This document shows positions 1 to 64,000 of a stretch of DNA of 64,000 nt, one piece after another. Origin of the DNA: Candidatus Aenigmatarchaeota archaeon (GTDB lineage Archaea; Aenigmatarchaeota; Aenigmatarchaeia; CG10238-14; SCSR01). The position numbers and the translations under genes are program-made. Numbering within the stretch: position 1 is the first letter of the stretch; each line of letters starts with the position of its first letter. Under the pieces are notes generated by a model. That model was not told where the DNA came from, ran no database searches, and worked only from the letters and a program-made list of their open reading frames with translations. The stretch lies in assembly GCA_039000685.1 (NCBI GenBank), contig JAWBNW010000001.1, positions 14,655 to 78,654 of the forward strand. The letters are read 5' to 3'.

Positions 1-911
1 ATTCCTTCCTATCCCAAAATGAAAAAATCTTGGATAATTTAAGAAATGATTTGGAACAAATAGAAAAACAGATTAAAGAAAATGAAAGCAAGAAGAGGAA
101 GTATGAAATATTGTTGATACAGCTCGAAGATTTGGAAGAAAAGAAAAAAAGGAGTGAGGTGTTGAAGAGAGAAACAGAAGAAATCAAATCAAGAATGAAA
201 GAAATAGAAGCAAAACTTGAAGGCAAAGATTTGGCAAGAATGGAAGAAGCTCTCAAGTCAATCATAAGCAAAGAAAGTGAAGTAAAAACAAGGCTTCAAT
301 CTTACGATTCGTTCATTCAAGAAAAAGAATTAAGGAAAAGGGAATACGAGGAAAAGTTGAAAGATCTGGAAAAACAGAATAGAGAAGTCAAAAAACTAGA
401 GCATTTGATAAGAGATTTGGAGATTTTCAGTCTCGCCCTTCAGCAAACACAGATTGAACTGAGGAGCAATTTTGTCGAGGCAGTGAATTACACCATGAAC
501 AAGCTTTGGAGCACTCTATACCCATACCATGATTTCGTCTCTGTTAGGTTGAATGCAGAAGAAGGAGACTATGTTTTGCAGTTGCAAGGAAGGGATGGTA
601 ATTGGATGAATGTTGAAGGTATAGCTTCCGGTGGTGAAAGGAGCATAGCTTGCCTTGCTTTGAGAATAGCTTTTGCCCTCGTGCTCGCTCCAACCATGAG
701 AATAATCTTTTTGGACGAGCCAAGTCACAATTTGGATCAAGTCTCTCTAAAAGTCTTTGCAACAACTTTGAAAGAAAAAATCAGCGAGTTCATCGATCAG
801 GTTTTCTTGATAACACATCAATCGGAGCTAGAAGATGCTTTGACAGGCAATGGCTACCTATTAGAAAGAGATAAGGAAAAAGACGGTGTGACAAAGGTTG
901 TTGCCTTATAA
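1..911 (+). CDS. rad50: Rad50 (SMC-like DNA repair ATPase), C-terminal portion; 5' end lies outside the window. The frame is open back to nt 3, and the track start at 30 is only an internal TTG.
   Basis: Long K/E-rich coiled coil. ABC signature SGGER (ASGGERSIACLALRIAF). Walker B IIFLDEPSHNLD. H-loop LITHQSE near the C-terminus. This is the typical Rad50/SbcC C-terminal head domain. Confidence 0.8.
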   Translation, partial: SFLSQNEKILDNLRNDLEQIEKQIKENESKKRKYEILLIQLEDLEEKKKRSEVLKRETEEIKSRMKEIEAKLEGKDLARMEEALKSIISKESEVKTRLQSYDSFIQEKELRKREYEEKLKDLEKQNREVKKLEHLIRDLEIFSLALQQTQIELRSNFVEAVNYTMNKLWSTLYPYHDFVSVRLNAEEGDYVLQLQGRDGNWMNVEGIASGGERSIACLALRIAFALVLAPTMRIIFLDEPSHNLDQVSLKVFATTLKEKISEFIDQVFLITHQSELEDALTGNGYLLERDKEKDGVTKVVAL

Positions 912-912
912 A

Positions 913-1611
913 TCATCTGAACAATTTTTCAGTCGGGTAAACAATTATTCCTTTACCAGATTTTATTTCAAATGGGTGCGAATCTGTGTCATGGTCCGTT
1001 GCTCTCATCTTTCTTATGGTTATCCCTCTTGGATATCCAGAAGAATAAGATAGCAATATTATACCATCTGAAGTGAATTCTTCTATTCCAAAAGATGAAA
1101 TAGAGTTGGAGCCTTCTGGAATTTCACAAGTGAGCAGAGCAGTACAATTCAATTTTTTGAGCAGTTTATCCAACTCAAGCAAGCTTCTTCTGATCTCCAA
1201 AGGTCTCTCGAAGAAAAGGCTTATAACTGTTATTGGGTCAATGACTATCCTCTCTGCCCCAACTTTTTCAACATTGTTTTCAATCAAATTCTTGAACTTT
1301 TCAAAATCATAGATGTCTGACTTTATGAGGAGAAGCTTTCCTTCTTTCTCTAGTTTTTCCAAAGGCCAGCCAAAAGTCAGGTTTATATATTTTTTTATCC
1401 TCTCGACATTTTCTTCTAAAGATATATACACACCTTTCTCTTTCTTTTCCAAAACACCATTGACCAAAAACTGCAAAGAGAGTATAGTCTTGCCTGATCC
1501 AGGACTGCCAGAAACAAGAATTGTAGAACCTTTAGGAAAACCGCCTTTAAGCAAAGCATCTAAACCTTTTATGCCAGAAGGAGTTCTTTCTATGGCATCA
1601 ACTTCTTTCAT
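913..1611 (-). CDS. KaiC-like RecA-superfamily ATPase (single KaiC domain, about 230 aa)
   Basis: GIKGLDALLKGGFPKGSTILVSGSPGSGKTILSLQFL...GVYISLEE matches the KaiC/RadA-paralog N-terminal pattern. Walker A GSPGSGKT. Walker B-like RIVIDPIT. Confidence 0.65.
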   Translation of the reverse strand: MKEVDAIERTPSGIKGLDALLKGGFPKGSTILVSGSPGSGKTILSLQFLVNGVLEKKEKGVYISLEENVERIKKYINLTFGWPLEKLEKEGKLLLIKSDIYDFEKFKNLIENNVEKVGAERIVIDPITVISLFFERPLEIRRSLLELDKLLKKLNCTALLTCEIPEGSNSISSFGIEEFTSDGIILLSYSSGYPRGITIRKMRATDHDTDSHPFEIKSGKGIIVYPTEKLFR

Positions 1612-1646
1612 AAATTAAATTTATTTTCAATAGTATAAGAATTAAT

Positions 1647-2234
1647 ATGGACAAATCGATAGAAACCATAAGAGGAGAGAAAACCCTCAAAGAATTTATT
1701 AAAAAACTCGAGCCAAAGAGTGTAGTTCTCTTTATCATCGATGCAAAGAAATACCATAAAATACATCCAAAACTTTTGCAGACCATAATAAAAGAAAAAT
1801 GTTTTGCAGGAATTTACATCACGATAAACAAGCCTTACAGTGCTTTGATCAAATACCTCAAAGAAAACAAAATAAACACGGATAACATATTTTTCATCGA
1901 TGCTATATCAAAGAGTGTTGGAGGGGAGATAAAAATGACAAAAGACTGTTTATTCATTCCTTCTCCCTCCCAACTAACTGATTTGGCAATAGCTTTAACT
2001 CAAGCTTTAGAAAGCATGGAACATAAGGAAAACAAATTCATTTTTCTCGATTCCCTTTCAACTTTATTAATCTATAACTCCTTTGAAGTTGCAGCCAAGT
2101 TCGTCCATTTCATAATCTCTAGGCTTAGACTGTTTGGTCTTGTCGGGATGATAATCTCAATAGAAAAACAAATAGATGAGAGAATGTTAAATATTTTAAT
2201 AGAGATGTGTGATAGGGTGGTTGAAGTCAAATGA
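1647..2234 (+). CDS. RecA/KaiC-fold-like protein lacking a P-loop (probably an inactive ATPase-like domain). It is divergently paired with the KaiC-like gene.
   Basis: Size and hydrophobic periodicity resemble KaiC/RecA-fold proteins. It has a hhhhD Walker B-like FIFLDSLSTLL. No GxxxxGK[ST] is present. The start is 35 nt from the divergent 913..1611 gene. Confidence 0.3.
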   Translation: MDKSIETIRGEKTLKEFIKKLEPKSVVLFIIDAKKYHKIHPKLLQTIIKEKCFAGIYITINKPYSALIKYLKENKINTDNIFFIDAISKSVGGEIKMTKDCLFIPSPSQLTDLAIALTQALESMEHKENKFIFLDSLSTLLIYNSFEVAAKFVHFIISRLRLFGLVGMIISIEKQIDERMLNILIEMCDRVVEVK

Positions 2235-2581
2235 TCGAAATCTTCTTTCAAATCTTAAGCTTGCTGAGCTCTGTTTTAGCTTTCATAACAGTAATTATGT
2301 TTGCTCGATCTAACATCAAGTTCACAAAAGGCGAATTGCAAGAAATAATCAATTATTTTGTTTGGGGAACTATATTCATGTTCGGTGCAATGGCGGCTCA
2401 ACTTCAAGTTGACCTCTTTAATTTGTCTGGCACACCAATAGATATGATAAAATATCTTCTATTGTTGATTGGTTTTTCATATTACTTATTAGCTTCCAAC
2501 CGAATTTACAAGATGTCAAAAGTCCTAGGGTTTGCTTCAGAAGAAATGCCAAAGAAACTGAAAAAAGTCCTTAAATCTTAA
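2231..2581 (+). CDS. Small polytopic membrane protein, start overlapping the upstream stop (ATGA)
   Basis: Three hydrophobic segments. Translationally coupled to the upstream gene. Confidence 0.4.
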   Translation: MIEIFFQILSLLSSVLAFITVIMFARSNIKFTKGELQEIINYFVWGTIFMFGAMAAQLQVDLFNLSGTPIDMIKYLLLLIGFSYYLLASNRIYKMSKVLGFASEEMPKKLKKVLKS

Positions 2582-2606
2582 TTTCAAGAAAAGTTTAATT
2601 TAAATT

Positions 2607-3017
2607 ATGAAGGCCCAAGTTGCTCTTGAATATTTAATGATAATTTCTTTTGCTTTGATGGTCTTGTTGCCTTACGCTCTTTATCTTCAAACAGCTTCCC
2701 AAAATTTAAAAGAAGACAACAATTTAGCCATAGCTTCCAATTCTCTGAAAAAAATAGGTCAGACAGCAGACTGGGTTTTTTCTCAAGGTGAGCCTGCCAA
2801 AATTACAATCTTGGTTCAAATTCCTGCTAACATTGAAGAAATTTCTTTTGACGGCAAAATGATGAACTGGAAAGTTAGGACTAGCGCTGGTCTATCAGAT
2901 ATTTACTACATTTCTTCGGCTAACTTGACAGGAAGCTTGCCAACAACTCCAGGCTATTACAATTTGCTGATTCAAGCTATCGGAAATGGGGTGAACATAA
3001 GTGTTAGCCCAAGTTAG
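2607..3017 (+). CDS. Archaeal type IV pilin-like protein (class III signal peptide)
   Basis: The N-terminus MKAQVALEYLMIISFALMVLLP has a short charged leader, Q/A, a conserved E, then a hydrophobic helix. Sequons follow (NLTGS). Confidence 0.55.
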   Translation: MKAQVALEYLMIISFALMVLLPYALYLQTASQNLKEDNNLAIASNSLKKIGQTADWVFSQGEPAKITILVQIPANIEEISFDGKMMNWKVRTSAGLSDIYYISSANLTGSLPTTPGYYNLLIQAIGNGVNISVSPS

Positions 3018-3390
3018 CATAGAATTTATTTCTTTGCTCTCATTCCTTTTCATTTTTTTATTCTTCACAATTTATCACAGTTCCAATCTTTACATTCAGA
3101 CAAACGCAGCAAGGATCTTGAAAGATGCACAAACAGTAAGCGATCAAATTGCTTCTGAAATAAACTTAGCCCTTAGAGCTGGGAGTGGCTACTCAAGAAC
3201 TTTCAATGTCCCAAATAAAATTTCCAATGCAATAGATTACAACATAACAGTAAAAGATTATCTTGTGATTTTGACTTGGAACGGTGGCTCCACACAATCT
3301 ATAATCTTGACAAGAAATATCAGTGGAGAAATATTGAAAGGTGAGAACTTGATAAGAAATTTGGATGGTGTGATTTATGCTAACCAATAA
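3001..3390 (+). CDS. Pilin-like protein (class III signal peptide-like N-terminus)
   Basis: MLAQVSIEFISLLSFLFIFLFF; overlaps the upstream gene by 17 nt. Confidence 0.45.
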   Translation: MLAQVSIEFISLLSFLFIFLFFTIYHSSNLYIQTNAARILKDAQTVSDQIASEINLALRAGSGYSRTFNVPNKISNAIDYNITVKDYLVILTWNGGSTQSIILTRNISGEILKGENLIRNLDGVIYANQ

Positions 3391-3859
3391 AGCCCAAGCC
3401 TTCACTTATGATTTTTTCATAGCTTTAGGTATTTTTTTTGTCGTGATGATTTTGGTGATGGGAAATTGGTACTTTTCAGCCGTTCAAACACAAGAAACCA
3501 TGGAAAAAAATTTAGCCTATAATATTCTACTTTCTGCATCTCAAGTTTGGTTTAAAGAAGGATTTCCAAAATATTGGAATGTTGACAATATAGTTGAGCT
3601 AGGTTTGTCCAATGACGGAAAGATAAATGAAACCAAAATGGAAATGCTGAACAATTCGATCGGATATCCCAAAGCAACTCTTTTGCTCAATCTTGGCAAT
3701 TTCAACTTGTGCTATGAAATTTATGACAAAACAGGAAATTTAATTTTTCGCTTTCCTCAAAATGCAGATCTTAATTCAGCAAAAAACATCTACAAGATTG
3801 AAAGAATTGGGATATTGAATGAGCAGCCTGTGAAAGTGAGGACTTTGATATGGAACTGA
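3377..3859 (+). CDS. Pilin-like protein
   Basis: MLTNKAQAFTYDFFIALGIFFVVMILV N-terminus; overlaps the upstream gene by 14 nt. Confidence 0.45.
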   Translation: MLTNKAQAFTYDFFIALGIFFVVMILVMGNWYFSAVQTQETMEKNLAYNILLSASQVWFKEGFPKYWNVDNIVELGLSNDGKINETKMEMLNNSIGYPKATLLLNLGNFNLCYEIYDKTGNLIFRFPQNADLNSAKNIYKIERIGILNEQPVKVRTLIWN

Positions 3860-5784
3860 AAGGTTTAGCTTTCACTGCTGACATTTTGATAGGTTTGACC
3901 TTAGCCATATCATTAATTCCTCTTTTCTATGTTGGAACAGAATCAAGCCATCCAGAAATTTCTTTTCAATCTTTAAGCTACCAAGCAAATGATTTGATAG
4001 AAGTGCTTGCAAATTTAAAAACAAGCTCTTTTTCCAACACACCAACAATCTCAAAACTCTTATCAGAGAAAATAATTTCAGAGACTGAACTGAACAAAAC
4101 TTTGCTAGACTTGATAGGAACTTTCTGGTATTCTGGTAATCAAAGCATCGCTTCAAATATAACAAAAGAAGTCCTGGAAGGTTTGACAGAAAAATGCTTC
4201 AGTCTCCAAACCCAGAATGAAACAATCTATTCATCTTGCTCATCTAATCCAAAAACAGTTTCTGTTGCTTACAGGTTGGAATCTGGCTATGAAATCGGAA
4301 AGCCGGTTTCTGGTTATGTGGCAAGGGCATGGGCAACAAAAGTGAGAAAAAACACAACCCAAATAATTATTTTCTATCCAGAAGGCTCAGGCTGGACTGC
4401 TCAAAGACTTGAAATCACGAAAAACTTTGCCTTACCAACAAACATAACAATCTACAACGCAACTTTGTATGTTTCAATCCATTTCGGAACTTCCAAATCC
4501 CAAGCCCAATTCGAGCAGCTTAAAATCAATGGTGTTCAAAAAAAGAATGATGTGAATTGGCTTTACTTGCAAGAAGAAGCTTTTGGTTGGGAAATTACTA
4601 CAGCAGCCTATGGTGTTGTTGACGTGACGAATGAAATTCAAGCAGGAAACAATTCAATTTACTTGGTGATAGGAACACCAAACTACCATTCTCACATTCA
4701 TCCAGGCATGAGGCTTATAGTGACTTACAGTTTGAGTCAAGAACTTTCAACAGGTAACAAAAGCTTCAAGAAGAGATATTATTTCGACAATGTGGTGGGG
4801 AGAACAGGTGCTTGGTCGATGGTCTCTTTCTATATCCCAGAAAATGCAAAAAATGCCACAGCTAGGCTTCATCTGAAAGCTTTAGAGGTCGATGATACTA
4901 AAGATTTGTTTGGAAGAAATTCCAGCGATGTGATAATTTATTTCAATTCAGACGACATCTTTTATAAAGACGGATATTGTTCTTCTCAAAATTGCTATCC
5001 TTCATGCAGTATTTCAGGTCTTTACTATAGAAACTGTCAAAAAGTTGGAGTGATGAATCCTGAGCTCTCATTAGATCTCACAAGCAATTTGACTAAAGGA
5101 ACAAATGTGATTTCAGTATATCTGAACAATTATGGTGACATTCACTGGGGAGATCAAAAGGCGATAATTTATTCAGATCTTTTGAATGACCCAGAAGGAT
5201 CTTCTTATGTTGAAGTCTCTTATGAAATGGAAGAACCAACTTTCAATTACGGTGAGATCGATATAACGAAAGAAATGTTGTTTGGAGGCTCTGCCAGCAA
5301 CCCAAAAACTTTCAATTTCACTCTAAGCCAAAATCAAATGAATGTTATAGAAGCTTTTGTCCACATAGCCCAGGGCTTCAGCAGCATGGTTAATGCTTCC
5401 ATAAACAACTTTTGGATCTTCACTTCACCTTCTATACGTGTCGTTCCTGAAAATGTTTATGTTTATCCAAACAAGCTCATCATCGGAACAAATTCAATCA
5501 AGCTTGTGGACTTTCAGCAAGGTGGCTCGATTTCAGGAACAAACTACATCTTGCCGTGGTCTTCTTTCGAATACACCTACCTCGTGAGAGGTTTGGTTGG
5601 CTATGGAAGTGTGTTCAATTCTTCTCAGCTTGCAATAGAAGATGCAAGACAAAGACTTCTTGCTCAAATGGGTGGCGAGGGAATAAAGCCGGAAGAGATG
5701 CAAGTCGACTCTCAAGCAGTTCAGGGCATAAGATGGCTTTGGGGTCCAAGCCTGTTCAAAATCTTGGTGTGGGAGAGAGAATGA
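3850..5784 (+). CDS. Large (644 aa) pilin-like or pilus-associated surface protein, a candidate tip adhesin
   Basis: N-terminus MELKGLAFTADILIGLTLAISLIP is a pilin-type hydrophobic helix. Many N-x-S/T sequons. Cys pairs sit in the middle. Overlaps the upstream gene by 10 nt. Confidence 0.45.
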   Translation: MELKGLAFTADILIGLTLAISLIPLFYVGTESSHPEISFQSLSYQANDLIEVLANLKTSSFSNTPTISKLLSEKIISETELNKTLLDLIGTFWYSGNQSIASNITKEVLEGLTEKCFSLQTQNETIYSSCSSNPKTVSVAYRLESGYEIGKPVSGYVARAWATKVRKNTTQIIIFYPEGSGWTAQRLEITKNFALPTNITIYNATLYVSIHFGTSKSQAQFEQLKINGVQKKNDVNWLYLQEEAFGWEITTAAYGVVDVTNEIQAGNNSIYLVIGTPNYHSHIHPGMRLIVTYSLSQELSTGNKSFKKRYYFDNVVGRTGAWSMVSFYIPENAKNATARLHLKALEVDDTKDLFGRNSSDVIIYFNSDDIFYKDGYCSSQNCYPSCSISGLYYRNCQKVGVMNPELSLDLTSNLTKGTNVISVYLNNYGDIHWGDQKAIIYSDLLNDPEGSSYVEVSYEMEEPTFNYGEIDITKEMLFGGSASNPKTFNFTLSQNQMNVIEAFVHIAQGFSSMVNASINNFWIFTSPSIRVVPENVYVYPNKLIIGTNSIKLVDFQQGGSISGTNYILPWSSFEYTYLVRGLVGYGSVFNSSQLAIEDARQRLLAQMGGEGIKPEEMQVDSQAVQGIRWLWGPSLFKILVWERE

Positions 5785-6746
5785 GAGGAATATTCTTCAG
5801 TTTGATGATAATTTTTCTAATGGCCTGCCTACTCATGTTTCTTTCTGTTCAGAGGTCCATGTTATCTTTTTACTCTTCTCAAAGAGCAATTGAAAATAGG
5901 ATAGAATCTATGCTGAACTTTTATGAGAGTGTGATTTATGACTCAAGAAAATCTATGGAAATCATGGCACAAAGGGCAGCTTGTTCAGCAATAAACTATG
6001 TGGTAACCACAGGCTCTCCCTTACATTCTTCAAACGAGTCTATAGCAGAGCTCATATTGGAAGGAACAATTAATTCTGAGATCCAAGGCCTGATGGAAGG
6101 ATCTACTACCAAAGATTGGGAAGAGAGCATAGAATATTTGGGAAGTCTTCAAGGATTTGGGGCCGAAGTCAATATCAAAGACTTATTGATAGAGCTCGAA
6201 GACAGTTACCATCTTTCCATCTCTTACACTATTCTCCTAGACCTTTATGATGATAATGTCAAGACAAACCTTACAAAAAGCTCAAGAGAAAAAATAATCG
6301 TAAGCATAGAAAATATGGAAGATCCTCTCTATCCTTTGAACACTTTAGGCAGAATAGTCAATGTCATAAGACCGAGCCCACATTGGCTCAACTACTCTAG
6401 CGAAGACACTACAAATTTGAAGGACGATTTAGACAATTCTTACTATCATCCCAGCTTATATGGAGCAAGTTTTCTGGATAGGCTTGAAGGCAAGTTCTTC
6501 GTTCAAGAAAAGTACTCCAAACCAAACCCAATCGGGTTGGAAAGTTTTGTCAACAAGGACAAAATCCTCAGCGCAGGCTTGCCGATAGATACTTACGCTA
6601 CAAACATAGATTATCTTTACTTCTCAAAAAGTGGTGTGGTCGCTTATTCTATTTTCAACATGCCTTCTAATTTTAGATTAGACAATGAGACTAGTCTTGA
6701 AGGGAAGACCCACCTTCAAATATACAATGTCACGGTGATTGAATGA
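5781..6746 (+). CDS. Membrane-anchored pilin-like or secreted protein (321 aa). The start at 5781 overlaps the upstream stop (ATGA).
   Basis: The track ORF 5556..6746 has an implausible N-terminal extension. The in-frame ATG at 5781 gives MRGIFFSLMIIFLMACLLMF, a signal-anchor helix, and overlaps the 3850..5784 stop. Confidence 0.4.
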   Translation: MRGIFFSLMIIFLMACLLMFLSVQRSMLSFYSSQRAIENRIESMLNFYESVIYDSRKSMEIMAQRAACSAINYVVTTGSPLHSSNESIAELILEGTINSEIQGLMEGSTTKDWEESIEYLGSLQGFGAEVNIKDLLIELEDSYHLSISYTILLDLYDDNVKTNLTKSSREKIIVSIENMEDPLYPLNTLGRIVNVIRPSPHWLNYSSEDTTNLKDDLDNSYYHPSLYGASFLDRLEGKFFVQEKYSKPNPIGLESFVNKDKILSAGLPIDTYATNIDYLYFSKSGVVAYSIFNMPSNFRLDNETSLEGKTHLQIYNVTVIE

Positions 6747-7480
6747 AATTAAAATACAAAATTTCACTCACAGCCCTGATGTTAATAATATTAGGTTCCC
6801 TAATCTTGGGTCCAAAAGAGTTTAAGCAAGCCCTTTTTCAATATTTTGAGGGAGGCAAAGGAGAAGAAAGCACTTCAGTTCAAAATTTAACTCAAAGTCA
6901 AACTGGTCAAACGAGCGAGACTAATTACTCTACAAACCCACCCCAAGAAGGTGGAGGAGGTGCTGGGGAAACAACCAAAGAAGAAGGACAAGCAGCAAAA
7001 GCAATAACCCTTGAAATCACAGACATTTGTTCAGGAAAGCTTGACCTATTCACCATTTCAGAAGGTGCTACTAAATGCTTGAACAGAAAATATCCGTATC
7101 AAATAATCCTTGAAAAAAATTCAACCCATTTGACAACAAGTTTTTATGGCTTAAGCGGGTTTGAGGAAAGCTATGAGCTGAACGAAACTATTCTACTATT
7201 CTTCATCTTTGCCGAGGATGTGGCGAGCGTGAGCCATGAGATTCAATCTTTCAGTTTAGAAGGAAGTCAAGATTTCAGTTTAGGTCAATATTATCTTCAC
7301 ACAATCTGGGAAAGAGATGCTGCTGGAAACTTGGTGATCTCAAAGATGATAGCAATTTTGCCTTTGCAAGTAAACGGCAATATTATGAGCAGTGATTGGA
7401 AAGAGCTTAAATTCTATCTGAATATACCTAACAAAACTTATTATTTGGGCAACCTTTGGGTCTTAGTGAAAGAAAAATAA
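6743..7480 (+). CDS. Secreted or membrane-anchored protein with a Q/T/G-rich linker, last gene of the plus-strand pilin-like operon
   Basis: N-terminal TM MKLKYKISLTALMLIILGSLILG. Low-complexity segment QSQTGQTSETNYSTNPPQEGGGGAGETT. ATGA overlap with the upstream gene. Confidence 0.4.
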   Translation: MKLKYKISLTALMLIILGSLILGPKEFKQALFQYFEGGKGEESTSVQNLTQSQTGQTSETNYSTNPPQEGGGGAGETTKEEGQAAKAITLEITDICSGKLDLFTISEGATKCLNRKYPYQIILEKNSTHLTTSFYGLSGFEESYELNETILLFFIFAEDVASVSHEIQSFSLEGSQDFSLGQYYLHTIWERDAAGNLVISKMIAILPLQVNGNIMSSDWKELKFYLNIPNKTYYLGNLWVLVKEK

Positions 7481-7491
7481 AAGAAAAAAAG
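7481..7491 (-). terminator. Oligo-T tract (CTTTTTTTCTT on the minus strand) immediately after the pilin stop codon
   Basis: Archaeal intrinsic terminators are T-runs. Here T7 follows the TAG. Confidence 0.35.
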
Positions 7492-7902
7492 CTAAGACGC
7501 TCCATGTAAAGTTGCATTAAGACTGCTCTCTATACCGCTAGCAACATCTATGAAGGTTACTTTCACTTCTACATCTCCAGCAAAGCAACCACTGCAAGGT
7601 ATGGAAAGTCTTGATTGTGGTTTTCCATTTAGAGGTACATCAAAGGTGTTTGAACCTTTTGAAGTATCAACTCGTGTAACATTTATTTCTCTTGGTCCTA
7701 CAATCACTGAAAGGGTATTAGCACCATGATAGTCATACGTAATTGCTGCGCCAGGCGGGAAACATGGACTGCAAGGCCCACCGATACCACCACCAGGCAA
7801 TCTGAAAATACCCATTGCGTACAAAGCTGCAACCACTGCAATTACTATCAAGATTGCCCATCCGTATGTCATCAAAAACTCAAGAGCCGCTTGTGCTTTC
7901 AT
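7492..7902 (-). CDS. Archaeal type IV pilin (probable major pilin)
   Basis: MKAQAALEFLMTYGWAILIVIAVVAAL is a textbook archaeal pilin N-terminal domain (class III signal peptide). Short 136 aa protein with a Gly/Pro/Cys-rich tail. It has its own putative promoter. Confidence 0.65.
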   Translation of the reverse strand: MKAQAALEFLMTYGWAILIVIAVVAALYAMGIFRLPGGGIGGPCSPCFPPGAAITYDYHGANTLSVIVGPREINVTRVDTSKGSNTFDVPLNGKPQSRLSIPCSGCFAGDVEVKVTFIDVASGIESSLNATLHGAS

Positions 7903-7940
7903 AATTATATTTTATTTTCCCGCCTTTTAAAGCTATAGAG
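7903..7940 (-). promoter_or_regulatory. Putative archaeal BRE/TATA promoter for the major pilin gene
   Basis: Minus-strand sequence ...CTATAGCTTTAAAAGGCGGGAAAATAAAATATAATT-ATG. The TATA-like TTTAAAA sits about 25-30 nt upstream of the start, probably on a leaderless mRNA. Confidence 0.3.
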
Positions 7941-8928
7941 TTGCTGCTGGGACAAGGAAGCCTATGAGGCCTGAGAGAGCAAGTCTTGCCATGAAATAGA
8001 TTGTTAGGTTGATTGCCAAGAGCAAGGGGATGTATTTCAAACCAGCTTTTTCCTTTCCCTCTTGCAACAAACCTATGAGCAAGCTGCCAAAAATCGATGA
8101 AAAAATCAAGGTTAGCAGACAATAAGCTCTGATGAAATCTGAAGAAACTTTAACTATACCAAGCTTCAAGCTTCCCATGGTCATGTAGCTTGCAGCTTCT
8201 TCTATTCTCAGCTTGCTTCCGATTGCACTCATGGTCTCAACCAAATAGGAAGAAAACGCAAATAGGACAGGGGAGGCAAAACCAACGGCTATGAAGATGA
8301 AAATGGCATACATTCCAACTTGTGCTGCTATCTCTTTTTTCAAGAGCTTGAGATCCCTTATGTCTTCAGCTGTTTGTTCGAGCAAACTTGCTATCTCCCC
8401 ACCTTTTCTCATACCTTCAACTATCAAGTTGAATGTCCTGTTTATTATCCTCGACCTAATTTTCTTTCCTAAAGAAAGCAAAGCATCTTCCAAGGCTTCA
8501 CCAGCTATTGCTTTTGTGGCAGCCATCTTAATCTCTTTTTCCAAAACACCAAACTCCGGTCTAGCAGAATAAAGCAAAGCCTTGTCTGGAGTTAAACCTG
8601 AGCGAATGTTTGCTGCCATTAGCTGCAGGGCATCAGGAAGGACAGATTCAGCAAAGCTTCCTCTCTTATCACCTATCAATATTAAAATAAGATCAATTAT
8701 CAATTGAATTCCAATGAAAACCAGGGGAATCAATAGCAGGATTACCCAACTAAAAACAAAAACAAGGGGAAGCAACAAGAATGAAAAGGCAAGAGAGTAA
8801 AGAAAAGATAAGGACAAGAATTTTTCCATTCTTATCTCAATCCCAGCATACTCTAAATTCTGCTCTAACCATTTCACGTACTTCTTCGGATAAATCCACC
8901 TTATTCTTCTATAAGCTCTCTCTATCAT
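7933..8928 (-). CDS. FlaJ/TadC-like pilus platform membrane protein (second half of a split FlaJ)
   Basis: T2SS-F-like topology: TM pair, cytoplasmic helical domain, TM. Overlaps the upstream half by 4 nt. Confidence 0.6.
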   Translation of the reverse strand: MIERAYRRIRWIYPKKYVKWLEQNLEYAGIEIRMEKFLSLSFLYSLAFSFLLLPLVFVFSWVILLLIPLVFIGIQLIIDLILILIGDKRGSFAESVLPDALQLMAANIRSGLTPDKALLYSARPEFGVLEKEIKMAATKAIAGEALEDALLSLGKKIRSRIINRTFNLIVEGMRKGGEIASLLEQTAEDIRDLKLLKKEIAAQVGMYAIFIFIAVGFASPVLFAFSSYLVETMSAIGSKLRIEEAASYMTMGSLKLGIVKVSSDFIRAYCLLTLIFSSIFGSLLIGLLQEGKEKAGLKYIPLLLAINLTIYFMARLALSGLIGFLVPAATL

Positions 8929-9812
8929 ACTTCCACACTCGGCCTCCTGCTCTTAACCATTCCTATGAGCATGACTTGAAAAACAACAACAACAAACAAA
9001 ATCAAAAAGAATATTGTCTCTGGAACTTGTATGCCAGCAAAAGTAGAGAAAATTATGAGAAAAGTTATTCCAAGAGTAGGTAGAATTACTGTCAACATCA
9101 AGTACATTAGAGCTAGTGGACTGAGTTGAGAGCCATACTTCCTTATCTTCACCTTCTGCTCTTCTGAAAGATTTTGGGCTATGATGTTAAGAGTATTCCC
9201 AACATCACCCCCCGCCCTCAAGCTGTTGACTATCTGCCAAATAACCCTCTTGAAACCAACATTCGGAACCCTAAAAGCAAGCTCTTCCAGAGCTTGTGTC
9301 TCCTCTTTTCCAGTTGCTATTTCTTTCACACATTTCTCAAATTCTTCCGAGACAGAACCATAATTTCCTTTCGAGACAGAAACCAAGGAATCAAAAATAG
9401 AAACTCCGGACTTGATTTGAATGAACAAATGTCTTATGGCAAACAAAAGATTTTTTTCCACATCTCTATCTTTCCTTGAAAGCAAGAGGCTTGGATAAAA
9501 GCTGATGTAATTGAAGACAACTACAGAGATCAAAAGAGAAAAGATGAATGAAAGCAAGGCGAGATTTTTCCCGGCTACCAACCCAAGAATCGTGAAAATT
9601 GAGAAAATCAAGAAAAACCAAAAGATAGAAGAGAATATTGCTATTGCTGAATATTCCCTGTCTTTCAAGTTTATTTCAGCTTGAATCAACTTCTGGGCAA
9701 GGAAAGGATTCAGCTTGACAAGTCTGCTCGATAGAAATAAAAAAGGTCTTGAAAGTTTCAAAACCTTTTGAACTGGAAATGGGACAAATGGTATTCTCTT
9801 CATCCAAACCAA
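8925..9812 (-). CDS. FlaJ/TadB-like pilus platform membrane protein (first half)
   Basis: GspF/TadB-like cytoplasmic domain ...LFAIRHLFIQIKSGVSIFDSL...ALEELAFRVPN...IVNSLRAGGDVGNTL, flanked by TM helices. Confidence 0.6.
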   Translation of the reverse strand: MVWMKRIPFVPFPVQKVLKLSRPFLFLSSRLVKLNPFLAQKLIQAEINLKDREYSAIAIFSSIFWFFLIFSIFTILGLVAGKNLALLSFIFSLLISVVVFNYISFYPSLLLSRKDRDVEKNLLFAIRHLFIQIKSGVSIFDSLVSVSKGNYGSVSEEFEKCVKEIATGKEETQALEELAFRVPNVGFKRVIWQIVNSLRAGGDVGNTLNIIAQNLSEEQKVKIRKYGSQLSPLALMYLMLTVILPTLGITFLIIFSTFAGIQVPETIFFLILFVVVVFQVMLIGMVKSRRPSVEV

Positions 9813-11311
9813 CTTTTTATCACTTTATCCACATTTTCTCTGTTTTCAACAGCTTTGACCAATTTCTCAGGTGAAGAATAATAAATTGCTATGAGCCTTC
9901 CAAGCTTGTTCAAATCTTTAACTTGATTTTCAACAAACCACTTCAATATCCCCACTTTTTCATCCATATTTTCTTTGATCTCCTGTTCAGTCATACCTGT
10001 GTGCATACCAATCTCTTCCACAATTCTCAAGCTATCATTCTCCCTCTCAATTTCATCTTTCACAGGCTTCCATCTGTACAAAGTGTTTAACTGTGGGCCT
10101 TGTTTCTCACTTCCTGGCAAAATTTCGCTCAGTTGGAACATCCTCCTTATCCCAAGCCTTCTATCCCTGAAAGCAACTGCAAGGAGATGTAAAGCTTCTA
10201 TCACACTTTCAGGCACGTTGATTGGCGGATTTATTAATCTTTTCAAGGCTTGTTCTGCTGTATCAGCATGCAAGGTAGCATAAACTGAATGGCCAGTGTG
10301 CATGGCTTCAAAAAGGACTTCTGCCTCTCTTGCTCTTCTTATCTCACCAACTATTATCCTGTCAGGTCTCATCCTCAAGCTGTTAACGAGCAAGCTGAGC
10401 ATGCTAACTTCTCCCAAACCTTCAGGATTTGGTTCCCTTGTTGTCAAAGGCACCCAATGCAGAAAATCAGCCAACTGTAATTCACGCGTGTCTTCAATAG
10501 AAACTACTCTTTGGTTTGGTGGAATGAAGCTCATGAAGACATTCAGCAAAGAAGTTTTTCCGCTTGCTGTACCACCAGCGACAATCATGTTCATCTCGTA
10601 CTGAATAGCAAGCCAAATTAAAGCAGCTACTTCATAATTCAAAGTTTTGTTTTCTATGAAATCTACTATCGTCCAAGGCGACCTTCTGAATTTTCTTATT
10701 GTTATTGTATTTCCATGAGTTGAAATGGGGAACAAAGTTGCATTAACTCTGTCTCCAGTCGGCAAGTGAGCATCCATGAGTGGGTTGAGAAGCGTGATTT
10801 GTCTGCCAACTTTTCTCCCTATATTATTGGCATAGTTCAATATCTCGCTTTCTTGCTCGATTTGTACATTGGTCTTGAGCCAACCATGCTTCTTGTGATA
10901 AACCCAAACCGGTTCTTTAGAGCTGTTGATGACGACTTCTTCCAGGTTTGGGTCTGCAAGCAAGAACTCAATCTTTCCCAATCCAAACATCTCTTGCATC
11001 AAAATCCCGATCAAATACTTTTGAGTACTCTCATTCACGAAAGGCATCTCTTTCTTGAAAATTTCCATCCCCTTTTCAAAGAATTTTCTCTTCAAATTTT
11101 CTATTGAAGTTACATCCATGAGTTCAGTTGGCTTGATTGGAATTTCGGTCAAGAGCATTGTCCTGATTTTTTCCAGAAGGACAGAAGTACCTGCAGCTAT
11201 TTCTGGAAGTTTGAGCTCATAGATGAGAACAAAATCAGAAGTTTTTTTTATTGAGACGGAAGCTTCTATGCCTTCAGAACTAACTTTATAGCTTTCAGAC
11301 TTTTCATTCAT
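9800..11311 (-). CDS. FlaI/PilB/VirB11-family secretion ATPase (archaeal pilus assembly ATPase)
   Basis: Walker A MIVAGGTASGKTSLLN. Asp box and Walker B ...RVVSIEDTRELQL. His box AMHTGHSVYATLHAD. About 500 aa. Confidence 0.8.
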   Translation of the reverse strand: MNEKSESYKVSSEGIEASVSIKKTSDFVLIYELKLPEIAAGTSVLLEKIRTMLLTEIPIKPTELMDVTSIENLKRKFFEKGMEIFKKEMPFVNESTQKYLIGILMQEMFGLGKIEFLLADPNLEEVVINSSKEPVWVYHKKHGWLKTNVQIEQESEILNYANNIGRKVGRQITLLNPLMDAHLPTGDRVNATLFPISTHGNTITIRKFRRSPWTIVDFIENKTLNYEVAALIWLAIQYEMNMIVAGGTASGKTSLLNVFMSFIPPNQRVVSIEDTRELQLADFLHWVPLTTREPNPEGLGEVSMLSLLVNSLRMRPDRIIVGEIRRAREAEVLFEAMHTGHSVYATLHADTAEQALKRLINPPINVPESVIEALHLLAVAFRDRRLGIRRMFQLSEILPGSEKQGPQLNTLYRWKPVKDEIERENDSLRIVEEIGMHTGMTEQEIKENMDEKVGILKWFVENQVKDLNKLGRLIAIYYSSPEKLVKAVENRENVDKVIKSWFG

Positions 11312-11339
11312 AAAATAAATTTTCTCTTTCGTATAAATA

Positions 11340-12113
11340 TCATTCTTGTTTTTTCATTTTCACAACAGGGCTTCCGATAGCAGGATAATTTATTTCAACT
11401 ATGCCATGCTCTTCAAGAATTTTTGCCCAATTTTCAACCAAATTCTCTGGAGTGTTCAAAAGTTTGGAAAGTTTTTGGAGTTCAACCGGACCTTCTTCCA
11501 AGATTTTCAACATTTCATCAATTTTTGTTGAGACAGTTTCCTTTATCTCTTGCTTTGGAGCCCATTTCAGCAAATCGGTTCTTGTTATTATTCCAACAAG
11601 CCTACCTTTTTTATCAAGGACAAGAAGCCTTTTGATGTTGTATTTTTCCATTTTCTTTTTTGCTTCTTCCACACTTTTATCTTCACCGATGCAAATCGGT
11701 TTTTTCATGATGTCAGCAACTATCGTGTTTTTGAGAACCTCTTTATCCTTTTCTTCTATTTCTTCCAAATTATTCTTCTTAACAATCTTCAAGATGTCAG
11801 TCTTGCTTATCTCACCTATGAAAAATCCTTTATCGAGAACAGGAGCACCAGAAATTTTTTTATTTTGGAAAATTTCGGCGACTTTATTCAAGCCCATATG
11901 GGGGTCGACAGAGATTATGTTTTTCGTCATCAACTCTGAAACCAAAATCTTTTTCTTCTCAGGCTTCACCTTTCTTTTAATTTTCACCATTCTTTTAATC
12001 TTTTTTGTTCTCTTTTTCACCTTCTTCTCAACTTTTATTTTTTTGGTCTTTATTTTTCTCTTGAAAAAACTGAAGAGCCAGTCTAGCACCATAATTATTA
12101 TCTGAAAAATCAA
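11340..12113 (-). CDS. Membrane-anchored CBS-pair domain protein with a poly-lysine linker and a C-terminal wHTH-like tail
   Basis: N-terminal TM. Linker KRKIKTKKIKVEKKVKKRTKKIKRMVKIKRKVKPEKKK. Two CBS motifs (LMTKNIISV...GAPVLD; IMKKPICIG...LLVLDKKGRLVGIITRTDLL). Helical C-terminus. Confidence 0.55.
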   Translation of the reverse strand: MIFQIIIMVLDWLFSFFKRKIKTKKIKVEKKVKKRTKKIKRMVKIKRKVKPEKKKILVSELMTKNIISVDPHMGLNKVAEIFQNKKISGAPVLDKGFFIGEISKTDILKIVKKNNLEEIEEKDKEVLKNTIVADIMKKPICIGEDKSVEEAKKKMEKYNIKRLLVLDKKGRLVGIITRTDLLKWAPKQEIKETVSTKIDEMLKILEEGPVELQKLSKLLNTPENLVENWAKILEEHGIVEINYPAIGSPVVKMKKQE

Positions 12114-12126
12114 ACATAAATTTTCA

Positions 12127-13653
12127 TCATTTGAAAGCTTCCAGATCTTCAGATTTTCTCTTCTCCTTTTCCATAAAAATGGCGATCTCTTCTTCCAGTT
12201 TTTTACCCTTTTCTGATTTCTTGCTTCTTCTTTCTCTAACTTTCACAAGCAGAGGATAGTTCACAGCCTCACCAACGATCAAAGCCTCACCGACTTTCAA
12301 TCCCGGCAACATATCCAAAACATCTTTTGTCACACCTTCCGAGCTTTCTCCTATGTGCTTGATGTCGTAAGGATTGTTTATCCTCATGATTATATGAGTG
12401 TTGCACTGGCTTAGGGCTGTCGTTGCAAGCCTTATCGGTCTTTGGGTTATCAAGACCAAGCAAGCTCCAAATTTTCTTCCCTCTCTTGCTATCTGTTCTA
12501 TGACATTCCTTGAAATTGCAGAAGCAGCTTCTTCTCCCTCTGGACAGAATTGATGGCTTTCTTCAACAAAAAGAATGAAAGGCGGAATTCTTCCTTGCCT
12601 CCTCAAATCAAAAAGCTTTCTTGCAAAATAAGTCAATATGATTTGTCTTTCTTTCAGATGAACAAAATCAGAGAGATCGAAAACTGTAAGCTGGCCAAGT
12701 TTTGCAACTTCTTCTAAAGAAGGAGAATCTATCTTACTGAACAATCCGGTTGAAGCCAGGTCAGAAAGCCAAGAGCCCAAAGCAGCTTTTGTTTTCGGGT
12801 TTATTTCACTTTCCCCCACAGCTTCAATCAACTCATCAAGATCATAAACCTTCTTCTCTTCTTGTAATTTTTTGATTATTGGTGAAAGCTCCCTTCTCTG
12901 AACAGAGGACATTTGTGGTATAAGTTCGTTCATCACGCTTGCTGAGATCTTGCTTGTGGCTATAAAGATTTTATCTTTTCCATAAACTTTTGTTTTGGTT
13001 ATATATTTTTCATCTTCCGAAAAGCCAACGTATTCGCCATGTGGATCAAAAACTATTATCGCAGGTCTTGCCTTGTCTTTTCTGTCAAGAATTTCTTCTA
13101 TTAAAACAGAAGCCAAATAGCTTTTGCCAGCACCACTTATTGCGAGAATTGCCAAATGTTTTTGGAAGAGCTTCGTCAAATTCAATTTCACATCAAGTTC
13201 ATGTGCTTCCATTCTTCCAATAGTCAAACCATTTTCGTCTAGTCCCAAAAACTCGGAAAGCAATTTTTCATCAGCCCTGTAAACCTTTTCTCCAGGTGAA
13301 GGAGGGAAAGAGACCCTAAGCTGCTTACCATTTTCAAGAATCCCCAAAGGTACAGCCGAAGCCACAAGAAATTCCCATCTGTCTGCTGGAAAAATTTCTT
13401 TCAACTCCCTCCCACTTCTCTCGTATTCTCTCACAGATTCAGCTCTCATGAAGTATCTGTTCATCCTGAAAATTTCAGCAACCCTTGCTATCAGTAAGCC
13501 TTGTTCTGTCTTTAGCTGGACATACTCATTCTTCTTCACAGGAATTTTTTCTTCACCTTCATTTATTACAAAAGAAAATTCACTGCTGCTTGGATCTTGC
13601 ATGGTTGAGATCACAGTTCCAATTTCTTTCATAGATTTTAAATTGATTGCCAA
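12127..13653 (-). CDS. herA: HerA-type hexameric helicase/translocase (FtsK-HerA superfamily)
   Basis: N-terminal HAS-barrel-like region. IGRMEAHELDVKLNLTKLFQKHLAILAISGAGKSY...IIVFDPHGEY closely matches the canonical HerA Walker A neighbourhood. Walker B ILFVEESHQF. Its stop is 13 nt from the CBS gene start. Confidence 0.8.
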   Translation of the reverse strand: MAINLKSMKEIGTVISTMQDPSSSEFSFVINEGEEKIPVKKNEYVQLKTEQGLLIARVAEIFRMNRYFMRAESVREYERSGRELKEIFPADRWEFLVASAVPLGILENGKQLRVSFPPSPGEKVYRADEKLLSEFLGLDENGLTIGRMEAHELDVKLNLTKLFQKHLAILAISGAGKSYLASVLIEEILDRKDKARPAIIVFDPHGEYVGFSEDEKYITKTKVYGKDKIFIATSKISASVMNELIPQMSSVQRRELSPIIKKLQEEKKVYDLDELIEAVGESEINPKTKAALGSWLSDLASTGLFSKIDSPSLEEVAKLGQLTVFDLSDFVHLKERQIILTYFARKLFDLRRQGRIPPFILFVEESHQFCPEGEEAASAISRNVIEQIAREGRKFGACLVLITQRPIRLATTALSQCNTHIIMRINNPYDIKHIGESSEGVTKDVLDMLPGLKVGEALIVGEAVNYPLLVKVRERRSKKSEKGKKLEEEIAIFMEKEKRKSEDLEAFK

Positions 13654-13843
13654 GAATATAAAAACTTAGAACTCACAAAGTGAATAATCATTTTTTAATT
13701 CTAAGGGCGGCAATTTTCCACACTCTTCTTTTAGGTTTTTTCCAAAATTAGACCATGTTTTCTACAAGTTTCAAAACATTAAACCCATTGCTCCGTTCAA
13801 TTTAAAAACCAGTATATTTTTTTCTTCTCCCATAGATAAAAAT

Positions 13844-14596
13844 ATGGCAATAAAGTTTATAACCAATCAACCAGCAGCTTTCATACAAGAAGAAAAGGCT
13901 TTGGTTATTGCAGAGCTTCATTTGGGCTTGGAGCACGATCTCTTCAAGAAAGGAATTACAATTCCACCACAAAGAGAGAAATTCCAAGAAAGATTGAATG
14001 AACTCTCCAAGATCACAAGAGCAAAAACTCTCATAATCTTGGGTGACATAAAACACAAAGTCCCTGGGATGAGCATAAGAGAGGAGAGAGAGCTCCCCAA
14101 ATTTTTGGATTGGTTGAAAGAAAATTTCAAAGTCATCCTTGTCAAAGGAAATCATGACGATGGAATTGAAGAGATAGTGCCAAAAGGAATTAAAGTTTAT
14201 GGGAGCAGGGGATTCAAGCTTGGAAAATGTGGCTTCTTTCACGGTCATGCTTGGCCTTCCAAAAGGCTCTTAGAATGTGACCATCTTTTCTTGGCCCATT
14301 TACATCCAGCCATAGAGTTCAAAGATAAGTTTGGTTTTAGAAACATAGAACAAGTTTGGGTCAAGGGAAAAATTGATCTCAAGAAAGCAAGAGAAAAATA
14401 CAAAGTGAAAAAAACAGGCAAGATGAATGTCATAATCATGCCAACTTTCAATCAACTACTCGGAAGCATAAGCATTCGCAAGCTATTGAAAAGTGAAGAA
14501 CCAGGAATAATAGGTAAGCTAATCGATACAGAAAATTCTAAAATTTATCTTTTGGATGGAAGTTTTCTTGGTTATTTGAAAGACTTAAAGGCTTAG
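13844..14596 (+). CDS. Calcineurin-like metallophosphoesterase, archaeal SbcD/Mre11-related short form
   Basis: Phosphoesterase motifs AELHLGLEH, GDIKH, GNHD, GHAWP, AHLH. Only 250 aa, shorter than a bona fide Mre11. Confidence 0.55.
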   Translation: MAIKFITNQPAAFIQEEKALVIAELHLGLEHDLFKKGITIPPQREKFQERLNELSKITRAKTLIILGDIKHKVPGMSIREERELPKFLDWLKENFKVILVKGNHDDGIEEIVPKGIKVYGSRGFKLGKCGFFHGHAWPSKRLLECDHLFLAHLHPAIEFKDKFGFRNIEQVWVKGKIDLKKAREKYKVKKTGKMNVIIMPTFNQLLGSISIRKLLKSEEPGIIGKLIDTENSKIYLLDGSFLGYLKDLKA

Positions 14597-15489
14597 CCCT
14601 TTCTTCTGATTTCAGCTTCTACTCTCTCCCTTATCCTTGCTTGTATCGCTTCTGTGATGTTGTCTAACTCTTCACCGAATCTTTCTCTCCACTCCGTCCT
14701 GTTTCTAATCTGCCACTTTGCACCACAAATACAAAAACCACTTAGGCAAATTGGTGTGTCATTTCCCAAGACCATCGGACAAATCAAGCCCCTGCACTCA
14801 GCGTCGTCACTGCAATTCATCCTCGTCCTGTTCCATGTCGGTAAACACATGCAAATTCCTGTTGTCCTGTTTGGTGGGATGAAACACCTCAACTCTCTAT
14901 CCAGCCTCAAAGGACACCAAACATTTAAGCCTGTGCAGTCTTCATCGCTAGTACAGCTTCTTCTACTCAAAGTTTCATTTGTTCTGTTCAAAAGCTCTTC
15001 TACCCTTTCCAAGCACTTCTCATGTCCTCTGATAGAAGCGTTTATCGCCCTTTCCAAGCCAAGCCTTGCTGCTTCCGGCGCTTTGCTTAAGACTCTTTCA
15101 AGAACTGCTATGTGCTTGTAGGTTACATTGCAAACATGCTCAAGTAAGACAGTCGCATTTCTTCCAAGACCAAATGTTCTGTTTGTTTCATCGTCAACCT
15201 CTCCCAACTCTCTTTCATATTCATATCTCAATCTCTCGGCATACTGCCACTTACCTTGTGCTAGAGTGGCATTGAGCTCTGCCAGCCTCTGCTCAGCAAG
15301 GAATGCATGAAATCTTGCTCTTGCTTCTGGGTCAAAAGTCAGCCAAAGTCTTACTCTTTCAAAAAAAGTTTTGACTGGATAGAAAGGATGGTCTGGAAGA
15401 ATTCCGGGGTTTGGCAATTCTTCTGCTGTGACCGTGTTGATTAACAAAAGAGTCGAAATTGCTATTGTAATTAAAATCTTGTTTTCCAA
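14593..15489 (-). CDS. Secreted Cys-rich protein, R/A/E-rich and GC-enriched, with many sequons; the N-terminal motif resembles DUF5667-like proteins
   Basis: Signal peptide MENKILITIAISTLLLINTVTA. PDHPFYPVKTFFERVR motif. About 13 N-x-S/T sequons. C-terminal Cys cluster. Codon usage differs sharply from its neighbours. Confidence 0.5.
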   Translation of the reverse strand: MENKILITIAISTLLLINTVTAEELPNPGILPDHPFYPVKTFFERVRLWLTFDPEARARFHAFLAEQRLAELNATLAQGKWQYAERLRYEYERELGEVDDETNRTFGLGRNATVLLEHVCNVTYKHIAVLERVLSKAPEAARLGLERAINASIRGHEKCLERVEELLNRTNETLSRRSCTSDEDCTGLNVWCPLRLDRELRCFIPPNRTTGICMCLPTWNRTRMNCSDDAECRGLICPMVLGNDTPICLSGFCICGAKWQIRNRTEWRERFGEELDNITEAIQARIRERVEAEIRRKG

Positions 15490-15526
15490 ATTTTCTCACC
15501 TTGGAATAATATTTATTTTCTTCAAT

Positions 15527-17239
15527 TTAAAAGTTTATCAATTCTCTTTCATCCTCATTCAATTTTTCCCACACTTCTTTCAAAATCTTCATATCTTCTT
15601 CACTTATCACCGAAATCAGAACATCGCCTTCATCTATATGTCTTCCAATTGTTGGCTCTTCCATGCTAACGGCAACTTTATCACCTTTCTTAGCTTCTTG
15701 TATGGTTTGGCCTTCCTTCTGAATCTCTTTTATCTTACCGACAATCTTGCCATCCTTCCTCTTCATTAAAGTCCCAGGTTTCAAAAAGCCTCTTTTGACC
15801 TCAATGCCAAAAATAGCAGGGTTGCAACTTCTGAAAACACATCCCTTCAGTATTAAAATCTCACACGGCCTTGTAACCTTGGCAAGCTTTTCTTCAATTT
15901 CTCTCTCCTTAGCCTTGAAGACCCATTCTTTGTAATCTTCAATAATCCTATAGATTATATTGTTCTGGAAAATCTCTATTTTTAAGTCTCTGGCTAAATT
16001 CTTTGCTTCTTCCAGAGCCTCAACATTGAAAGCCAATATAACTTTTCTCAGTTTATCATCCACACTCTCAGCTTCTATAACATCTTGTTTGGTGATGTGA
16101 CCAACCTCGGCTTTTCTTATCGGAATTCCCTCTTCGCTCAAAAGCTTTATCATGGCTTCCAAGCTACCCAGAGTGTCAGCTTTTATCACCACACCATCTA
16201 TCTGCTTTACAAACTGAACTTCCCCAACTTCAGTTTGCACACTTATTTTCGCCCCTTCTATTCCTTTTTCATCTTTCACCACAACTATCGGCGAGCCGGC
16301 TATCACATTTTCTAAGTTGGGAGCGGCAATTTTAATTCCAGCAGCAGCACCAACCTCTTCCACGCTTTCGAACTGCTTCTCGACTCTAAGCTCTTGCAAA
16401 GGTCTGGGTCTGAGCAAAGCCCTTATTTTTGTGATCACAGGCTCTTTCCCACCAATTACAAGGTAGTCCCCCCTTGCAATTTTTCCATCGTAAAGTATCA
16501 CATCAACAGTAGTTCCAAAACCTACCGTTTCCTTAACTTCCAGAACAGTACCCTTAGCAACTTCAGATAGCTCAAGTCTATCCTTTAAGAACTGTTGTGA
16601 AAGACCTGTTAAAACGACCAAAAGCTCTGGTATTCCCTCTCCAGTCACACCTGAGCAAGGAACTATTGCAACTTGTTTTCTGAAATCTTCAATTCTGTCA
16701 AACCTTTCAGAATTGAAACCCCTTTCAGCCAATTGTGAAACAAGCTTGTAAACATTTTTCTCAACCTCATCTTTCACATCTTCTGCTTGCATTTTAAAAC
16801 TTTCCAAAAAACAAGAATTTGGATAAGGATACCAGCCAGGAATTTTATCAATTTTCGTGGCAGCAACAACAAAAGGAGTTTTGAATTCTTTCAATATAGC
16901 TAGGCTTTCATCTGTTTGTTCTTGAAACCCTTCTATTATGTCAACAACTAGAATAGCAAGATCAGAAACAGCCCCTCCCCTTCTTCTCAAGGTTATAAAA
17001 GCAGCATGGCCTGGGGTATCAAGCAAGAGCAAGCCAGGAATCCGAACTTCTATCTTTAGATTTTGAATTAAAGCCCCACATATTTTCTTGATTGTTTCTA
17101 TTGGTATGTAGCTGGCACCAACGTGCTGGCTTATCATCCCTGGTTCAAGTTTAGTGACAGCAGTACCTCTGATTTTATCTAGCAAAGTGGTCTTGCCATG
17201 GTCTATGTTTTTGGTTGATCCTACAATATACAGGATCAA
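15527..17239 (-). CDS. infB: Translation initiation factor aIF5B (IF2-like GTPase)
   Basis: G1 NIDHGKTTLLD. G3 LLLDTPGHAAF. Beta-barrel domains. About 570 aa. Confidence 0.8.
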   Translation of the reverse strand: MILYIVGSTKNIDHGKTTLLDKIRGTAVTKLEPGMISQHVGASYIPIETIKKICGALIQNLKIEVRIPGLLLLDTPGHAAFITLRRRGGAVSDLAILVVDIIEGFQEQTDESLAILKEFKTPFVVAATKIDKIPGWYPYPNSCFLESFKMQAEDVKDEVEKNVYKLVSQLAERGFNSERFDRIEDFRKQVAIVPCSGVTGEGIPELLVVLTGLSQQFLKDRLELSEVAKGTVLEVKETVGFGTTVDVILYDGKIARGDYLVIGGKEPVITKIRALLRPRPLQELRVEKQFESVEEVGAAAGIKIAAPNLENVIAGSPIVVVKDEKGIEGAKISVQTEVGEVQFVKQIDGVVIKADTLGSLEAMIKLLSEEGIPIRKAEVGHITKQDVIEAESVDDKLRKVILAFNVEALEEAKNLARDLKIEIFQNNIIYRIIEDYKEWVFKAKEREIEEKLAKVTRPCEILILKGCVFRSCNPAIFGIEVKRGFLKPGTLMKRKDGKIVGKIKEIQKEGQTIQEAKKGDKVAVSMEEPTIGRHIDEGDVLISVISEEDMKILKEVWEKLNEDERELINF

Positions 17240-17529
17240 AGTCCAACAGTAACTATTATTGGTGATCTAATTGTCATTTGTCACACCTTTTAACACCTCT
17301 AGTTCTTTTTTCAGTTAATTCATAAATAAATCTATTAGATTTATTCACTAAATAGCCTCTTACATAATTTTCCTTTTTAAGTTTTGAAAGATAAAACGCT
17401 GCTTGAGATTTATTGCCTTTAGAAATTATACTTTAGCTTGAAATTGCATTAATTGTATCACGGTAAAACTTAAAAGAAAAAACAATTTATCTTAATCAAT
17501 TTTTAAATACATTTAAATAATAGATAACT

Positions 17530-17961
17530 ATGGCTTTAACCATTAACGATTTGATGCCGATAAGCTTGTGTATAGCAACTCAAGAACTTTTAGATGCTAA
17601 GCGCTTCAGGAACAATTTTTGTGATTTTGTCCTCTTCAAGTACAAAGACTTAAAGTTTACTGGAAAAATAATTGAAACTAAAAGACAACTCAACTCTTCC
17701 TCCCTAGAGAAGAATTTCTTTGAAGGACACAAAACAGCAATTCTCAGCAACATCGACAAGATAATCTCGCTCGTGATTTCAAGATACGCAAGCTTGGATG
17801 CAAGAGCTGTTGAAAGAATTGTGGAAAGTGCTAAAGAGATAATGGGCAAAATTCTTGCCGCAGAAAATTTTGATCAGCTTGCTTCTCTAGAACCAGATTT
17901 CAGGAGCAAGGTAACACTAAAAGTATACGAGCTTTTCACGATTTCTTCAAGGCCAAGGTAA
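17530..17961 (+). CDS. Hypothetical protein
   Basis: ORF only; preceded by a 290-bp AT-rich intergenic region. Confidence 0.3.
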   Translation: MALTINDLMPISLCIATQELLDAKRFRNNFCDFVLFKYKDLKFTGKIIETKRQLNSSSLEKNFFEGHKTAILSNIDKIISLVISRYASLDARAVERIVESAKEIMGKILAAENFDQLASLEPDFRSKVTLKVYELFTISSRPR

Positions 17962-17965
17962 TAAA

Positions 17966-18136
17966 ATGATCGGAGATTTCGATGGAGAAATAGAGAGACT
18001 AAAGGCTAAGAGAGCAGAAATAAGTAGCAAGATAGCTTCAACTAGAAATTTTGAAACAAAAGAAAAATTGAAAGAAGAGCTTGCAAGAATTGAATCACAA
18101 ATAAAGATATTGGAAAACATGAAGAGAAAATTGTAA
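17966..18136 (+). CDS. Small coiled-coil protein (56 aa), not in the ORF track
   Basis: ATG at 17966. MIGDFDGEIERLKAKRAEISSKIASTRNFETKEKLKEELARIESQIKILENMKRKL, stop at 18134-36. Confidence 0.2.
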   Translation: MIGDFDGEIERLKAKRAEISSKIASTRNFETKEKLKEELARIESQIKILENMKRKL

Positions 18137-18137
18137 A

Positions 18138-21020
18138 TTACTTGGCTTTCTTTTTTGTCAGCTCTTCCCACTTTTTCTTCAGTTCATCCCAAGTCCTTTT
18201 GACTTCTTCCTCCTCTTTTTTGGTTTGGACTATTGGTTTTTCTTCTTCAACCGGCCAGAACAAGAAAGCCAAAATACCCCCCACAATTGCCCCCACGATT
18301 ACCAAAATTATCCAGATTGGAAAGCCTTTTGTCCAATTACCAGCTATCGCAAAAAGAGAAAGACCAGGAGATATTGCTCTGAACTGATAATATTCTGAAG
18401 TTTCATTAATTTTTATTGTCTGAAGTTTTCTCCAAGTGTTGTTCGAAAGCCTGTAAAGAGCTATTGTGTTAACATCAATATTATTTTCACTTATCCAAGA
18501 CTTTTCGACTTGAAAGTCTATGCTTACGCTTATTACATCACTTTCATTCATGTTTGTTGTCACAATTTCTAGATATTTGTGGACAAGACCCTCTTCTGTT
18601 CTCACAGTCGCAGGAATGTTTTCTGGTTTTACCCCCTCTTTTACAGTCAATGTAGCATTGCTTACATTCTTGCTAACAAAGATTGTTATCTTCACAATTT
18701 TTAGTATATTGGCATTAGGAATTTCAACTACAGCAGGAGATTCTGGAGTAATTGATTGAATTTGAAAGCTGGCATTTATTGGCATGATTAGTGGTGGAAG
18801 TGTAGTTGTAGTAGTTGTGGTGGAAGTTGTAGTTGTGGTTGTAGTAGTTGTAGTAGTTATATTTGGTGTTGGTGGAAGTGTAGTTGTTGTGGTTTCTGGA
18901 GCAGTAATTGTTGTGTCAAAAGATATATTTCTGAACCAAGTGCCAGAAGTTTTATTTATCCATGATGTGCAGCTCCCTTCAGCATCACCAGCAACTATTC
19001 TCCAGGCGATATAGCAACCAGTATAATTGTAAGCTGAAATGTTGAAGAATACTTCTTCTCCAGGGTTTGGATATTTCAAGCAATTACTCAGGTAGAAATA
19101 AGCAGCAGATAAACAAGAACCTTTGGTTAATTTAATCGAAGTGTTTACAGCATCAATAGGACCAAGATTTTTGATGGTGACATTCACATAGCCAGTTGAA
19201 TTTTTATTCAGAGTTGAAGGATAGCTTACTAAGCTCATGTTAAGTCCGGTATCATCGATTGTGAGCAACTTATTTATTGGATCATCTAGACTTTCCCCCC
19301 GATAAATGTCTGAACCGAGTTTGATGTGAACATAATACCTTCCGCCAGGAGTTTTTTGTGGAACTGTTATATTTATTTTTCGATGGGTTCCATTCGAAAC
19401 ATTTGTAAAAGCCAGGGTTCCAGTAGAATAGGAAGCATTTGGTTCATATAGCCACACGCTCATGTTTTGAGTGAAATTGAATGGAAAATCTAAAGGAATA
19501 GAAACACCATCAACATAAGATATATCAAAAACAACACTCACATAGCCTTCCTGAGAGCTAACATTAACACTTTCATTCACCAATTCCACTATTGTTATGT
19601 TAAGGAAATTGGTTAAATTGAGTCTGATTGGAATTTTAAGTTGGCCACCATTTTCACCCAGGTAAATCAAATTTCCTTCATATCTTCCGCTGATGGCATC
19701 TGCAGGTATGGTTAAATTAATTTCTATAGTTTTTGTTGAATTTTCACACCCCACAGCATCGAAAGTTTTGTTTTCGTAGCTTGAAAAGTTCGTGATGATC
19801 CATTTGCTTGGGTTGACGAAAGCTTGTATAAGAAGCTTATATTCTGAAAAATTTACAGTTGTGTTTTTTACTTCAACTCTCCACCACCCAGCTTTTCCCG
19901 CATTATCAACTTCTACAAACTCTTCTTTCTCCAAGTTGCTCATGTTGGCGTTAACATATTTACCAGAAGAACTATTTACAAATTCTCCAGAAGAATTAAA
20001 CAGTGAAATGTTGTAAGCCCCGACACCACTCCAAATCAATCTGACTTTTATCCTTTCAAAAACAGAAGAATTTGGCAAAAAGAAAGTGAAATTTTTTGAA
20101 CCGCTGTCTATGAACTCTTTCAAATAATAAAGTTCAGATTCTTCACTCACACTCTGAATTGAAATATTGCCTTTGTTTGTTAAATTGAAAACCTTTGTGA
20201 TATTGGTTATATTCTGTAAACCGAAATTAATTTCTTCTGGGCTTGAGCCCAAAGCAAAAAGAATAACAGTTCCATTATAAGAAATTTCAGAGCTATGATT
20301 ACCGTAAATTCTTATCTCATAAGTTGAATTAGGGTTGATGAAACTATAGCTAAGTCTTTCTTCGTTTCCACCTTTGTTTATTGATTTTGCTTTCAGTTCA
20401 TTATTAGCCAGTAAGAATAAGTCTACATCTCCAGCATCGAAACTGATGTTCACAGTTATGCTTGTAGCATTTGGCAGGGTAGAGCAATTGAAATAGAAAG
20501 AATGGTATTCTACTGCATTTACAGGAAGAGTGCCGTTGAATTTACCAATCCCTGTAGAGCTATTTATCTCTATAGGCAAATCAACTATAACAGTAATGCT
20601 AACATTTTCACTTGAGTTTGTGATATTCTCAACAAAGAAATTTCCTTTGTATTTTCCAGGCATTCTATCTTGAACAGAAGCAATTATCGTGAAGTTTGAA
20701 AAGTTTGATTCTGAAGTGTTGATTGTGGTGATATTGCTTAAATTGCCGGTATGATTTATTAAAATTAGTTCAATTCCTTCTCCTTGAGAATAGTTTGCGA
20801 TAACAGCGGTACTGTTATTGAAAATTAAGGTGACGTTAAAAGTGGAATTGACAGTTAAATTTGTTTTATAACTATTAGTCCAGTTCAAGTAGATTGTTTC
20901 TGGTTGCAGACTGAATTCTCCACTGGTGCTAGAAACTAAAGCTTTAACAAAAGAGAAAATTGCAAGAGAAAAAATAGTCAAAAGAAGTAAAGTGAAGAAC
21001 CAATTTTTCATGTTTCTCAT
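18138..21020 (-). CDS. Large surface protein (S-layer or adhesin-like, 960 aa) with a Thr-rich linker and a C-terminal TM anchor
   Basis: Signal peptide. More than 40 N-x-S/T sequons. Linker TTTTLPPTPNITTTTTTTTTTTSTTTTTTTLPP. C-terminal TM GFPIWIILVIVGAIVGGILAFLFW followed by a K/E-rich cytoplasmic tail. Confidence 0.6.
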   Translation of the reverse strand: MRNMKNWFFTLLLLTIFSLAIFSFVKALVSSTSGEFSLQPETIYLNWTNSYKTNLTVNSTFNVTLIFNNSTAVIANYSQGEGIELILINHTGNLSNITTINTSESNFSNFTIIASVQDRMPGKYKGNFFVENITNSSENVSITVIVDLPIEINSSTGIGKFNGTLPVNAVEYHSFYFNCSTLPNATSITVNISFDAGDVDLFLLANNELKAKSINKGGNEERLSYSFINPNSTYEIRIYGNHSSEISYNGTVILFALGSSPEEINFGLQNITNITKVFNLTNKGNISIQSVSEESELYYLKEFIDSGSKNFTFFLPNSSVFERIKVRLIWSGVGAYNISLFNSSGEFVNSSSGKYVNANMSNLEKEEFVEVDNAGKAGWWRVEVKNTTVNFSEYKLLIQAFVNPSKWIITNFSSYENKTFDAVGCENSTKTIEINLTIPADAISGRYEGNLIYLGENGGQLKIPIRLNLTNFLNITIVELVNESVNVSSQEGYVSVVFDISYVDGVSIPLDFPFNFTQNMSVWLYEPNASYSTGTLAFTNVSNGTHRKINITVPQKTPGGRYYVHIKLGSDIYRGESLDDPINKLLTIDDTGLNMSLVSYPSTLNKNSTGYVNVTIKNLGPIDAVNTSIKLTKGSCLSAAYFYLSNCLKYPNPGEEVFFNISAYNYTGCYIAWRIVAGDAEGSCTSWINKTSGTWFRNISFDTTITAPETTTTTLPPTPNITTTTTTTTTTTSTTTTTTTLPPLIMPINASFQIQSITPESPAVVEIPNANILKIVKITIFVSKNVSNATLTVKEGVKPENIPATVRTEEGLVHKYLEIVTTNMNESDVISVSIDFQVEKSWISENNIDVNTIALYRLSNNTWRKLQTIKINETSEYYQFRAISPGLSLFAIAGNWTKGFPIWIILVIVGAIVGGILAFLFWPVEEEKPIVQTKKEEEEVKRTWDELKKKWEELTKKKAK
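18781..18900. repeat. Imperfect GTAGTT/GTGGTT-type microsatellite-like tract encoding the Thr-rich linker (minus strand)
   Basis: Plus strand reads ggtggaagtgtagttgtagtagttgtggtggaagttgtagttgtggttgtagtagttgtagtagtt... Confidence 0.6.
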
Positions 21021-21091
21021 TAAAATAATTTCTATTTCTTAGATAAAAAATCTAACCAAAAAGGATTTATTCAAGCTCTTTCTTTTTTAAA

Positions 21092-21688
21092 TTGATGAGA
21101 TTAGCTTGGTTTTTTGTTTTAATGACAATCTTAATTGCTGGGTGTGTGGAGAAAGGGAGCATGTCAAATTTAGAAGGAAAAAAAGTTTTGATGATAGTTG
21201 CACCAGAAAACTTTAGGGATGAAGAATTGCTTAAACCAAAAGAGATTTTGGAAAATGTTAAAGCAGAAGTTAAAATAGCTTCAAAAGGCGTTGCTACAGC
21301 AAGAGGAATGCTTGGTGCAAGCGTAAGTGTTGATCTTGATTTGAGTGAAGTTGAGGTCAAGAGCTATGATGCAGTGATTTTTGTTGGTGGGACAGGGGCT
21401 CAAGTTTACTTTGATGATCCAACAGCTTTGAAAATAGCAAGAGAGGCTTATGAACAAAGAAAAATTGTTGGGGCGATTTGCATAGCTCCTTCCATTCTAG
21501 CTAATGCGGGAATTCTTGAAGGTAAGAAAGCAACTTCTTGGCCAAGCGAAGTGAGCAATTTAGAAGCTAGAGGAGCTAGCTACACAGGAGAACTTGTTAC
21601 TGTGGATGGAAATATAATAACGGCTAAAGGGCCAGAAGCAGCAAGCCAATTTGGCAGAGCTATAGCTGAAGCTTTGGAATTAAATTAA
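21092..21688 (+). CDS. DJ-1/PfpI-family protein with lipoprotein-type signal peptide
   Basis: Lipobox LIAGC. Nucleophile elbow GAICIAP. DAVIFVGGTG motif. Confidence 0.6.
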   Translation: MMRLAWFFVLMTILIAGCVEKGSMSNLEGKKVLMIVAPENFRDEELLKPKEILENVKAEVKIASKGVATARGMLGASVSVDLDLSEVEVKSYDAVIFVGGTGAQVYFDDPTALKIAREAYEQRKIVGAICIAPSILANAGILEGKKATSWPSEVSNLEARGASYTGELVTVDGNIITAKGPEAASQFGRAIAEALELN

Positions 21689-21704
21689 GGGAGATATTTT
21701 AACT

Positions 21705-21926
21705 ATGAGAAAGAAACCTGAAGAATTTAAGAAATTAACAAATGAAAAAAGAGAAAAATCCAGACAATATATTCTGGCTACTATGGCATGGATTATGGCA
21801 TGGATAATAGCAGTTTGGCAAGTTTTACTTTCTAAACTAAATGCTGATACAAATATCTTAATACTGACATTGGTTTTAAACACAATAATCTTCTTTTCTT
21901 TGATTTTTTTCTATTGGAAAGCTTGA
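21705..21926 (+). CDS. Small membrane protein
   Basis: Two hydrophobic helices. Ends 6 nt before the 3' end of the tRNA on the other strand. Confidence 0.3.
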   Translation: MRKKPEEFKKLTNEKREKSRQYILATMAWIMAWIIAVWQVLLSKLNADTNILILTLVLNTIIFFSLIFFYWKA

Positions 21927-21931
21927 AACTA

Positions 21932-22006
21932 TGCCCCCGAGGGGATTTGAACCCCCAACCAACGGCTTAGGAAGCCGCTGCTCTATCCAAGTTGAGCTAC
22001 GAGGGC
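21932..22006 (-). tRNA. tRNA-Arg (anticodon CCT)
   Basis: Minus strand reads GCCCTCG-TA-GCTC-AACTTGGATA-GAGC-A-GCGGC-TTCCTAA-GCCGT-TGGTT-GGGGG-TTCAAAT-CCCCT-CGGGGGC-A. A full cloverleaf folds by hand, with U33, anticodon CCU and A37. CCA is not encoded. Confidence 0.8.
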
Positions 22007-22040
22007 CTCTAAATTTATAAGAGCCATATTAATTTATATT

Positions 22041-23147
22041 ATGCTTTCTGAAAAAGAAATGCAAAAAATTGCTAGAAATGTGATAAGAACAAACTTGGCA
22101 GTTAAAGAAAAAGATGTTACTCTGATTTCTTGTGGCCCCAAATCTTTGAAATTTGCTGAAGCTTTAGCTTTTGAGACAGCAAAAGTTGGAGCCCAACCAA
22201 CAATAACTTACGGAAGCGATGAGCTAAGCTTAAAAATTTACAAAACCATTAAAGTCAAGTTTTTAAAACAATGGCCAAAGCTTGCTGATGTTCTTTCCAA
22301 GCTTGTTGATGTTAAAATTGTCATAGACGATACAAATCCTTTTGCTGCAAGAGAGCTCCCTCAATGGAAAGTTGAGATAAGGAGAAAAACTGTTAAGCCG
22401 ATAAGGGAAAGAGAAGAAGAGAGACAGAGAAAAAAAGAAATGAAAGCTGCTTTAATCGGCTTTCCAACAGAAGAAGAAGCAAAAGCTTTAGGTATACCTT
22501 TTCAAAAGCTAGACAAAATATTCTGGAACGCCATGAAAGTTGATTACGAGAAGCTTTACCAATACAACCAAAAACTCATTCAAAAGTTGAAAAATTCAGA
22601 CAAAGTTAGAATAATAGGCGAGAGGACTGACTTGAAATTTTCAGTTAAAGGAAGAAAGTTCATAAACGCTTGTGGCCTCGTGACAAAAAAAGGTGAGATT
22701 GGCTATCTGAATTTGCCTGATGGCGAAGTTTTCTGTCCTCCAGTTGAGGATTCGGTTGAAGGAGAAATTTATTTTGATTTGCCTTGCATGTGGCATTATG
22801 GAAAACAAGTTGAAGGAGTTTGGTTCAAGTTTGAAAAAGGAAGGCTTGTAGATTACAAGATAGAAAAAGGAAGAGAGAATTTTGAAGATGTTTTTAAACA
22901 TGCTTCTGGTGATAAAGATAGAATAGGAGAATTTGCTATTGGTACAAATCCCAAAGCAAAACCAACAGGAGGAATGATAATTGTAGACGAAAAAGTTAGA
23001 GGGACAATTCATTTTGCTTTAGGGCACAACAAACACTTCGGTGGAAAAAACAATTCAACTCTACATTGGGATTTCTTCAAAGACATGAAGCAAGGAGAAA
23101 TTTATGTTGATGGTGAGCTTTTGATGAAAAATGGAAAGATAGTGTAG
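22041..23147 (+). CDS. Aminopeptidase, M29 (AmpS/aminopeptidase T)-like
   Basis: N-terminal pattern IARNVIRTNLAVKEKDVTLISCGPKSLKFAEALAFETAKVGAQP. C-terminal pattern GTIHFALGHN...HWDFF...IYVDGELLMKNGKI. Both fit the M29 family. Confidence 0.55.
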   Translation: MLSEKEMQKIARNVIRTNLAVKEKDVTLISCGPKSLKFAEALAFETAKVGAQPTITYGSDELSLKIYKTIKVKFLKQWPKLADVLSKLVDVKIVIDDTNPFAARELPQWKVEIRRKTVKPIREREEERQRKKEMKAALIGFPTEEEAKALGIPFQKLDKIFWNAMKVDYEKLYQYNQKLIQKLKNSDKVRIIGERTDLKFSVKGRKFINACGLVTKKGEIGYLNLPDGEVFCPPVEDSVEGEIYFDLPCMWHYGKQVEGVWFKFEKGRLVDYKIEKGRENFEDVFKHASGDKDRIGEFAIGTNPKAKPTGGMIIVDEKVRGTIHFALGHNKHFGGKNNSTLHWDFFKDMKQGEIYVDGELLMKNGKIV

Positions 23148-23150
23148 CTC

Positions 23151-23897
23151 ATGGGGATGATTAAAACTAAAGAAGAAATCAAACTTTTAAAAAAATCTGC
23201 TGAAATTTCAAATTCTTGCATACCATTGATTGAAAGCTTGTTAAAAAAAGAAAAAATTACAGAGAAAGAAATAGCTTCGGCTATCAGAAGAAAAATTTAT
23301 TCTCAAGGGGCAGAGCTTGCTTTCAGGACAATTGTTGCTTGTGGCAAGAGAGCTGCAAGAATCCATGCAAAACCAAGAGCATCAAACAAAATAATTTCTG
23401 GTTTAGGATATGTGGACTTTGGAGCTTCCTATAAAGGCTACAAAACAGATGTCACTGTGCCATTCATAAAGGGAAAAATAAGTAAGAAAGAAGAAAAAAT
23501 GGTCAAGGCAGTTATTCAAGCTTATAACTTAGCTTTTAAATCTTTGAAAGTTGGTCTTCCTTGCTTTCAACTTTTTGAAAAAGTTGATAATTTCTTGAGA
23601 AAACAAGGCTTTGGCATGCAGCATTCCCTTGGTCATGGTGTTGGTTTGAAAATTCATGAGTTACCCACAATTGGAATACCAAAAGAAAAATTGGAGAAAC
23701 TGAATAAAAAGAAGAAAAAGAAACTGGAGAAACTAAAGAAAATAAGATTTCAAGAAAACATGGTCTTCACGATTGAGCCAGCAGTTTATGTTAAAGGGTT
23801 GGGTGGCTGTAGACTTGAAAACACAATTCTTTTAACAAAAAGTGAGCCCGTAAGTATAACGAACTCTAAACTTTTGATAATAAAAAACCAAGTTTGA
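23151..23897 (+). CDS. M24-family metallopeptidase catalytic domain (methionine-aminopeptidase-sized) with a poly-Lys insertion
   Basis: Metal ligand pattern VDFGASYKGYKTDVT, HSLGHGVGLKIHE, MVFTIEP, LENTIL. Insert KLEKLNKKKKKKLEKLKKI. Confidence 0.55.
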   Translation: MGMIKTKEEIKLLKKSAEISNSCIPLIESLLKKEKITEKEIASAIRRKIYSQGAELAFRTIVACGKRAARIHAKPRASNKIISGLGYVDFGASYKGYKTDVTVPFIKGKISKKEEKMVKAVIQAYNLAFKSLKVGLPCFQLFEKVDNFLRKQGFGMQHSLGHGVGLKIHELPTIGIPKEKLEKLNKKKKKKLEKLKKIRFQENMVFTIEPAVYVKGLGGCRLENTILLTKSEPVSITNSKLLIIKNQV

Positions 23898-23954
23898 AAA
23901 AAATCAGAAATAGAAATGAAATAAACTTAAATCTTTAAGTTTTTATAACTAATC

Positions 23955-24338
23955 ATGAACATAATGTTTTGGAAGAAAGAAAAGCCAAAAGAAAAAAAAC
24001 AAATAAGAGAAGAAACCAAAACACTACTAAAAACTGAATGCGAAAAATCTAACAGACCAGATTTATACCAATATCTTCAGTATGTACCCTATTTTCCTGA
24101 TAAATGGAAGAAAGGTCAAGAAACTTCTTATTTTCACTCAGGTTGTCTCACGTTGTATGAGGGTCTTAGGTTAGAAGCACAAAATAATCCAGAAGCAATA
24201 GAAAAGTTTGAGAAGGCAAAACAAGAATTAGGAGAAAGTAGACAAAAAGAGCCAATATACGCTAGAGATGCAGAAGAAATTATTAAAAATTTTGATGATG
24301 TTATAAAAATTCTGAGAAGACTTTGGAAAATAGATTAA
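23955..24338 (+). CDS. Hypothetical protein
   Basis: ORF only. Confidence 0.3.
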   Translation: MNIMFWKKEKPKEKKQIREETKTLLKTECEKSNRPDLYQYLQYVPYFPDKWKKGQETSYFHSGCLTLYEGLRLEAQNNPEAIEKFEKAKQELGESRQKEPIYARDAEEIIKNFDDVIKILRRLWKID

Positions 24339-26134
24339 ATCAAGGCCTTAATCATCTTCTTATTCACCAAAGCTCTGATAATCTCTTTCCCGATTTCTGA
24401 TGCTTTATTGACTTTTATGCTTGCTTTTTTGCCTATGGTGGCAGAAAATAAAAACTCATCTTCAACATAGAAATTTGCAACCTTCCCAACAAGCTTTTTA
24501 TTGAATTTAAACTCTATGCTATTTCCACTTTCGTTGATTTCAAACTCAACTTCTTTTCCTATCGCAGGAACTCTTGGTTCAACTTCTATATGCAAACCAA
24601 GCTTTTTCTCTATTGCCGAGATAGTATTGCCTTCTTTCCCAATCAACCTTGCAATCACATCATTCTCAACCCTTACTATAGCTTGAGTATCAGAAACAAG
24701 CTCAACTTGGGCTCTTGGGTCAAATCTTTCTATCTCTTGCTTTATTCTCTCAGCAGCCAATTTTTTCATTGGAGATACTTCGCTTGCTGTGACAGGGACG
24801 ATTATATTCTCTTCGCCAAAGGTGTAAATTTCATACTCAAGCTTTCCTGTCTCAAAATCTTTTATCTCAACCAATGGTCTTGCCAAGTCAGCTTCCGTCA
24901 TTCCCGTGGGCACTCTTACAGTCAAATTCAACTCGTAAACTTTTTTTACTTCACCCTCTTTTATGAAGATCACCGTGTCAATTATATGTGGGATCATCCC
25001 AAGCTCAGTTCTCATTATAAATCTCTGAATTGCATCTATTGCGTTGCTAGCGTGAACAACACCTATCATCCCAACTCCAGCCAAGCGCATGTCAGAAAAA
25101 ATCTCAAAATCTTTCGTCTTCCTAACTTCGTCATAAACTGAATAATCTGGTCTCACCAGCAGCAAGATATCGGCAGTTTTCTCAAAATCACCTTCCAAAG
25201 GCCCATATTGAGTGATTTCAGGACCAACTTGCAAGTCTTTCGGACTTTCCAAAGTCTTCACTATCTTTCCCTGCTCTTTGTAAAATTCTGCTATGCTGCT
25301 TGCAAAAGTTGTCTTTCCAGAACCTGGAGGACCCGCAATCAAAATTCCTTCTGCCTTTTCCTTCAACCTCTTCATCAACTTTTCAGAAAGCTTGTAATCT
25401 TCAAGATTTAGTTTAACTATCGGTCTCACAATCGTGAGCTCAAGACCATCAGAAAAAGGAGGTCTTGCTATTGCTATTCTATAATCACCGAGTTGCAAGA
25501 CCATTGCTCCAGCTCGGGCTATTTCAACATGACCTTCTTCACTCACCCTCGCCGCTTCCAAAATTTCCTTGATTATTTCTTCTATTTCTTCTGCACTCAA
25601 TTTCTCCTCTCTGATCTTCAAAAGCTCAAATTTCCCAGGCTTCCCTCTTTTCGCAAGTGGTACTACATCTTCTTTCAAATGAACGCTTAAAGTGTCTGGA
25701 GTAAAATACTTCTCAAATTCCAAACCAGTTGTTTTTATTTCTTGTGCTATGTATTCGACAGGAATCCCCTCAGCTTCTGCAACTAATGCTTGAACATAAT
25801 CAGCGGTAAGCAACTTTCCATTTTCAGCTTTTGCCACATCCCTTATCAAGGCATCTATTCTTCCTGCTTTTGCCAGCTTTATTTCTTCTAAGCTTGGTCT
25901 TTCTCCCGTAAACCTTATCTTTATTTTTTTCTCTTCACAAACCTTCCTTATCTTCTTCAATTCATCAAGACCAACAAAACCAACGTCCCTTCCTTTTGAT
26001 GCTTGTGCTTGCAGTTCATCTAAAACAGCTAGAGGTATCACTAGCTCGAAATCTTTCAGCTCATCTCTTTCAAGCATTCGAGTCAAATTTCCATGAATTA
26101 TCACTGAAGTATCGGGAACAATTCTATTTACCAT
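24335..26134 (-). CDS. PIN-domain / PhoH-like ATPase / KH-domain protein (archaeal PilT-N-terminus-type ATPase)
   Basis: N-terminal PIN (IVPDTSVIIHG...D). P-loop ILIAGPPGSGKTTFASSIA. C-terminal KH-like domain (IARLIGKEGNTISAIEKKLGL). Confidence 0.7.
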   Translation of the reverse strand: MVNRIVPDTSVIIHGNLTRMLERDELKDFELVIPLAVLDELQAQASKGRDVGFVGLDELKKIRKVCEEKKIKIRFTGERPSLEEIKLAKAGRIDALIRDVAKAENGKLLTADYVQALVAEAEGIPVEYIAQEIKTTGLEFEKYFTPDTLSVHLKEDVVPLAKRGKPGKFELLKIREEKLSAEEIEEIIKEILEAARVSEEGHVEIARAGAMVLQLGDYRIAIARPPFSDGLELTIVRPIVKLNLEDYKLSEKLMKRLKEKAEGILIAGPPGSGKTTFASSIAEFYKEQGKIVKTLESPKDLQVGPEITQYGPLEGDFEKTADILLLVRPDYSVYDEVRKTKDFEIFSDMRLAGVGMIGVVHASNAIDAIQRFIMRTELGMIPHIIDTVIFIKEGEVKKVYELNLTVRVPTGMTEADLARPLVEIKDFETGKLEYEIYTFGEENIIVPVTASEVSPMKKLAAERIKQEIERFDPRAQVELVSDTQAIVRVENDVIARLIGKEGNTISAIEKKLGLHIEVEPRVPAIGKEVEFEINESGNSIEFKFNKKLVGKVANFYVEDEFLFSATIGKKASIKVNKASEIGKEIIRALVNKKMIKALI

Positions 26135-26303
26135 ATTTTAACCTTGTTTTTCCTTGTTTTAAACCTATACTTTTTTCTTCCAAAATTCTTTTAAATCTTT
26201 CTATCTATTTATTCACCTCTAAATCACGACAAATTCGTTGATTTTAAAACAATATTTGTAGAATAGCAAAATATTTAAAGGTTAAATAATTCTTTTTAAT
26301 CAA

Positions 26304-26430
26304 GATGAACATGAAAATGTGTCCAGAGTGCGGGAGTGACAATCTAAAACACGATTTTGAAGGCTTGATATGTAAAGACTGTGGAACAGTAATAGAGGAA
26401 AGCTTTATTTCAGGTAAAAGAATAATTTAA
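26304..26430 (+). CDS. 42-aa zinc-ribbon mini-protein, similar to the TFB or TFS N-terminal ribbon
   Basis: [39 protein letters not shown]...C.DCG ribbon like the TFB N-terminus. Not in the ORF track because it is under 60 aa. Confidence 0.35.
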
Positions 26431-26449
26431 GTCGGTATTGATTTAAGGT

Positions 26450-27061
26450 TTGGTTAGCGTGAAGAGTGGAAAATTTATAGTTTTTGAAGGGATAGATGGT
26501 GCTGGAAAAACTACACAAATAGCTCTTTTGAGATCTTGGCTCGAACAAAAGAAGATAAAATGTATAACAACAAAAGAACCAACAGAAAATATAACTGGAA
26601 ACATTCTCAAGTTAACAATGCAAATGGAAAAACTCTCACCAATCACAGATGCGTTGCTCTTTGCTGCTGATAGGTCGGAGCATCTAGACAAGAAGATCAA
26701 ACAACAATTGAAAAAGGGAGGAATAATTATATCAGAACGCTACATTTATGCTAATCTTGCATTCCAAACATCTCAGGGTGTGAGCGAAAGATTTATTCGA
26801 AACATAAATGAGTTTGCAATTCAACCAGACTTGGTGATACTGCTTGATGCACCTGCAGAAGTTGCATTGAAGAGGAAGTGGAACTTGCTTTACTACTTAC
26901 CTTCGAAATTCGAGAAGAGCATTGCTTTCAACGAGAAAGTAAGAATGAAATATCTTGAGCTTGCTAAGAAATATGATTTGAAGGTAGTCGATGCTTCTCG
27001 TTCGATAGATGAAGTTTTTGAAGATGTCAAGAAAATAGTGGCAAAAGAACTTAAGCTATGA
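26450..27061 (+). CDS. tmk: Thymidylate kinase
   Basis: FIVFEGIDGAGKTTQ P-loop. DR(S) motif ADRSEH. Lid region. TTG at 26450 or GTG at 26459 as start. Confidence 0.8.
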   Translation: MVSVKSGKFIVFEGIDGAGKTTQIALLRSWLEQKKIKCITTKEPTENITGNILKLTMQMEKLSPITDALLFAADRSEHLDKKIKQQLKKGGIIISERYIYANLAFQTSQGVSERFIRNINEFAIQPDLVILLDAPAEVALKRKWNLLYYLPSKFEKSIAFNEKVRMKYLELAKKYDLKVVDASRSIDEVFEDVKKIVAKELKL

Positions 27062-28361
27062 TTTCTATGATCTCTTCGATTCCAAGTTCTTTCTCAACCT
27101 TTTTCTTCATATCTTTAACCTTAAACTTTTTTTCTTCAATCTCTTTCTTTCCCACTATCACTACAAAAGGTATTCCCAAAGAATCAGCATACTCAAGTTG
27201 TTTAGTTAAATTTCTTTTCATCAAATCTACTTGAGTTGGAATTCCTGCTTTTCTCAACTTATTTGCAACTTCTATAGCTTCTCTTTTTACGCTTTCTTCA
27301 ACATTGGCAACAAAAACCTTGACTTTTGTTTTCTGGAGCTTAATTTTTTTCTCATTTTTCAAAATTTCGATTATCCTCTCTATTCCAAGGGAAATTCCTG
27401 TGGCCGGAGTTGGTTTTCCACCGTAAAGCTCTATAAGTTTATCATATCTCCCACCCCCAGCCAAAGAGCCAACTTTTCCCCCTCTAACTTCAATTTCAAA
27501 TATTGGGCCGGTGTAATAGTCTAAGCCCCTTGCCAGGCTGAAATCAAGAACGAGCGAATCAGCTATCCTATAAAATTTTGAGAATTCATAAATTTGTTTC
27601 AATTCCTCAATTCCTTCTTTTCCTTTTAAGCTACTCTTTACCAATTCTTCTCCTCTTTTCAAGACTTCTTCATATCTTCCTTCAATTGATATAATCTCAA
27701 GCAGCTCTTCTATTTGTTTTTTAGGGAGCCCAATTTTCCCCAATTCTTCTTTCACACCATCAACACCAATTTTGCCCAGCTTGTCTATAGCCCTGAAAAC
27801 TTCCAAGCTACCAAACTCAATCTTGAGTTCTTCAGGAATTTTTTCTTTCAAGATTTCAACAAAAGCTTCTAAAACTTTTCTGTTATTTATCCTTATTTTC
27901 AAATCTTTGAAACCCAAAGCTTTCAAGCAATCTACTGCACATGCTAAACATTCGACATCAGCTTCCATGCTTTTTGAGCCGCATATATCAACATCGGCTT
28001 GGTAAAATTGCCTGAGCCTTCCAGCTTGTGGCTCTTCATATCGCCAAACTGGTGCAATGGCATATCTCTTGAATGGTTTTGGTAGCTGGGGATTGCTTGC
28101 AAGAAATCTTGCCAAAGGAACAGTCAAATCAAACCTTAAACCAAGCTTTCTCTCTTTCTCACTTTCAATTCTGAAAATTTGTTTTGCAACATCTTCTCCA
28201 CTTTTTGCCGTCAAAAGCTCCAAATCTTCAAGAGCAGGAGTTTCTATAGTTTCAAATCCGTAAGCTTCAAAAATTTTCTTGATGGTTTGAATCACATATT
28301 CACGAATAACCATTTCTTCAGTTCCAAAATCTCTCATACCTTTTGGTGGTTGAAATTTCAC
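27051..28361 (-). CDS. hisS: Histidyl-tRNA synthetase
   Basis: MKFQPPKGMRDF start. Class II motifs. C-terminal anticodon-binding domain. Confidence 0.85.
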   Translation of the reverse strand: MKFQPPKGMRDFGTEEMVIREYVIQTIKKIFEAYGFETIETPALEDLELLTAKSGEDVAKQIFRIESEKERKLGLRFDLTVPLARFLASNPQLPKPFKRYAIAPVWRYEEPQAGRLRQFYQADVDICGSKSMEADVECLACAVDCLKALGFKDLKIRINNRKVLEAFVEILKEKIPEELKIEFGSLEVFRAIDKLGKIGVDGVKEELGKIGLPKKQIEELLEIISIEGRYEEVLKRGEELVKSSLKGKEGIEELKQIYEFSKFYRIADSLVLDFSLARGLDYYTGPIFEIEVRGGKVGSLAGGGRYDKLIELYGGKPTPATGISLGIERIIEILKNEKKIKLQKTKVKVFVANVEESVKREAIEVANKLRKAGIPTQVDLMKRNLTKQLEYADSLGIPFVVIVGKKEIEEKKFKVKDMKKKVEKELGIEEIIEIIA

Positions 28362-28482
28362 TATTTCGCCCTAATAAATTAATTCTTGTAAAAGATATAA
28401 AATATCAATTCAATCATTTTTTGTATACCATATCCAGCAAATTATCCAACGAAACAATAAAAATTTCTTTTGAAAGGGTTAT

Positions 28483-29922
28483 ATGTTTTTTATGCCAACT
28501 GTTTTGGTTGTCGACAGAGGAGGAAGAGGAAACGCGATTGCTTACTGCTTTGCCAAAAGTCCGAAAGTCTCGAAAGTTTTCGTGGCCCCAGGAAATGCAG
28601 GCAGTTCTTTGCTTGAAAAATGTCAACAAGTCCCAATTGAATCGATAGAAGAGATGATAGATTTTGTTGAAAAAAATAAAATTGATTTGACTTTTGTTGG
28701 ACCAGAAGGCTATTTATCAAAGGGGATAGTGAACAAATTTTTGGAGAGGGATTTGAGAATAGTTGGTCCAACTAAGGAAGCCACAATCTTGGAATCGAGC
28801 AAGTGTGACACGAAAATTTTTCTAAGTCAGATAGGGGTTCCAGTTCCAGAGTTCAAAATTTTTGGCGATCCTGAAGAAGCTAAAGCTTACGTGAGAGATT
28901 TTTACAAAAATAGGCCAGGAGAGAATGTTGTGGTTAAAGCAGACGGTCTTGCTGAAGGAAAAGGTTCTTTTGTCTGCAATTCTCTTGAGAATGCCGAATA
29001 TGCGATAGACTACATCATGGTTCAAAGAGCTTTTGGTGATTCTGGGAGAAGGGTTGTTATAGAAAAAAGGCTTTATGGTCAAGAGCTCATGTTCTTTGTT
29101 CTCACCGATGGCAAAACAGTTTTGCCGATTGAATCAGCTATGGACTACAAGGCAGCTTTCGATGATGATAACGATGCTAGAACAAAATATTTCGGTGGTT
29201 TGAACCCTAGAACAGGGGGGATGGGCGGCTACTCCCCACATCCTTGGCTTGATGAAGAACTAAAACAGAAGATCATGGAAAGGATAGCAATCCCGACAAT
29301 AAGAAAATTCAAAGAATTGAAAGGAATAGAGTACAAGGGGATAATGTATTTTGGTCTGATGATCTGTGAAGAAAATGGGGAGAAAAATCCTTATGTTCTA
29401 GAAATCAATGTTAGGATGGGAGATCCGGAAGCTCAAGTCATTTTGCCAAGACTGAAAACAGATTTTTATGATTTGTCAGAAGCGATAATAGAAGGTAAAC
29501 TTAATGAAATTACCTTAAGTTGGGATCCAGATTACTATTTGGGAATATGCGCAGTTAGTGGAAAAATACTCAGACCACTTTTTGAGTCTGGTAGAGGGGA
29601 AGAATATGATGAAAGAAAGAACATAGGTTATCCCGGTCCCCATATAACAAATCAACCAATTTTTGGTCTGAGAAAAGTAGACCCAAGCTGTTTAATTTTC
29701 CACAATGGGACAGCATTTAAACCAAGAGATCCAAAAGACCCAAGCAGCATAGACCCAAGCAAAAAAGATGAAGATGGCAATATAGTGACGACAGGAGGAA
29801 GGGTCTTGACATTAGTTGCAAAAGGAAAAACTTTGGAAGAGGCAAGAGAAAAAGCTTACTCTGAAATCGAAAAAATATTTTTCTCAGGAATGAGGTACAG
29901 AAGGGATATAGGTAAAACTTAA
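28483..29922 (+). CDS. purD: Phosphoribosylamine--glycine ligase
   Basis: VLVVDRGGRGNAIAYCFAKSPKVSKVFVAPGNAG; ATP-grasp core. Confidence 0.85.
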   Translation: MFFMPTVLVVDRGGRGNAIAYCFAKSPKVSKVFVAPGNAGSSLLEKCQQVPIESIEEMIDFVEKNKIDLTFVGPEGYLSKGIVNKFLERDLRIVGPTKEATILESSKCDTKIFLSQIGVPVPEFKIFGDPEEAKAYVRDFYKNRPGENVVVKADGLAEGKGSFVCNSLENAEYAIDYIMVQRAFGDSGRRVVIEKRLYGQELMFFVLTDGKTVLPIESAMDYKAAFDDDNDARTKYFGGLNPRTGGMGGYSPHPWLDEELKQKIMERIAIPTIRKFKELKGIEYKGIMYFGLMICEENGEKNPYVLEINVRMGDPEAQVILPRLKTDFYDLSEAIIEGKLNEITLSWDPDYYLGICAVSGKILRPLFESGRGEEYDERKNIGYPGPHITNQPIFGLRKVDPSCLIFHNGTAFKPRDPKDPSSIDPSKKDEDGNIVTTGGRVLTLVAKGKTLEEAREKAYSEIEKIFFSGMRYRRDIGKT

Positions 29923-31352
29923 GATTCTATCTCATAATATCTTTTCACGGTCGATTGTGTCTTTAATTTATCTGCTAGAGATTGTGCGATTGGTGTGGTA
30001 TATCTTCCAGTCAAGCAGGCCGTACAAAGCTCTTCTTCTTTGAAACCGATAGCATCCACAAGACCTTCAATTGTTTGATAGCAAAGCTTATCCACGTTGA
30101 TTTTTTTGGCAATTTCTTCCACAGTGTGATTTGCTGCGATGAGTTCTGTGTGAGTCGCCATGTCAATCCCATAGAAACATGGAGAAATGATGGGAGGGCA
30201 AGTTATCCAGAGCTCAACTTTTTTAGCCCCAGCTTTTCTCACTATGTCTACAATTTTTCTGGAAGTAGTTCCCCTCACAATGCTATCATCAACCAAGAGC
30301 ACTTTCTTATCTTTTATCACTGATTTTATCGGGTTTAGTTTGAATTTCATAGCACCGTCTCTTGCTTTTTGTGCTGGCATGATGAATGTTCTCCAGATGT
30401 ATCTATTCTTGATTAAACCTTCTGCAACCGCCAGACCAGTTTCTTTACCAACGCCTTCAGCTGCTGGTCTTGAAGTATCTGGAACTGGTATAACAACATC
30501 AGCATCTGTTTGATAGGTTTTTGCCAAATTTTCCCCCAATTTTATTCTAACATCATAAACAGATTTCCCCTCAAGAACACTATCAGGGCGAGAAAAATAA
30601 ACATACTCAAACATGCAGTGAGCTCTTTTTTTACACGGAAAAATTTGTTTTCTTTCAGCACTATCTTCTTTCACGATTATCATTTCACCAGGCTTTACAT
30701 CTGAAAAATTTTCAATGTTATTTATGTCAAGGGCAACACTCTCAGAAGCAAATGCTTTTGAATTTTCATCTTCACCAAAAACAAGAGGTTTGAAGCCAAA
30801 CGGATCCCTGAAAGCCACGAGCTCACAATCTCCGCTCAAGAACACTGCCGAATAAGAGCCTTCTATTTTATTCATACAATTCAAAATAGCGTTTTCTAGA
30901 TCATTTTTTCTTATCAGTTCTTCTGCCAAAAGATGAGTTAAAACTTCAGCATCACTTCCTGATTGAATCAATCTCCCATTCTGCACAAGCTCCCTTCTCA
31001 AATCAATTATGTTTACGATGTTTCCGTTGAAGCAAAAGGAAATTCCACGCTTAGGGTAGTTTATCACGAAGGGCTGGGCATTTTCCAGTGTGGATGTGGA
31101 CATGGTTGAATATCTAACATGTCCTATTCCTATTTTTCCTTTCAACTCAGCAACTATTCTTTCCTTGAAAGAATCTGTGACAAGCCCCATGGCCCTTTTC
31201 AAGTGAATTTTTGAATCTTCTAGTGTTGATATTCCTGCTGATTCTTGTCCTCTGTGTTGCAAAGCCACAAGACCATAATAAATCCTCCTTGCCACATCTT
31301 CAGAAGAATTGCAACCAAACACGCCACAAGCTTCTTTCAAAGGGCAACACAT
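29919..31352 (-). CDS. purF: Amidophosphoribosyltransferase
   Basis: N-terminal propeptide then CGVFG (Ntn nucleophile Cys). PRTase motif VLLVDDSIVRGTT. Confidence 0.85.
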   Translation of the reverse strand: MCCPLKEACGVFGCNSSEDVARRIYYGLVALQHRGQESAGISTLEDSKIHLKRAMGLVTDSFKERIVAELKGKIGIGHVRYSTMSTSTLENAQPFVINYPKRGISFCFNGNIVNIIDLRRELVQNGRLIQSGSDAEVLTHLLAEELIRKNDLENAILNCMNKIEGSYSAVFLSGDCELVAFRDPFGFKPLVFGEDENSKAFASESVALDINNIENFSDVKPGEMIIVKEDSAERKQIFPCKKRAHCMFEYVYFSRPDSVLEGKSVYDVRIKLGENLAKTYQTDADVVIPVPDTSRPAAEGVGKETGLAVAEGLIKNRYIWRTFIMPAQKARDGAMKFKLNPIKSVIKDKKVLLVDDSIVRGTTSRKIVDIVRKAGAKKVELWITCPPIISPCFYGIDMATHTELIAANHTVEEIAKKINVDKLCYQTIEGLVDAIGFKEEELCTACLTGRYTTPIAQSLADKLKTQSTVKRYYEIES

Positions 31353-31413
31353 ATTTCAAAATAGGTTTTGTTATTTAAAACCATTTAATTTTTCAAAAAA
31401 CTAATTTTATTAA

Positions 31414-31803
31414 ATGGGAGGAATATTGCACCATCTTGTTTTCGGCTCGGTTTCAGCTTTAATAGTCTACCGAAATTTCAAGAGATGGCAATATTCTGCT
31501 GCAATTTTCATAGGGAATTTCCTTCACGACATTTTCATCGTACCTTTTATATCAATTCTCCTTAAAACATTTGATCCAATGAAAATAATCTCATCTTCTT
31601 ACTGGTTCCACAGAGACACTTCTTTTCTCATCTTATGGATGTCATTCCAAACAATTTTTGTAGTCTTCTTCCTTTTCTTTCAAAAATACCTTAGGAAAAA
31701 AGAGTTCAAGGATTTAGAGTACAACATCGGCTTTCTTCTCATGGGGATTTTAACACACGCCTTCATAGACATTATAGTTCAAGAGCAAGGAATATTGTAC
31801 TGA
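31414..31803 (+). CDS. Small polytopic membrane protein, possibly a membrane-bound metal-dependent hydrolase (DUF457-like)
   Basis: Four TM helices with conserved His residues (LHHLV, LHD, THAFID). Confidence 0.3.
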   Translation: MGGILHHLVFGSVSALIVYRNFKRWQYSAAIFIGNFLHDIFIVPFISILLKTFDPMKIISSSYWFHRDTSFLILWMSFQTIFVVFFLFFQKYLRKKEFKDLEYNIGFLLMGILTHAFIDIIVQEQGILY

Positions 31804-31913
31804 AGAAAACTTTAAGTAGTTGTTTCGTGAAATTAAATTAAGGAGTAAAATGAAGGGCGATAATCGGATCTGATTCTAAAGTTTTATTTAGCCCAAACTC
31901 CAAAAAAGAATTT

Positions 31914-34900
31914 ATGGTCAAACAAGCTACACCAAAAGAACAGGAAGAAAGGATAATGCAATTCTGGAAGAAAAATAAAGTCTACGAGAAGGTTAAAGCT
32001 CAAAGGAAAAAGGCAAGGAAATTTTATTTCTTAGATGGCCCACCTTATGCTACCGGCAGCATTCATGTAGGCACTGCAATGAACAAGGTGATAAAAGATT
32101 GTTACTTGAGATTTTTCAGAATGTTTGGCTTCAATGTTTGGGACCAACCAGGCTATGATACACATGGCGTGCCGATAGAAAACAAAATAGAAAAGGAGCT
32201 CGGCTTCAAGAGCAAGAAAGATATAGAGAATTTTGGTGTTGCTAAGTTCATTCAAAAATGTAGGGAATTTGCCACAAAATATATAGGTGTGATGGGAAAA
32301 CAGTTCGAAAACCTTGGGGTTTGGATGAATTGGAATAATCCTTACTTAACTTTGGCAAACGACTACATAGAAGGAGCTTGGTTTACCTTCAAGAAAGCTT
32401 TTGAGAAAGGTTTTTTATACAAGGGAAATTATCCGGTTCATGTTTGTCCAAGATGTGTGACAAAAGATTCTTTAGTTTTTACTAATTATAGTTGGAAAAG
32501 TATGGATAAATTAAAAAATTGTTGGAAAAATGAAAAAGTTATGGCATTAAATCTTAAAAATTTTGATTTGTTACCATCACACATAAATGGATATCTAGAA
32601 ACAAAAGATATGGTTTTGAAGGTCGAAACCCAAAGTGGATTAAGTATCGAAGCAACTTTAGATCACCCGTTTTTAACTAAAGAAGGTTGGAAAGAGCTTA
32701 GAGATTTGAAGGTAGGTGAGAAGGTTGGAGTAATTCATCTCCCAGTTTTTATTGAAGAGTGTAATTCAAATAAAATAATTCTAACAAAAAAAGAAATTAT
32801 AAATACAATCAAAAATTTGAATAGGAGATATGGAAATTCTAAAAGAATAGACAAAGTTATAAATAGAGTTTTACAGGAGCTTGATGGTAAAAACCTTTTA
32901 CCTTTATTTGAGAAAGATGAAAAAAATGAAATTCTTTTCCGAATTTTGGGTTACTTGTTTGGGGACGGTTCGGTGATTATAAGAAAGAAGAAAGGTAGAG
33001 ATTTCCCAGAGATTGTAGTATTCTTTTCAGCCAAATCCAAAGAAGATCTTAAAAAGATTAAAAAAGACTTGAAAAAGTTAGGGTTCAAGTCGAGTAATAT
33101 AAAAAGTAGAGAAAGAAAGTCCTTGATAAATAACAAAGAAGTGAAAGGACAAGATAACGAAATGTACTGCTATTCTTCTTCGTTTGGAATTTTACTTATA
33201 GCTTTAGGCATGCCATGCGGGAAAAAATATGAAATTGGTTTTGATATCCCTAGAATATTAAAGAAAGTAAAATCTAAAATTATTAAGGTAGAATTCTTAC
33301 GTGGCTATTTCGGCGCTGAGTTAAGTAAACCAAGTTTAAGAGAAACAGGAAAATACTTCAAGGAATTAATTTTCAGAGTAGAAAAAAATAGAAATTTAGA
33401 GATTTCTGCCACAAAATTTGTAAAATCTATTTATGGATTGCTCAGAGAATTTGACATAAAAACGAGACCTATAACAAAGAAATATAAAAATGTTAATGGA
33501 AAAGAAAAAGTTGTAGTTACAGGAAGAATAAGTTGCAGAATCTCAAATATTGTAAAATTCTTGGAAACTATAGGGTACGTTTATTGTAAAGAAAGGGAAG
33601 TGCTATCGTCTCACGTGCTTTCTTATTTAAAGACAAAAATCAGAAAAAAGTTGAGTAGAGAAGGCTTACCGAAATTTAACACTTATGTAAAAAATAATAG
33701 AATTAAAAATGGTTTAATTTGGGAAAAGATAGAAAAAATAGAACACACTGGTATAAAAGAAGTAGCAGATGTAAATGTCGGAAGGAACCATAACTTTATC
33801 GTGAACGGGTTTGTTACACACAATTGTGAAACGGTGGTGGCTTATAATGAGATAGAATACGTGAAAATTAAAGATCCTGGCATATATGTTAAGTTTAGGA
33901 CAAAAAAAAGTCCTAACACTTTTTTGGTCTGTTTTACAACCACTCCATGGACTTTGCCTGCGAATACCGGTATAATGGCAAAGCCAGATGCAGAATATGC
34001 TTTTGTTCAAGTTGACAATGAAGTTCTAATCTTGGCCAAGCAACTCCTAGAAGAAGTGATGAAAAAAGTTGGGATAAAAGATTACAAGATCTTGGAGACA
34101 AAGTTGGGAAGGGAACTCGAGAATTTAAAGTATGAACATCCTTTTGCCGATGAGTTTAAATTCCAACAAGTTTTAACAAATGCTCACCGTGTAGTCCTTT
34201 CAGACCAATTTGTAAGCTTGGAAGAAGGTACAGGCTTGGTTCACACGGCTCCAGGCCATGGAGAAGAAGATTATAAAGTCGGTTTGGAGACAGGATTACC
34301 AGCTATTTCTCCTGTAAAAATTGATGGAACTTTTGATGAAAGTTGCGGAAAATATGCAGGCATGTTTGTTAAAGATGCCGATAAGCTAATATTGCAAGAG
34401 CTGAGGGCAAAAGGTTTGCTACTTCATGAAGAAACTATTGAGCATGATTATCCAATTTGTTGGCGTTGCAACACTCCTTTACTCCAAATTTCAGTACCTC
34501 AATGGTTTTTCAGAGTTACTGCAATTAGAAACAAACTGATAGAAGAAAATAAAAAGATAAAATGGAATCCAAGCTGGGCAAGTCAAAGATTTCAAAACTG
34601 GCTTGAAAGCTTGGGAGACTGGCCAATTTCTAGACAAAGATATTGGGGAATTCCTTTGCCTATATGGGTTTGTGAAAAATGTGAAAACATTAAAGTCATC
34701 GGATCAAGAGAAGAATTACCAAGAATACCGAAAGACTTCCACAGGCCTTACATAGATGAAATAATTCTTGAATGCAAATGTGGTGGCAAGATGAAAAGAA
34801 TTCCAGATGTGCTTGATGTTTGGTTTGACTCAGGAGTTGCTTCTTGGGCTTCTTTAGGTTTCCCAAGGGAGAAAAAACTTTTCAAGAAGCTTTGGCCCGC

Positions 34901-36164
34901 TGATTTCATCCTTGAAGGCTCTGATCAGTTTCGTGGCTGGTGGAATTCTTTGATGATAACAAGCATGATGACTTTTGATAAAGCTCCTTTCAAAAGTGTC
35001 TTGATGCACGGTTTGGTTTTGGATGCCCATGGTCAGAAGATGTCAAAAAGTTTGCAGAATATTGTAAGCACGGAAGAAGTGATAGAAAAATACGGGAGAG
35101 ATTTGCTTAGATTTTATTACCTTTCGAACGAGCCTTGGAATGACTCTTACTTCAGTTGGCAAACTATGGAAGAAATAGCAAAATCTTTTGTTGTAGTAAG
35201 AAATACTTTCAATTTCGTCAAAACTTATGTTTATTCTCCAGGGAAACCAAAGGGCTTAAAGCAGGAAGACAAATGGATTCTATCTAGGTTAAATTCTTTA
35301 GTAGAAAGTTGCACAAAGCATTTTCAAGATCACAATGCCCACAAAGCTGCAAATGAAATTTTGGACTTCGTCTTGAACGATTTCTCAAGATGGTACATCA
35401 AGCTGATAAGGGATAGAACATGGCCTTTGTATGACGGCAAGGATAAACAAGCAGCTTTCTTTACTTGTTTAACTGTAACTGAAACTATAGCAAAACTTTT
35501 GGCTCCAGTTTGTCCTTTCTTGGCAGAGCAAGTTTATCAAGAAATTGTTAAGCATTTGAAAAAAGGCAAAATCTCGGTTCACATGGAAGATTGGCCAAAG
35601 ACTGATAAGAAAATGATAAACAAAAATTTAGAGGAAGAGATGAAAGTTGCCAAGCAGATTGTGGAAGCTTGCAGTGCAGCAAGACAAAAAGCAAATTTGA
35701 AGCTAAGATGGCCAATCGATTCAGTTCTTATTACCACAAAAGACAAGAGAGTTTTAGCTTCTTTGAAAGATTTGAAAGAAGTTTTGCTCAAAATGTGTAA
35801 TGCAAAATCAATAAAGCTAGCAAAAGAAGAACCAAAAGGTGAATTTTCTGTAGCAGAATTTAGCTTAGGAAAAATTTTCATTCCATCTAAGCTTGATGAA
35901 AAGCTTTTGGACGAAGCTCTCTTGAGAGAAATTGTCAGGAAGATTCAGGAAATGAGAAAGAAATTTGGTTTTGTTGTTGCGGAAAGAATTGTTTTGAGCT
36001 TAAGCTCTGATGAAAAAACTAACAAGCTTTTGGAGAAGAACAAAAAAATGATAGAAAAAGAAGTTGGGGCTAAATCTGTGGTAGTAGGAAAAACAAAAGG
36101 AAGATTTTCAGAAACTCTCGAGTTTGAAGACAAAAAAATAAACATAGCTTTCAGCAAAGCTTAA
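31914..36164 (+). CDS. ileS: Isoleucyl-tRNA synthetase interrupted by a 457-aa intein
   Basis: HIGH-type motif PYATGSIHVGTAMN. KMSKS. Editing domain. The WCxRC|ET extein junction is split: ...VHVCPR / intein / CETVVAY. Extein is about 959 aa. Confidence 0.9.
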   Translation: MVKQATPKEQEERIMQFWKKNKVYEKVKAQRKKARKFYFLDGPPYATGSIHVGTAMNKVIKDCYLRFFRMFGFNVWDQPGYDTHGVPIENKIEKELGFKSKKDIENFGVAKFIQKCREFATKYIGVMGKQFENLGVWMNWNNPYLTLANDYIEGAWFTFKKAFEKGFLYKGNYPVHVCPRCVTKDSLVFTNYSWKSMDKLKNCWKNEKVMALNLKNFDLLPSHINGYLETKDMVLKVETQSGLSIEATLDHPFLTKEGWKELRDLKVGEKVGVIHLPVFIEECNSNKIILTKKEIINTIKNLNRRYGNSKRIDKVINRVLQELDGKNLLPLFEKDEKNEILFRILGYLFGDGSVIIRKKKGRDFPEIVVFFSAKSKEDLKKIKKDLKKLGFKSSNIKSRERKSLINNKEVKGQDNEMYCYSSSFGILLIALGMPCGKKYEIGFDIPRILKKVKSKIIKVEFLRGYFGAELSKPSLRETGKYFKELIFRVEKNRNLEISATKFVKSIYGLLREFDIKTRPITKKYKNVNGKEKVVVTGRISCRISNIVKFLETIGYVYCKEREVLSSHVLSYLKTKIRKKLSREGLPKFNTYVKNNRIKNGLIWEKIEKIEHTGIKEVADVNVGRNHNFIVNGFVTHNCETVVAYNEIEYVKIKDPGIYVKFRTKKSPNTFLVCFTTTPWTLPANTGIMAKPDAEYAFVQVDNEVLILAKQLLEEVMKKVGIKDYKILETKLGRELENLKYEHPFADEFKFQQVLTNAHRVVLSDQFVSLEEGTGLVHTAPGHGEEDYKVGLETGLPAISPVKIDGTFDESCGKYAGMFVKDADKLILQELRAKGLLLHEETIEHDYPICWRCNTPLLQISVPQWFFRVTAIRNKLIEENKKIKWNPSWASQRFQNWLESLGDWPISRQRYWGIPLPIWVCEKCENIKVIGSREELPRIPKDFHRPYIDEIILECKCGGKMKRIPDVLDVWFDSGVASWASLGFPREKKLFKKLWPADFILEGSDQFRGWWNSLMITSMMTFDKAPFKSVLMHGLVLDAHGQKMSKSLQNIVSTEEVIEKYGRDLLRFYYLSNEPWNDSYFSWQTMEEIAKSFVVVRNTFNFVKTYVYSPGKPKGLKQEDKWILSRLNSLVESCTKHFQDHNAHKAANEILDFVLNDFSRWYIKLIRDRTWPLYDGKDKQAAFFTCLTVTETIAKLLAPVCPFLAEQVYQEIVKHLKKGKISVHMEDWPKTDKKMINKNLEEEMKVAKQIVEACSAARQKANLKLRWPIDSVLITTKDKRVLASLKDLKEVLLKMCNAKSIKLAKEEPKGEFSVAEFSLGKIFIPSKLDEKLLDEALLREIVRKIQEMRKKFGFVVAERIVLSLSSDEKTNKLLEKNKKMIEKEVGAKSVVVGKTKGRFSETLEFEDKKINIAFSKA
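32454..33824 (+). other. Intein with LAGLIDADG homing endonuclease domain inside ileS
   Basis: Starts CVTKDSLVFT (block A) and ends FVTHN followed by +1 Cys. Two LAGLIDADG motifs LGYLFGDGSV and LRGYFGAELS. Removal restores the conserved CPRCET motif. Confidence 0.8.
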
Positions 36165-36225
36165 TTGGCTTTAACAACCCAAGTAGTTCTAAAATTATAT
36201 AAACCAAATTTTTCAAATTATCAAT

Positions 36226-36447
36226 ATGAATTTTGATAAGATTCTTGGGTACGTTGGCTTAATAATTGTTATTTTAGTTATAGTCTATTTGACTTTAAAA
36301 GTTTTGGGAATAGTTCAAAGTGTAAGTGTAGAAGAAATTTTGCTTGGTTTTGCAGGAGGTCAAGCTTTGTTAGACATTCATCTTATAAAAGCTATAAGTA
36401 GAATAGAAGGGAAAATAGGTCTTTTTGAAAGAAAAATAAAACTCTAG
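36226..36447 (+). CDS. Small membrane protein
   Basis: Single TM, 73 aa. Confidence 0.25.
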   Translation: MNFDKILGYVGLIIVILVIVYLTLKVLGIVQSVSVEEILLGFAGGQALLDIHLIKAISRIEGKIGLFERKIKL

Positions 36448-36490
36448 CTATTTATCTTTGTTTTCCTAAATTAATTTAAGGTAATGACAA

Positions 36491-37249
36491 ATGGGTTTAG
36501 GGTTAAAATCATTTGAAGATACTTTTAACTTCGTGAAAAAGAACCCGAAAGTATTTTTACTTGCCCTTATTCCAAATCTAGTTGTTCCATTGATAGGCCT
36601 AGCCGGAAGACCAAGTTTAACTTTGGAGTGGCTAATTGCTGTTGTTATTTATTTTGTTGTTATAATTATTCTTTCAATTCTTGTGGCTGGGAGTTATCCT
36701 TTTGTAGTTTATCAGAGTTTAAAGGGCAAGGAAATTGGCCTTAAAGAGGCCCTTGATTCTTCTTTAAGAAGATTTGGAGATATTATACTTACTTTTATTT
36801 TGTTTGGTGTGATAGCTCTTGCTACAATATCCATTCCATTACTACTTTTAATTCCAGCCATATTGTTTGAGTCTCTTACCCTCATCATTATTTCTGCAAC
36901 CCTTTTGATACCGTTTGGCATATTATTGACATATGTTTTACTAAGATTGCCTCTGGCCATACCAATTTTGACTATTGAAAGCAAAAGGCCAGTGGAGAGT
37001 TTAAAAGAAAGTTGGAGGAGAACTAAAGGTTATCTTTGGTCAATTGCCGGGGCAACATTTCTCCTCACTTTAGTTATAACTGTAATCTTAATCCCCGTAA
37101 ATATCTTAAGTGAAGTTTGCAAGTATCTTAATCTCTCATATGTTTCTACAATAATAGATGTCATATCTTCAACTATAAGTGCAACTTTTTCTGGTTTGCT
37201 TATGCCAATTTTTTACTTCAACCTCAAAAGAGAAACTTCTCTTAAATGA
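36491..37249 (+). CDS. Polytopic membrane protein (6-7 TM), function unknown
   Basis: Hydrophobicity only. Confidence 0.35.
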   Translation: MGLGLKSFEDTFNFVKKNPKVFLLALIPNLVVPLIGLAGRPSLTLEWLIAVVIYFVVIIILSILVAGSYPFVVYQSLKGKEIGLKEALDSSLRRFGDIILTFILFGVIALATISIPLLLLIPAILFESLTLIIISATLLIPFGILLTYVLLRLPLAIPILTIESKRPVESLKESWRRTKGYLWSIAGATFLLTLVITVILIPVNILSEVCKYLNLSYVSTIIDVISSTISATFSGLLMPIFYFNLKRETSLK

Positions 37250-37309
37250 AATTTAACTTACTCTTGTAGTTCTAAATCTATATGAATTGTTTTTTATCCA
37301 AACTCAAAC

Positions 37310-37717
37310 ATGGAAATCAAGAAAAAAATTTTGCTGATAGTCTGTATTTTAATCTCACTCACAGGCTTGGTTTTCATATATTTCTCAGCTTTAGCAATTT
37401 CACCTTCTGAAACAAAAATAAGCAAGATAGATTCAAGTCTGATCGGCAAGCTAGTTTCTACCACAGGCAAAATTTCTTATGTGCGAGCCCATTCAGCAGG
37501 TCACATTTTTCTAACCTTGTCAGATGGAGATTCAAAAATTGATGTTCCTATTTTCTCAAGTTTGATAAGCAAACTGAATAGCAATGGAATAACTCAATAT
37601 GACTTGAGAAAAGGTAAGACTGTGAGAATAACGGGAATTGTTGGTGAATACAAGGGCCAGCTTCAAATCGTTCCTAGGAAGCCTGCAGATATTCAAATTT
37701 TAGATAGCTTGAAGTGA
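37310..37717 (+). CDS. Membrane-anchored protein with a possible OB-fold
   Basis: N-terminal TM followed by a beta-rich roughly 100 aa domain (GKISYVRAHSAGHIFLTLSDGDSKIDV...VRITGIVGEYKGQLQIVP). Confidence 0.3.
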   Translation: MEIKKKILLIVCILISLTGLVFIYFSALAISPSETKISKIDSSLIGKLVSTTGKISYVRAHSAGHIFLTLSDGDSKIDVPIFSSLISKLNSNGITQYDLRKGKTVRITGIVGEYKGQLQIVPRKPADIQILDSLK

Positions 37718-37718
37718 T

Positions 37719-38960
37719 ATGTTAGATTTCATCTTGATTTCAATTCTTGGTGTTTCAATAGGTTTGTTTTCAGGCTTGATGCCGAGTATGCACGTGAACA
37801 CTTTATTACCTTTGCTTCTTTCTTTCTCAACTTTTCTCAACCTTTCACCCTACCATTTAGCAGTTCTTGTAGTCTCAACTGCTATGAGTGAGATATTCTT
37901 TAATTTCATTCCATCAATTTTCATCGGTGCACCCGAGGAAGGCACAGCTTTATCTGTTTTGCCAGGCCATAGACTTCTTTTAGAAGGAAGAGGTTATGAA
38001 GCAATTAAACTTACAGTTATAGGTAGCGTAGGCTCTTTGATTCTTAGTCTTCTTTTGATAGCCTTTCTTTCACCCTATTTTACATCCTTCTACAAACTCA
38101 CAAGACCATACATACATTTTGCCATAATTGCTGTGATAGCTTTTATGATTTTTTCTGAAAGAAAGCCAAAGAAAATAATTTCTTCAGCTTTTATAATTTT
38201 GCTTTCAGGGATTTTTGGGTTGCTTGCTTTAAATTCTCAGCTTTTGCCTTCACAGCATATTCTTTTTCCCGTTTTGACCGGAATGTTCGGCTTAAGCACT
38301 TTAATAATCAGCTTTTCTGAAACTTCAAAAATTCCAGAACAAAAAGAGGATTTTTCTTTGAAAATTTCAGCAAAAGAAATTTTGAAATCAATTTTTTTAG
38401 GCTCAATCGCCGGGATTCTCGTCGGTTTTTTACCGGCAGTTGGGATTTCAGAAGCTGCAGTCATGGTACAATATCTTGGGGGAAGAGGAGATGCAAGAAG
38501 TTTTCTTATCACACTCTCTGGAATAAATGTTGGAAATGAAGTTTTTTCCTTGATTTCTCTCTACTTGGTTTCAAATCCAAGAAGTGGTTCAAGTGTTGCA
38601 ATCCAACAGATCTTAACAGAACTTAGCTTTTATGATGTTTTGCTTTTGGTTGGAACTATTTGCTTTGTTTCAGGAATTTCAGCTTTGCTTACACTTTACC
38701 TTGGCAAACAAATACCAAAATTCTTAGTCAGATTAGACTACAAAACTTTAACTCTTTCTATTATAACTTTCATTTGTGCTATGGTCTTCATCTGGACGGG
38801 AATTGCTGGCATTATTATACTTTCAATTTCAACTGCAATTGGTTTACTTTGTGCTCATTTAGAAGTAAGAAGAAGCCATTGCATGGGTGTTCTTTTGATT
38901 CCAAGCATCTTATTCTTTGCTGACTTAAACTCTTCGATTCTTTCAGCATTGGGTATATGA
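37719..38960 (+). CDS. TctA-like (DUF112) transporter membrane protein
   Basis: LLPLLLSF...AVLVVSTAMSEIFFNFIPSIFIGAPEEGTALSVLPGHRLLLEGRGYEA matches the TctA conserved N-terminal block. More than 10 TM. Confidence 0.5.
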   Translation: MLDFILISILGVSIGLFSGLMPSMHVNTLLPLLLSFSTFLNLSPYHLAVLVVSTAMSEIFFNFIPSIFIGAPEEGTALSVLPGHRLLLEGRGYEAIKLTVIGSVGSLILSLLLIAFLSPYFTSFYKLTRPYIHFAIIAVIAFMIFSERKPKKIISSAFIILLSGIFGLLALNSQLLPSQHILFPVLTGMFGLSTLIISFSETSKIPEQKEDFSLKISAKEILKSIFLGSIAGILVGFLPAVGISEAAVMVQYLGGRGDARSFLITLSGINVGNEVFSLISLYLVSNPRSGSSVAIQQILTELSFYDVLLLVGTICFVSGISALLTLYLGKQIPKFLVRLDYKTLTLSIITFICAMVFIWTGIAGIIILSISTAIGLLCAHLEVRRSHCMGVLLIPSILFFADLNSSILSALGI

Positions 38961-38996
38961 ATATTTTAATTAAATAATAATTTTTATAGGTGATCT

Positions 38997-41321
38997 ATGG
39001 TAACAAAAAAAGAATTGATTCAAGAATTTCAAAAGAAGCCCGAGCGCTATTGGAAGGTTAAACTCTTCGATGAATTAAACTTCAAAAGAAGGCAGTGCAA
39101 CAAATGTGGCAAATATTTCTGGTCAATAAAAGAACAAGAAACTTGCAATGATTCTACTTGTAGAGCTTACGACTTCATAGGCAAGCCACCAACAAAAAAG
39201 AGCTGGGATATTTTTAAGACTTGGGAAAAAATTCAAAAATTTTTTGTCGATAACAATCATATTGCCCTCAACCGCTATCCCACAGTCTGTAGATGGTATC
39301 CACTTTACTTCACAATCGCAGGTATAGTGAATTTCTATAGAGTTAGTGAGGATGGTAGCCTAGATTGGGAATTTCCAGCAAACCCAACTATCTTGCTGCA
39401 GCCTTGCTTGCGCTTTAATGATATACCAAATGTTGGCTTGAATTCAAAGAGCTTCACTTGCTTTGGTATGGTCCAGCAAACTTCTTTGTTTGATGGCAAA
39501 AAAGGCTATTGGAAAGATAAATGCATAGAACTTGATTTTGAATTGCTAACAAAAGTTTTTGGAATTAAACCAGAAGAGATAAACTTCATAGAAGACGCTT
39601 GGCTTGGCTACGCTGCTTTTGGAAGCAGCTTGGAATACCATGTTCAAGGAATAGAGCTTGGTAATGCCGTCTTCACAGAATTCCTAGGAACCCCTGAGAA
39701 TTACAGGGAAGCAAAAGAAAAAATAATTGACATGGGCGCTGGTTGGGAAAGGCTTGCTTGGATAACTCAAGGCAAACTAACTTGCTATGATGCAGTTTTT
39801 GGTCCAGTTTTAGAGAAGATGAAAAAAACTTGTGGGATAAAGTATGATAAAAAGTTTTTTACACAATACTCAAAAATTTCAGGAAGAATCAATCTTGACG
39901 AGTTTGCAGATTTTAGGCCAGTCTTATCTTCTTTAGCTGAAACACTTAAGATATCTCCCGAAGAACTGCAAAAAACAATCGAGCCTGTACAAGCTTTGTA
40001 CGCAATAGCAGATCATACTAGAGCTTTGGTTTTTGCAATTGCAGATGGCGGTTTGCCGAGCAATGTTGCTGGGGGTTACAACTTGAGAGTTATTTTGAGA
40101 AGATCCTTGAGCTTCATAGATAAGTTTGAATGGAATTTGAGAATAGAGGACGTTGCGAATTGGCACATAGACTATTTGAAAAAAATTTTCCCTGAGCTTG
40201 AAAAAAAGAGAGAAGAGATAGAAAAAATTTTACAGGTTGAAACTAAAAGGTACAAAACTACTAAAGAAAGAGCTGGCAGAATTATTCAGTCGTTTGCTGG
40301 GAGAAAACCAACAGAAGAAGAATTGATAAAGCTATATGATTCTGAAGGAATAACACCTGAGCAACTTGGAATAGAAGTTTCTTCAGATTTCTACACCAAG
40401 GTTACAGAAAGGCATATGGCTGAGAAAGAAGAAGGCGAAAAAATAGCTTTGGATGTCTCTGGCTTACCGAAAACAAAAATTTTGTACTACGACGATGTTA
40501 TCAACTTCAAAGCAAAAGTTTTGAAAATCTCGGGAAACTTTGTCGTTCTGGACCAAACAGCTTTCTATCCGACTTCTGGTGGTCAAGAGCATGATACCGG
40601 CTATATTGGTGATAACAAGGTTGTTGATGTGATGAAAATCCATTCTGTCATACTTCATCAGCTTGAAGGATGCAATTTGAAGGAAGGTCAAATTGTTGAT
40701 TGTAAAGTTGATAAGAAAAGAAGAGAAATTTTGAAGAAGCATCACGATGCAATTCACATAATAAGTGGGGCAGCAAGAAAAGTTTTGGGTCAACATGTCC
40801 ATCAATATGGTGCAGAAAAGACAGAAGAAAAAGCAAGAATTGACATAACACACTTCGAAGCCTTAAGCGAAGAGGAAGAGGAAAAAATAGAAAAGCTTGC
40901 AAATGAAATTGTGCAAAAAGGTTTGCCAATAAATAAGTTTATTTTGGATAGAGGTGAAGCTGAAAAGAAATATGGTTTTGGAATTTATGCAGGTGGCTAC
41001 ATACCTTCAAGAAAGCTTAGGATTGTTGAGATAAAGAGGTTTGATGTTGAAGCTTGTGGAGGCTTGCATGGCAACAACACAAAAGAAGTTGGTTTAATAA
41101 AAATCTTGAGGACGAAAAGAATTGCTGATGGTTTGGTTAGAATTGAAATAAAAGCAGGAGATGTTGCTCTAGAATACTTGAAAGAAAAAGAAAGAATATT
41201 GAGAGAAGTTGAAAAAAGGCTAGATGTAAAGGAAGAAAAAGTTGTTGAAGCTGTAAAAGAACTTTTCGAAAAGTGGAAAAAACTTAGAAAGCAGTTGAAA
41301 AAAATGAGGAAGAAAAAATGA
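38997..41321 (+). CDS. alaS: Alanyl-tRNA synthetase (archaeal type; short C-terminus)
   Basis: Archaeal AlaRS N-terminus. Editing domain HxxxH...CGGLH (VEACGGLHGNNTKEVG). 774 aa, shorter than typical archaeal AlaRS. Confidence 0.85.
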   Translation: MVTKKELIQEFQKKPERYWKVKLFDELNFKRRQCNKCGKYFWSIKEQETCNDSTCRAYDFIGKPPTKKSWDIFKTWEKIQKFFVDNNHIALNRYPTVCRWYPLYFTIAGIVNFYRVSEDGSLDWEFPANPTILLQPCLRFNDIPNVGLNSKSFTCFGMVQQTSLFDGKKGYWKDKCIELDFELLTKVFGIKPEEINFIEDAWLGYAAFGSSLEYHVQGIELGNAVFTEFLGTPENYREAKEKIIDMGAGWERLAWITQGKLTCYDAVFGPVLEKMKKTCGIKYDKKFFTQYSKISGRINLDEFADFRPVLSSLAETLKISPEELQKTIEPVQALYAIADHTRALVFAIADGGLPSNVAGGYNLRVILRRSLSFIDKFEWNLRIEDVANWHIDYLKKIFPELEKKREEIEKILQVETKRYKTTKERAGRIIQSFAGRKPTEEELIKLYDSEGITPEQLGIEVSSDFYTKVTERHMAEKEEGEKIALDVSGLPKTKILYYDDVINFKAKVLKISGNFVVLDQTAFYPTSGGQEHDTGYIGDNKVVDVMKIHSVILHQLEGCNLKEGQIVDCKVDKKRREILKKHHDAIHIISGAARKVLGQHVHQYGAEKTEEKARIDITHFEALSEEEEEKIEKLANEIVQKGLPINKFILDRGEAEKKYGFGIYAGGYIPSRKLRIVEIKRFDVEACGGLHGNNTKEVGLIKILRTKRIADGLVRIEIKAGDVALEYLKEKERILREVEKRLDVKEEKVVEAVKELFEKWKKLRKQLKKMRKKK

Positions 41322-41473
41322 TTTCAAGAAGAGAATGGGAAGAATTGAAGAAGAAAGAAAAGATATTGAGAAAAGCTACTGAGATCCTTAGGGTTGAGGA
41401 TAAAGATTTGCCTAGAGTCATAGAGAGATTTCAAAAGGAGATAAAAGAAATGGAAGAAAAGTTAAGAGAGTAA
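41318..41473 (+). CDS. Small helical ORF (51 aa) overlapping the alaS stop (ATGA)
   Basis: MISRREWEELKKKEKILRKATEILRVEDKDLPRVIERFQKEIKEMEEKLRE. Could be a detached AlaRS C-terminal helical piece. Confidence 0.2.
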   Translation: MISRREWEELKKKEKILRKATEILRVEDKDLPRVIERFQKEIKEMEEKLRE

Positions 41474-41474
41474 C

Positions 41475-42044
41475 TCAATAATCGTATGGCACAATCCATA
41501 ATTCCTCAAAATCTTCTAAACTATACTCCTTAGTTTTTAATCTTTCTCTTTCTTCTTCCAATCCTTTTTTAAATTCTCTCCATTTTTCATCTAATTTAAT
41601 CAATTCATTACCATATTTTATCACAAAATCAAATGGCCTTATAAACTTTCTATCTTTCGAAAGATGCGAATCAAGACTAACTATATTTTCCACTTCATTT
41701 AATTTGGCAAGGGTCAATAGTGCGCCATCAACCGAGCCATATTTTTCTTTATTTTTGATCAACTTCTTATCTAGTCTTATTCGGATAAAATTTCTATTTT
41801 TTAAGATATTATAAACCCAAGAACAGCCTAAACCATTATATTTTTTAATCAAACATTTTATAATTTCTTTTTCAGTCCCGTAGGCTATACCAAACTTTAA
41901 TGTACTATTGTCTTGTGATTCGACTATTCTCCAACAATCTGGATAACACCTAACGGCCCCAATGAAAATATTTGAGTCCAAAAGATTGATTTTTTGAGGA
42001 AGTTGACCAAAACCTTTTTCATCCCATATCGTGTAATCTTTCAT
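41475..42044 (-). CDS. Hypothetical protein, possibly PIN-like nuclease fold
   Basis: LLDSNIFI and VSLDSHL acidic motifs are reminiscent of PIN domains; weak. Confidence 0.25.
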   Translation of the reverse strand: MKDYTIWDEKGFGQLPQKINLLDSNIFIGAVRCYPDCWRIVESQDNSTLKFGIAYGTEKEIIKCLIKKYNGLGCSWVYNILKNRNFIRIRLDKKLIKNKEKYGSVDGALLTLAKLNEVENIVSLDSHLSKDRKFIRPFDFVIKYGNELIKLDEKWREFKKGLEEERERLKTKEYSLEDFEELWIVPYDY

Positions 42045-42098
42045 ATTTTTAATCTTTTTGATAATTATTAATCTTTTTTCTTGAATAATACACAGTTA

Positions 42099-42722
42099 TT
42101 AAGAAGTCTTCCCTTTAGGCAATATCATCAAACCTTCTTCCGGATCTCCTATTGCAAGATAATTGTTCTCTAAGAACAGCTTTCCGATTAAAGCAGAAGT
42201 GATAGCATCTAGCTCATCGTCTGTTATTTTCTCTTTTTCAACATCTCCCCTAAACCCAAATTTTATCAAGGCCTTTCTCAGTTTTTCTATTCCCTTTTTC
42301 TTTCTAGAAATCCCAAGTATGTCTTGAGCTGCTCCGGGAAAACTTTCTATAACTTTGTAGCCTTTTCTTTCAAAAAATTTCTTCAGTTTCATTCCTCTTT
42401 TAGTCAAGCTTCTCATAGGCCCAAGTGTAATAGGGAAGAATTTTATCTTCATTTTAATCAATTCTCTATCACATGCCCTAAGATGAGGGCCTTTTTGCTC
42501 AATAGTTTTCCTACCTTTCGGTAAACTCAGAGGAGCATCTATGCTTATGATGTCAGGATTTCTTTTGAGGCTCTCTTCAATTATTTCTTTGTCTGAATGC
42601 AAAGCAAGGGTCTTACAATTCAAATTCTCATCCATAAAACAAAATCCGGTTGTTTGTTTCTCGCTACCAGCCAAATCTATACCAACAATCCTCATCTCAA
42701 TTCCACTTAAACCTTGGCACAT
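42099..42722 (-). CDS. DUF429-like RNase H-fold predicted nuclease (likely start at internal Met10, MRIVGIDLAG)
   Basis: MRIVGIDLAGSEK...ISIDAPLSLP pattern. Confidence 0.45.
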   Translation of the reverse strand: MCQGLSGIEMRIVGIDLAGSEKQTTGFCFMDENLNCKTLALHSDKEIIEESLKRNPDIISIDAPLSLPKGRKTIEQKGPHLRACDRELIKMKIKFFPITLGPMRSLTKRGMKLKKFFERKGYKVIESFPGAAQDILGISRKKKGIEKLRKALIKFGFRGDVEKEKITDDELDAITSALIGKLFLENNYLAIGDPEEGLMILPKGKTS

Positions 42723-43165
42723 TCAACAGGTGGATAAAGCATGATTTCACACAAAACATCCATTACATTTTCTTCTGTTATGTTTTCTCCTTCCAATTCT
42801 TTTTCTTGAAGGTAAATTCTATTCTCTGTTATGTTAAAACCTATGAAGTGGAGCTTTGGAAAGCTTTCATTGACCAAAATCTTTTCCAAGAAAACTTTGT
42901 CGCTATACTGATTTGCAAAATCTTCTAGGAGAGAAATCTTTTCTTGACAATCTTGGCAGTCTTGACCATACAGAAATTCCAACAAAACCCTGCCTTGTCT
43001 CAAAACAAGATTTTTTTGCTGGACATCCAGCTCATAATTCACTATGTTTCCTTCTGGCAGGGTCGGCCTTGAAATTAAAGAAGATATGAAATAAATAAGG
43101 GTAGAGCTAAGCATGAGCAGAGCCAAGAAAATTCCAAGCAAGCTTGACTTCTTCATACTTAACAA
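42707..43165 (-). CDS. Membrane-anchored thioredoxin-like protein
   Basis: N-terminal TM. CQDC motif (GQDCQDCQ) in a Trx-like context. Confidence 0.3.
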   Translation of the reverse strand: MLSMKKSSLLGIFLALLMLSSTLIYFISSLISRPTLPEGNIVNYELDVQQKNLVLRQGRVLLEFLYGQDCQDCQEKISLLEDFANQYSDKVFLEKILVNESFPKLHFIGFNITENRIYLQEKELEGENITEENVMDVLCEIMLYPPVECAKV

Positions 43166-43200
43166 ATTTAACTCCTTAAGATAAATTTTTATTAGATGAT

Positions 43201-43992
43201 ATGGTTCTGGAAAGATTGGTAAGTGTGAGAGGTGCTCTCAAGCAGCCCTTTTGGGTCTTCATCTTGGGCGGCTTGATTTCCACTATAAGCTTAGCTTTGT
43301 CTTTCTTAATTTTTCCCGACTCTGTTGGTCTGATCAGCAACTTCTTCATCACATTTGGTATAATGCCTTTCATGCTAGATTTCATAAGGTATGAAGGAGC
43401 TAATGTAGAGCAGAAAGCGGAAGAACTGAAGAAGATGAACATCTTCCAAAGACATAGAAATGTAATAATGATCTATACAGCTTTTTTTGCCGGCATGGTT
43501 CTGACACAAACAATCCTCTACATGATGATCCCTGAAAATTGGTGTCAAAAACTCTTCAACGATCAGATCACTCAAATAAATTTGATAAGAGGCAAGGCCA
43601 CTTTTGGTGGGACATTTTCCACTATACTAATAAACAATTCTGGTGTTCTCATGCTCTCTTTTCTCTTTTCTTTCTTGTTCGGCGCAGGAGCAATTTTCAT
43701 CTTGGCTTGGAATGCTTCAGTTCTTTCTGTTGCAATTGGAATGACGGCAAAAAGTTTAGGCGGCTTTAGAGGGATTCCTCTAGCGATTCTAACTTTCTTC
43801 CCTCATGGGAGTCTTGAGATTTTGGCTTACTTCATAGGAGGAATTGCAGGTGGCTTGGCTTCTGTGGCTTTCACAAAAAGGAAAACAGAAAAATTCAGTT
43901 TTGTCTTGAGAGATAGTTTTGAGATGATGTTAGCTGCTTTTGTTTTGTTGGTGATAGCAGCCACAATAGAAACCACAATAATCGTGGCTTAA
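43201..43992 (+). CDS. SpoIIM/DUF95-family membrane protein
   Basis: FFPHGSLEILAYFIGGIAGGLAS C-terminal block typical of DUF95. About 5 TM. Confidence 0.4.
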   Translation: MVLERLVSVRGALKQPFWVFILGGLISTISLALSFLIFPDSVGLISNFFITFGIMPFMLDFIRYEGANVEQKAEELKKMNIFQRHRNVIMIYTAFFAGMVLTQTILYMMIPENWCQKLFNDQITQINLIRGKATFGGTFSTILINNSGVLMLSFLFSFLFGAGAIFILAWNASVLSVAIGMTAKSLGGFRGIPLAILTFFPHGSLEILAYFIGGIAGGLASVAFTKRKTEKFSFVLRDSFEMMLAAFVLLVIAATIETTIIVA

Positions 43993-46686
43993 TCACTCTA
44001 AATAAATCCCGGGTTTACCATACTTTGCTTTTGCTGCCTTGTTTTGTGGATCATACTTTTTCTCATCAGAAGCCTTGAAAGCAAAAATTTTCTTGAATCC
44101 AAACTTCTTCTTCAAGAATTTCACATTTTCTTCAAAATATTCCAGCTCTTTGTCGGTCACAAAATAAAAGTAAGCTTTCTCTTTTTTTCCAGCAAGCTTG
44201 AGAACTTGAGATACATCTTCCATCAATTTTTTGAAATTTTGCTCTAACTCTAAAACATTCTTATCAATTTTACTCTCTTCAGCTTCAGGCCATTTGGCCA
44301 CACAAACGAAGTCGTTGTTTCCAAGCTCGTGCCACCACTCTTCAGCCACATGAGGCAAGACAGGAGCAAGAATTTTCACCATGTTTCTAACAGCTTCAGA
44401 AATTATTTGCTTGTTGCAATTCTTTATTCCACCGCATCTTTCCAAATATTCTTTCAAATCATTGATGAATTCAAAAAGAGCAACTTGGACTGCTGTTCTG
44501 AACTTAAGCTCTTCATAAGCTTCAGTAGCTTTCTTCACATTTTGTTGAACTTTGCTCTGCAACAACAAATCAATTTTTTTTAAATCTTCCCTTTCAGTTT
44601 TCTTCAAATCTTTAACAAGTTTTGAGATGAATTTTATCTTTGAAGCATAAGTTGCAACAGTTTCATCTCTCCAATCCCCATCATCCAAATTTTCAGCAGA
44701 AGCCGTGATGTTTATTCTGACCAAATCACTTCCAATTTTTTTCACCAAATCTTTCAAAGGTATTATGTTTCCTTTAGACTTACTCATCTTCGTCCCACTT
44801 GCATTAACAAAACCATTCACACCAATTGCCTTGGGCCAATACTTTGGATCATCCCAAATGGCGACATGGTGGAAGATATAGAACGTCAAATGATTTTGAA
44901 CGAGATCTTTGCCAGAGTTCCTCAAGTCAACAGGATAGAAATATTCAAATTCTCTTCTCATTTCTTCTATTATTTCTTTCTCCAAACCAGAGTTTTTACT
45001 CACTTCTTCCATATCTCCTTTACCCAAAAAAACATAATCGAAAACTTCATCCGTCAGTTTTTTGGCAGGTATTTTTTTCTCATTTATCACTTTTGCTATT
45101 GTGTAGTAGGCCATATAGATCACGCTGTCAGAAAGAGTTTCAATCTTCCAGCTCTTGTCCCATGGCAACGGCGTCCCCAAGCCAGTTTTTCTCGTGCAAG
45201 CCTTATCTTTCAGCCAGTCTACCGTGTTCAAGAACTGACTTCTTATCTCTTCTGGATAAAATTTCATAGCTTTTATGCATCGCCTGACCTTTTCTTTCCA
45301 TTCTTCATCTGAAAATTTCAAGAACCATTGATTCTCTAAAATCTTCACATGATTTTTTGTCCCACATCTACATACAACTAGACCAGTTGATTCCCACATC
45401 ACATCTGCTATTCCTCTTTCAATGAAATCTTTTGAAAGCTTTTCCTTGCATTCAGAAACTTTCATCCCAGAATATTCACCACAATTTTCTTTCAATACAC
45501 CAAGATGGAATTCTTTCTTGTAAACTTCGGAAGTAGCTTCCTCTAATTTTTCTTTGTCATTTTGATCTTTAACTCCAAGCTTCTCACAGAATTCTATTCC
45601 AGGATGATCCCCAAGTTCAGGTGTTTTTATCAGTGATATTGGTTCAATCTCAAGAACAACTTTTGGATCAATCCCATATTTTTTAACTTCTTCAGGATTT
45701 CTTTGCAGATCATAAAGACCAATCCAATCATAAGGGGCATGAGAAGGGACAGACATCACAATTCCAGTAGCAGAATCTGGATCAACAAAGCTTGCAGGCA
45801 AAACTATAACTTTATCTCCATTCACAGGATTTTCCACGTACTTACCAACAAACTCTGAACCTTTTATGCTACTCAAAACTTCAACTCTTTTCAATTGGTC
45901 TTTGAGCTTCCCAGCAGCCTCTTTGCTTAAGAGCCAAGTTTCAGAATCAACTTTAGCCCAAACATACTCAACATCTGGATTAATCCAAAGATTTGTTACA
46001 CCATAAGTTGTTTCCGGTCTTAAAGTACCACAAGGTAAAATTTCTCCTGAGCTGAGTCTAAATTTTATCAAGATATAGTCTATTGGGCTTTCACCCTCAC
46101 CTTTAAGTCTGTCATGATCTCCTGTGGGTGATTGACATTTTGGACACCAAATAACAGGGTGAGTACCTTGAACAACATATCCTTTTTTTCTTAAAGTGTT
46201 GTATTGCCATTCAATAAATCTACTGAAACAAGGGTCTATTGCAGTTATGAATTTTCTTCTCCAGTCAACTGAAAAACCCATTGATCTTGCGGCCTTCTCT
46301 ATTTTCTTCGTCCAGAATTTTGCAACAAATTCCGGTCCCCTCTTTACAAAATTCTCCAGATCTTTGTCAGTTGCACCAAATGAATAGAAAGTCTCAATCT
46401 GAGTTTTATCCCTCGATTTAATCCTTTCAATCGAGCCTAAAATCGGTTCACCAGTCGCGTGGAAACCCATGGCAAGCATGGCATTAAATCCTTGCATTCT
46501 CTTGAATCTGCAATAAACATCAATCCTGCTGTAAGTGAAAGCATGTCCTATGTGAAGATCAGCATTAACATAAGGAATTATCAAGGAAGTGAAAAATTTT
46601 TGTTTGCTTGGGTCAACATTTGCTTCAAAAATCTTAGCCTTTTCCCACTCAGCTTGCCATTTCTTCTCTATTTTCTTTAGGTTCAT
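43993..46686 (-). CDS. leuS: Leucyl-tRNA synthetase (archaeal type)
   Basis: HIGH motif ADLHIGHAFTY. KMSKS KMSKSKGN. CP1 editing domain. Confidence 0.9.
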   Translation of the reverse strand: MNLKKIEKKWQAEWEKAKIFEANVDPSKQKFFTSLIIPYVNADLHIGHAFTYSRIDVYCRFKRMQGFNAMLAMGFHATGEPILGSIERIKSRDKTQIETFYSFGATDKDLENFVKRGPEFVAKFWTKKIEKAARSMGFSVDWRRKFITAIDPCFSRFIEWQYNTLRKKGYVVQGTHPVIWCPKCQSPTGDHDRLKGEGESPIDYILIKFRLSSGEILPCGTLRPETTYGVTNLWINPDVEYVWAKVDSETWLLSKEAAGKLKDQLKRVEVLSSIKGSEFVGKYVENPVNGDKVIVLPASFVDPDSATGIVMSVPSHAPYDWIGLYDLQRNPEEVKKYGIDPKVVLEIEPISLIKTPELGDHPGIEFCEKLGVKDQNDKEKLEEATSEVYKKEFHLGVLKENCGEYSGMKVSECKEKLSKDFIERGIADVMWESTGLVVCRCGTKNHVKILENQWFLKFSDEEWKEKVRRCIKAMKFYPEEIRSQFLNTVDWLKDKACTRKTGLGTPLPWDKSWKIETLSDSVIYMAYYTIAKVINEKKIPAKKLTDEVFDYVFLGKGDMEEVSKNSGLEKEIIEEMRREFEYFYPVDLRNSGKDLVQNHLTFYIFHHVAIWDDPKYWPKAIGVNGFVNASGTKMSKSKGNIIPLKDLVKKIGSDLVRINITASAENLDDGDWRDETVATYASKIKFISKLVKDLKKTEREDLKKIDLLLQSKVQQNVKKATEAYEELKFRTAVQVALFEFINDLKEYLERCGGIKNCNKQIISEAVRNMVKILAPVLPHVAEEWWHELGNNDFVCVAKWPEAEESKIDKNVLELEQNFKKLMEDVSQVLKLAGKKEKAYFYFVTDKELEYFEENVKFLKKKFGFKKIFAFKASDEKKYDPQNKAAKAKYGKPGIYLE

Positions 46687-46801
46687 GAATAACCTCCTCG
46701 ATAAATTGTAATATAGAGAAAGAGAGCTTTAAGCTTACAGGAGAAGTCGCTCACCCATCTCGCTCACTAAATTATTTTTAAGAAAGAAAGAATAAAAAGC
46801 T

Positions 46802-48037
46802 TTAGGCTACAATGCTCTTCAATACACGATAAATAGATTCTGGTATGTTTGCGCTTAAGTTATGTGTATTGTTACGAAAGTCCGGTCTTGTGTTGAATTC
46901 ATTTGCATATGGAGTGCATTTGTCCAAATGTTCTAATATAAGTGATTGAGCCTCTAAATATTCTGGTAGGGATTTGAATTCTGCGTATATTTGGTCATGT
47001 TCTCTCAAGGTTTTGTTAAATTCACCTTCAGTGCATCTATTTTCCAATCTTTTTTCCAATGCAACTTTAACTTTTGTTTTGACTGGTTCTATTTTCTCGG
47101 TTTTGAACTTACTAAGCTTTTTTATTCCTTCATATATTTTTTTTCTTTCCTCACCATCCTCACATACAGGAATTATATCAATCCCTCCATACAATGCGTC
47201 TATATTAAATCCCCGAGATCTCGTGAAATTAACAAGTGCATTTATACACTCAACAGCAATTTTCTCATATTTGGGAGGTGTGGGTATTCCTATAGGAATC
47301 GCTCCTAAAGCTGTATTTTTAGCAATTATCTCATCACTACTTACAACACGAGCCAAACAACCAATAACAACTGGAGATTTACCCTTCTCTTTTTCTAAAG
47401 ATATTCTTAAGTCAAGAGCATGTGGTTTGAATTCCTCCGCATATACACCATACGGATTGCTTAGACATGGAAAGAGGGCTTCATTTATTTTTCCACGATC
47501 TTTATAATTTTGAAAGGCTGTGACACAAGTCCTTAGGAAGTCTTTTTCACTTTCGATATAAAAAATAGCTTTACCTCTACTTCCTTCCGTAGGCTTTATA
47601 ACAGCCTTCTTCCATTCTTGAAAGATCAATTTCGAAATTTTTTCTGCAGCATTTCTGTTTAACGAAAATCGATCACCATACTTTTTAATCGGAAAATCTT
47701 GAATTAAAATACTATCTATAGTAGGTATTCTATATCTTCTAAAGATATCTTTTAGTCTCGGTTTTGAGTTAGAAAAATATTCAACTCCATATGGATTTAT
47801 AACAAGTATATCAGCCTTTTCAAAATTTTCTGTGCTATTTTCCCTAAAATTTTTACTCGTGGCTCTATTAACTATAGCTTCTATACCGTACGAATTAATC
47901 AAACTGCGGGTTTCTTCAGGTGATTTGAATGAGAAATTTTTTAAATCAATAAACTGAATTTCTACTTTTTTACTTAGTTCTTCTAGTAGTGAAAACTCAT
48001 CCAATAATATTTCATCACTTGCTAGCCCAATTTTCAT
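46802..48037 (-). CDS. ATP-grasp family ligase (RimK/LysX-like core with N-terminal extension)
   Basis: AVIKPTEGSRGKAIFYIESEKD is an ATP-grasp B-loop pattern. 411 aa. Native AT-rich composition. Confidence 0.45.
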   Translation of the reverse strand: MKIGLASDEILLDEFSLLEELSKKVEIQFIDLKNFSFKSPEETRSLINSYGIEAIVNRATSKNFRENSTENFEKADILVINPYGVEYFSNSKPRLKDIFRRYRIPTIDSILIQDFPIKKYGDRFSLNRNAAEKISKLIFQEWKKAVIKPTEGSRGKAIFYIESEKDFLRTCVTAFQNYKDRGKINEALFPCLSNPYGVYAEEFKPHALDLRISLEKEKGKSPVVIGCLARVVSSDEIIAKNTALGAIPIGIPTPPKYEKIAVECINALVNFTRSRGFNIDALYGGIDIIPVCEDGEERKKIYEGIKKLSKFKTEKIEPVKTKVKVALEKRLENRCTEGEFNKTLREHDQIYAEFKSLPEYLEAQSLILEHLDKCTPYANEFNTRPDFRNNTHNLSANIPESIYRVLKSIVA

Positions 48038-48090
48038 AATTAGTTAAAAAATAACAAAGTTTTAAATCCTTAACTATAAGGATTAAAAAT

Positions 48091-49545
48091 ATGGTAAAGA
48101 ATGAAATAAGGCTAGAAAGAATCAACGACACAACTTTAAGAGAAGGGGAACAAACACCAGGCGTTCTATTTAAAAGAGAGGAAAGAACAAAAATAGCGGA
48201 AATGTTATCAGATGCTATAGGTAGAAAGTTATTCCTGGAAATTGGTTTTGCGTATAATGAGCTTTTTGCTTCTGGTGTGGCATCTACGATTAAAACCCTG
48301 GGAGAAAGTGGTAGAAAAGTTAAGACATTATTACATGCTAGATGCAGAAGAGAAGATATTGATGTTAGCTATAAATGCGGATCTTGGGGAGTAATAGTTT
48401 ATCTCCCACTTTCTGATGAGCAACTTAAGTTTAAATTGGGTAAATCATATGAATGGGCCTTAGCACAGATAAAAGACGTCATAAGTTATGCAAAGGAGAA
48501 TGTAGGATTTGAATGTGTTGAATATACGCTTGAGGATATGACTGCAGTACCTAGAGACAGAGCTATAGAAGGTGCTAAGACTGCTTTAGAAGCCGGTGCA
48601 GATGTCATAAGGTTGGCAGACACTGCGGCCAGATTTGGTCCAGATGAGTTTGGTGAGGCTGTGAGGAAAATTGTAGAAGCATTGCCAGAAGGAACACAAA
48701 TTGATGTACATTGCCATAATGATAGAGGCTTAGCATTAGCTAATGCTATAGCAGGGCTTAAAGCCGGGGCGACAGGTGTTCATACAACTGTGTTAGGAAT
48801 TGGTGAGAGATGTGGCATTCCTGACCTTATAACTTTAATCGAGAACCTTGAGAGCTTGTACAACATAGAGACTGGTGTGAAGCATGAATTAATTCCTCCT
48901 ATTTATTACTATGTTTCCGCTTGTACAGGAATACCAATACCAAAGAATCATCCAATTATAGGAATTTATGCTAGAACACATAAGGCTGGCACACATCAAG
49001 TCACAGTCTTAAGACAGTTAAAAGAAACAGGGGAAGCAACAACTTATGAGACAATTAATTTCAGCAAGTGGGGGTTGGACAGAGAATTTGAGTTTGGTCC
49101 TATGCAATCAGAAGAACTCACAAAACATTATTTGGAAAGATACGGTCTAGACACGAGTAACTCAAAAGAGATTACAGAGAGAATAAGAAAATATTCTATG
49201 GAAAGAGGAAGGCCGTTGGTTTTGAGAGAATTTAGAGAAATTGTTAAAGAAATAACAGGAAAGGAAATTTTAGTTCCAGCAGGCGAGGAAATGATGATAG
49301 CAATTGTAGGCATGAAGGTAGAGATAGGGGCAGACGAAGTTTCAATGATAAGAGAAATAAATAAAGTATGTTTAAAATACGGTGCTACTAATGAAATTTA
49401 TGAAGTAACGGGTAGTTTTGATTATATATTACATCTCAACAACATCAGAGATATGAATGAAATGAATTCCCTAACCAATGAAATAAGAAAAATAAAAGGA
49501 GTCAGCAGCACGGAGACACATATAGTTTTGGACTATTTCAGGTAG
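48091..49545 (+). CDS. Homocitrate/2-isopropylmalate synthase family (DRE-TIM, HMGL-like) with C-terminal RAM (AsnC/Lrp-type) regulatory domain
   Basis: DTTLREGEQ, HCHNDRGLA and LGIGERCGI catalytic motifs. C-terminal roughly 80 aa ...EVTGSFDYILHLNNIRDMNEMNSLTNEIRKIKGVSSTETHIVL matches the RAM domain. GC-enriched centre. Confidence 0.7.
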   Translation: MVKNEIRLERINDTTLREGEQTPGVLFKREERTKIAEMLSDAIGRKLFLEIGFAYNELFASGVASTIKTLGESGRKVKTLLHARCRREDIDVSYKCGSWGVIVYLPLSDEQLKFKLGKSYEWALAQIKDVISYAKENVGFECVEYTLEDMTAVPRDRAIEGAKTALEAGADVIRLADTAARFGPDEFGEAVRKIVEALPEGTQIDVHCHNDRGLALANAIAGLKAGATGVHTTVLGIGERCGIPDLITLIENLESLYNIETGVKHELIPPIYYYVSACTGIPIPKNHPIIGIYARTHKAGTHQVTVLRQLKETGEATTYETINFSKWGLDREFEFGPMQSEELTKHYLERYGLDTSNSKEITERIRKYSMERGRPLVLREFREIVKEITGKEILVPAGEEMMIAIVGMKVEIGADEVSMIREINKVCLKYGATNEIYEVTGSFDYILHLNNIRDMNEMNSLTNEIRKIKGVSSTETHIVLDYFR

Positions 49546-50373
49546 TCTTCAATTTTTCTATTATTCGATTTGTAAATTCATCAGTACTCATTTGGACGAA
49601 ATTCATGTTTTCATCAATTTTCCCATTTTTATAACTTTCTTTTAAGACCTCATCTGTAATTTCCTCTAGTTTTCTTCCTTTTTCATCCCATCCAAAAGAA
49701 TACAACATCAGACTTAAAGCTCTAATAGCTCCTGAGGGTTAACTCTTTTTGTTTGCCCTCTTTCTATTAAATCGTCTGCCGTGCCATGTACGGGCTCAAA
49801 AATATTTGCTTTTTCACCTATGGCAGCACTCCCCACTGACCAAGGGGGTACAGGTGAAATCGAGGAAGCTAAATCTCCTTGAGAGTTTTCCAACACGATA
49901 ACTTTTTCATTTAAAGTTGCAGGATTTTGTGCGATTTTGTGGAAGCAATCATCCACATTTATTTTTTCTTTTGGAACTAAAGGATAATTTTTTCCAACTT
50001 CATCAAATATTTCATTCCAAAAACCGTCTCCCATTTTTATGACAGTTGGTTTGGAAGCACAAATAACACCAAGCTTATTTCTTTCAGCATACTCGAAGGC
50101 TTTTGAGAAGAAACTTTCCAATTGTTTTCTAGAAAATACTCTTTCTGTGATAACAATTTCATCATCATTAATTTCTATTCTTTCTTTTCCGGAATACAGC
50201 CCTTCTCTACCTTGTCTAAAAATAATAAAATTGTAAGATTCTTTTGACCAAGGAAGACTTTTTATCGGTCTTATGATAGCATTTACTTGGGCAACATCTT
50301 TCATGTAAACTACAGCACTTTTTGACATGTCTTTTGTGTTTATCGGGCCTTTGAATATATTTCTATTTCCATC
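49538..50373 (-). pseudogene. 3-isopropylmalate/homoisocitrate dehydrogenase-like pseudogene, N-terminally truncated and frameshifted near 49730
   Basis: The track ORF 49714..50328 matches the IMDH core. It ends FEPVHGTADDL...NPQELLEL*. The next frame continues GAIARALSLMLYSFGWDEKGRKLEEITDEVLKESY...FTNRIIEKLKTT*, the IMDH C-terminus. The N-terminal GDGIGPE region is absent because the HEN-like ORF occupies that position. Confidence 0.6.
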
Positions 50374-50402
50374 TCAAGATTTTCTATATTGTTCGTGATT
50401 AC

Positions 50403-50900
50403 TTGATTAGACTTAGAACGAAAACATTACCGTTTAATGAATCGTTTGCACGAGAGCTAAAAAGAATTGGTATATCTTCTAAAACTGTATATATTTCAGA
50501 GCGTGGACAATGGAATACATATGTATGTTCCGTCGAGTTTGCTAAATGGTTAAAAAGCCTCTCACTTAAAAATATCGAAGAAATTGTAACGCGAAATAAA
50601 AAGAGTACAATTGCATTCATTAGGGGATTCTACGAAAGTGAAGGTAGCGCAAAAAAGTGGTATAATGTTGTTTATGTTTCAATGGTGAATTCAAAGAGAG
50701 AGTTGATCGAATTGTTAAATAGACTCATAACTACTTTTGGTTTTAAAACAACTATACGTAAGAGATTTGATAAGAGGTATGGTTCTTACATCTACGAACT
50801 TCATATTTTAGGTAGTAGCAAAGAAAAACTTAAATTCCTGGGCTTGATTAACCCATGTATTAAAGCCAACCCAAAGCAATATCCGCTTAAAAATTCTTGA
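50403..50900 (+). CDS. Truncated LAGLIDADG homing-endonuclease-like ORF (free-standing)
   Basis: IAFIRGFYESEGSA (LAGLIDADG-type motif) followed by ...FGFKTTIRKRFDKRYGSYIYELHILGSSKEKLKFLGLI, typical of an HEN domain. The N-terminal part looks like the tail of a first HEN domain. Confidence 0.45.
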   Translation: MIRLRTKTLPFNESFARELKRIGISSKTVYISERGQWNTYVCSVEFAKWLKSLSLKNIEEIVTRNKKSTIAFIRGFYESEGSAKKWYNVVYVSMVNSKRELIELLNRLITTFGFKTTIRKRFDKRYGSYIYELHILGSSKEKLKFLGLINPCIKANPKQYPLKNS

Positions 50901-50912
50901 TATAGATCTTTT

Positions 50913-53900
50913 TTACCTTCTTTGCAAAAGTTGTCTAATTTTTTCAACACACTCAGGATTCATTAAAGTTGTAATATCACCAAGGTCTTCACTTTTCAGT
51001 AATCTTTTTAATACACGTCTGAGAATTTTCCCGCTTCTTGTTTTAGGCAAATCTTGCACATAAACAATCTTTGCAGGCTTTGCTATTGGCCCAATTCTCT
51101 TGGCCACAAGCTCTACCAGCTCAGAAGAAAGCTTTTCACTTGCTTCAAAACCTGCTTTCAAAACAACAAAAGCTATAGGAACTTCACCTTTAATTTCATC
51201 AGGCAATCCAACGACTGCTGACTCAACAACAGCTTCATGTAAGTTCAAAACATCTTCAATTTCAGCATTCGATAAGCGATGACCAGCAACTTTAAGCACA
51301 TCATCTATCCTTCCTGTAATTCTAATCAAACCATTTTCATCCTTCAAAGCTCCGTCTCCTGCGAGGTAAATTTCCTTTCCATACTTGCTGAAGTAAGCTT
51401 CCTCATATTTTTCATGATTTTTGTAAATTCCTCTAAACATACCAGGAGAAAAAGGAGGCAATATAACAAGATTTCCTATTTGGTTCGTTTGACAAGGCTT
51501 TCCTTCTTCATTCAGTATATCAACTTTTACCCCAGGAAAAGGCAAACCAACATGAGCCGGCTTGAAAGGTCCAACTCCTGGCAAAGAAGTTATCAATATG
51601 CCGCCAGTCTCAGTTTGCCACCAAGTGTCAACTATCAAACATCTCTTCTTTCCAATATTCTCAAAATACCATTTCCAAGCACCTTCATCTATTACTTCAC
51701 CAACCGAGCCCAAAAGTCTCAAACTTTTGAACTTATACTTCTTTACAGCTTCTCCACTCAATTTTTCAAACATTCTAATTGCAGTAGGCGCCGTGTAGAA
51801 AATTGTCACCTTATATTTTTCAATTATTTGGGCCCATCTATCTGGGCTTGGAAAATCTAAAGAGCCTTCAAAAATGAGAAAAGTAATACCATTCAACAAA
51901 TTAGCGTAACAATTGTAGGTGTGAGAAGTAATCCAACCTATATCTGCAGTACAATTATGAACTACTAGATTGTTTAAAGTATATGAATTATGCTTAGTTT
52001 TTAAATTCCAAACTAAGCCTTCATAATAAGAAATTTCTTTTTTATTTATCGGAAAGAAAATCAGGTTGGTGGTAATTATTGCCCTCTGCCAACTATAAGT
52101 TTCTTTGGGTTCTTTTAAATTAAATTGAGAATAAAATTTTTGAGCACTTTTACCTGTGATGGCCAATTCATAACTATCTTGGCCACTTTGAATTTTATAC
52201 CCTTCTTGCCTTTTTCTTGTTTTTTCTGCCGGTAAATAAGTAATTGAAGTAACTATACCAAGTTTATTAAGAATCAATTTTATTTGATAAGCTAGTGTAC
52301 GGGAAGCGGTTGTAATTCTTACTCTCCTCCTTCTTCTTAAATCGGTGTTACCATCTCCCAACCAATAACCTTTAATAAATTCCCATAGAAGATCTTTCTC
52401 CAGCGTTAATATCCAATGAGGGAGATGTTTTTCGTAGCTACGATGACCAAAAAGTTTGGAAAAAAATTCAGCCAAGATTACAGAATTTGCACGCGTTTCC
52501 CAACATCCTTTATATTTTAACACTCGAGCTCTTATTCCAAATATTTTTTTAAATAAATTTGCGCTATCTTTGGCAAGCCTCTTTTCTTTCTCTGAAAAGG
52601 TAAGCTGGAGCGTATCTTGAGCAATGCTCCCTTCAGCAATATAATAACCGACAAGTCTTAAAAAGTTGTTATCAATTTTGATCTCATCTTTTATTTTTCC
52701 CTTTTCACCTTTTTTAGGAAGAATGTAGTTATCTTTAGTTTTTCTGTTTTTGACAATGTCCGAGATTTTAATTGTTTTCTTTTTCCATTCCTTAGCTATC
52801 CTTGGAAAAGCAACATAATCCCCAACTTTTAAATCTTTAGCTCTAACCCATTCAGTTATTATAGGCATTCTTTTTTTGAGGACTAAAACTTTATGGTTTG
52901 GAGTCAACTCCACTGGAAGGTTAGTGTAAGAAGTGAATAATCTCACAAGCCCTCCTTTATATTCTCGGACAAAAATCTTTTCAACAGGCATAAATCTTCC
53001 TCGATGGGTAAGAACTTTTTCCCCGATTTTTATATCTTGAATTTCTTTAACTCCAGGATTTGTAACAACTAAACTTCCAGAAGGCACACACCAAAAAACA
53101 TCATCATCATGCCAGTCAAAAATCCATTTTCCAGTCCAATAAGCTTGAACAGTATAACCACCACAGACGTGCATGCAGGGTTTTGGGATACCAGTGCTAC
53201 CACTTGTTGACAAAATAAATAAAACATCTTCTGAATCCATTATTTCAGCTTCACACTCTTCGCTCTCTTTTTCTACAAGCTCGTGCCACCAAAAATCTTG
53301 TCCAGGGTTCCAAGCAATTTGATTCCCAATTCTTTTCACCACAATAATCTTTTTCACACTTGTTTCTTTTACACCCTCATCAGCATTTTCCTTCAAATTT
53401 ATAATTTTCCCCCTTCTGTAGTAGCCGTCAGCTGTTATCAGAAGTTTTGCCTGAGTTATTTGAAGCCTTATTCTTAAAGCCTGAGGAGAGAATGCAGAAA
53501 AAATAACAGTATGAATAGCCCCAATTCTAGCACAAGCAAGCATAGAAATTATGGCTTCTGGAATCATCGGTAAGTAAATTCCAACCACATCTCCCCTCTT
53601 GATCCCAAGCTTTTTCAGAGCATTTGCTGCTTTGTTAACTTGTTTGAAAAGCTCTTCATAAGTTAAAATTCTTGGTTTCTCTTCAACTGGTTCAGGCTCC
53701 CAAATTATAGCCGGTTTGCTCTTGATCTTCTCCCAGTTGATCCTTTTCTCAAAAATGTTTGAAGTTATGTTTATTTTTCCACCCAAAAACCATTTGAAGT
53801 AAGGCGGTGAATGCTCAAAAGCTTTCTCCCACCTCTTGAACCAAAAGAGCTTATCAGCCAAATCTTCCCAAAATTTCACAGGATCTTTATCTGCTTCTTC

Positions 53901-54005
53901 ATAAATTTTCTTGTCGCTAACCCATGCTTTATTCTTCATCTTCCTCGAAGGCCAATAAAGTTCACCTTTCTTTTCAACCCAAGAATTCCCAAAACCAAAA
54001 ATCAT
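50913..54005 (-). CDS. acs: Acetyl-CoA synthetase (AMP-forming) interrupted by a 379-aa intein
   Basis: LSTSGSTGIPKPCMHVCGGY (A3 motif). Extein junction ...DVFW / intein / CTADIGWITSHTY. Extein is 651 aa. Confidence 0.85.
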   Translation of the reverse strand: MIFGFGNSWVEKKGELYWPSRKMKNKAWVSDKKIYEEADKDPVKFWEDLADKLFWFKRWEKAFEHSPPYFKWFLGGKINITSNIFEKRINWEKIKSKPAIIWEPEPVEEKPRILTYEELFKQVNKAANALKKLGIKRGDVVGIYLPMIPEAIISMLACARIGAIHTVIFSAFSPQALRIRLQITQAKLLITADGYYRRGKIINLKENADEGVKETSVKKIIVVKRIGNQIAWNPGQDFWWHELVEKESEECEAEIMDSEDVLFILSTSGSTGIPKPCMHVCGGYTVQAYWTGKWIFDWHDDDVFWCVPSGSLVVTNPGVKEIQDIKIGEKVLTHRGRFMPVEKIFVREYKGGLVRLFTSYTNLPVELTPNHKVLVLKKRMPIITEWVRAKDLKVGDYVAFPRIAKEWKKKTIKISDIVKNRKTKDNYILPKKGEKGKIKDEIKIDNNFLRLVGYYIAEGSIAQDTLQLTFSEKEKRLAKDSANLFKKIFGIRARVLKYKGCWETRANSVILAEFFSKLFGHRSYEKHLPHWILTLEKDLLWEFIKGYWLGDGNTDLRRRRRVRITTASRTLAYQIKLILNKLGIVTSITYLPAEKTRKRQEGYKIQSGQDSYELAITGKSAQKFYSQFNLKEPKETYSWQRAIITTNLIFFPINKKEISYYEGLVWNLKTKHNSYTLNNLVVHNCTADIGWITSHTYNCYANLLNGITFLIFEGSLDFPSPDRWAQIIEKYKVTIFYTAPTAIRMFEKLSGEAVKKYKFKSLRLLGSVGEVIDEGAWKWYFENIGKKRCLIVDTWWQTETGGILITSLPGVGPFKPAHVGLPFPGVKVDILNEEGKPCQTNQIGNLVILPPFSPGMFRGIYKNHEKYEEAYFSKYGKEIYLAGDGALKDENGLIRITGRIDDVLKVAGHRLSNAEIEDVLNLHEAVVESAVVGLPDEIKGEVPIAFVVLKAGFEASEKLSSELVELVAKRIGPIAKPAKIVYVQDLPKTRSGKILRRVLKRLLKSEDLGDITTLMNPECVEKIRQLLQRR
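51954..53090 (-). other. Intein with LAGLIDADG homing endonuclease domain inside acs
   Basis: Starts CVPSGSLVVT and ends LVVHN with +1 Cys. LAGLIDADG motifs LRLVGYYIAEGSI and IKGYWLGDGNTD. Removal restores the conserved YWCTADIGW motif. Confidence 0.8.
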
Positions 54006-54037
54006 ATAGTTTAATTATTCTTTTTATGGTAAAAAAC

Positions 54038-54607
54038 TTACAGTTTAAAGGCTTCTTCAAAAACTTTCTTGTTTGCTTCCAAGAACTGAGGCCTTATCCT
54101 TTGAGAAACAGCTTTCCAAGCATTTTCTTTTCTTATTGGCAAAAGCTTCTTCTTCACAGCATAGCCAAGCATGAAGATGTTGCTCATTGCAGCTTCTCCC
54201 GTGAGCTTTTCTACAATCTCGCTAGCATTCACAGCTTCAACTTTAGCAATTTTCTTCATTTCTTCCAAGATGTTTTTTACATCTGAAATTTCAGCCAAAG
54301 GTTTCGGGCTTAGCAGCTTTTTATCTGTAAGCACAACAGTTCTCTTGTTAGCATAATAACAAGCTCTCCAAGCTTCCAAAACATCTAAGGCTATTATTAA
54401 ATCAGCCCCTGCTTTTCTCACCAAAGGTGAAAAAACTTTTTCTCCAAATCTAACATGACACTGCAGAGCTCCTCCTCTTTGAGAAAGACCATGAACTTCC
54501 ACTGCTTTAACCTCATACCCTTCTTCAATCGCTGCTCTAGCTATTATTTCAGCCAAGCTCAAAACCCCTTGACCACCGTAGCCTGCAACAACCAAATTGA
54601 ATTTCAT
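54038..54607 (-). CDS. iorB: Indolepyruvate (2-oxoacid):ferredoxin oxidoreductase beta/gamma-type subunit
   Basis: MKFNLVVAGYGGQGVLSLAEIIARAA gamma-subunit signature; overlaps iorA by 4 nt. Confidence 0.65.
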   Translation of the reverse strand: MKFNLVVAGYGGQGVLSLAEIIARAAIEEGYEVKAVEVHGLSQRGGALQCHVRFGEKVFSPLVRKAGADLIIALDVLEAWRACYYANKRTVVLTDKKLLSPKPLAEISDVKNILEEMKKIAKVEAVNASEIVEKLTGEAAMSNIFMLGYAVKKKLLPIRKENAWKAVSQRIRPQFLEANKKVFEEAFKL

Positions 54608-56442
54608 TTTTCCACCCTTGATCTAATTCCTTTGAAAATTTGAGTGCAAACACCACAACCCCAGCAAAGATTTTGATCTATGTAAAACTTTTCTTCTTTT
54701 CTTATCGCCGGACAACCAAAAGCTTTTAGTTCTTCAGCTTTTTCTTGATCAGGCTGATCAACAAACTCAAACTTAGGAATTTTTGCTCCACTTCTTGCGA
54801 GCTTCCTCACGGTTTGAAGCCTGCATTCACCTCTTGCAACTATAAGGCTTACCCCCGGCAAAGAATAAAGCTCTTTCGCCACTTTTATGAATTCTTCAAG
54901 ATTGAAAGCATTAACAACTCTAACATTCTCCACACCACAAGCTTCAGCTATATCTTCTATCGCCAAAGCTTTTGTTTCTTCTCCCATTCCAGTCAAGGCA
55001 ATTCCAGGATGGGGTTGATGTCCTGTCATGGCAGTTGTTCTGTTATCGAGAACAACAACAAGCAAATTGCTTTTGTTGTGAACAGCATTTATCAGACCAG
55101 GAATTCCCGCATGGAAGAAAGTTGAGTCACCGATGAAAACAACAGGTTTTTGTTTTATCGCTTTTTCTATTCCTTGAGAAACGCTCATGCTAGCTCCCAT
55201 TGAAATAAAAAAGTCTTGTTGGCTTATAGGAGGAAAAATTCCAAGCATGTAGCATCCTATGTCGCCTGCAAAAACTTTATCAGCACCAACAGCTTGCTTG
55301 ATCGCCCAAAAACTTGCTCTGTGTGGGCAGCCAGGACAAAGTTGGGGAAATCTTTTCTCTATTTTCTCAAGCTCAAACTTGTTTTCCATTTCTTTCGGAA
55401 CTTTTTTCTTGGCAAGCTTAGCCAAAGCTTGAATCACAATTTCTGGTTTGTATTCGCCAGCGAAAGGAAGTAAGCCTTTGCCTAGAACTTTAAGCTTAGG
55501 GTTCACATCTTTCGCTATTTTTTTCACATCTTCTTCAAGAATTGGCTCAAGTTCTTCAACAACCAAAACTTCCTTCAAATTTTTGATGAAGCCTGCTATT
55601 AGCTTTTCTGGCAAAGGATAGCTCATGCTGATCTTGAGCAAAGGAAGTTTTAGCCCAAGCTCTTCCAAAGCTTCCAAAGCGTAATTGAAAGAAACACCAG
55701 AAGCTATTATTCCAAGTTTGCTTTTAGAATTTTTGTTCAAGATGAAGTTGATCTTGCTTTTTTCTCCAAACTCTTTTATTTTTTCCAGCTTTTCATGGAT
55801 TTCAGCATGTGTTTGAATTATTTTTGGAGGATAATTTCTGAAAGCAATGTCCTTAACAAATTTTCCTTCAGCCTTACCTTTCTTTATCTCTCCCAATCCA
55901 ACCAAACTTCTCATATGGCTAACTCGAGTTGTGCTTCTTATGATAAAAGGAATACCAAACTTTTCTGAAAGATCGAAAGCAAGTTTTGTTAAGTCTTTAG
56001 CTTCTTGCGGGTCAGAAGGCTCAAGCAAAGGCAAATGGGCAATTCTTGCAAAAAGCCTACTATCTTGCTCTGATTGAGCTGAGCTCCAGCATCCAGGATC
56101 ATCAGCAACAACTATAACCATGCCTGCTTTAACTCCAGTGTAAGTTAAAGGAAAAACAGAATCGCAGGCAACATTCAGTCCAAAGTCCTTAAAGGAAACG
56201 ATCGACCTTAAGCCTGAAAGAGCAGCACCAGCAGCAACTTCAACCGCAACTTTTTCATTCGTGCTGTATTCAAAGTAAATTCCAACCTGTTTTGCAACTT
56301 CAGCAAAAGTGTCACCAATTTCTGAAGCTGGAGTTCCAGGGTAAGTTGTTGCTACCGCTACACCAGCTTCCAAAGCACCTCTCGCTATAGCTTCATTTCC
56401 CAGCAAGAAAGCCTTTTTTTCTTGTGAAAGAACTTCACTCAT
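54604..56442 (-). CDS. iorA: Indolepyruvate:ferredoxin oxidoreductase alpha subunit (TPP-dependent, with C-terminal 4Fe-4S cluster)
   Basis: LLGNEAIARGALEAGVAVATTYPGTPASEI N-terminus. TPP motif GDIGCYMLG...GDSTFFHAG. C-terminal CPAI...CWGCGVC ferredoxin-like cluster. 612 aa two-subunit architecture. Confidence 0.7.
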   Translation of the reverse strand: MSEVLSQEKKAFLLGNEAIARGALEAGVAVATTYPGTPASEIGDTFAEVAKQVGIYFEYSTNEKVAVEVAAGAALSGLRSIVSFKDFGLNVACDSVFPLTYTGVKAGMVIVVADDPGCWSSAQSEQDSRLFARIAHLPLLEPSDPQEAKDLTKLAFDLSEKFGIPFIIRSTTRVSHMRSLVGLGEIKKGKAEGKFVKDIAFRNYPPKIIQTHAEIHEKLEKIKEFGEKSKINFILNKNSKSKLGIIASGVSFNYALEALEELGLKLPLLKISMSYPLPEKLIAGFIKNLKEVLVVEELEPILEEDVKKIAKDVNPKLKVLGKGLLPFAGEYKPEIVIQALAKLAKKKVPKEMENKFELEKIEKRFPQLCPGCPHRASFWAIKQAVGADKVFAGDIGCYMLGIFPPISQQDFFISMGASMSVSQGIEKAIKQKPVVFIGDSTFFHAGIPGLINAVHNKSNLLVVVLDNRTTAMTGHQPHPGIALTGMGEETKALAIEDIAEACGVENVRVVNAFNLEEFIKVAKELYSLPGVSLIVARGECRLQTVRKLARSGAKIPKFEFVDQPDQEKAEELKAFGCPAIRKEEKFYIDQNLCWGCGVCTQIFKGIRSRVEK

Positions 56443-56517
56443 TTACCCGCCTTTAAACAATTTTGTTCAAGCTCATGTAAATAATTTATTTGTTGTAGAA
56501 CTAAAAGAAACTATTGA

Positions 56518-56533
56518 GCCCCCGTAGCTCAGT
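56518..56533 (+). repeat. 16-nt direct repeat identical to the predicted mature 5' end of the downstream tRNA (GCCCCCGTAGCTCAGT)
   Basis: Exact match to acceptor 5' strand plus D-stem start of the tRNA at 57108, with the 13-nt insert removed. Preceded by an AT-rich promoter-like tract AAATAATTTATT. Confidence 0.45.
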
Positions 56534-56554
56534 CAAGATTTAATTAAAAAACTT

Positions 56555-57112
56555 ATGGAAAAACGTTTAATTTTCGCAAAGGGAAAACAGAGGGAACTTC
56601 TTAAAACAGCTCTTTCAAAATTTAAATTGAATAGAAAAGAATTTGCTAAATCGTTCAACATACCCTTTAAAACTTTTGAAAAATGGTTATATGAAGAAAG
56701 AAGTTTACCTAAGAGTTTTTTTGGCAAGCTGTGCATGAAAGCGCCTGAATTTAAAAACTTCGAAAAGTTTATACAAAATGAAGAAGATCCTAATTGGGGG
56801 CGTAGAAAGGGTGGAAAAATAAATATAAACAGAATTTCGGATTTGAATGTTTATATGAAAAGACTACGTGAAAAATTGCAAATACTTGCTACATTAGGAT
56901 TTAAATTTAGAGTTTCTAGACATAAAGCAAAATGGAGTAAAATTTCAGGTTTATATACGAATCATTTAAGTGAATTTGTTAAATTTTATTCAATAGGAGG
57001 ATTTGTGAAAGGAGTGAAAATATCCAATAAAAGTAAACTTTTTACTGGTATGGAAAAAAATAAATTATTACGCGAAATAATAAGAAACTATCCAAATAGC
57101 CCCCGTAAGTGA
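56555..57112 (+). CDS. Hypothetical protein (185 aa) encoded between the tRNA 5' repeat and the tRNA
   Basis: ORF only. N-terminal region HTH-like (NRKEFAKSFNIPFKTFEKWL). Basic, K/R-rich. Confidence 0.3.
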   Translation: MEKRLIFAKGKQRELLKTALSKFKLNRKEFAKSFNIPFKTFEKWLYEERSLPKSFFGKLCMKAPEFKNFEKFIQNEEDPNWGRRKGGKININRISDLNVYMKRLREKLQILATLGFKFRVSRHKAKWSKISGLYTNHLSEFVKFYSIGGFVKGVKISNKSKLFTGMEKNKLLREIIRNYPNSPRK

Positions 57113-57213
57113 TGGGGAAAGCTCAGTTTGGATAGAGCGGCTATGTAAGAAGCACCGTAAGCCTTCTAAGCAGATGGTCGAGGGTTCGAATCCCTCCGGG
57201 GGCATGCTTATTT
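57108..57213 (+). tRNA. tRNA gene with non-canonical architecture: a 13-nt insertion after nt 9 and an over-long anticodon region with a probable intron. Isotype unresolved.
   Basis: GCCCCCG-TA-[agtgatggggaaa]-GCTC-AGTTTGGATA-GAGC-...-GAGGG-TTCGAAT-CCCTC-CGGGGGC-A. Acceptor, D and T arms are perfect. The 41 nt between D and T arms, against 22-23 expected, do not fold canonically. A T-run follows at 57217-57225. Confidence 0.5.
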
Positions 57214-57262
57214 TTACAATTTCCATCTGGCTTATATAAGCAATCGAAACAAGGCTAAAATC

Positions 57263-57815
57263 ATGCCTGAACTTTATGGTTATGAGAAAGGAATAGAAAG
57301 GGGATTGTTAGCAATTAAACAAATAGATGAAAGGACTTACGAAAAAGTGAAAGAATTTGTGAGGAAGTTGGAAACTAACAATTATTCAAAAAGAAGGATT
57401 TTTAAATACATTTATTTCTTGAAAAATCTCAGAGAGTTGCTTGGAAAAGATTTTAGTGAAGCCGAGAAACAAGATGTTGAAGAATTAGTGATAAAGCTTA
57501 ACAGCAATAACTATTCTGAGAATTCAAAAGCAGATTTCAAGAAGATTTTTAAGTTTTATTACTGCTGGCTTAAGTTTGGAAAGTTTGAAGGGAAGGAAAA
57601 GATTTGAAGAGGTGCTTAGGGATTTATTGATTTACTGTGCTGAAAGAGATAAGGATTTTAAGAAAGTTTTCGTTAAATTCATCAAGGAAAGGAACGCTCA
57701 AGATTTATTCGAAATGGAAAAAACTGAGAAAATACGCGCCATTGATTTTTTGAAAGGATGGAGTTTATGGAAGAAAAAAGAAAAGAGGGAAGGGGTGAAA
57801 AGAAAAAATACCTGA
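57263..57815 (+). pseudogene. Tyrosine-recombinase (integrase) N-terminal core-binding domain fragment, apparently frameshifted (57263..57607 and 57576..57815)
   Basis: ...YSKRRIFKYIYFLKNLRELLGKDFSEAEKQDVEELVIKLNSNNYSENSKADFKKIFKFYYCWL fits a phage-integrase SAM-like N-terminal domain. No catalytic R..HxxR..Y domain follows. Confidence 0.35.
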
Positions 57816-57963
57816 AAAAAACATACTATTTTTGTCAGTGAAAATTGAAGAAAAGCATGTTCTCGCCGTGGCACTTGACTGATGGTTATATAAACATCTG
57901 TCACAAATTTGGCAATTTTCATAAAAATCAAGATTTAAATCTTGATTTAAAAATAATAAAATT

Positions 57964-58338
57964 ATGCAATTTGATGTAAAAATACAACCCCCGTATTTGT
58001 ATCCAAAGAGAAAAAGAAAAGTTAAGTCTAGTATTAGAAAAAAATTAATGTACAAACCTCGCAAATGTGTTTATTGCAGAAAACATGAAGCTATGCATTT
58101 ACATCATGTTAGAGGTTTTGCAAAAGGCGGTAGTGATAAAGAAAGTAATTTAGTTCCTCTTTGCGCTAACTGCCATTACAAAATCCACCATGGTATAATA
58201 ACAACAGAACAATTGAAAAGAAGATTAGGAATTAAGACAAAGCTAAGGAAAAAATCAAAAAGAAAAAGAAGACAAGAATATTATAGGTTTGAATTACCTA
58301 AGTTTAAGCCACCAAAATTGAGTTTAAAACATTGGTGA
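57964..58338 (+). CDS. HNH endonuclease
   Basis: CVYCRKHEAMHLHHVRGFAKGGSDKESNLVPLCANCHYKIHHG is an HNH motif with a Zn-binding Cys pair. Basic K/R-rich tails. Confidence 0.6.
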   Translation: MQFDVKIQPPYLYPKRKRKVKSSIRKKLMYKPRKCVYCRKHEAMHLHHVRGFAKGGSDKESNLVPLCANCHYKIHHGIITTEQLKRRLGIKTKLRKKSKRKRRQEYYRFELPKFKPPKLSLKHW

Positions 58339-58476
58339 TATGTATGCCAGAATTTCTTGCAAGAAGAAAGAAGACTAAGACAAAGAGGCCGGTAAGTTTT
58401 ATGACAAAATACGGCATTGTGTGTTTTAAAGCAAGAAGAAAACCAAAACGAAGATATAGGGTGAGATTTTAATTTT

Positions 58477-58659
58477 TTATTTTTGAGTGTATAAGAACAG
58501 ACCGCCTACAAAAGCCATAATTATAGCCCCAAAAATATACCAACCTATATTTGAAAATTCAGGTGTTATTTGAGAAAAATTAGAAATAATTAAAAATACT
58601 ACATAGATTGCAAGTATACCAACCAATATAAATCTTATAAACTCCGTTATATTTTCCAT
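58477..58659 (-). CDS. Small two-TM membrane protein
   Basis: 60 aa, hydrophobic. Confidence 0.25.
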   Translation of the reverse strand: MENITEFIRFILVGILAIYVVFLIISNFSQITPEFSNIGWYIFGAIIMAFVGGLFLYTQK

Positions 58660-58842
58660 AATTTTTTTAACCCACTTTTATATAAATATAAATTTATCTT
58701 TTATGCTCAATGTTTCTAGATTTAGTCTAAATGTTCTAATCACTGCTGTTAATCTTTTTTATTCTTCTTCATTCTGATAAGTTATGTATTCGATAAATTT
58801 AAAATACCAAACTTTTTAACTTCATTTAAACAATAACTTTTC

Positions 58843-59076
58843 ATGTCAGAAGATATAGAAGAGCAAAAATTTGGGATTTTCATAGTAAGGAGAATAAACA
58901 AGAAGACAAAACAAATGCAAGTTGAGCTGAAGACAAAAGGCGAAAAATTTCCACTAAGCGAGGCAGTGATAATCCTAGAAGGCTGGATTGAAAGGGTGAA
59001 ACAAGAAATAAAGAAGCCTTTCAACTTTGACAAGATGATCTTCAAAAGCTTTGACAAGCCAGAAGAAAAGCCTTGA
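58843..59076 (+). CDS. Small hypothetical protein upstream of the minD-like gene
   Basis: ORF only. Confidence 0.25.
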   Translation: MSEDIEEQKFGIFIVRRINKKTKQMQVELKTKGEKFPLSEAVIILEGWIERVKQEIKKPFNFDKMIFKSFDKPEEKP

Positions 59077-59198
59077 ATTCAATCAAATAAAATTAACTTA
59101 AGCTTTGCTTTTCCCACTAGCCACAATTTTTTCCAATAACTTTAAAAATAAAAGCTAATAAACTTTTAAACTATAAAAAACAAATTAAGGTTGATTGG

Positions 59199-59972
59199 AT
59201 GACAAGGGCGATAGCAATAATAAGTGGTAAGGGCGGGGTTGGCAAAACTACCTTAACCTCAAACCTGGCTTCTGCCTTATGTTTGCAAGGGGAAGATGTT
59301 GTTGCTGTTGACGCCAACCTAACAACACCAAACTTGGGCCTGCACTTAGGAATGCATTTCGCCCCAATAACTTTACATGATGTGCTGAAAGGGGAGTCAA
59401 AGCTTAGAGATGCAACTTATCCTCATCCATTTGGGTTTAAAGTTGTGCCCGCAAGCATGAGTGTTGATGATTTGACTGGAATTGATCCTTCAAGACTTTA
59501 CGAAGTAGTTTTAAACTTGACAGGGAAGACCAATTTCATCCTTTTGGATTCAGCAGCAGGCTTGGGCAGGGAAGCAACTTCAGCCTTGCAAGCAACAGAA
59601 GAAGTCTTGATAATCACAAATCCAAACTTGCCTTCGGTTGCAGATGCTTTGAAGACCATAAGGCTTGCTGAAAGGCTGGACAAGAAGATAATTGGAGTGG
59701 TTGCAAACAGGGTTAGAAAGAAAGAATATGAATTAACAAAAGCTGAGATTGAAGAGATGACTGGCTATCCAGTTTTAGCGCAAATCCCCGAAGATAACAA
59801 TGTGACAAAAGCAATTTTTGCAAAGATGCCTGTTGTTAATTATTCTCCTCATTCACCAGCTGCGATTGAATTTAAAAGACTGGCTTGCTTGCTTACAGGA
59901 AAACCTTTCCTTGAAAAGCCAAGACTTCACTTCACTCTCATCGATAGACTTGTTAACTGGATGATGAGATAG
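59199..59972 (+). CDS. MinD/ParA-family P-loop ATPase
   Basis: Deviant Walker A IISGKGGVGKTT. Walker B ILLDSAAG. A'-motif. Confidence 0.75.
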   Translation: MTRAIAIISGKGGVGKTTLTSNLASALCLQGEDVVAVDANLTTPNLGLHLGMHFAPITLHDVLKGESKLRDATYPHPFGFKVVPASMSVDDLTGIDPSRLYEVVLNLTGKTNFILLDSAAGLGREATSALQATEEVLIITNPNLPSVADALKTIRLAERLDKKIIGVVANRVRKKEYELTKAEIEEMTGYPVLAQIPEDNNVTKAIFAKMPVVNYSPHSPAAIEFKRLACLLTGKPFLEKPRLHFTLIDRLVNWMMR

Positions 59973-60078
59973 TTTTTGCGATATACATTATCCTGAAGTT
60001 TGCATGAAAAGATAAAAGTTAGAAGATTCATTTAAATCAGGGAAATGAGTATGAAGTATTTTTGGCTTAAGAATAAAT

Positions 60079-61731
60079 TCACAATATAAAGCTCAAATCA
60101 ATCTCAAAAGCTGCTATTGGCATTTCCAACTTCCAATTCTCAAGAACAGAAGGGTGAATTTCGCCAATTATTCCAATAGCCTTGCCTTTAACCAAAATTT
60201 CTGCGGTTCTTCCTTCGATGAAGCTGGGATGCTTGCTCTCTCTTAACTTGTATTTTGCTCCAACCAAAGACATGAAAGCATCCAGAACAGCAACAATATC
60301 ATCATAGCTTACTCTAGAATCAGCAATTGCTACAACAAGCTTCCTCACATCTCTTGTTCTAGTTTCTTGCTTCTCATCAATCAAAACAACATCTCCAACT
60401 TCAAATATTTTTTGTGGATATTCAACATGTTGGTTATTTGCAAAAAATTCCATCAAGCTTGGCAATAGCCAATTCCTGAAAACACTCCAGTTTTCCGAGA
60501 CAATATTCTCTATTTCAGCTACTCTTTCTTCTTTCAAATTCATCTTCTTGAACAAATTCTCTTTGCTTGTTAAAGTGTAAGATAAAATCTCTTGAAAACC
60601 TAAGCTAACCATGAGCTCTTCAACTTTTTCAGTTTTCACTTCAATTTCACTAAGTTTCCCTTCAACTTTCATCTTCAAAGGTTCAGGCTTGATCTTGTTG
60701 TAGCCGTAAGAAATTATCACATCTTCAACCACATCTCTCTGATGCATTATGTCATTGCGATAAGCAGGGTAAAGCAATTCAATTTTTTTGCCTTTCTTCA
60801 AAATCTTGTAGTTTGCTTTCTCAAGCAATTTGCAAATTTCTCCCAAGCTTAAGTCAAGACCAGAAATTTTTCTCACGTAGCTTACATCAACAAAAGTCTT
60901 CTTCGGCTTGAAATCTGGTGTGATTATAGTTTTGCTAGGATAAACAACTTTCACAGAGCAAATTTCTCCACCTCGATCGGCCATAGCCGTTACCATCACA
61001 TTCAAAGCAGGCATCAAAAACTTTAAGTTAAAACCACTGCACTCAATGAAAACATTCTTTGTTTCTTCAGTAACTTTTCCACTATACTCTGAGTTTATGA
61101 TTGGTGGCAAGGACAAGACTTCATTTCTTGCATCGATGAAAATAGGATATTCTTTCTTTCCAGCAAGCAAATGTCCAAACTCTTTTCCTTTTGGATGCTT
61201 TTCCAAAATTTCCCTTGGTGTCAAAGCTTCCTTGAAATCAAGCGGAATGAACTTGATTCCATCAGGCTTTACTGTTGTAAATCTTATTGGTGGCTTAATC
61301 TTATCATAATCATAAACCCCAATTGCAACTTCTTTCCTGTTTCTTCCCAAGCTTCCAGCAATTTTTTCTTGAAGCTGAATCATTTGGGAGAGAAAAGCTG
61401 GAGTAACTTTTAAGTTTTTCACAACAGCACAAACTGTGTAAGGCCTAACTTTTGAAACTTTTTTATCAACTTCAACAACAACTTCTGAGCTCTTGACTTC
61501 ATATTCAGGAAAAATTGGCTCGAAAGCCCTACTTCTTATTTCTCTTGCTATTCCTTCTGAGCTCCATAAGTCTGGCCTGTTTGTGTCTTTTGCTTCAATT
61601 TTCAGATTGTCTCCTTCCACAGCCTCTATTTCACACTTTGCAAAATTTACAAGTTCTTTCAATTCTTCTATTTCAATTTTTCTTCCGATCAATTCACACA
61701 AATCTTGATAAGAAGCTTCTATGGTTGGCAT
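60079..61731 (-). CDS. pheT: Phenylalanyl-tRNA synthetase beta subunit (archaeal)
   Basis: MPTIEASYQDLCELIGRK N-terminus. B3/B4 and B5 domains. 550 aa. Confidence 0.85.
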   Translation of the reverse strand: MPTIEASYQDLCELIGRKIEIEELKELVNFAKCEIEAVEGDNLKIEAKDTNRPDLWSSEGIAREIRSRAFEPIFPEYEVKSSEVVVEVDKKVSKVRPYTVCAVVKNLKVTPAFLSQMIQLQEKIAGSLGRNRKEVAIGVYDYDKIKPPIRFTTVKPDGIKFIPLDFKEALTPREILEKHPKGKEFGHLLAGKKEYPIFIDARNEVLSLPPIINSEYSGKVTEETKNVFIECSGFNLKFLMPALNVMVTAMADRGGEICSVKVVYPSKTIITPDFKPKKTFVDVSYVRKISGLDLSLGEICKLLEKANYKILKKGKKIELLYPAYRNDIMHQRDVVEDVIISYGYNKIKPEPLKMKVEGKLSEIEVKTEKVEELMVSLGFQEILSYTLTSKENLFKKMNLKEERVAEIENIVSENWSVFRNWLLPSLMEFFANNQHVEYPQKIFEVGDVVLIDEKQETRTRDVRKLVVAIADSRVSYDDIVAVLDAFMSLVGAKYKLRESKHPSFIEGRTAEILVKGKAIGIIGEIHPSVLENWKLEMPIAAFEIDLSFIL

Positions 61732-62560
61732 TCAAATCCTCCTCAACCAATTCAACTTTCTTTTTTGAAATATATTTCCCACAATTTGGACAGATATAGC
61801 GTGGATATTTTTTATCTTTATATTTCCAAAATCCACATTTCCAAATTTTTTCATATCCACAATATGGGCAAGGAATTTCAATAGATGAGGCTCGTTTAAA
61901 GAAAGATTCTAACTCAATTATCTTTTGTATTTTATTTTGTTTTTCTTTATGTTTACTCAAAGGCAATAAAATTTTTGCTAATCTTATCACATCCTTTATG
62001 CGCATTAACATGACTCTATATAAATCGAAATTACAAACCCCTATGCCTGTGTAAGTACCTCTTTTTCTTACTAAATAAAAATGTGATTTAAATCCAAGTT
62101 CTTTTAATTTCTTATGAATTTGTTCTAAAATGGTTTTGTCACAAGTTCCTAAACTAAATACTAAGTCCTTATATTTTCCATTATATTTTTTGTGTTTGGT
62201 TATTATCCAACTACCTTCACTATCTACATATCCTGCTAAAAAAGAATAAAATAATTCTTCCTTATTTAATATCCATTCTGGAATGTACGTGGGTTTATTT
62301 ACTAAGAACTCAAAACTACTGTTCAAAGAACAATAAGCTCTAGTAGTTTTTTCTGTTGCACCACCTTTTTTCTCATACCACGAAACCTTTCCATAGCTTG
62401 AGAATACATTTTGAAACATCTCTATTTGTACAGGCTTAGAAGATGTTACCTCCACAATAACACGATTAGAATCTTTCCTCGCATATATATCACCAGCCCT
62501 TAAACCTAAAAGATAAGCTTTTTCTTCATCTGAAAGCAAAGGTATAGACAATTCGTTCAT
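61694..62560 (-). mobile_element. Free-standing LAGLIDADG homing endonuclease with C-terminal C4 zinc ribbon, inserted between pheS and pheT
   Basis: LAGLIDADG motifs LLGLRAGDIYAR and FLAGYVDSEGSW. C-terminal CPYCG...CPNCG ribbon. The 3' end overlaps the pheT start by 38 nt. It lies 10 nt downstream of pheS. Confidence 0.7.
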
Positions 62561-62570
62561 TCACATCTAC

Positions 62571-63854
62571 CTATTCTACAGATTGCTTCAGTCTCAGCCA
62601 CTTTAAATCTTTGGAAAAAAGTTCTCTTATATCGTTTATATTTAGTTTAAACATAGCTAATCTATCGATGCCTAAACCCCAAGCCAACACTGGTACTTTT
62701 ATACCTAAGGGGTAGGTTACCTCTTCTCTGAAAATTCCTGAACCACCAAGTTCAATCCATCCAAGTTGGGGGTGCTTGCAAGATAATTGGGCCGAGCATT
62801 CTGTGAAAGGATAGTAGTCAGGAATGAACTTAACCTCTTCAGCTCCAGCTATTTCTTTTGCAAACATTTTTAAAATTCCCAATAAATTTCTGAAGTTTAC
62901 ATCTTCACCCAAAACAATCCCTTCAACTTGATTAAACTCAACTCCATGAGAAGCATCAATCACATCTGGCCTATAGCACCTAGCTATAGCAAAGTATTTT
63001 CCAGGAATTTTTGGTTTACTTGCTAAAGTTCTTGCAGACAAGCAAGTACCATGTGCTCTTGGCATGAGCTGCATTGCAATTCTTGGATCCCATTTATAAC
63101 CCCAGCCTGTGCTTCCAGCAATTCCTTTTTCATGAGCTTTTTTCACTGCTTGAACAAACTTTTTTGGTAAACTCCCAAGCTTTGGATATTTCATCATGTA
63201 AGTGCTCCACCAATCTCTTGCAGGATGATTTTGTGGCTGATACAAGGCATCGAAATTCCAGAACTGTGTTTCTATTGTAGGGCCTCTCATTTCAATGAAG
63301 CCCATGTCAACAAGCTTCTTTCTGATTTGACTCAAAAATTGTAAGTAAGGTTGCCTTTTTCCATGAGAAATTTTGTCCAATTCAAGCTTCTTTCTAACAG
63401 TCACAACATCAACAGGCTTGAATTTTCGTCCTTTCCACAATTTTGTGACCAAAAGTTCATGGCTTAGAACATCAATTATATTTCCAGCTTTAGCTAAAGC
63501 TTCTTCAACCGCTTTGTAAGTTTCTGTAACTTTTTCAACCAAATTCCTTTCAATCAAAGTTTTCAAAGTTTCTTCATCAACTTCTTTTCCTTTAGCAATT
63601 TTCTTCAGAGCTTCTTCTTCCGGAATTTCTTCAGGCACAGGTTTCATAAGAATTATTTCATCACCTTTTTTCATCACCCATCCTTTTTCCAAAGCCCATT
63701 TCAAAGCTATGGGAAAATTCTTGATTTTTGGTATGAGCTTGCCAAGAGTTGCAGTTTTTTGGGGCATGCTGTCTAGCAGCAAAACAAGATTCTTCTCAGG
63801 CAAGCCTTTCTCCAAGTACTCCTTTCCTTCTTCTGTCAGCTTATAGCTTGACAT
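62571..63854 (-). CDS. pheS: Phenylalanyl-tRNA synthetase alpha subunit
   Basis: Class II motifs (...FRPDYYPFTECSAQ..., GWIELGGSGIF, GLGIDRLAM). Confidence 0.85.
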   Translation of the reverse strand: MSSYKLTEEGKEYLEKGLPEKNLVLLLDSMPQKTATLGKLIPKIKNFPIALKWALEKGWVMKKGDEIILMKPVPEEIPEEEALKKIAKGKEVDEETLKTLIERNLVEKVTETYKAVEEALAKAGNIIDVLSHELLVTKLWKGRKFKPVDVVTVRKKLELDKISHGKRQPYLQFLSQIRKKLVDMGFIEMRGPTIETQFWNFDALYQPQNHPARDWWSTYMMKYPKLGSLPKKFVQAVKKAHEKGIAGSTGWGYKWDPRIAMQLMPRAHGTCLSARTLASKPKIPGKYFAIARCYRPDVIDASHGVEFNQVEGIVLGEDVNFRNLLGILKMFAKEIAGAEEVKFIPDYYPFTECSAQLSCKHPQLGWIELGGSGIFREEVTYPLGIKVPVLAWGLGIDRLAMFKLNINDIRELFSKDLKWLRLKQSVE

Positions 63855-64000
63855 TTAATCACTATTTGATTTTTTTAATATTATTTGTATGTCCATGCGA
63901 TTCCTTTTTCAATTTTTCTTAGAGCTTTATAAAGCTCTTCTCCTTTACACTTCCACCCCCCCATCCTATAATATATTTTACCATCAGCATTCATTGCTAC

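Follow-up and report, generated by a model that had tools for sequence, protein, structure and literature searches.

Organization of the locus

We analysed a stretch of 64,000 nucleotides (hereafter referred to as the window) from Candidatus Aenigmatarchaeota, a DPANN lineage. The window is archaeal, and its G+C content (~36%) is uniform. Two genes, ORF1 (913..1611, minus strand, 232 aa) and ORF2 (1647..2234, plus strand, 195 aa), start with ATG codons (on 1609..1611 and at 1647, respectively) and diverge from an A+T-rich spacer of 35 bp (1612..1646). This divergent pair, its coordinates and the length of its spacer, all reported in a first-pass annotation of the window, were confirmed from the ORFs and the sequence. 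Neither gene is a chance ORF, since each has hundreds to thousands of homologues.

Two TATA-like hexamers, read straight off the sequence, occur in the spacer (TTTATT, 1620..1625, and TATAAG, 1634..1639), each preceding one start codon by approximately 22-27 nt. In a locus from another Aenigmatarchaeota MAG that is 95% identical (L001), both hexamers are kept and the bases between them differ. The length of the spacer ranges from 8 to 44 bp in relatives. The hexamers suggest back-to-back promoters, from which leaderless mRNAs may be transcribed.

ORF2 is the first of eight plus-strand genes (1647..7480) separated by gaps ranging from -17 to +25 bp, which form a pilin operon. The first-pass annotation had placed both genes of the pair immediately upstream of this operon; ORF1 indeed lies divergently at its head, but ORF2 belongs to the operon as its leading gene. 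The genes that follow encode a small membrane protein (2231..2581), three pilin-like proteins (2607..3017, 3001..3390 and 3377..3859), a 644-residue protein (3850..5784) assigned a class III signal peptide, and two further proteins (5781..6746 and 6743..7480). A minus-strand pilin gene (7492..7902), convergent to the operon and kept in relatives, encodes a protein with the class III signal peptide MKAQAALEFLMTYGWAIL... Class III signal peptides were called by a simple rule, and four proteins encoded in 2607..7902 carry them.

Farther downstream, on the minus strand, two TadB/TadC/FlaJ-type platform proteins of half size (7933..8928 and 8925..9812; Pfam T2SSF, E 1e-14 and 8e-20), which weakly match the ArlJ and UpsF models of NCBIfam, are encoded next to a 503-residue assembly ATPase of the FlaI/PilB type (9800..11311; Pfam T2SSE, E 3e-34). 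The ATPase scores 297 bits with the NCBIfam FlaI model, under the cut-off of 550. It is the sole pilus-type T2SSE ATPase of the locus, the only other T2SSE-like match within the window being a PIN-ATPase-KH gene (24335..26134). The ATPase/platform operon is headed by a gene (11340..12113, minus strand) encoding a CBS-pair protein (Pfam CBS, E 4e-31) with a helix-turn-helix-like C-terminal end; the orthologue found in a related Aenigmatarchaeota locus (L081) faintly matches HTH_5 and TrmB. Genes of this kind lie beside FlaI in 25 loci, according to a jackhmmer search across the loci fetched in this study, and the CBS protein may serve the pilus locus as a transcription or ligand sensor.

With a T2SSE ATPase, two T2SSF proteins and proteins carrying class III signal peptides, the locus qualifies as a type IV pilus (T4P) locus. 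Neither archaellins nor members of the ArlF/G families were found among the locus proteins in Pfam and NCBIfam searches. The upstream neighbour of ORF1 encodes the C-terminal portion of a Rad50/SMC-type ATPase (30..911; Pfam search); the two genes are convergent and not co-transcribed.

ORF1, a putative single-domain KaiC ATPase

ORF1 belongs to the Pfam KaiC family (PF06745, E 1e-63; 215 bits, cut-off 26.6, residues 11-228), and PDB searches retrieved KaiC and PH0186 structures with E values from 1e-63 to 1e-43. All the motifs typical of a working enzyme can be recognized: a Walker A motif (GSPGSGKT, 1486..1509), a Glu pair (LEEN, 1408..1419), a Walker B motif (RIVIDP, 1234..1251) and a Lys/Arg finger (KMR, 997..1014). 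These catalytic motifs are invariant in an alignment of 16 KaiC proteins encoded next to ORF2 relatives. Judged from the profile matches and motifs, ORF1 is a generic single-domain KaiC.

More specific assignments were considered and rejected. The earlier suggestion of a KaiC-like ATPase in the style of FlaH/ArlH is right as to the Walker A/B KaiC but not as to orthology, as ORF1 scores 42.7 bits with the NCBIfam ArlH model (NF052589), the cut-off of which is 215, and is not embedded in an arl operon. ORF1 is not a two-domain circadian KaiC either: it has one domain, and scores of 168 and 117 bits were obtained with TIGR02655 and PRK09302, which have cut-offs of 408 and 546. Assignment to RadB was also discarded, the scores being 28.6 and 26.5 bits where 278 and 172 are required, and the Rad50 neighbour is not conserved.

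ORF2, a predicted inactivated KaiC

ORF2 is a member of DUF7504 (Pfam PF24336; 38.8 bits against a cut-off of 27), although the alignment covers only residues 104-194. Most of its homologues carry a precomputed DUF7504 annotation. The protein is related to DUF835 (PF05763) but falls outside that family, scoring 30.7 bits, just under the cut-off of 33.1. The match to Pfam KaiC is below the cut-off, and ORF2 does not belong to the ArlH family (NF052589; 12.8 bits, E 0.07, cut-off 215). The GxxxxGK[ST] motif is absent from the protein. Sequence-only searches of the PDB with ORF2 returned noise, and the profile of the ORF2 family yielded a weak match to KaiC (E 6e-4), so that the protein could be identified only through a fold search.

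The AlphaFold2 model of ORF2 has a pLDDT of 87 and a pTM of 0.85. Foldseek matched it to FlaH, PH0284, KaiC, SSO2452 and PH0250, all at a probability of 1.0, with TM scores up to 0.70 (PH0284); the best structural match is FlaH/ArlH (4wia, 4yds). The relationship to KaiC also emerged from an hhalign comparison of a 34-sequence alignment of the ORF2 family with the adjacent KaiC proteins (Prob 94%, E 1e-7).

Comparison with KaiC shows which parts of the ATPase site have been lost. At the position of the former P-loop, ORF2 has IDAKKYHK (1737..1760). Asn-Lys has taken the place of the Glu pair within a conserved NKPY motif (1824..1838), in which P63 is invariant and N61 nearly invariant. The Asp residue of the Walker B-like segment FIFLDSLSTL (2037..2066) is kept, D135 being invariant. 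In a global alignment, the C-terminus (2205..2231) stops at the strand that precedes the K-x-R finger of KaiC. Because the fold matches coincide with these motif losses, ORF2 is best described as a predicted pseudo-ATPase with a RecA/KaiC fold, or inactivated KaiC (iKaiC), and the first-pass proposal of a P-loop-less protein with a RecA/KaiC-like fold is borne out by the model.

The iKaiC family is large. Of 1.84 billion cluster representatives, 3,789 matched the ORF2 family profile at E<=1e-3 and 807 did so at E<=1e-30, and DUF7504 comprises ~3,800 clusters at 50% identity. Almost all of the homologues stand alone and are 165-235 aa long. Fusions are rare and include KaiB-like-V4R-iKaiC, iKaiC-WD40 and tandem iKaiC proteins, and proteins in which a two-TM N-terminal region precedes iKaiC. 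These fusions support a role as a signalling adaptor, and membrane tethering.

The membrane partner of iKaiC

The gene downstream of iKaiC (2231..2581, plus strand, 116 aa) overlaps it by 4 bp (ATGA). The encoded protein features three hydrophobic helices (2234..2302, 2345..2404 and 2444..2497), followed by a conserved cytoplasmic motif (2516..2539; consensus G-K/E-x-F-G-F, LGF in this protein) and by a Lys-rich tail (2540..2578). The three-helix topology was obtained by inspecting an alignment of 62 family members, as a simple hydropathy count over-counts the helices.

The protein matches no Pfam or NCBIfam family, and a homology search retrieved only close Aenigmatarchaeota relatives. The wider family was recovered by running jackhmmer on the fetched iKaiC loci. 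Its members adjoin iKaiC in 68/79 loci and are the most constant neighbours of iKaiC. The first-pass annotation had described a two-gene arrangement of a catalytic protein and a possible pseudo-ATPase; both proteins are real, but iKaiC is most tightly linked to this membrane protein, which had been overlooked.

Conservation and genomic context

Scanning one genome per species revealed 201 relatives of ORF2. Eighty loci were fetched, ORFs were called, and families were searched with jackhmmer. One or two KaiC genes lie within 1.6 kb of iKaiC in 38 loci, and in 27 KaiC is upstream and divergent. The co-occurrence count was limited to the 44 loci flanked by 3 kb or more on each side. Genes of the T2SSE, T2SSF or pilin families are present in 20 of the 27 loci in which KaiC adjoins iKaiC, compared with 2 of the 17 without an adjacent KaiC (Fisher p 1e-4, computed over phylogenetically non-independent loci).

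In favour of the first-pass proposal, pairs formed by KaiC and a P-loop-less relative recur near T2SSE, T2SSF and pilin genes in several DPANN lineages, in different arrangements. The set of genes mapping to 2607..7480 is conserved in L001, L002 and L081. In the last, an Aenigmatarchaeota locus featuring an iKaiC 68% identical to ORF2, all 15 genes of the locus are kept. KaiC is divergent from iKaiC in Aenigmatarchaeota and in Woese/Nanoarchaeota. In two loci from divergent metagenomic lineages (L086 and L087), the iKaiCs of which are 27-28% identical to ORF2, overlapping codirectional genes occur in the order T2SSE-T2SSF-T2SSF-small gene-KaiC (one or two copies)-iKaiC. In a Micrarchaeota locus (L088), the order is T2SSF-iKaiC-242aa, with KaiC adjoining. 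Gene order thus differs among Aenigmatarchaeota, Woese/Nanoarchaeota, Micrarchaeota and the divergent lineages.

The tie between the pair and pilus genes is nonetheless looser than the first-pass annotation implied. It holds for the 20 KaiC-adjacent loci counted above, but no recognizable pilus-core gene is present within the available flanking sequence of the remaining 7/27. Complete KaiC-iKaiC-membrane protein triads without T4P neighbours are found, for instance, in L004, L018 and L048. Two class III-like ORFs are located 4 kb away in L018. Pairs consisting of iKaiC and the membrane protein, with neither KaiC nor T4P genes within 10 kb, occur in Iainarchaeota-like, Methanosarcinales, Methanocellales and other lineages; the order is TM-TM-iKaiC in Methanosarcinales. 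Because the pair is found without KaiC or T4P genes, and because some KaiC-adjacent loci lack T4P genes, the module is not obligatorily a pilus component. It is self-contained, and pilus loci are a frequent but not a universal setting for it. DPANN archaea have compact genomes, and adjacency is therefore weaker evidence here than in larger genomes.

Proposed role of the module

We propose, with moderate confidence, that KaiC, iKaiC and the membrane protein constitute a KaiC-centred regulatory module of the Aenigmatarchaeota T4P locus. The prediction that the trio regulates the pilus machine, which is the most likely of the functions considered, comes from conserved gene context. ORF1 would be the active component, working as a single-domain KaiC-like ATPase or as an autokinase. 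Judging by its residues, iKaiC would neither bind nor hydrolyse ATP in the usual way, and would have no arginine finger to offer to an adjacent subunit. The membrane protein, translationally coupled to iKaiC, may tether it through the cytoplasmic FGF motif and the basic tail. KaiC may in turn dock on iKaiC, which would act as a pseudo-protomer or adaptor, in a manner set by its nucleotide or phosphorylation state.

The complex so formed could gate the FlaI-like ATPase and the TadC-like platform, in the same way as ArlH acts on ArlI. Alternatively, its output could be feedback on the expression of the pilin operon headed by iKaiC, by analogy with the effect of CirA on arl genes. A DNA-binding domain was found in none of the three proteins, and any effect of the module on transcription would therefore be indirect. 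That the module controls pilus assembly is what we infer from synteny together with the parallels to ArlH and CirA; a role in pilus retraction is speculation.

The strongest competing view holds that the three proteins are structural parts required for assembly rather than a switch, iKaiC being an ArlH-like ring under the FlaI-like hexamer, the membrane protein an ArlX-like anchor, and KaiC a chaperone or loader. In the archaellum, ArlI is scaffolded by ArlH and by the membrane-anchored ArlX (PMC8978795). The iKaiC model has FlaH/ArlH as its top structural match, and iKaiC either heads the pilin operon or, as in L088, directly follows T2SSF. ArlH, however, needs to bind ATP in order to function (PMC8978795), and iKaiC has lost the P-loop and matches the NCBIfam ArlH model at an E value of just 0.07. 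Moreover, pairs of iKaiC and membrane protein are widespread away from T4P genes. We consider this view unlikely, but it is the one that deserves most weight after regulation of the pilus machine.

It is rather improbable that the module is a general KaiC signalling hub, in which iKaiC and the membrane protein serve as a sensor or adaptor for other processes and pilus adjacency is synteny inherited within small genomes. Stand-alone pairs do occur among housekeeping genes (L060, L007, L083 and L085), as do the triads without T4P neighbours mentioned above. Genomic context follows the clades of the iKaiC tree, and the KaiB-like/V4R and WD40 fusions are not pilus-related. Inherited synteny alone is nonetheless hard to accept, because linkage to T2SSE and T2SSF genes recurs, with varied gene orders and orientations, where iKaiCs are only 28-45% identical. 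In addition, iKaiC shares operons with pilins or platform genes.

Two further alternatives involve functions other than filament assembly or signalling. ORF1 could be a recombination paralogue of the RadB/aRadC type working with Rad50, the pair being engaged in DNA repair. The upstream gene is indeed of the Rad50/SMC type, and ORF1 matches SSO2452, a KaiC-like RadA paralogue, with an E value of 1e-23, and the RadB and RadA models weakly. In contrast, ORF1 scores 168 bits on KaiC models compared with 17-29 bits on those of RadA and RadB, and its orientation is convergent to that of the Rad50-type gene. Rad50 flanks KaiC in the window and in L001 only. In L081 the left neighbour is an adenylate kinase gene, and KaiC is still found with iKaiC and pilus genes. 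As the Rad50 neighbour is not conserved, we reject this reading, which is very improbable. An anti-virus defence or mobile-element module set beside pilus genes by chance, to which a weak, P-loop-level match of ORF1 to PADLOC mad8 (18.9 bits) might point, is the least probable of all and is rejected because iKaiC, the membrane protein and the CBS protein have no PADLOC matches; the uniform G+C content and the stable position in a chromosomal pilus locus across lineages also argue against it.

Returning to regulation of the pilus machine, a bolder version can be envisaged, which we regard as a long shot. KaiC and iKaiC would together make up a split KaiC, either a hetero-oligomer or a stacked double ring, held at the membrane by the three-helix protein. 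A slow cycle of ATPase activity or autophosphorylation would then time the single FlaI-like ATPase, driving transitions between extension and disassembly of the pilus. If this were true, the PilT-less pili of host-dependent DPANN cells would be provided with a built-in timer for attachment and release.

To our knowledge, archaea have no PilT-type retraction ATPase, and for this reason on/off switching and disassembly of archaeal T4P are largely unknown. Pili of DPANN archaea are presumed to bring the cells into contact with their hosts. Since 2016, regulation of pilus machines by KaiC-like ATPases has been a prediction from which the partner was missing. The trio described here, in which the membrane protein has a short, conserved, docking-like motif, offers concrete candidates that are small and expressible, and gives the unstudied DUF7504 family, which is not named in the literature searched, a first functional context.

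Comparison with known systems

The presence of KaiC ATPases at archaeal pilus loci and the existence of iKaiC domains are already known. By contrast, the conserved trio and the membrane partner with the FGF motif appear to be undescribed, leaving aside the 2017 survey of iKaiC domains. A strong association of KaiC families with T4P loci of archaea was described earlier, for the most part with no second component identified (Makarova, Koonin and Albers 2016, PMC4858521). ORF1 resembles these T4P-associated KaiCs (arCOG01171, arCOG01174 and arCOG01175) by gene context, since they are single-domain KaiC proteins, encoded beside or within T4P operons, and are predicted to be regulators (PMC4858521). 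Two copies of kaiC were noticed in DPANN pilus clusters in 2022 (PMC9563170). What sets the present loci apart is a specific pair, a DUF7504 iKaiC and its three-helix membrane partner, which is consistently present.

The iKaiC domains DUF835 and MEDS were defined by Makarova, Galperin and Koonin in 2017, as cited in PMC5847659. They are KaiC-derived signalling modules in which the ATPase site is inactive, and fusions to REC or PAS domains are common among them (PMC5847659). ORF2, on the other hand, is a stand-alone protein, paired at a pilus locus with a separate membrane protein and a KaiC predicted to be active.

ArlH provides a parallel for the action of the module on the motor. As in the locus described here, a single-domain protein with the KaiC/RecA fold has a FlaI-type ATPase and a FlaJ-type platform encoded alongside it. 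ArlH modulates the motor ATPase in a state-dependent manner, binding to ArlI and letting go of it upon autophosphorylation (PMC8978795). ArlH, however, keeps the Walker A motif and must bind ATP, whereas iKaiC lacks the P-loop, the Glu pair and the C-terminal finger segment. Moreover, the locus features pilins but neither archaellins nor ArlF/G, and differs in this respect from archaellum loci.

Cyanobacterial KaiC has the fold and the catalytic motifs in common with ORF1, and a further echo of the clock system is the KaiB-like-V4R-iKaiC fusion found in the iKaiC family. Nevertheless, cyanobacterial KaiC is a two-domain CI-CII protein that works with KaiB, while ORF1 shows no tandem duplication and the locus contains neither kaiA nor kaiB. 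A divergent arrangement is also seen for CirA, a KaiC-like ATPase whose gene lies next to, and points away from, the filament-machine genes arlI and arlJ (PMC10983859). CirA represses arl genes in Haloferax volcanii, and its deletion de-represses them, leading to hypermotility (PMC10983859). CirA resides at the haloarchaeal archaellum locus and has been reported with neither an iKaiC nor a membrane partner, whereas ORF1 is found at a pilus locus together with both.

Other genes of the pilus locus and of the window

Within the pilin operon, the gene at 3850..5784(+) encodes a 644-residue protein that carries a class III signal peptide, has no Pfam family and could represent either a minor pilin of large size or an adhesin. 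Its conservation spans Aenigmatarchaeota loci and extends to a single locus of Woesearchaeota (L037). The following gene, delineated mechanically as an ORF from a GTG codon (5556..6746, +), likely starts at the ATG at 5781 (MRGIFF..., class III-like) rather than at the GTG at 5556. The ATG start overlaps the stop of the preceding gene by 4 bp, and agrees with the 321-residue gene called in L081, an Aenigmatarchaeota relative in which the whole pilus locus is conserved. The class III signal-peptide rule also matched a SpoIIM-family membrane protein (PF01944; 43201..43992, +), which is probably a false positive.

The first gene of the FlaI/T2SSF operon (11340..12113, -) encodes a CBS-pair protein whose N-terminus has a basic hydrophobic segment and whose C-terminal end resembles an HTH. 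Homologues of this protein adjoin FlaI in 25 of the 80 loci compared. The protein is a candidate regulator that would sense a ligand and control the pilus genes.

Apart from the ATPase of the pilus locus, the only T2SSE-like ATPase in the window is a 599-residue protein combining PIN, PilT/T2SSE-like ATPase and KH domains (24335..26134, -). Its gene is not adjacent to the pilus genes, which makes a role as a retraction ATPase unlikely.

Variation of the KaiC neighbourhood

The KaiC gene (913..1611, -) is convergent with a gene (30..911, +) that is cut by the window start and lacks its 5' part; the C-terminal end encoded here, which includes a coiled coil, a signature motif and Walker B, is that of a Rad50/SMC-type ATPase. 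Comparison with L081 revealed that this adjacency is absent there.

The small membrane partner of iKaiC, the inactivated KaiC copy, is duplicated in some lineages, as evidenced by two tandem copies upstream of iKaiC in Methanosarcinaceae (L060, 9281..10552) and two copies downstream of it in an Iainarchaeota-like genome (L007, 9995..11186).

The contigs of five relatives (L011, L020, L025, L026 and L033) are titled "uncultured Methanosarcinales archaeon". Their iKaiCs group within the Woese/Nanoarchaeota clade, and these labels are therefore probably wrong. The same loci feature the KaiC-KaiC/iKaiC-TM/T2SSF-T2SSF-T2SSE synteny of the Woese/Nanoarchaeota type. In Woese/Nanoarchaeota the duplicated gene is KaiC, in parallel to the duplication of the membrane partner elsewhere.

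What the first reader, a model, noticed from the sequence alone, without database searches (positions are those of the whole stretch)
2231..7480. Seven-gene, translationally coupled operon of pilin-like proteins including 644-aa and 321-aa pilin-anchored giants
Six consecutive gene junctions overlap (ATGA or 10-17 nt overlaps), implying one transcript with stoichiometric coupling. Four products start with class III (type IV pilin) signal-peptide-like helices. Two are far larger than structural pilins (644 and 321 aa), rich in sequons and Cys pairs, like tip adhesins or minor pilins. The last product has a Q/T/G-rich linker. In an apparently reduced-genome archaeon this looks like a dedicated attachment apparatus. 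It could be a host-attachment organelle if the organism is an episymbiont, which is my inference. The large pilin-anchored proteins have no motif I can place in a known family.
Basis: partly seen in the sequence, partly recalled or inferred. Interest (0 to 1): 0.65.

Follow-up and report, generated by a model that had tools for sequence, protein, structure and literature searches.

The report
Minor-pilin tip operon of DPANN pilus
These genes encode the accessory ("minor") pilins of a complete type IV (Tad/Epd-like) pilus locus in a tiny DPANN archaeon, including a large lectin-like adhesin built on a pilin anchor; the proteins are unannotated, but the machine is a well-known kind of attachment device.

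Summary
The ORFs are real and conserved. The organism is a Candidatus Aenigmatarchaeota (DPANN) MAG: two products are 100% identical to NCBI proteins QXU74_00100 and QXU74_00105.

The finding covers half of a complete type IV filament locus. Directly adjacent on the minus strand are a 136-aa major-pilin candidate, two T2SSF platform genes, a FlaI/GspE2/CpaF-type ATPase and a CBS protein. A KaiC gene and a degenerate KaiC-like gene lie upstream.

The core is five consecutive pilin-like genes (136, 129, 160, 644 and 321 aa). Their prepilin-type N-termini are conserved in 53 DPANN species genomes, in the same order.

- The first two carry Glu5.
- The third and fourth carry Asp/Glu6.
- The 321-aa product has no acidic residue, is larger than the major pilin and is encoded last, which is the bacterial GspK-type tip-cap signature.
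- The 644-aa product is a modular pilin with three β-sandwich (lectin-like) domains. Relatives carry VWA or LamG modules at the same cassette position.

Best reading: a translationally coupled tip and priming complex that displays an adhesin.

Corrections: five of six junctions overlap, not six. Five products have class III-like N-termini, not four. The 116-aa and 245-aa products are not pilins.

Host attachment remains inference. Novelty: a new member of a known kind.

The parts
913..1611 (-). KaiC-family ATPase (232 aa) with an intact Walker A motif (GSPGSGKT). Likely regulator of the pilus locus, transcribed divergently from 1647.
   Evidence: Pfam KaiC 9.7e-64. NCBIfam KaiC_arch_3 1.2e-42 and ArlH 5e-11, below cutoff. 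Syntenic in Aenigmatarchaeota loci.
1647..2234 (+). Degenerate KaiC/FlaH-like protein (195 aa) with no Walker A motif. Its stop overlaps the start of the 116-aa gene (ATGA).
   Evidence: Pfam DUF7504 1.8e-9, DUF835 3e-7, KaiC 3.5e-4. Junction -4. Absent from close relatives L002 and L015, where kaiC directly abuts the pilin cassette.
2231..2581 (+). 116-aa hydrophobic membrane protein. Not a pilin; coupled to the KaiC-like gene rather than to the pilin genes.
   Evidence: No family hit. No class III motif in any of 9 orthologues. Found only in Aenigmatarchaeota relatives.
2571..2584 (+). TATA-like AT box (TTAAATCTTAATTT) 23-36 nt upstream of the 2607 ATG, with no SD motif. Inferred promoter of a leaderless pilin operon.
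   Evidence: Sequence. The element is conserved in L001, L003 and L018 and is similar in L002, L010, L017, L020 and L025. No GGTGA lies upstream, unlike the internal genes. Inference only.
2607..3017 (+). Minor pilin-like protein 1 (136 aa): MKA|QVALEY, with Glu5.
   Evidence: [KR][AGST]|Q...E5 in 32 of 34 orthologues. hhalign to the next gene 97.9% over 114 columns, and to the N-terminus of the major pilin 95.9%. Weak Pfam Class_IIIsignal hit, 0.14.
3001..3390 (+). Minor pilin-like protein 2 (129 aa), a paralogue of protein 1: MLA|QVSIEF, with Glu5. Lys at -2 has been lost in this lineage.
   Evidence: Orthologues read MKGQVSLEF or KAQVAFEF; Glu5 in 16 of 16. 17-nt overlap with the upstream gene. 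GGGGTGA SD-like motif.
3377..3859 (+). Minor pilin-like protein 3 (160 aa): NKA|QAFTYDF, with Asp/Glu6. Homologous to the N-terminal module of the 644-aa protein.
   Evidence: Asp/Glu6 in 28 of 29 orthologues. hhalign to residues 1-144 of the 644-aa family 82.5% over 136 columns. NCBIfam ComGE minor pilin 3.8e-5, N-terminus only and below cutoff.
3850..5784 (+). Modular pilin and putative tip adhesin (644 aa). Order of parts: class III-like leader LKG|LAFTAD (Asp6), membrane helix, helical module (35-109), three β-sandwich domains (about 116-590), then a C-terminal helix with a hairpin.
   Evidence: AF2 pLDDT 88.7. Foldseek PDB hits to jelly-roll / galactose-binding-like accessory domains of glycosidases and to BcsB (2.8e-8; low TM because the model is multi-domain). 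[KR]G|...D6 in 44 of 45 orthologues. 15 sequons against 7.6 expected. Variants carry VWA or LamG modules, at the same cassette position. DUF3344 in 3 of 40 relatives.
5781..6746 (+). Large terminal pilin-like protein (321 aa): MRG|IFFSL, with no acidic residue in mature positions 1-8. Candidate tip cap (GspK-type signature). The fold of its C-terminal domain has no PDB match.
   Evidence: AF2 pLDDT 94.4: helix 2-77, three long strands 127-175, then an α/β domain. No acidic residue in any of 37 orthologues. No Foldseek PDB hit below E=0.01. No Pfam, NCBIfam or PDB sequence hit. Directly downstream of the 644-aa homologue in 43 of 44 loci. 100% identical to NCBI QXU74_00100.
6743..7480 (+). 245-aa protein: N-terminal membrane anchor (no class III motif), Q/T/G-rich linker, and a C-terminal domain of about 150 aa. 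Aenigmatarchaeota-specific accessory protein of unknown role.
   Evidence: 30 homologues, all Aenigmatarchaeota-type, with no Pfam domain. No class III motif in any of 16 orthologues. ATGA overlap and GGTGAT SD motif. Analogous anchored ORFs sit at this position in L023 and L029.
7492..7902 (-). Candidate major pilin (136 aa): MKA|QAALEFLMTYGWAILIV, with Glu5. Convergent with the cassette.
   Evidence: Glu5 in 22 of 22 orthologues and the N-terminus is almost invariant across DPANN. Present in 2-3 tandem copies in Woesearchaeota loci. No PDB sequence relative.
7923..7929 (-). Consensus archaeal TATA box TTTAAAA (minus strand), 21-27 nt upstream of the major-pilin ATG. Inferred separate promoter for the major pilin.
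   Evidence: Sequence. gcTTTAAAAgg is conserved in L001, L002, L004 and L006. Inference.
7933..8928 (-). Platform protein 2 (TadC/FlaJ-like, 331 aa).
   Evidence: Pfam T2SSF 1.1e-14.
8925..9812 (-). Platform protein 1 (TadB/FlaJ-like, 295 aa).
   Evidence: Pfam T2SSF 7.5e-20. ATGA-type overlap with the neighbouring gene.
9800..11311 (-). Type IV filament assembly ATPase (503 aa).
   Evidence: Pfam T2SSE 3.3e-34 and PilB3_C 8.7e-5. Nearest solved structures: A. fulgidus GspE2 2oap 6.4e-73, FlaI 1.5e-55, CpaF 1.7e-51.
11340..12113 (-). CBS-pair protein (257 aa) at the head of the ATPase operon. Syntenic accessory or regulatory gene.
   Evidence: Pfam CBS 4.4e-31. Found next to the ATPase in most Aenigmatarchaeota loci.

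Best explanation
The region is the minor-pilin (tip and priming complex) operon of a complete archaeal type IV filament locus with two platform genes, i.e. Tad/Epd-like.

SHOWN.
- Five consecutive genes at 2607-6746 encode proteins with prepilin-type N-termini.
- They are translationally coupled.
- They keep the same order across DPANN phyla.
- They sit beside the ATPase, two platform genes and a separately promoted 136-aa major-pilin candidate.

INFERRED MECHANISM.
1. Each precursor is inserted into the membrane and its short M-x-[KR]-[GA] leader is removed by an archaeal prepilin peptidase encoded elsewhere in the genome.
2. The five mature subunits are made in roughly equal amounts from one coupled transcript. 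They assemble on the platform into a short quasi-helical complex that primes polymerisation of the major pilin, so the complex ends up at the pilus tip.
3. The 321-aa subunit is placed at the very top as the cap. It has no acidic residue to pair with the N-terminus of a subunit above it, it is 2.4 times the size of the major pilin, and it is encoded last.
4. The 644-aa subunit is a modular pilin. Its pilin-like N-terminal module is homologous to the 160-aa pilin. It carries three glycosylated β-sandwich, lectin-like domains that act as the adhesin.
5. In other lineages the same position carries VWA or LamG heads, so binding specificity is exchanged by swapping modules.

The KaiC, KaiC-like and CBS proteins probably regulate assembly. 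The 116-aa and 245-aa membrane proteins are lineage-specific accessories. The likely target is a surface or a host cell. That last point is inference.
For: Locus context: T2SSE ATPase, two T2SSF genes, KaiC and CBS.

N-terminal motifs conserved in orthologues from 53 genomes: Glu5 in 32/34, 16/16 and 22/22; Asp/Glu6 in 28/29 and 44/45; none in 0/37.

Paralogy: protein 1 to protein 2, 97.9%; protein 1 to the major-pilin N-terminus, 95.9%; the 160-aa protein to the N-terminal module of the 644-aa protein, 82.5%.

Coupling: five overlaps of 4-17 nt and SD-like GGTGA only before internal genes. The major pilin has a separate TTTAAAA box.

Synteny: 321-aa homologue downstream in 43/44 loci; small pilin upstream in 35/43; ATPase within 10 kb in 29/35. 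Taxa: Aenigmatarchaeota, Woesearchaeota, Nanohaloarchaea and Nanoarchaeota.

Structure: the 644-aa model (pLDDT 88.7) has an N-terminal helix, a helical module and β-sandwich arrays that match carbohydrate-binding-type accessory domains and phage tail or receptor-binding-type β-sandwich proteins. The 321-aa model (pLDDT 94.4) has a long N-terminal helix packed on a three-stranded sheet.

Modularity: VWA and LamG variants occupy the same cassette slot (also the 1241-aa variant in L053).

Established knowledge:
- Modular pilins with lectin or vWA modules form tip adhesins (PMC9934059).
- Tad pili carry exchangeable minor-pilin tips (PMC12075869).
- Archaeal clade-1/system-1 loci have two TadC-like genes, at least five minor pilins and large adhesins (PMC4858521; 10.64898/2026.04.22.720090).
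Against: - No prepilin peptidase is in the 64-kb window. Only a sub-threshold A24 hit lies beside a related Nanohaloarchaea locus.
- No Pfam, NCBIfam or PDB hit ties any of the five proteins to a named pilin family. The exceptions are a 0.14 Class_IIIsignal hit and a sub-cutoff ComGE hit.
- Foldseek did not return GspK or any pilin for the 321-aa model, so its pilin fold rests on secondary-structure pattern only.
- The 129-aa product in this genome lacks the basic residue at -2.
- The acidic residue at +6 rather than +5 in two subunits has no tested precedent here.
- Tip location, stoichiometry, glycan binding and host attachment were not tested. No multimer model could be made.
Confidence: 0.7

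Rival explanations
1. A short pseudopilus rather than a long adhesive pilus. The five pilin-like proteins and the machinery would form a T2SS-, bindosome- or Com-like piston or stalk. It would display the β-sandwich protein at the envelope for substrate or DNA capture and uptake, which would suit a genome-reduced scavenger.
For: The components are the same as in the main model. Archaeal TFF machineries functionalised with class III binding proteins are proposed in 10.64898/2026.04.22.720090. DNA import through DPANN pili has been hypothesised (PMC9563170). The lectin-like domains could bind soluble or polymeric substrates.
Against: A separately promoted, highly conserved major pilin gene, present in 2-3 copies in Woesearchaeota, argues for a polymerised filament. 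No ABC transporter, ComEC or nuclease gene was found in the locus. VWA and LamG heads are typical adhesin modules.
Confidence: 0.15
2. The two large proteins are ordinary envelope proteins (S-layer-like or surface lectins) held in the membrane by an uncleaved N-terminal anchor. On this view they are only co-located with the pilus genes. The 321-aa protein could be a bitopic assembly or alignment factor, like PilN/PilO or VirB8, rather than a pilin.
For: Foldseek's best (non-significant) hits for the 321-aa model are NTF2-like and VirB8-like α+β domains. Any bitopic protein has basic residues before its membrane helix. Makarova et al. leave open 'adhesin or S-layer protein' for large secreted proteins in archaeal T4P loci (PMC4858521). 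There is a weak SlpA_N hit at 0.074.
Against: A Gly or Ala immediately after the basic residue is conserved (KG|, and KAQ| in one clade), as in the bona fide pilins of the same loci. The N-terminal module of the 644-aa protein is homologous to the 160-aa pilin-like protein. Start/stop overlaps with the small pilins and near-invariant gene order across phyla point to one complex. Asp6 inside the hydrophobic segment is conserved in 44 of 45 orthologues, which is unusual for a simple anchor.
Confidence: 0.12
3. The ORFs are not a functional unit: overlapping ORFs arising by chance in AT-rich DNA, or a strain-specific island.
For: The window is 34-39% GC, where long ORFs arise more easily. None of the seven products has a curated family hit.
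Against: There are hundreds of homologues at 27-91% identity. Gene order is conserved in 53 species genomes from several DPANN phyla. The AF2 models are high-confidence.
Confidence: 0.01

Closest known systems
Bacterial minor-pilin tip and priming complex (GspH-I-J-K / FimU-PilVWX, with the GspK-type cap)
   Same: A cluster of four or five co-transcribed minor pilins sits beside the machinery. All but one carry the conserved acidic residue near the mature N-terminus. The exception is the largest 'plain' subunit and is encoded at the 3' end. This is exactly the signature listed in PMC5207764, and it is observed here.
   Different: There is no sequence or Foldseek similarity to GspK, to Pfam T2SSK or to any HIJK subunit. 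The acidic residue is at +6 in two subunits. Archaeal prepilin leaders end in [KR][GA] and there is no outer-membrane secretin. Tip location was not demonstrated.
Modular pilins of Streptococcus sanguinis T4P (PilB with a vWA module, PilC with Ig plus a ConA-like lectin module; PMC9934059)
   Same: The architecture matches: class III signal peptide, short pilin module, then grafted adhesive β-sandwich or vWA modules. Here the 644-aa protein has three β-sandwich domains, and family members carry VWA or LamG/ConA-like modules.
   Different: There is no detectable sequence homology. This is an archaeal Tad/Epd-like machine rather than a monoderm T4aP. The N-terminal module of about 350 aa is much larger. 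Ligand binding is untested.
Tad pilus pseudopilins TadE/TadF/TadG and the exchangeable 'Tips' of the Myxococcus Kil Tad pilus (PMC12075869)
   Same: The platform is split into two genes and the ATPase is CpaF/TadA-like. A large variable minor pilin is proposed to recognise the target cell. Head domains vary between lineages. The ecological logic also matches: a cell that lives on other cells.
   Different: No Pfam TadE or Tad-like domain was found. The major pilin here is 136 aa with a globular part, not a roughly 50-70-aa Flp. Only one cassette is seen in this window; a possible second copy in the MAG was not resolved.
Archaeal TFF clade 1 / 'system 1' (Epd pilus of Methanococcus maripaludis; Makarova 2016 PMC4858521; Sivabalasarma & Albers 2026, 10.64898/2026.04.22.720090)
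   Same: The locus has an ATPase, two TadC-like platform genes, at least five class III minor pilin-like genes and large predicted adhesins. [quoted passage not shown]
   Different: No DUF2341 adhesin domain, no EppA peptidase in the locus and no roughly 70-aa arCOG06620-type major pilin were found. The KaiC and CBS association resembles what those papers describe for subclade 4B. The ATPase clade was not determined phylogenetically.
DPANN type IV pilus loci with 'dark matter' signal-peptide proteins (Makarova et al. 2019, PMC6393860, Fig. 2A; Nanohaloarchaeota Tad clusters with kaiC and no annotated pilins, PMC9563170)
   Same: Same kind of locus in the same superphylum: recognisable ATPase and TadB/TadC, with unannotated neighbours predicted to be 'diverse pilins'.
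   Different: Those papers give only a general prediction. Resolved here are the five-gene order, the Glu5 / Asp6 / none pattern, the paralogy relations, the modular adhesin with swappable heads and the cap-like terminal subunit.

Membership tests
Type IV pilin-like proteins (class III signal peptide proteins) | A short basic leader ending in [KR][GA], followed by about 20 hydrophobic residues at the extreme N-terminus. | tested here: met
   The motif is present and conserved in orthologues of the 136, 160, 644 and 321-aa products and of the 136-aa major-pilin candidate. The 129-aa product has it in relatives but reads M-L-A|Q in this genome. The 116-aa and 245-aa products lack it. The FlaFind-style pattern was written from memory.
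Type IV pilin-like proteins (class III signal peptide proteins) | Leader cleavage by an A24-family prepilin peptidase (PibD/FlaK/EppA). | not testable with these tools
   No A24 peptidase was found among the window ORFs scanned or by a GxGD motif search. There is a sub-threshold Peptidase_A24 hit (20.3 bits against a cutoff of 26.5) beside the related locus L049. The rest of the MAG is not available.
Type IV pilin-like proteins (class III signal peptide proteins) | Pilin fold: a long N-terminal α-helix packed against an antiparallel β-sheet. | tested here: inconclusive
Type IV pilin-like proteins (class III signal peptide proteins) | Genomic linkage to a type IV filament ATPase and platform protein. 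| tested here: met
   T2SSE and two T2SSF genes lie at 7933-11311. The linkage is retained in 29 of 35 testable related loci.
GspK-type tip-cap minor pilin | [quoted passage not shown] | tested here: met
   321 aa against 136 aa. No acidic residue in mature positions 1-8 in any of 37 orthologues. It is the last of the five class III-type genes.
GspK-type tip-cap minor pilin | Homology to GspK (Pfam T2SSK, or the GspK fold with an α-domain inserted in the pilin sheet). | tested here: not met
   No Pfam or NCBIfam hit. The PDB profile search found nothing. GspK is not among the Foldseek PDB hits, whose best E-value is 0.012 to NTF2-like folds. It therefore works like a GspK-type cap, by inference, but is not a family member.
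Archaeal TFF clade 1 / system 1 (Epd-like) | Platform protein split into two TadB/TadC-like genes next to the ATPase. | tested here: met
   T2SSF domains in the 295-aa and 331-aa products.
Archaeal TFF clade 1 / system 1 (Epd-like) | ATPase belongs to clade 1 of the archaeal secretion-ATPase tree. | not tested
   Only nearest PDB relatives were obtained: GspE2 ahead of FlaI ahead of CpaF. No phylogeny with reference arCOG sequences could be built.
Archaeal TFF clade 1 / system 1 (Epd-like) | Large DUF2341 (PilY-like) adhesins, a dedicated EppA peptidase and short (about 70 aa) arCOG06620-type major pilins (PMC4858521). | tested here: not met
   No DUF2341 hit in the 644-aa protein or in 40 relatives. 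No peptidase in the locus. The candidate major pilin is 136 aa.
Modular pilins (pilin module plus grafted adhesive module) | A class III N-terminus followed by one or more independently folding, non-pilin domains of adhesin type. | tested here: met
   The 644-aa model has three β-sandwich domains after the N-terminal module. They match carbohydrate-binding-type accessory domains. Relatives carry VWA_2 or Laminin_G_3 modules in the same gene slot.
Modular pilins (pilin module plus grafted adhesive module) | Demonstrated ligand (glycan or protein) binding. | not testable with these tools
   Requires recombinant protein and glycan arrays or cell-binding assays.
Bacterial Tad pseudopilins (TadE/TadF/TadG) | TadE-like N-terminal domain (Pfam TadE / Tad families). 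| tested here: not met
   No such Pfam hit at E<=1 for any cassette product.
DUF3344 (PF11824) surface proteins | Pfam match above the gathering threshold. | tested here: not met
   The window protein has no hit. Only 3 of 40 aligned relatives match, best 1.7e-7, so any relationship is distant.

The most novel reading that the evidence does not exclude
The five-gene cassette is a DPANN-wide, vertically inherited pilus tip module and serves as the host-recognition device of these episymbiotic archaea. The parts would be two Glu5 pilins, an Asp6 pilin, an Asp6 modular pilin whose head is swapped between lineages (β-sandwich lectin-like, VWA or LamG), and a cap pilin whose conserved C-terminal domain has a fold with no solved relative. 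This would be an independent archaeal counterpart of the bacterial HIJK+PilY1 complex and of the Tad 'adaptable tip' system. The 644-aa head would set host range, and the 321-aa cap would carry a so far unknown activity.
Probability: 0.35. Interest if true: 0.6.

Novelty: new member of a known kind. Interest (0 to 1): 0.35.

Why it matters
How DPANN archaea find and hold on to their hosts is largely unknown. Published genome surveys of DPANN pilus loci report that no pilins were annotated, or give only a generic 'diverse pilins' label (PMC9563170, PMC6393860).

This analysis turns seven 'hypothetical proteins' into a specific, testable parts list:
- which five are pilin-like;
- which one is the likely cap;
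- which one is the likely adhesin, and that its head is exchanged (VWA or LamG) between lineages;
- which neighbouring gene is the major pilin.

That gives concrete targets for cryo-ET, glycan-array, metatranscriptomic and co-culture work in the DPANN groups that can be cultivated, since the cassette also occurs in Nanohaloarchaea and Nanoarchaeota relatives. It also offers a sequence signature for annotation: the N-terminal motifs plus the YHSHxHPG motif of the adhesin family.

It does not reveal a new kind of machine. The logic is that of known bacterial and archaeal type IV filaments.

Tried and rejected
- Pfam and NCBIfam on all cassette products gave no significant family. Sub-cutoff hits were not used as evidence of membership: Class_IIIsignal 0.14, ComGE 3.8e-5, Bac_rhamnosid_N 0.03, SlpA_N 0.074.
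- PDB sequence-profile searches with the 644-aa and 321-aa family alignments found nothing meaningful. The major pilin had no PDB relative.
- Foldseek PDB for the 321-aa model gave no hit below E=0.01. The idea that it is a structural GspK homologue was dropped.
- Foldseek against viral structures for the 644-aa model gave only generic β-sandwich, tail-fibre-type hits with low TM scores. This is not evidence of a viral origin.
- The search for a prepilin peptidase in the window found none. It used Pfam on about 45 ORFs and a GxGD motif scan.
- Retrieval of the second, 72%-identical copy of the 321-aa and 245-aa genes from the same MAG failed: not on record.
- The enzyme reading of the 644-aa protein was considered because Foldseek hits are glycosidases. 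It was rejected because the alignments are to their accessory β-sandwich domains, with TM 0.1-0.2, and there is no catalytic-domain Pfam hit. A conserved His cluster (H211, H282, H284) could be a metal site, but this could not be examined without coordinates.
- The sigma-70 promoter and terminator scan was not used, because it does not apply to archaea. TATA- and SD-like elements were read by eye and are marked as inference.

Full report
WHAT IS THERE

They are only part of the unit. Pfam places a complete type IV filament machine immediately downstream on the opposite strand:
- a 136-aa pilin (7492-7902), MKA|QAALEFLMTYGW;
- two T2SSF platform genes (7933-8928 and 8925-9812);
- a T2SSE ATPase (9800-11311);
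- a CBS-pair protein (11340-12113).

Upstream lie a KaiC ATPase (913-1611, minus strand; 9.7e-64) and a degenerate, Walker-A-less KaiC-like gene (1647-2234; DUF7504/DUF835). The ATPase's nearest solved relatives are A. fulgidus GspE2 (6.4e-73), FlaI and the Tad ATPase CpaF.

The organism is a Candidatus Aenigmatarchaeota MAG. The 321-aa and 245-aa products are 100% identical to NCBI QXU74_00100 and QXU74_00105 on an 81.9-kb contig.

CHECKING THE OBSERVATION

Junctions:
- 1647-gene to 116-aa gene: -4 (ATGA).
- 116-aa to 136-aa: +25 nt spacer.
- 136 to 129: -17.
- 129 to 160: -14.
- 160 to 644: -10.
- 644 to 321: -4.
- 321 to 245: -4.

So five of the six junctions inside the stated interval overlap, not six. 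The sixth overlap joins the first gene to an upstream eighth gene.

SD-like GGTGA or GGAG motifs precede every internal gene. The genes at 1647 and 2607 instead have AT-rich TATA-like boxes about 25-35 nt upstream and no SD motif. In the close relatives L002 and L015, the KaiC-like and 116-aa genes are missing and kaiC abuts the first pilin gene directly. I therefore infer two transcription units, 1647-2581 and 2607-7480. The major pilin has its own consensus TTTAAAA box 21-27 nt upstream.

Sequon enrichment holds for the 644-aa protein (15 against 7.6 expected). Its six Cys are spaced as plausible pairs. The 321-aa protein has only two Cys, one of them in the membrane helix.

PREPILIN-TYPE N-TERMINI

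I collected orthologues from 53 species-representative genomes and compared N-termini. Five consecutive products, plus the major-pilin candidate, share a short leader ending in [KR][GAST] followed by a hydrophobic helix. Each has a characteristic position for its acidic residue:

| Product | Leader and mature N-terminus | Acidic residue | Count |
|---|---|---|---|
| 136 aa | KA\|Q..xE | Glu5 | 32/34 |
| 129 aa | (K/R)(G/A/S)\|Q..xE; in this genome M-L-A\|Q | Glu5 | 16/16 |
| 160 aa | K(A/G/S)\|Q....D/E | position 6 | 28/29 |
| 644 aa | (K/R)G\|..F(T/S)xD | position 6 | 44/45 |
| 321 aa | (K/R)G\|IFFS | none in positions 1-8 | 0/37 |
| major pilin | KAQAALEF | Glu5 | 22/22 |

The 116-aa and 245-aa products lack the motif in all orthologues.

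Profile-profile comparison shows three relationships:
- The 136-aa and 129-aa proteins are full-length paralogues (97.9%).
- The 136-aa protein shares its N-terminus with the major pilin (95.9%).
- The 160-aa protein is related to residues 1-144 of the 644-aa family (82.5%).

The 321-aa family is not detectably related to the others.

CONSERVATION

The 644-aa family has 109 close hits, and 1092 cluster representatives at E<=1e-3 with a profile. The 321-aa family has 161 hits. The 245-aa family has only 30, all Aenigmatarchaeota-type.

In the 53 loci the order small pilin, small pilin, 160-type, 644-type, 321-type recurs in Aenigmatarchaeota, Woesearchaeota, Nanohaloarchaea and Nanoarchaeota records. 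Counts:
- The 321-type gene lies directly downstream of the 644-type gene in 43 of 44 testable loci.
- A small pilin is detectable upstream in 35 of 43.
- The ATPase lies within 10 kb in 29 of 35.

The machinery can sit on either side and in either orientation. The pilin cassette therefore behaves as a module.

STRUCTURES

The 644-aa model is confident (pLDDT 88.7). It has an N-terminal helix 4-27, a helical module 35-109, three β-sandwich domains at about 116-590, and a terminal helix plus hairpin. Foldseek against PDB returns the accessory jelly-roll / galactose-binding-like domains of β-galactosidases and rhamnosidases and the carbohydrate-binding domains of BcsB (best 2.8e-8). Global TM scores are low, as expected for a multi-domain query. 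Viral hits are generic tail-fibre-type β-sandwich proteins. No catalytic domain is detected. Three of 40 relatives touch DUF3344, a domain of predicted surface and fibrillar-adhesin proteins (PMC9210967).

Longer family members keep the N-terminal module of about 350 residues and add VWA or LamG/ConA-like modules. The 898-aa VWA variant sits in the same slot of the same cassette, in the order 133-127-156-898-281-405-CBS-ATPase-T2SSF-T2SSF-pilin. So does a 1241-aa variant in L053.

The 321-aa model is very confident (pLDDT 94.4). It has a 76-residue N-terminal helix, three long β-strands and a highly conserved α/β C-terminal domain. It has no PDB match by Foldseek (best E 0.012, to NTF2-like folds) and none by sequence profile.

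INTERPRETATION

The anatomy matches the logic of type IV filament minor-pilin tip complexes.

In bacterial T2SS and T4P, four or five minor pilins are co-transcribed. All but one keep Glu5. The exception is larger than the major pilin, is encoded at the 3' end of the cluster, and forms the first (tip) subunit (PMC5207764). The 321-aa product fits all three criteria.

Pilins that carry grafted lectin or vWA modules ('modular pilins') form tip adhesins in Streptococcus sanguinis (PMC9934059). Tad pili of Myxococcus use exchangeable minor-pilin tips to recognise target cells (PMC12075869). The 644-aa family has the same architecture and the same kinds of head.

Coupled translation fits a stoichiometric complex. 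The separately promoted major pilin fits a polymer subunit.

I therefore read 2607-6746 as a priming and tip complex that displays a lectin-like adhesin. KaiC, the KaiC-like protein and the CBS protein would be regulators; KaiC association with archaeal T4P loci is documented in PMC4858521. The 116-aa and 245-aa membrane proteins would be lineage-specific accessories.

The steps that are shown: gene content, N-terminal motifs, paralogy, coupling, synteny and domain architecture. The steps that are inferred: leader cleavage, tip position, cap role, glycan or host binding, and promoters.

RIVALS

- A short pseudopilus or uptake device is not excluded. It is less likely given the conserved, sometimes multi-copy major pilin and the absence of transporter or ComEC genes nearby.
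- The large proteins could be plain envelope proteins, or the 321-aa protein a bitopic assembly factor. This is weakened by the conserved Gly/Ala after the basic residue, the conserved Asp6 within the hydrophobic segment, the homology of the 644-aa N-terminal module to the 160-aa pilin, and the invariant coupling.
- Chance ORFs are excluded.

COMPARISON WITH THE KNOWN

Archaeal T4P loci with two TadC-like genes, at least five minor pilins and large adhesins are described as clade 1 / system 1 and are reported in DPANN (PMC4858521; 10.64898/2026.04.22.720090). DPANN loci with unannotated signal-peptide proteins were already predicted to encode 'diverse pilins' (PMC6393860). Nanohaloarchaeota Tad clusters with kaiC but no annotated pilins are on record (PMC9563170). 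The kind of system is therefore known.

Strict membership in system 1 is not established. DUF2341 adhesins, an in-locus EppA peptidase and short Flp-like major pilins are all absent, and the ATPase clade was not determined. None of the five proteins belongs to a named pilin family by sequence.

What this analysis adds is the resolved five-gene module, its Glu5 / Asp6 / none pattern, the modular adhesin with swappable heads, and a cap-like subunit of unplaced fold.

VERDICT

This is a real, conserved and correctly sensed feature. It is a new, unannotated member of a known kind of machine. It is of moderate interest, mainly as a concrete handle on DPANN attachment. Host attachment itself remains untested.

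Noticed in passing
window 31914-36164 (+) and 50913-54005 (-): Isoleucyl-tRNA synthetase (1416 aa) and acetyl-CoA synthetase (1030 aa) each carry an intein with a LAGLIDADG homing-endonuclease domain (Intein_splicing plus LAGLIDADG_3).
   Followed up: partly
window 50403-50900 (+), 49714-50328 (-), 61694-62560 (-): There are two free-standing LAGLIDADG ORFs. One lies next to a truncated isocitrate/isopropylmalate dehydrogenase fragment that matches only profile positions 98-291 of 348. The other also has a Zn-finger hit and is wedged between the PheRS β (60079-61731) and α (62571-63854) genes.
   Followed up: no
window 18138-21020 (-): A 960-aa ORF has no Pfam hit even at E<=0.01. It is a large uncharacterised protein next to a DJ-1/PfpI gene and a tRNA (21932-22006, minus strand).
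   Followed up: partly
window 24335-26134 (-): A 599-aa fusion protein combines a PIN domain, a PilT/T2SSE-like ATPase domain and a KH domain. It is a second secretion-ATPase-superfamily protein in the window and is unrelated to the pilus locus.
   Followed up: no
window 30-911 (+), 12127-13653 (-), 13844-14596 (+): The pilus locus sits between DNA-repair-type genes: a Rad50/SMC C-terminal part on one side, and HerA plus an Mre11-like phosphoesterase on the other. The Rad50-side adjacency is kept in relatives L001 and L007.
   Followed up: partly
P0116 (QXU74_03490) and P0380 (QXU74_03485), 6.7-kb contig of the same MAG: The same MAG carries a second copy of the 321-aa gene (72% identical) and of the 245-aa gene (60% identical). 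This is either a second tip cassette in one genome or strain mixture in the bin. The contig could not be retrieved.
   Followed up: partly
L023 14075-21977 (+): In one Aenigmatarchaeota relative, a protein of more than 2600 aa with weak filamin/Ig-like repeat hits (all below Pfam's gathering cut-off) lies directly downstream of the cassette. It is possibly a further surface adhesin.
   Followed up: partly
L050 12937-14716, L052 12884-14611, L049 17530-19354: Woesearchaeota-type loci have an extra pilin gene after the 321-aa homologue. They have a winged-helix plus coiled-coil protein ahead of the ATPase where this genome has a CBS protein. The Nanohaloarchaea locus L049 has a weak Peptidase_A24 candidate next to the machinery.
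   Followed up: partly
window 3850-5784, residues 211 and 279-288 of the product: His211 and the motif YHSHIHPGMR (H282, H284, P285 and G286 are nearly invariant in 40 relatives) lie within the first β-sandwich region of the 644-aa protein. This may be a metal-binding site. It could not be examined without model coordinates.
   Followed up: no

Follow-up and report, generated by a model that had tools for sequence, protein, structure and literature searches.

What remains of an amino-acid biosynthetic cluster in Candidatus Aenigmatarchaeota, a small symbiotic archaeon from a group reported to lack de novo amino-acid biosynthesis (PMC8407114)? We analyzed a 64,000-nucleotide stretch of its genome (the window), in which a sequence-only reading had interpreted three adjacent genes as the remnant of an alpha-aminoadipate-type cluster in mid-decay in a reduced genome. 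All three genes are present where that reading had placed them. The first, at 46802-48037 on the minus strand, is an intact ORF encoding a 411-aa ATP-grasp ligase, a LysX/ArgX-like long form whose proposed LysX/RimK-like core is borne out by weak Pfam and NCBIfam matches. The second (48091-49545, plus strand), also intact, encodes a homocitrate-synthase-like member of the LeuA/HMGL family (484 aa); its sequence is 100% identical to an NCBI protein from a Ca. Aenigmatarchaeota MAG. In it, Pfam and NCBIfam recover both the HMGL-like domain and the C-terminal RAM domain that had been noticed. The third is an isocitrate/homoisocitrate/isopropylmalate-type dehydrogenase pseudogene (49538 to ~50390, minus strand). 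Since the first two genes are divergent and the last two convergent, they do not form one operon, and homologs of lysW, lysY, lysZ, lysJ, aconitase, and AsnC were absent from the 64-kb window. We consider it probable that the locus represents a relic of an archaeal lysine-pathway cluster of the alpha-aminoadipate (LysW) type; the mid-decay interpretation is supported by a sister contig (L021), by the gene context of a related synthase (P0004), and by an independent assembly.

The state of the dehydrogenase was determined by nucleotide alignment to its intact ortholog in L021. A 204-aa ORF (49714-50328, minus) spans positions 98-291 of the 348 in the Iso_dh profile, and a 56-aa ORF in a different frame (49538-49708, minus) corresponds to the C-terminus. 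The frameshift, previously put at about 49730, proved to be the loss of one nucleotide between 49735 and 49734, and a second 1-nt deletion at 50375/50374, overlooked earlier, creates a TGA. Also missing are the promoter and the 51 codons at the start of the gene, among which lies the dinucleotide-binding motif GDGVGP; the N-terminal truncation was therefore correctly described, with homology ending near 50390 rather than at 50373. The catalytic set of beta-decarboxylating dehydrogenases comprises three Arg, a Tyr, a Lys, and three Asp (Thermus IPMDH numbering). This set (PF00180) is incomplete in the window copy, where the first, substrate-binding Arg is replaced by Lys, a change not seen in the intact ortholog; in both, Ser replaces the second Asp of GDxxxD (GDLASS). 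Once its frame is restored, the protein can be aligned to IPMDH and HICDH structures across the frameshift. Pseudogene and ortholog differ by 16 nonsynonymous and 14 synonymous changes (dS ~0.09), giving a dN/dS of 0.28, a value that averages both lineages and is not clearly neutral.

Since the source is a metagenome-assembled genome and one of the lesions follows a short CCC run, the gene might be intact in the organism and broken only by assembly or sequencing. This can hardly be credited. There are three separate lesions, among them the 51-codon truncation with unrelated DNA upstream, and a Logan contig from an independent assembly (L019, SRR27730047) is 100% identical to the window, without gaps, over 48479-50567, a span that takes in the truncation junction as well as the two 1-nt deletions; identity to independent Logan data is likewise 100% over 46743-50567. 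Assembly error, raised earlier as a caveat to the frameshift, is thereby set aside. The dehydrogenase is a true pseudogene, with lesions defined against a 95%-identical intact ortholog (P0133, 335 aa) and reproduced in independent data. Decay in this genome is confined to it, as the synthase and ligase are intact and retain conserved catalytic residues.

The sister contig L021 is syntenic with the window at 80-96% nucleotide identity. In it, the dehydrogenase is preceded by the large and small subunits of a homoaconitase/IPM isomerase, both of which the window lacks. The subunits comprise a hacA-family member (455 bits, cut-off 386) and a LeuD-family partner, and the small subunit is frameshifted. 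A deletion of ~2.5 kb in L021 took the ATP-grasp ligase and synthase (window ~46850-49371), leaving stubs of ~170 bp from the 3' end of the synthase, riddled with indels, and ~45 bp from the 3' end of the ligase. In both genomes, the cluster lies between LeuRS and the acetyl-CoA synthetase (ACS) gene. From the intact halves and stubs it follows that their ancestor carried the ligase, synthase, dehydrogenase, and dehydratase. Two sister lineages have thus lost complementary halves of one cluster. Because the sister genome destroyed the opposite half, gene loss is seen here in progress, and the locus is no new kind of system; because each lineage preserves what the other lost, the ancestral, putatively lysine-type cluster can be recovered from their complementary losses. 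Where L021 has the two dehydratase subunits and the start of the dehydrogenase gene, the window has a LAGLIDADG homing-endonuclease remnant (50403-50900, plus strand; 5'-truncated 165-aa ORF with a TTG start). Its single domain (Pfam LAGLIDADG_3, 1.9e-13) aligns solely to residues 94-175 of I-DmoI, the second domain of that enzyme, and no counterpart of window 50391-50912 was found in L021.

The synthase had been described as GC-enriched, and the region might accordingly be a GC-rich island of foreign composition that was acquired recently. Its closest homologs outside the immediate clade do come from Bathyarchaeia and other TACK archaea, and many gene transfers from TACK archaea to Aenigmarchaeota have been reported (PMC8407114). 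However, these homologs are only 45-49% identical, and the enrichment was not upheld. Mean GC over 44 window genes is 0.365 (sd 0.031); the synthase has 0.375 (z = +0.33) and a GC3 of 0.285 (z = -0.77), and its codon usage ranks 14th closest of the 44 to pooled usage. The ligase and dehydrogenase are equally typical of the window in GC, GC3, and codon usage, so nothing in GC content or codon usage points to recent transfer. Moreover, the sister genome shares the LeuRS-ACS position with flank dS >1, and the cluster therefore predates the divergence. We regard a recent foreign island as highly improbable. This enrichment, together with a RAM domain attributed to Thermus enzymes (see below), is what failed in the sequence-only reading; its genes, domains, and broken dehydrogenase stood.

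To which pathway did the cluster belong? The synthase consists of a catalytic TIM barrel (residues 11-268; Pfam HMGL-like 7e-53, HCS_D2 3e-5), a post-HMGL subdomain (289-369), and a RAM/ACT-like domain at about residues 402-481 (window 49294-49533). The last matches AsnC_trans_reg/RAM (PF01037) over residues 435-480 (2e-10, 40.6 bits, cut-off 25) and the NCBIfam model of LysM-type RAM regulators over residues 402-481 (9e-10). This architecture is that of Sulfolobus acidocaldarius HCS (6KTQ), the best match among solved structures (9e-49; best IPMS 4e-35), with which the enzyme also shares LREGEQ and the HxH metal/substrate motif. RAM domains had been ascribed to both archaeal and Thermus homocitrate synthases. 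The archaeal part is correct, since Sulfolobales enzymes of about 461 aa carry PF01037, whereas for Thermus the statement is unsupported, the solved chains having 376-382 aa and aligning solely to residues 10-306. Lysine feedback on the S. acidocaldarius enzyme through its RAM domain was reportedly described by Suzuki et al. in 2020. The window enzyme keeps 39 of 40 family-wide conserved residues, including LREGEQ (L16-Q21), H82, R84, E148, D149, and H207-x-H209. In Thermus and Schizosaccharomyces pombe HCS, the distal carboxylate of 2-oxoglutarate is bound by His, Arg, and Ser, and H82 is the equivalent of this His. Differences from 6KTQ include a 4-residue insertion in the RAM domain, DTVG replaced by DTAAR, and Glu (E145) for the Arg of 'vRFtaED', a position that varies, and lacks this Arg, across the clade (A) to which the window synthase belongs; in its subclade, DTAAR or DTSSR replaces the near-invariant DTxG. 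Because of E145 and this replacement, 2-oxoglutarate is only a putative substrate. In a neighbor-joining tree, clade A (100% bootstrap) is separate from the Sulfolobales enzymes (~32% identity to the window synthase). Within it, the window synthase groups with P0002 and P0003 (100%) and then with P0004 (94%), its nearest relative with resolved context, which lies in a LysW cluster.

Some of these comparisons would fit an ancestral cluster for leucine (IPMS-LeuCD-LeuB) or coenzyme-B-like elongation (AksA/AksDE/AksF) instead of lysine. The LeuA-LeuCD-LeuB and methanogen AksA-AksD/E-AksF modules share the cluster's three enzyme superfamilies and its reaction logic. In NCBIfam, the synthase scores highest against an IPMS subfamily model (268 bits), by a narrow margin over LysS_fung_arch (TIGR02146; 234.8 bits, cut-off 413.55), although it falls below the latter's cut-off and no LeuA-family model reaches its own. 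The best PDB matches of the dehydrogenase are IPMDHs (5e-28), ahead of HICDH (7e-24), and LeuCD-type and HacAB-type subfamily models fit the L021 dehydratase about equally. A relative of the ligase also adjoins Iso_dh and the large and small aconitase subunits in a Methanomethylicia genome (L020). Nevertheless, these modules have neither a RAM-fused synthase nor a LysX-like ligase, for which leucine and coenzyme B synthesis offer no role. The RAM domain most resembles the lysine regulator LysM and not the LeuA_dimer domain of IPMS, and LREGEQ is shared with HCS, IPMS 3RMJ having LRDGEQ. With the best solved relative being an HCS and the nearest resolved relative lying beside LysW, a leucine or coenzyme B origin appears quite doubtful.

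The ligase is a rare long form and not a canonical LysX. Its matches are to YheCD ATP-grasp (2e-7) and LysX_preATP_grasp (0.011) in Pfam, and to rimK_fam (3e-10; 40.1 bits, cut-off 143.4) and LysX_arch (TIGR02144; 1e-6; 28 bits, cut-off 275.6) in NCBIfam, the latter two far below their cut-offs. Its AlphaFold model (pLDDT 89) gave ArgX 3VPB, LysX 3VPD, and Thermococcus LysX/ArgX 5K2M as top PDB matches in Foldseek (E 4e-15 to 4e-14, target-normalised TM 0.71-0.83, identity 13-18%). The predicted model and family alignment thus indicate an ATP-grasp fold with a LysX-type pre-ATP-grasp domain and, as in those structures, conserved ATP/Mg residues. All 34 invariant columns of a 12-member family alignment are kept, and K148, E201, D287, E380, and N382 are invariant across the family. 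Alignment with a canonical 285-aa LysX, relative to which the window protein is about 130 aa longer, revealed a four-helix insertion of ~90 aa (about residues 295-371), with the Mg-binding D287 before it and the E380-x-N382 motif after it. The family has very few members, some 35 representatives being full length and only 24 matches below 1e-30 having turned up among 1.84 billion representatives. Unlike LysX/ArgX, the ligase has no LysW-like ORF nearby, none being present in the 64-kb window. The curated NCBIfam cut-offs for HCS, LysX, and HICDH are all missed at this locus, an observation that speaks against the relic interpretation.

Gene neighborhoods of more distant relatives bear on whether ligase and synthase form a unit of their own. 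Around P0004 (contig L009), they are embedded in a standard cluster of ArgG, ArgH, AsnC, synthase, Iso_dh, ATP-grasp, LysW, LysY, LysZ, and a LysJ-like gene. In L016/L017, a member of the ligase family adjoins a canonical LysX together with LysW and AsnC. In L012/L013, on the other hand, the divergent ligase-synthase pair (53% and 42% identical to the window proteins, respectively) stands without pathway genes within 10 kb, and in L005 the pairing occurs with an AsnC gene; both argue for selection on the pair itself. Overall, in five of seven distinct contexts (the window, L001-4, L005, L009/10, and L012/13), the clade-A synthase has a long ATP-grasp at most two genes away; of the others, L007/8 lacks the long ATP-grasp and L006 is too short to judge.

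Synthase and long ATP-grasp might therefore constitute a self-sufficient two-gene module under selection in several small archaeal genomes, with dehydrogenase and dehydratase as dispensable neighbors and the sole decaying parts. Such a module would make a hydroxy-polycarboxylate, e.g., homocitrate, and ligate either that or an amino acid to an acceptor; the synthesis of beta-citrylglutamate by the RimK family is the proposed analogue. The rarity of the ligase family and its distinctive insertion fit this proposal. Both window ORFs are intact and keep their invariant and catalytic residues, and neither shows faster evolution than its sister sequences, which favors the module and counts against a relic. 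However, both genes are deleted outright in L021 and so are dispensable in a very close relative. The dehydrogenase was inactivated so recently, as judged from its dS, that intact ORFs are weak evidence of selection, and the best-resolved relative has the pair within its LysW cluster. Furthermore, the lone pairs come from short contigs, beyond which these genomes may encode the absent genes. We thus consider an independent module unlikely, though conceivable; most likely, the intact synthase and ligase are recently orphaned genes that have so far escaped decay.

Under the relic interpretation, the ancestral order would have been LeuRS, ligase (minus), synthase (plus), dehydrogenase (minus), homoaconitase-type small and large subunits (both minus), and acetyl-CoA synthetase. 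Judging from family membership and the neighbors of relatives, the synthase of the complete pathway would condense acetyl-CoA with 2-oxoglutarate, controlled through its RAM domain by an amino acid, probably lysine; the dehydratase and dehydrogenase would take the product to 2-oxoadipate, and the ATP-grasp would load a LysW-type carrier with the amino acid. On the window side, a homing-endonuclease gene may have inserted between dehydratase and ACS; a single deletion would then have taken its 5' end together with the dehydratase (both subunits) and dehydrogenase codons 1-51, and the two 1-nt deletions would have come later. While the lesions themselves are observed in the window, their order and the single deletion event are inferred. 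The sister lineage has instead lost ligase and synthase, and its small dehydratase subunit carries a frameshift. As a consequence of these lesions, the pathway is interrupted after its first step, at this locus.

LysW-type lysine clusters of Thermus, Sulfolobus, and Thermococcus comprise HCS, homoaconitase, HICDH, LysX, LysW, LysZ, LysY, LysJ, and LysK. The window resembles them in its HCS-like synthase and LysX/ArgX-fold ligase, the sister genome in its HacA/HacB-type dehydratase and beta-decarboxylating dehydrogenase, and L009 in a complete gene set that includes LysW, LysY, and LysZ. Unlike them, the window lacks LysW, LysY, LysZ, LysJ, LysK, and the dehydratase, and retains the dehydrogenase only as a pseudogene. 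As in other eroding symbiont genomes, such as those of DPANN archaea and insect endosymbionts, a host-suppliable pathway is disrupted here by frameshifts, truncations, and deletions of kilobase size. Typical symbiont erosion differs from the present case, in which two sister lineages have kept complementary halves and a truncated homing-endonuclease gene lies at one of the breakpoints.

Relatives of the synthase in L001, L005, L007, and L009 have an AsnC-family gene directly upstream. Unlike these, the divergent ligase-synthase intergenic region of the window (48038-48090), only 53 bp long and AT-rich, holds no AsnC/LysM-type regulator gene. Direct reading of its sequence revealed a TTTTAAAT element ~25-30 nt upstream of the synthase ATG.

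Three adjacent genes, one with a RAM fusion and one with a truncation and a frameshift, had been described in the sequence-only reading, and all of these features proved real in Pfam and NCBIfam searches and in frame-restored alignment to solved structures. The first gene encodes a 411-aa ATP-grasp ligase (46802-48037, minus strand) with weak similarity to the LysX pre-ATP-grasp domain and to RimK, far under the curated cut-offs of both databases. It is divergent from the gene of a 484-aa homocitrate synthase (HCS)-like enzyme (48091-49545, plus strand), with 53 bp between the two; both are ORF calls identified with Pfam and NCBIfam. The synthase combines an HMGL-like barrel (7e-53) and a post-HMGL HCS_D2 subdomain (Pfam) with a C-terminal AsnC/RAM ligand-binding domain, which exceeds the Pfam gathering score and also matches the model of the lysine regulator LysM. 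Two minus-strand ORFs converge on the synthase 3' end and overlap it. One is the 204-aa main fragment of a dehydrogenase (49714-50328), recognized by an Iso_dh profile match that spans just positions 98-291 of 348; the other, in a different frame, is a 56-aa C-terminal fragment of the same protein (49538-49708). The synthase had also been thought GC-enriched, but its GC content (0.375) gave z = +0.33 and its GC3 (0.285) z = -0.77 among 44 window genes, and its codon usage was unremarkable. This test therefore refuted a recently acquired, compositionally foreign island.

When one base was added after position 49735, the dehydrogenase aligned uninterrupted across the junction with structures of IPMDH and HICDH. 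The frame-restored query found just two homologs among 5.8 billion proteins, one of them full-length and 95% identical. Nucleotide alignment was performed against L021, the syntenic sister contig (31.6 kb, JGI) that carries this intact 335-aa ortholog. Homology began at ~50390; the window lacked one base between 50375 and 50374, resulting in a TGA, and another between 49735 and 49734, and a substrate-binding Arg was changed to Lys. Whether the frameshift was an assembly error had been a concern for the earlier interpretation, and it was not: two independently assembled Logan contigs from run SRR27730047 were 100% identical, without gaps, to window positions 46743-48503 and 48479-50567, covering both frameshifts and the truncation junction. 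An artefactual origin of the broken dehydrogenase is thus excluded for practical purposes. Programmed frameshifting was rejected as well, since the window copy is 5'-truncated besides being frameshifted twice, and its ortholog is in frame. The intact ortholog itself scored far below all curated cut-offs, and its second metal-binding Asp is replaced by Ser; judging from its sequence, this dehydrogenase lineage was odd already before the breakage. Between pseudogene and ortholog, dN/dS was 0.28; calculated from 30 differences and averaged over the two lineages, this value does not date the loss of constraint. Since dS was just 0.087, inactivation of the dehydrogenase was recent.

The sister contig and the window are syntenic, with nucleotide identities of 80-96%, and the contig has the order IOR alpha, IOR beta, intein-free ACS, aconitase-family large subunit, small subunit, dehydrogenase, stubs and LeuRS. 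The large subunit (401 aa) exceeds the hacA_fam and archaeal IPMI cut-offs. The small dehydratase subunit (7185-7662 in L021), of the LeuD/HacB family, is split by a +1 frameshift, apparently one extra T (ATTTTCTTATAG), into ORFs of 87 and 81 aa, which when rejoined exceed the LEUD_arch cut-off. Either decay has reached this half of the cluster too, or the split reflects a sequencing error. What remains of the other two genes in L021 is an indel-riddled stub of the synthase 3' end (~170 bp) and a stub of the ATP-grasp 3' end (~45 bp), the deletion, which corresponds to window ~46850-49371, having removed the ligase and the greater part of the synthase. The window, in turn, lacks L021 positions 5941-7811, which encode the two dehydratase subunits and codons 1-51 of the dehydrogenase, and 522 bp without an L021 counterpart occupy that site.

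Because complementary halves of the cluster are present in two close Aenigmatarchaeota genomes, one can reconstruct both what the ancestor had and each destructive event: a 2.5-kb deletion, a deletion beside a homing-endonuclease remnant, and single-base frameshifts. Probably a LysW-type alpha-aminoadipate (AAA) lysine cluster is being taken apart here, through deletions and frameshifts that arose independently in sister lineages of a host-dependent archaeon. Taken together, gene sequences and gene neighborhoods indicate that the ancestor had the first half of the alpha-aminoadipate pathway along with a LysX-type ligase; as it now stands, the pathway at this locus would stop after the first reaction. 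The earlier view of a decaying lysine-type cluster remnant with a RAM-fused synthase is therefore supported, and is strengthened by the sister genome. Synonymous divergence between window and L021 was ~0.08 for IOR alpha and the dehydrogenase, 0.43 for ACS, 0.7 for AlaRS, and 1.2-1.7 for LeuRS and a membrane protein. Since the L021 flanks have dS >1, the cluster is older than the split of the two lineages. Across window 36900-59800 and L021 1-18600 the divergence is strongly mosaic, which suggests that two lineages, otherwise well separated, recently exchanged the segment from IOR to the dehydrogenase by homologous recombination.

Among solved structures the best match of the synthase was the Sulfolobus acidocaldarius HCS (9e-49), compared with 4e-35 for the best isopropylmalate synthase (IPMS), and it shares the motif LREGEQ with the former, the aligned IPMS having LRDGEQ. 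A neighbor-joining tree (377 columns, 50 bootstraps) was built from the best 120 database matches and one extra sequence, a set that contains no biochemically characterized IPMS, CimA or AksA. In this tree the synthase and two uncultured relatives (67% and 62% identity) formed a clade with 100% bootstrap support, joined at 94% by P0004, a relative from contig L009. The wider clade A (100% support) consists mostly of Bathyarchaeia and stands apart from the Sulfolobales-type RAM-HCS clade (~32% identity). The substrates and effectors of these enzymes are predicted from family membership. The RAM domain of Sulfolobus HCS senses lysine; Thermus HCS is not known to have such a domain, in line with the lengths of its solved chains, and the attribution to Thermus in the sequence-only reading is not supported. 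Of 40 residues conserved across the family, the window synthase retains 39, the lone exception being G180A in the DTxG motif, where its two closest relatives have a change of like kind (DTSSR); a private change, A150M, adjoins the catalytic Glu-Asp. In the ligase, none of the 34 positions that are invariant in its family has changed, and the branches of neither enzyme are longer than those of their sisters. Since inactivation of the dehydrogenase was recent, however, intact neighbors are weak evidence of selection.

P0004 is encoded among genes for ArgG, ArgH, an AsnC-type regulator, a full-length Iso_dh, a long ATP-grasp protein, LysW, LysY, LysZ and a LysJ-like aminotransferase, unmistakably a LysW cluster. 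The RAM/LysM-like domain, the affinity to HCS, the relative in a LysW cluster and the LysX-fold ligase all make it less likely that the window's cluster originated in leucine or coenzyme-B synthesis. Within the window, tblastn found no homolog of LysW, LysY, LysZ, LysJ-like, AsnC or AcnL/AcnS, and a six-frame motif scan found no lysW Zn-ribbon ORF with an acidic tail. In L009 (6100-6310) and L010 (4400-4610), the Iso_dh frame is open without ATG, GTG or TTG upstream of the GDGIG motif; the gene is called ~70 codons late, at 280 aa, and its start codon may be non-canonical. In four Bathyarchaeia contigs (L001-L004, 7500-16100), an AsnC gene lies upstream of the synthase ortholog and a long ATP-grasp gene nearby. 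Their other neighbors are AdoMet_dc, His_biosynth-like, ATP-grasp_3 (MfnD-like), Hydantoinase_A (MfnF-like), AA_kinase (MfnE-like) and 4HFCP_synth (MfnB), a setting that, by its predicted products, is methanofuran-biosynthesis-like. A role in the methanofuran side chain was considered and dropped, given that the closer relative P0004 lies in a LysW cluster and that the reconstructed ancestor had dehydratase and dehydrogenase genes.

The ligase family is very small and rare: a word-indexed search gave 12 matches, and a profile searched against 1.84 billion representatives gave 24 below 1e-30, with about 35 full-length members. In its AlphaFold model (pLDDT 89, pTM 0.88) the ligase most resembles ArgX, LysX and the bifunctional Thermococcus LysX/ArgX. 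Unlike the canonical 285-aa LysX, the ligases of the window, L009, L001 and L005 have an extra helical insertion of ~90 aa after the Mg-binding Asp and before the E-x-N motif; in the window's ligase it consists of four helices. Family members neighbor a clade-A synthase (L012/L013), canonical LysX with LysW and AsnC (L016/L017), or Iso_dh with aconitase subunits (L020, Methanomethylicia); two are isolated. An ATP-grasp profile scan of genome contigs recovered one locus, L020, too few for co-occurrence statistics. There (6157-11290; Ca. Methanomethylicia, a methyl-reducing methanogen lineage), a 429-aa long ATP-grasp protein, 43% identical, is encoded ~1 kb downstream of Iso_dh and the aconitase large and small subunits, genes that could equally be attributed to 2-oxoacid elongation for coenzyme B. 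The main rival account, in which the synthase and ligase have an independent role as a pair, appears unlikely. The divergent pair does stand alone in the L012/L013 relative (ligase 53%, synthase 42% identical to the window's) and occurs with an AsnC gene in L005, but the sister genome has deleted both genes. It is a still more doubtful proposal that the pair is a free-standing two-enzyme system, retained after loss of lysine synthesis in several small archaeal genomes, which might make a homocitrate-type acid and join it, or else an amino acid, to a small molecule or to the C-terminus of a protein; if true, DPANN archaea would have a metabolite or a protein modification that has yet to be described.

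It is still debated whether DPANN archaea had a minimal metabolism from the start or came to it by loss, and this lysine-type cluster is direct evidence of loss in progress. It also presents two uncharacterized enzyme variants travelling together, a RAM-fused HCS-like synthase clade and a rare long LysX-like ligase; otherwise it is ordinary gene decay in a known type of pathway and no new kind of system. Searches of the literature gave nothing relevant on RAM-domain HCS, LysW in DPANN or HCS in Aenigmarchaeota. A Candidatus Aenigmatarchaeota MAG encodes, on an 81.9-kb contig, a protein identical to the window synthase. The window looks like part of a DPANN genome: metabolic genes are few, aminoacyl-tRNA synthetases are numerous, and there are archaeal pilus genes as well as inteins in IleRS and ACS. 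According to a published survey, the phylum does not synthesize amino acids de novo, mostly lacks de novo nucleotide synthesis and has received many genes from TACK archaea (PMC8407114). PurD (GARS) and PurF (amidophosphoribosyltransferase) are nevertheless present and intact at 28483-31352.

The 522-bp filler encodes a 165-aa LAGLIDADG ORF (50403-50900) that aligned to the second domain of I-DmoI alone and is therefore itself 5'-truncated; its truncated end abuts the truncated dehydrogenase. In the simplest history, a homing-endonuclease gene would first have inserted beside ACS, and a single deletion would then have run from within it to within the dehydrogenase. Compared within the window, the remnant had no similarity to the inteins or to the other LAGLIDADG ORF. 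The adjoining ACS gene (50913-54005, minus strand, 1030 aa) contains a ~379-aa intein with a LAGLIDADG domain (Pfam Intein_splicing and LAGLIDADG_3), absent from the 651-aa, 90% identical L021 ortholog (3985-5940); the intein is a presence/absence polymorphism between close relatives. The last nine ACS codons read KIRQLLQRR in the window (50913-50940) and KLKEIIAMI in L021 (5913-5940), the rest being ~90% identical. This divergent 3' end directly adjoins the endonuclease remnant, whose insertion, or the deletion, may have reshaped it. IleRS (31914-36164, plus strand, 1416 aa) also has an intein with a LAGLIDADG domain, and a free-standing 288-aa LAGLIDADG ORF (61694-62560, minus strand) lies between the PheRS beta and alpha genes, so that the window has four elements of homing-endonuclease type, counting the truncated copy.
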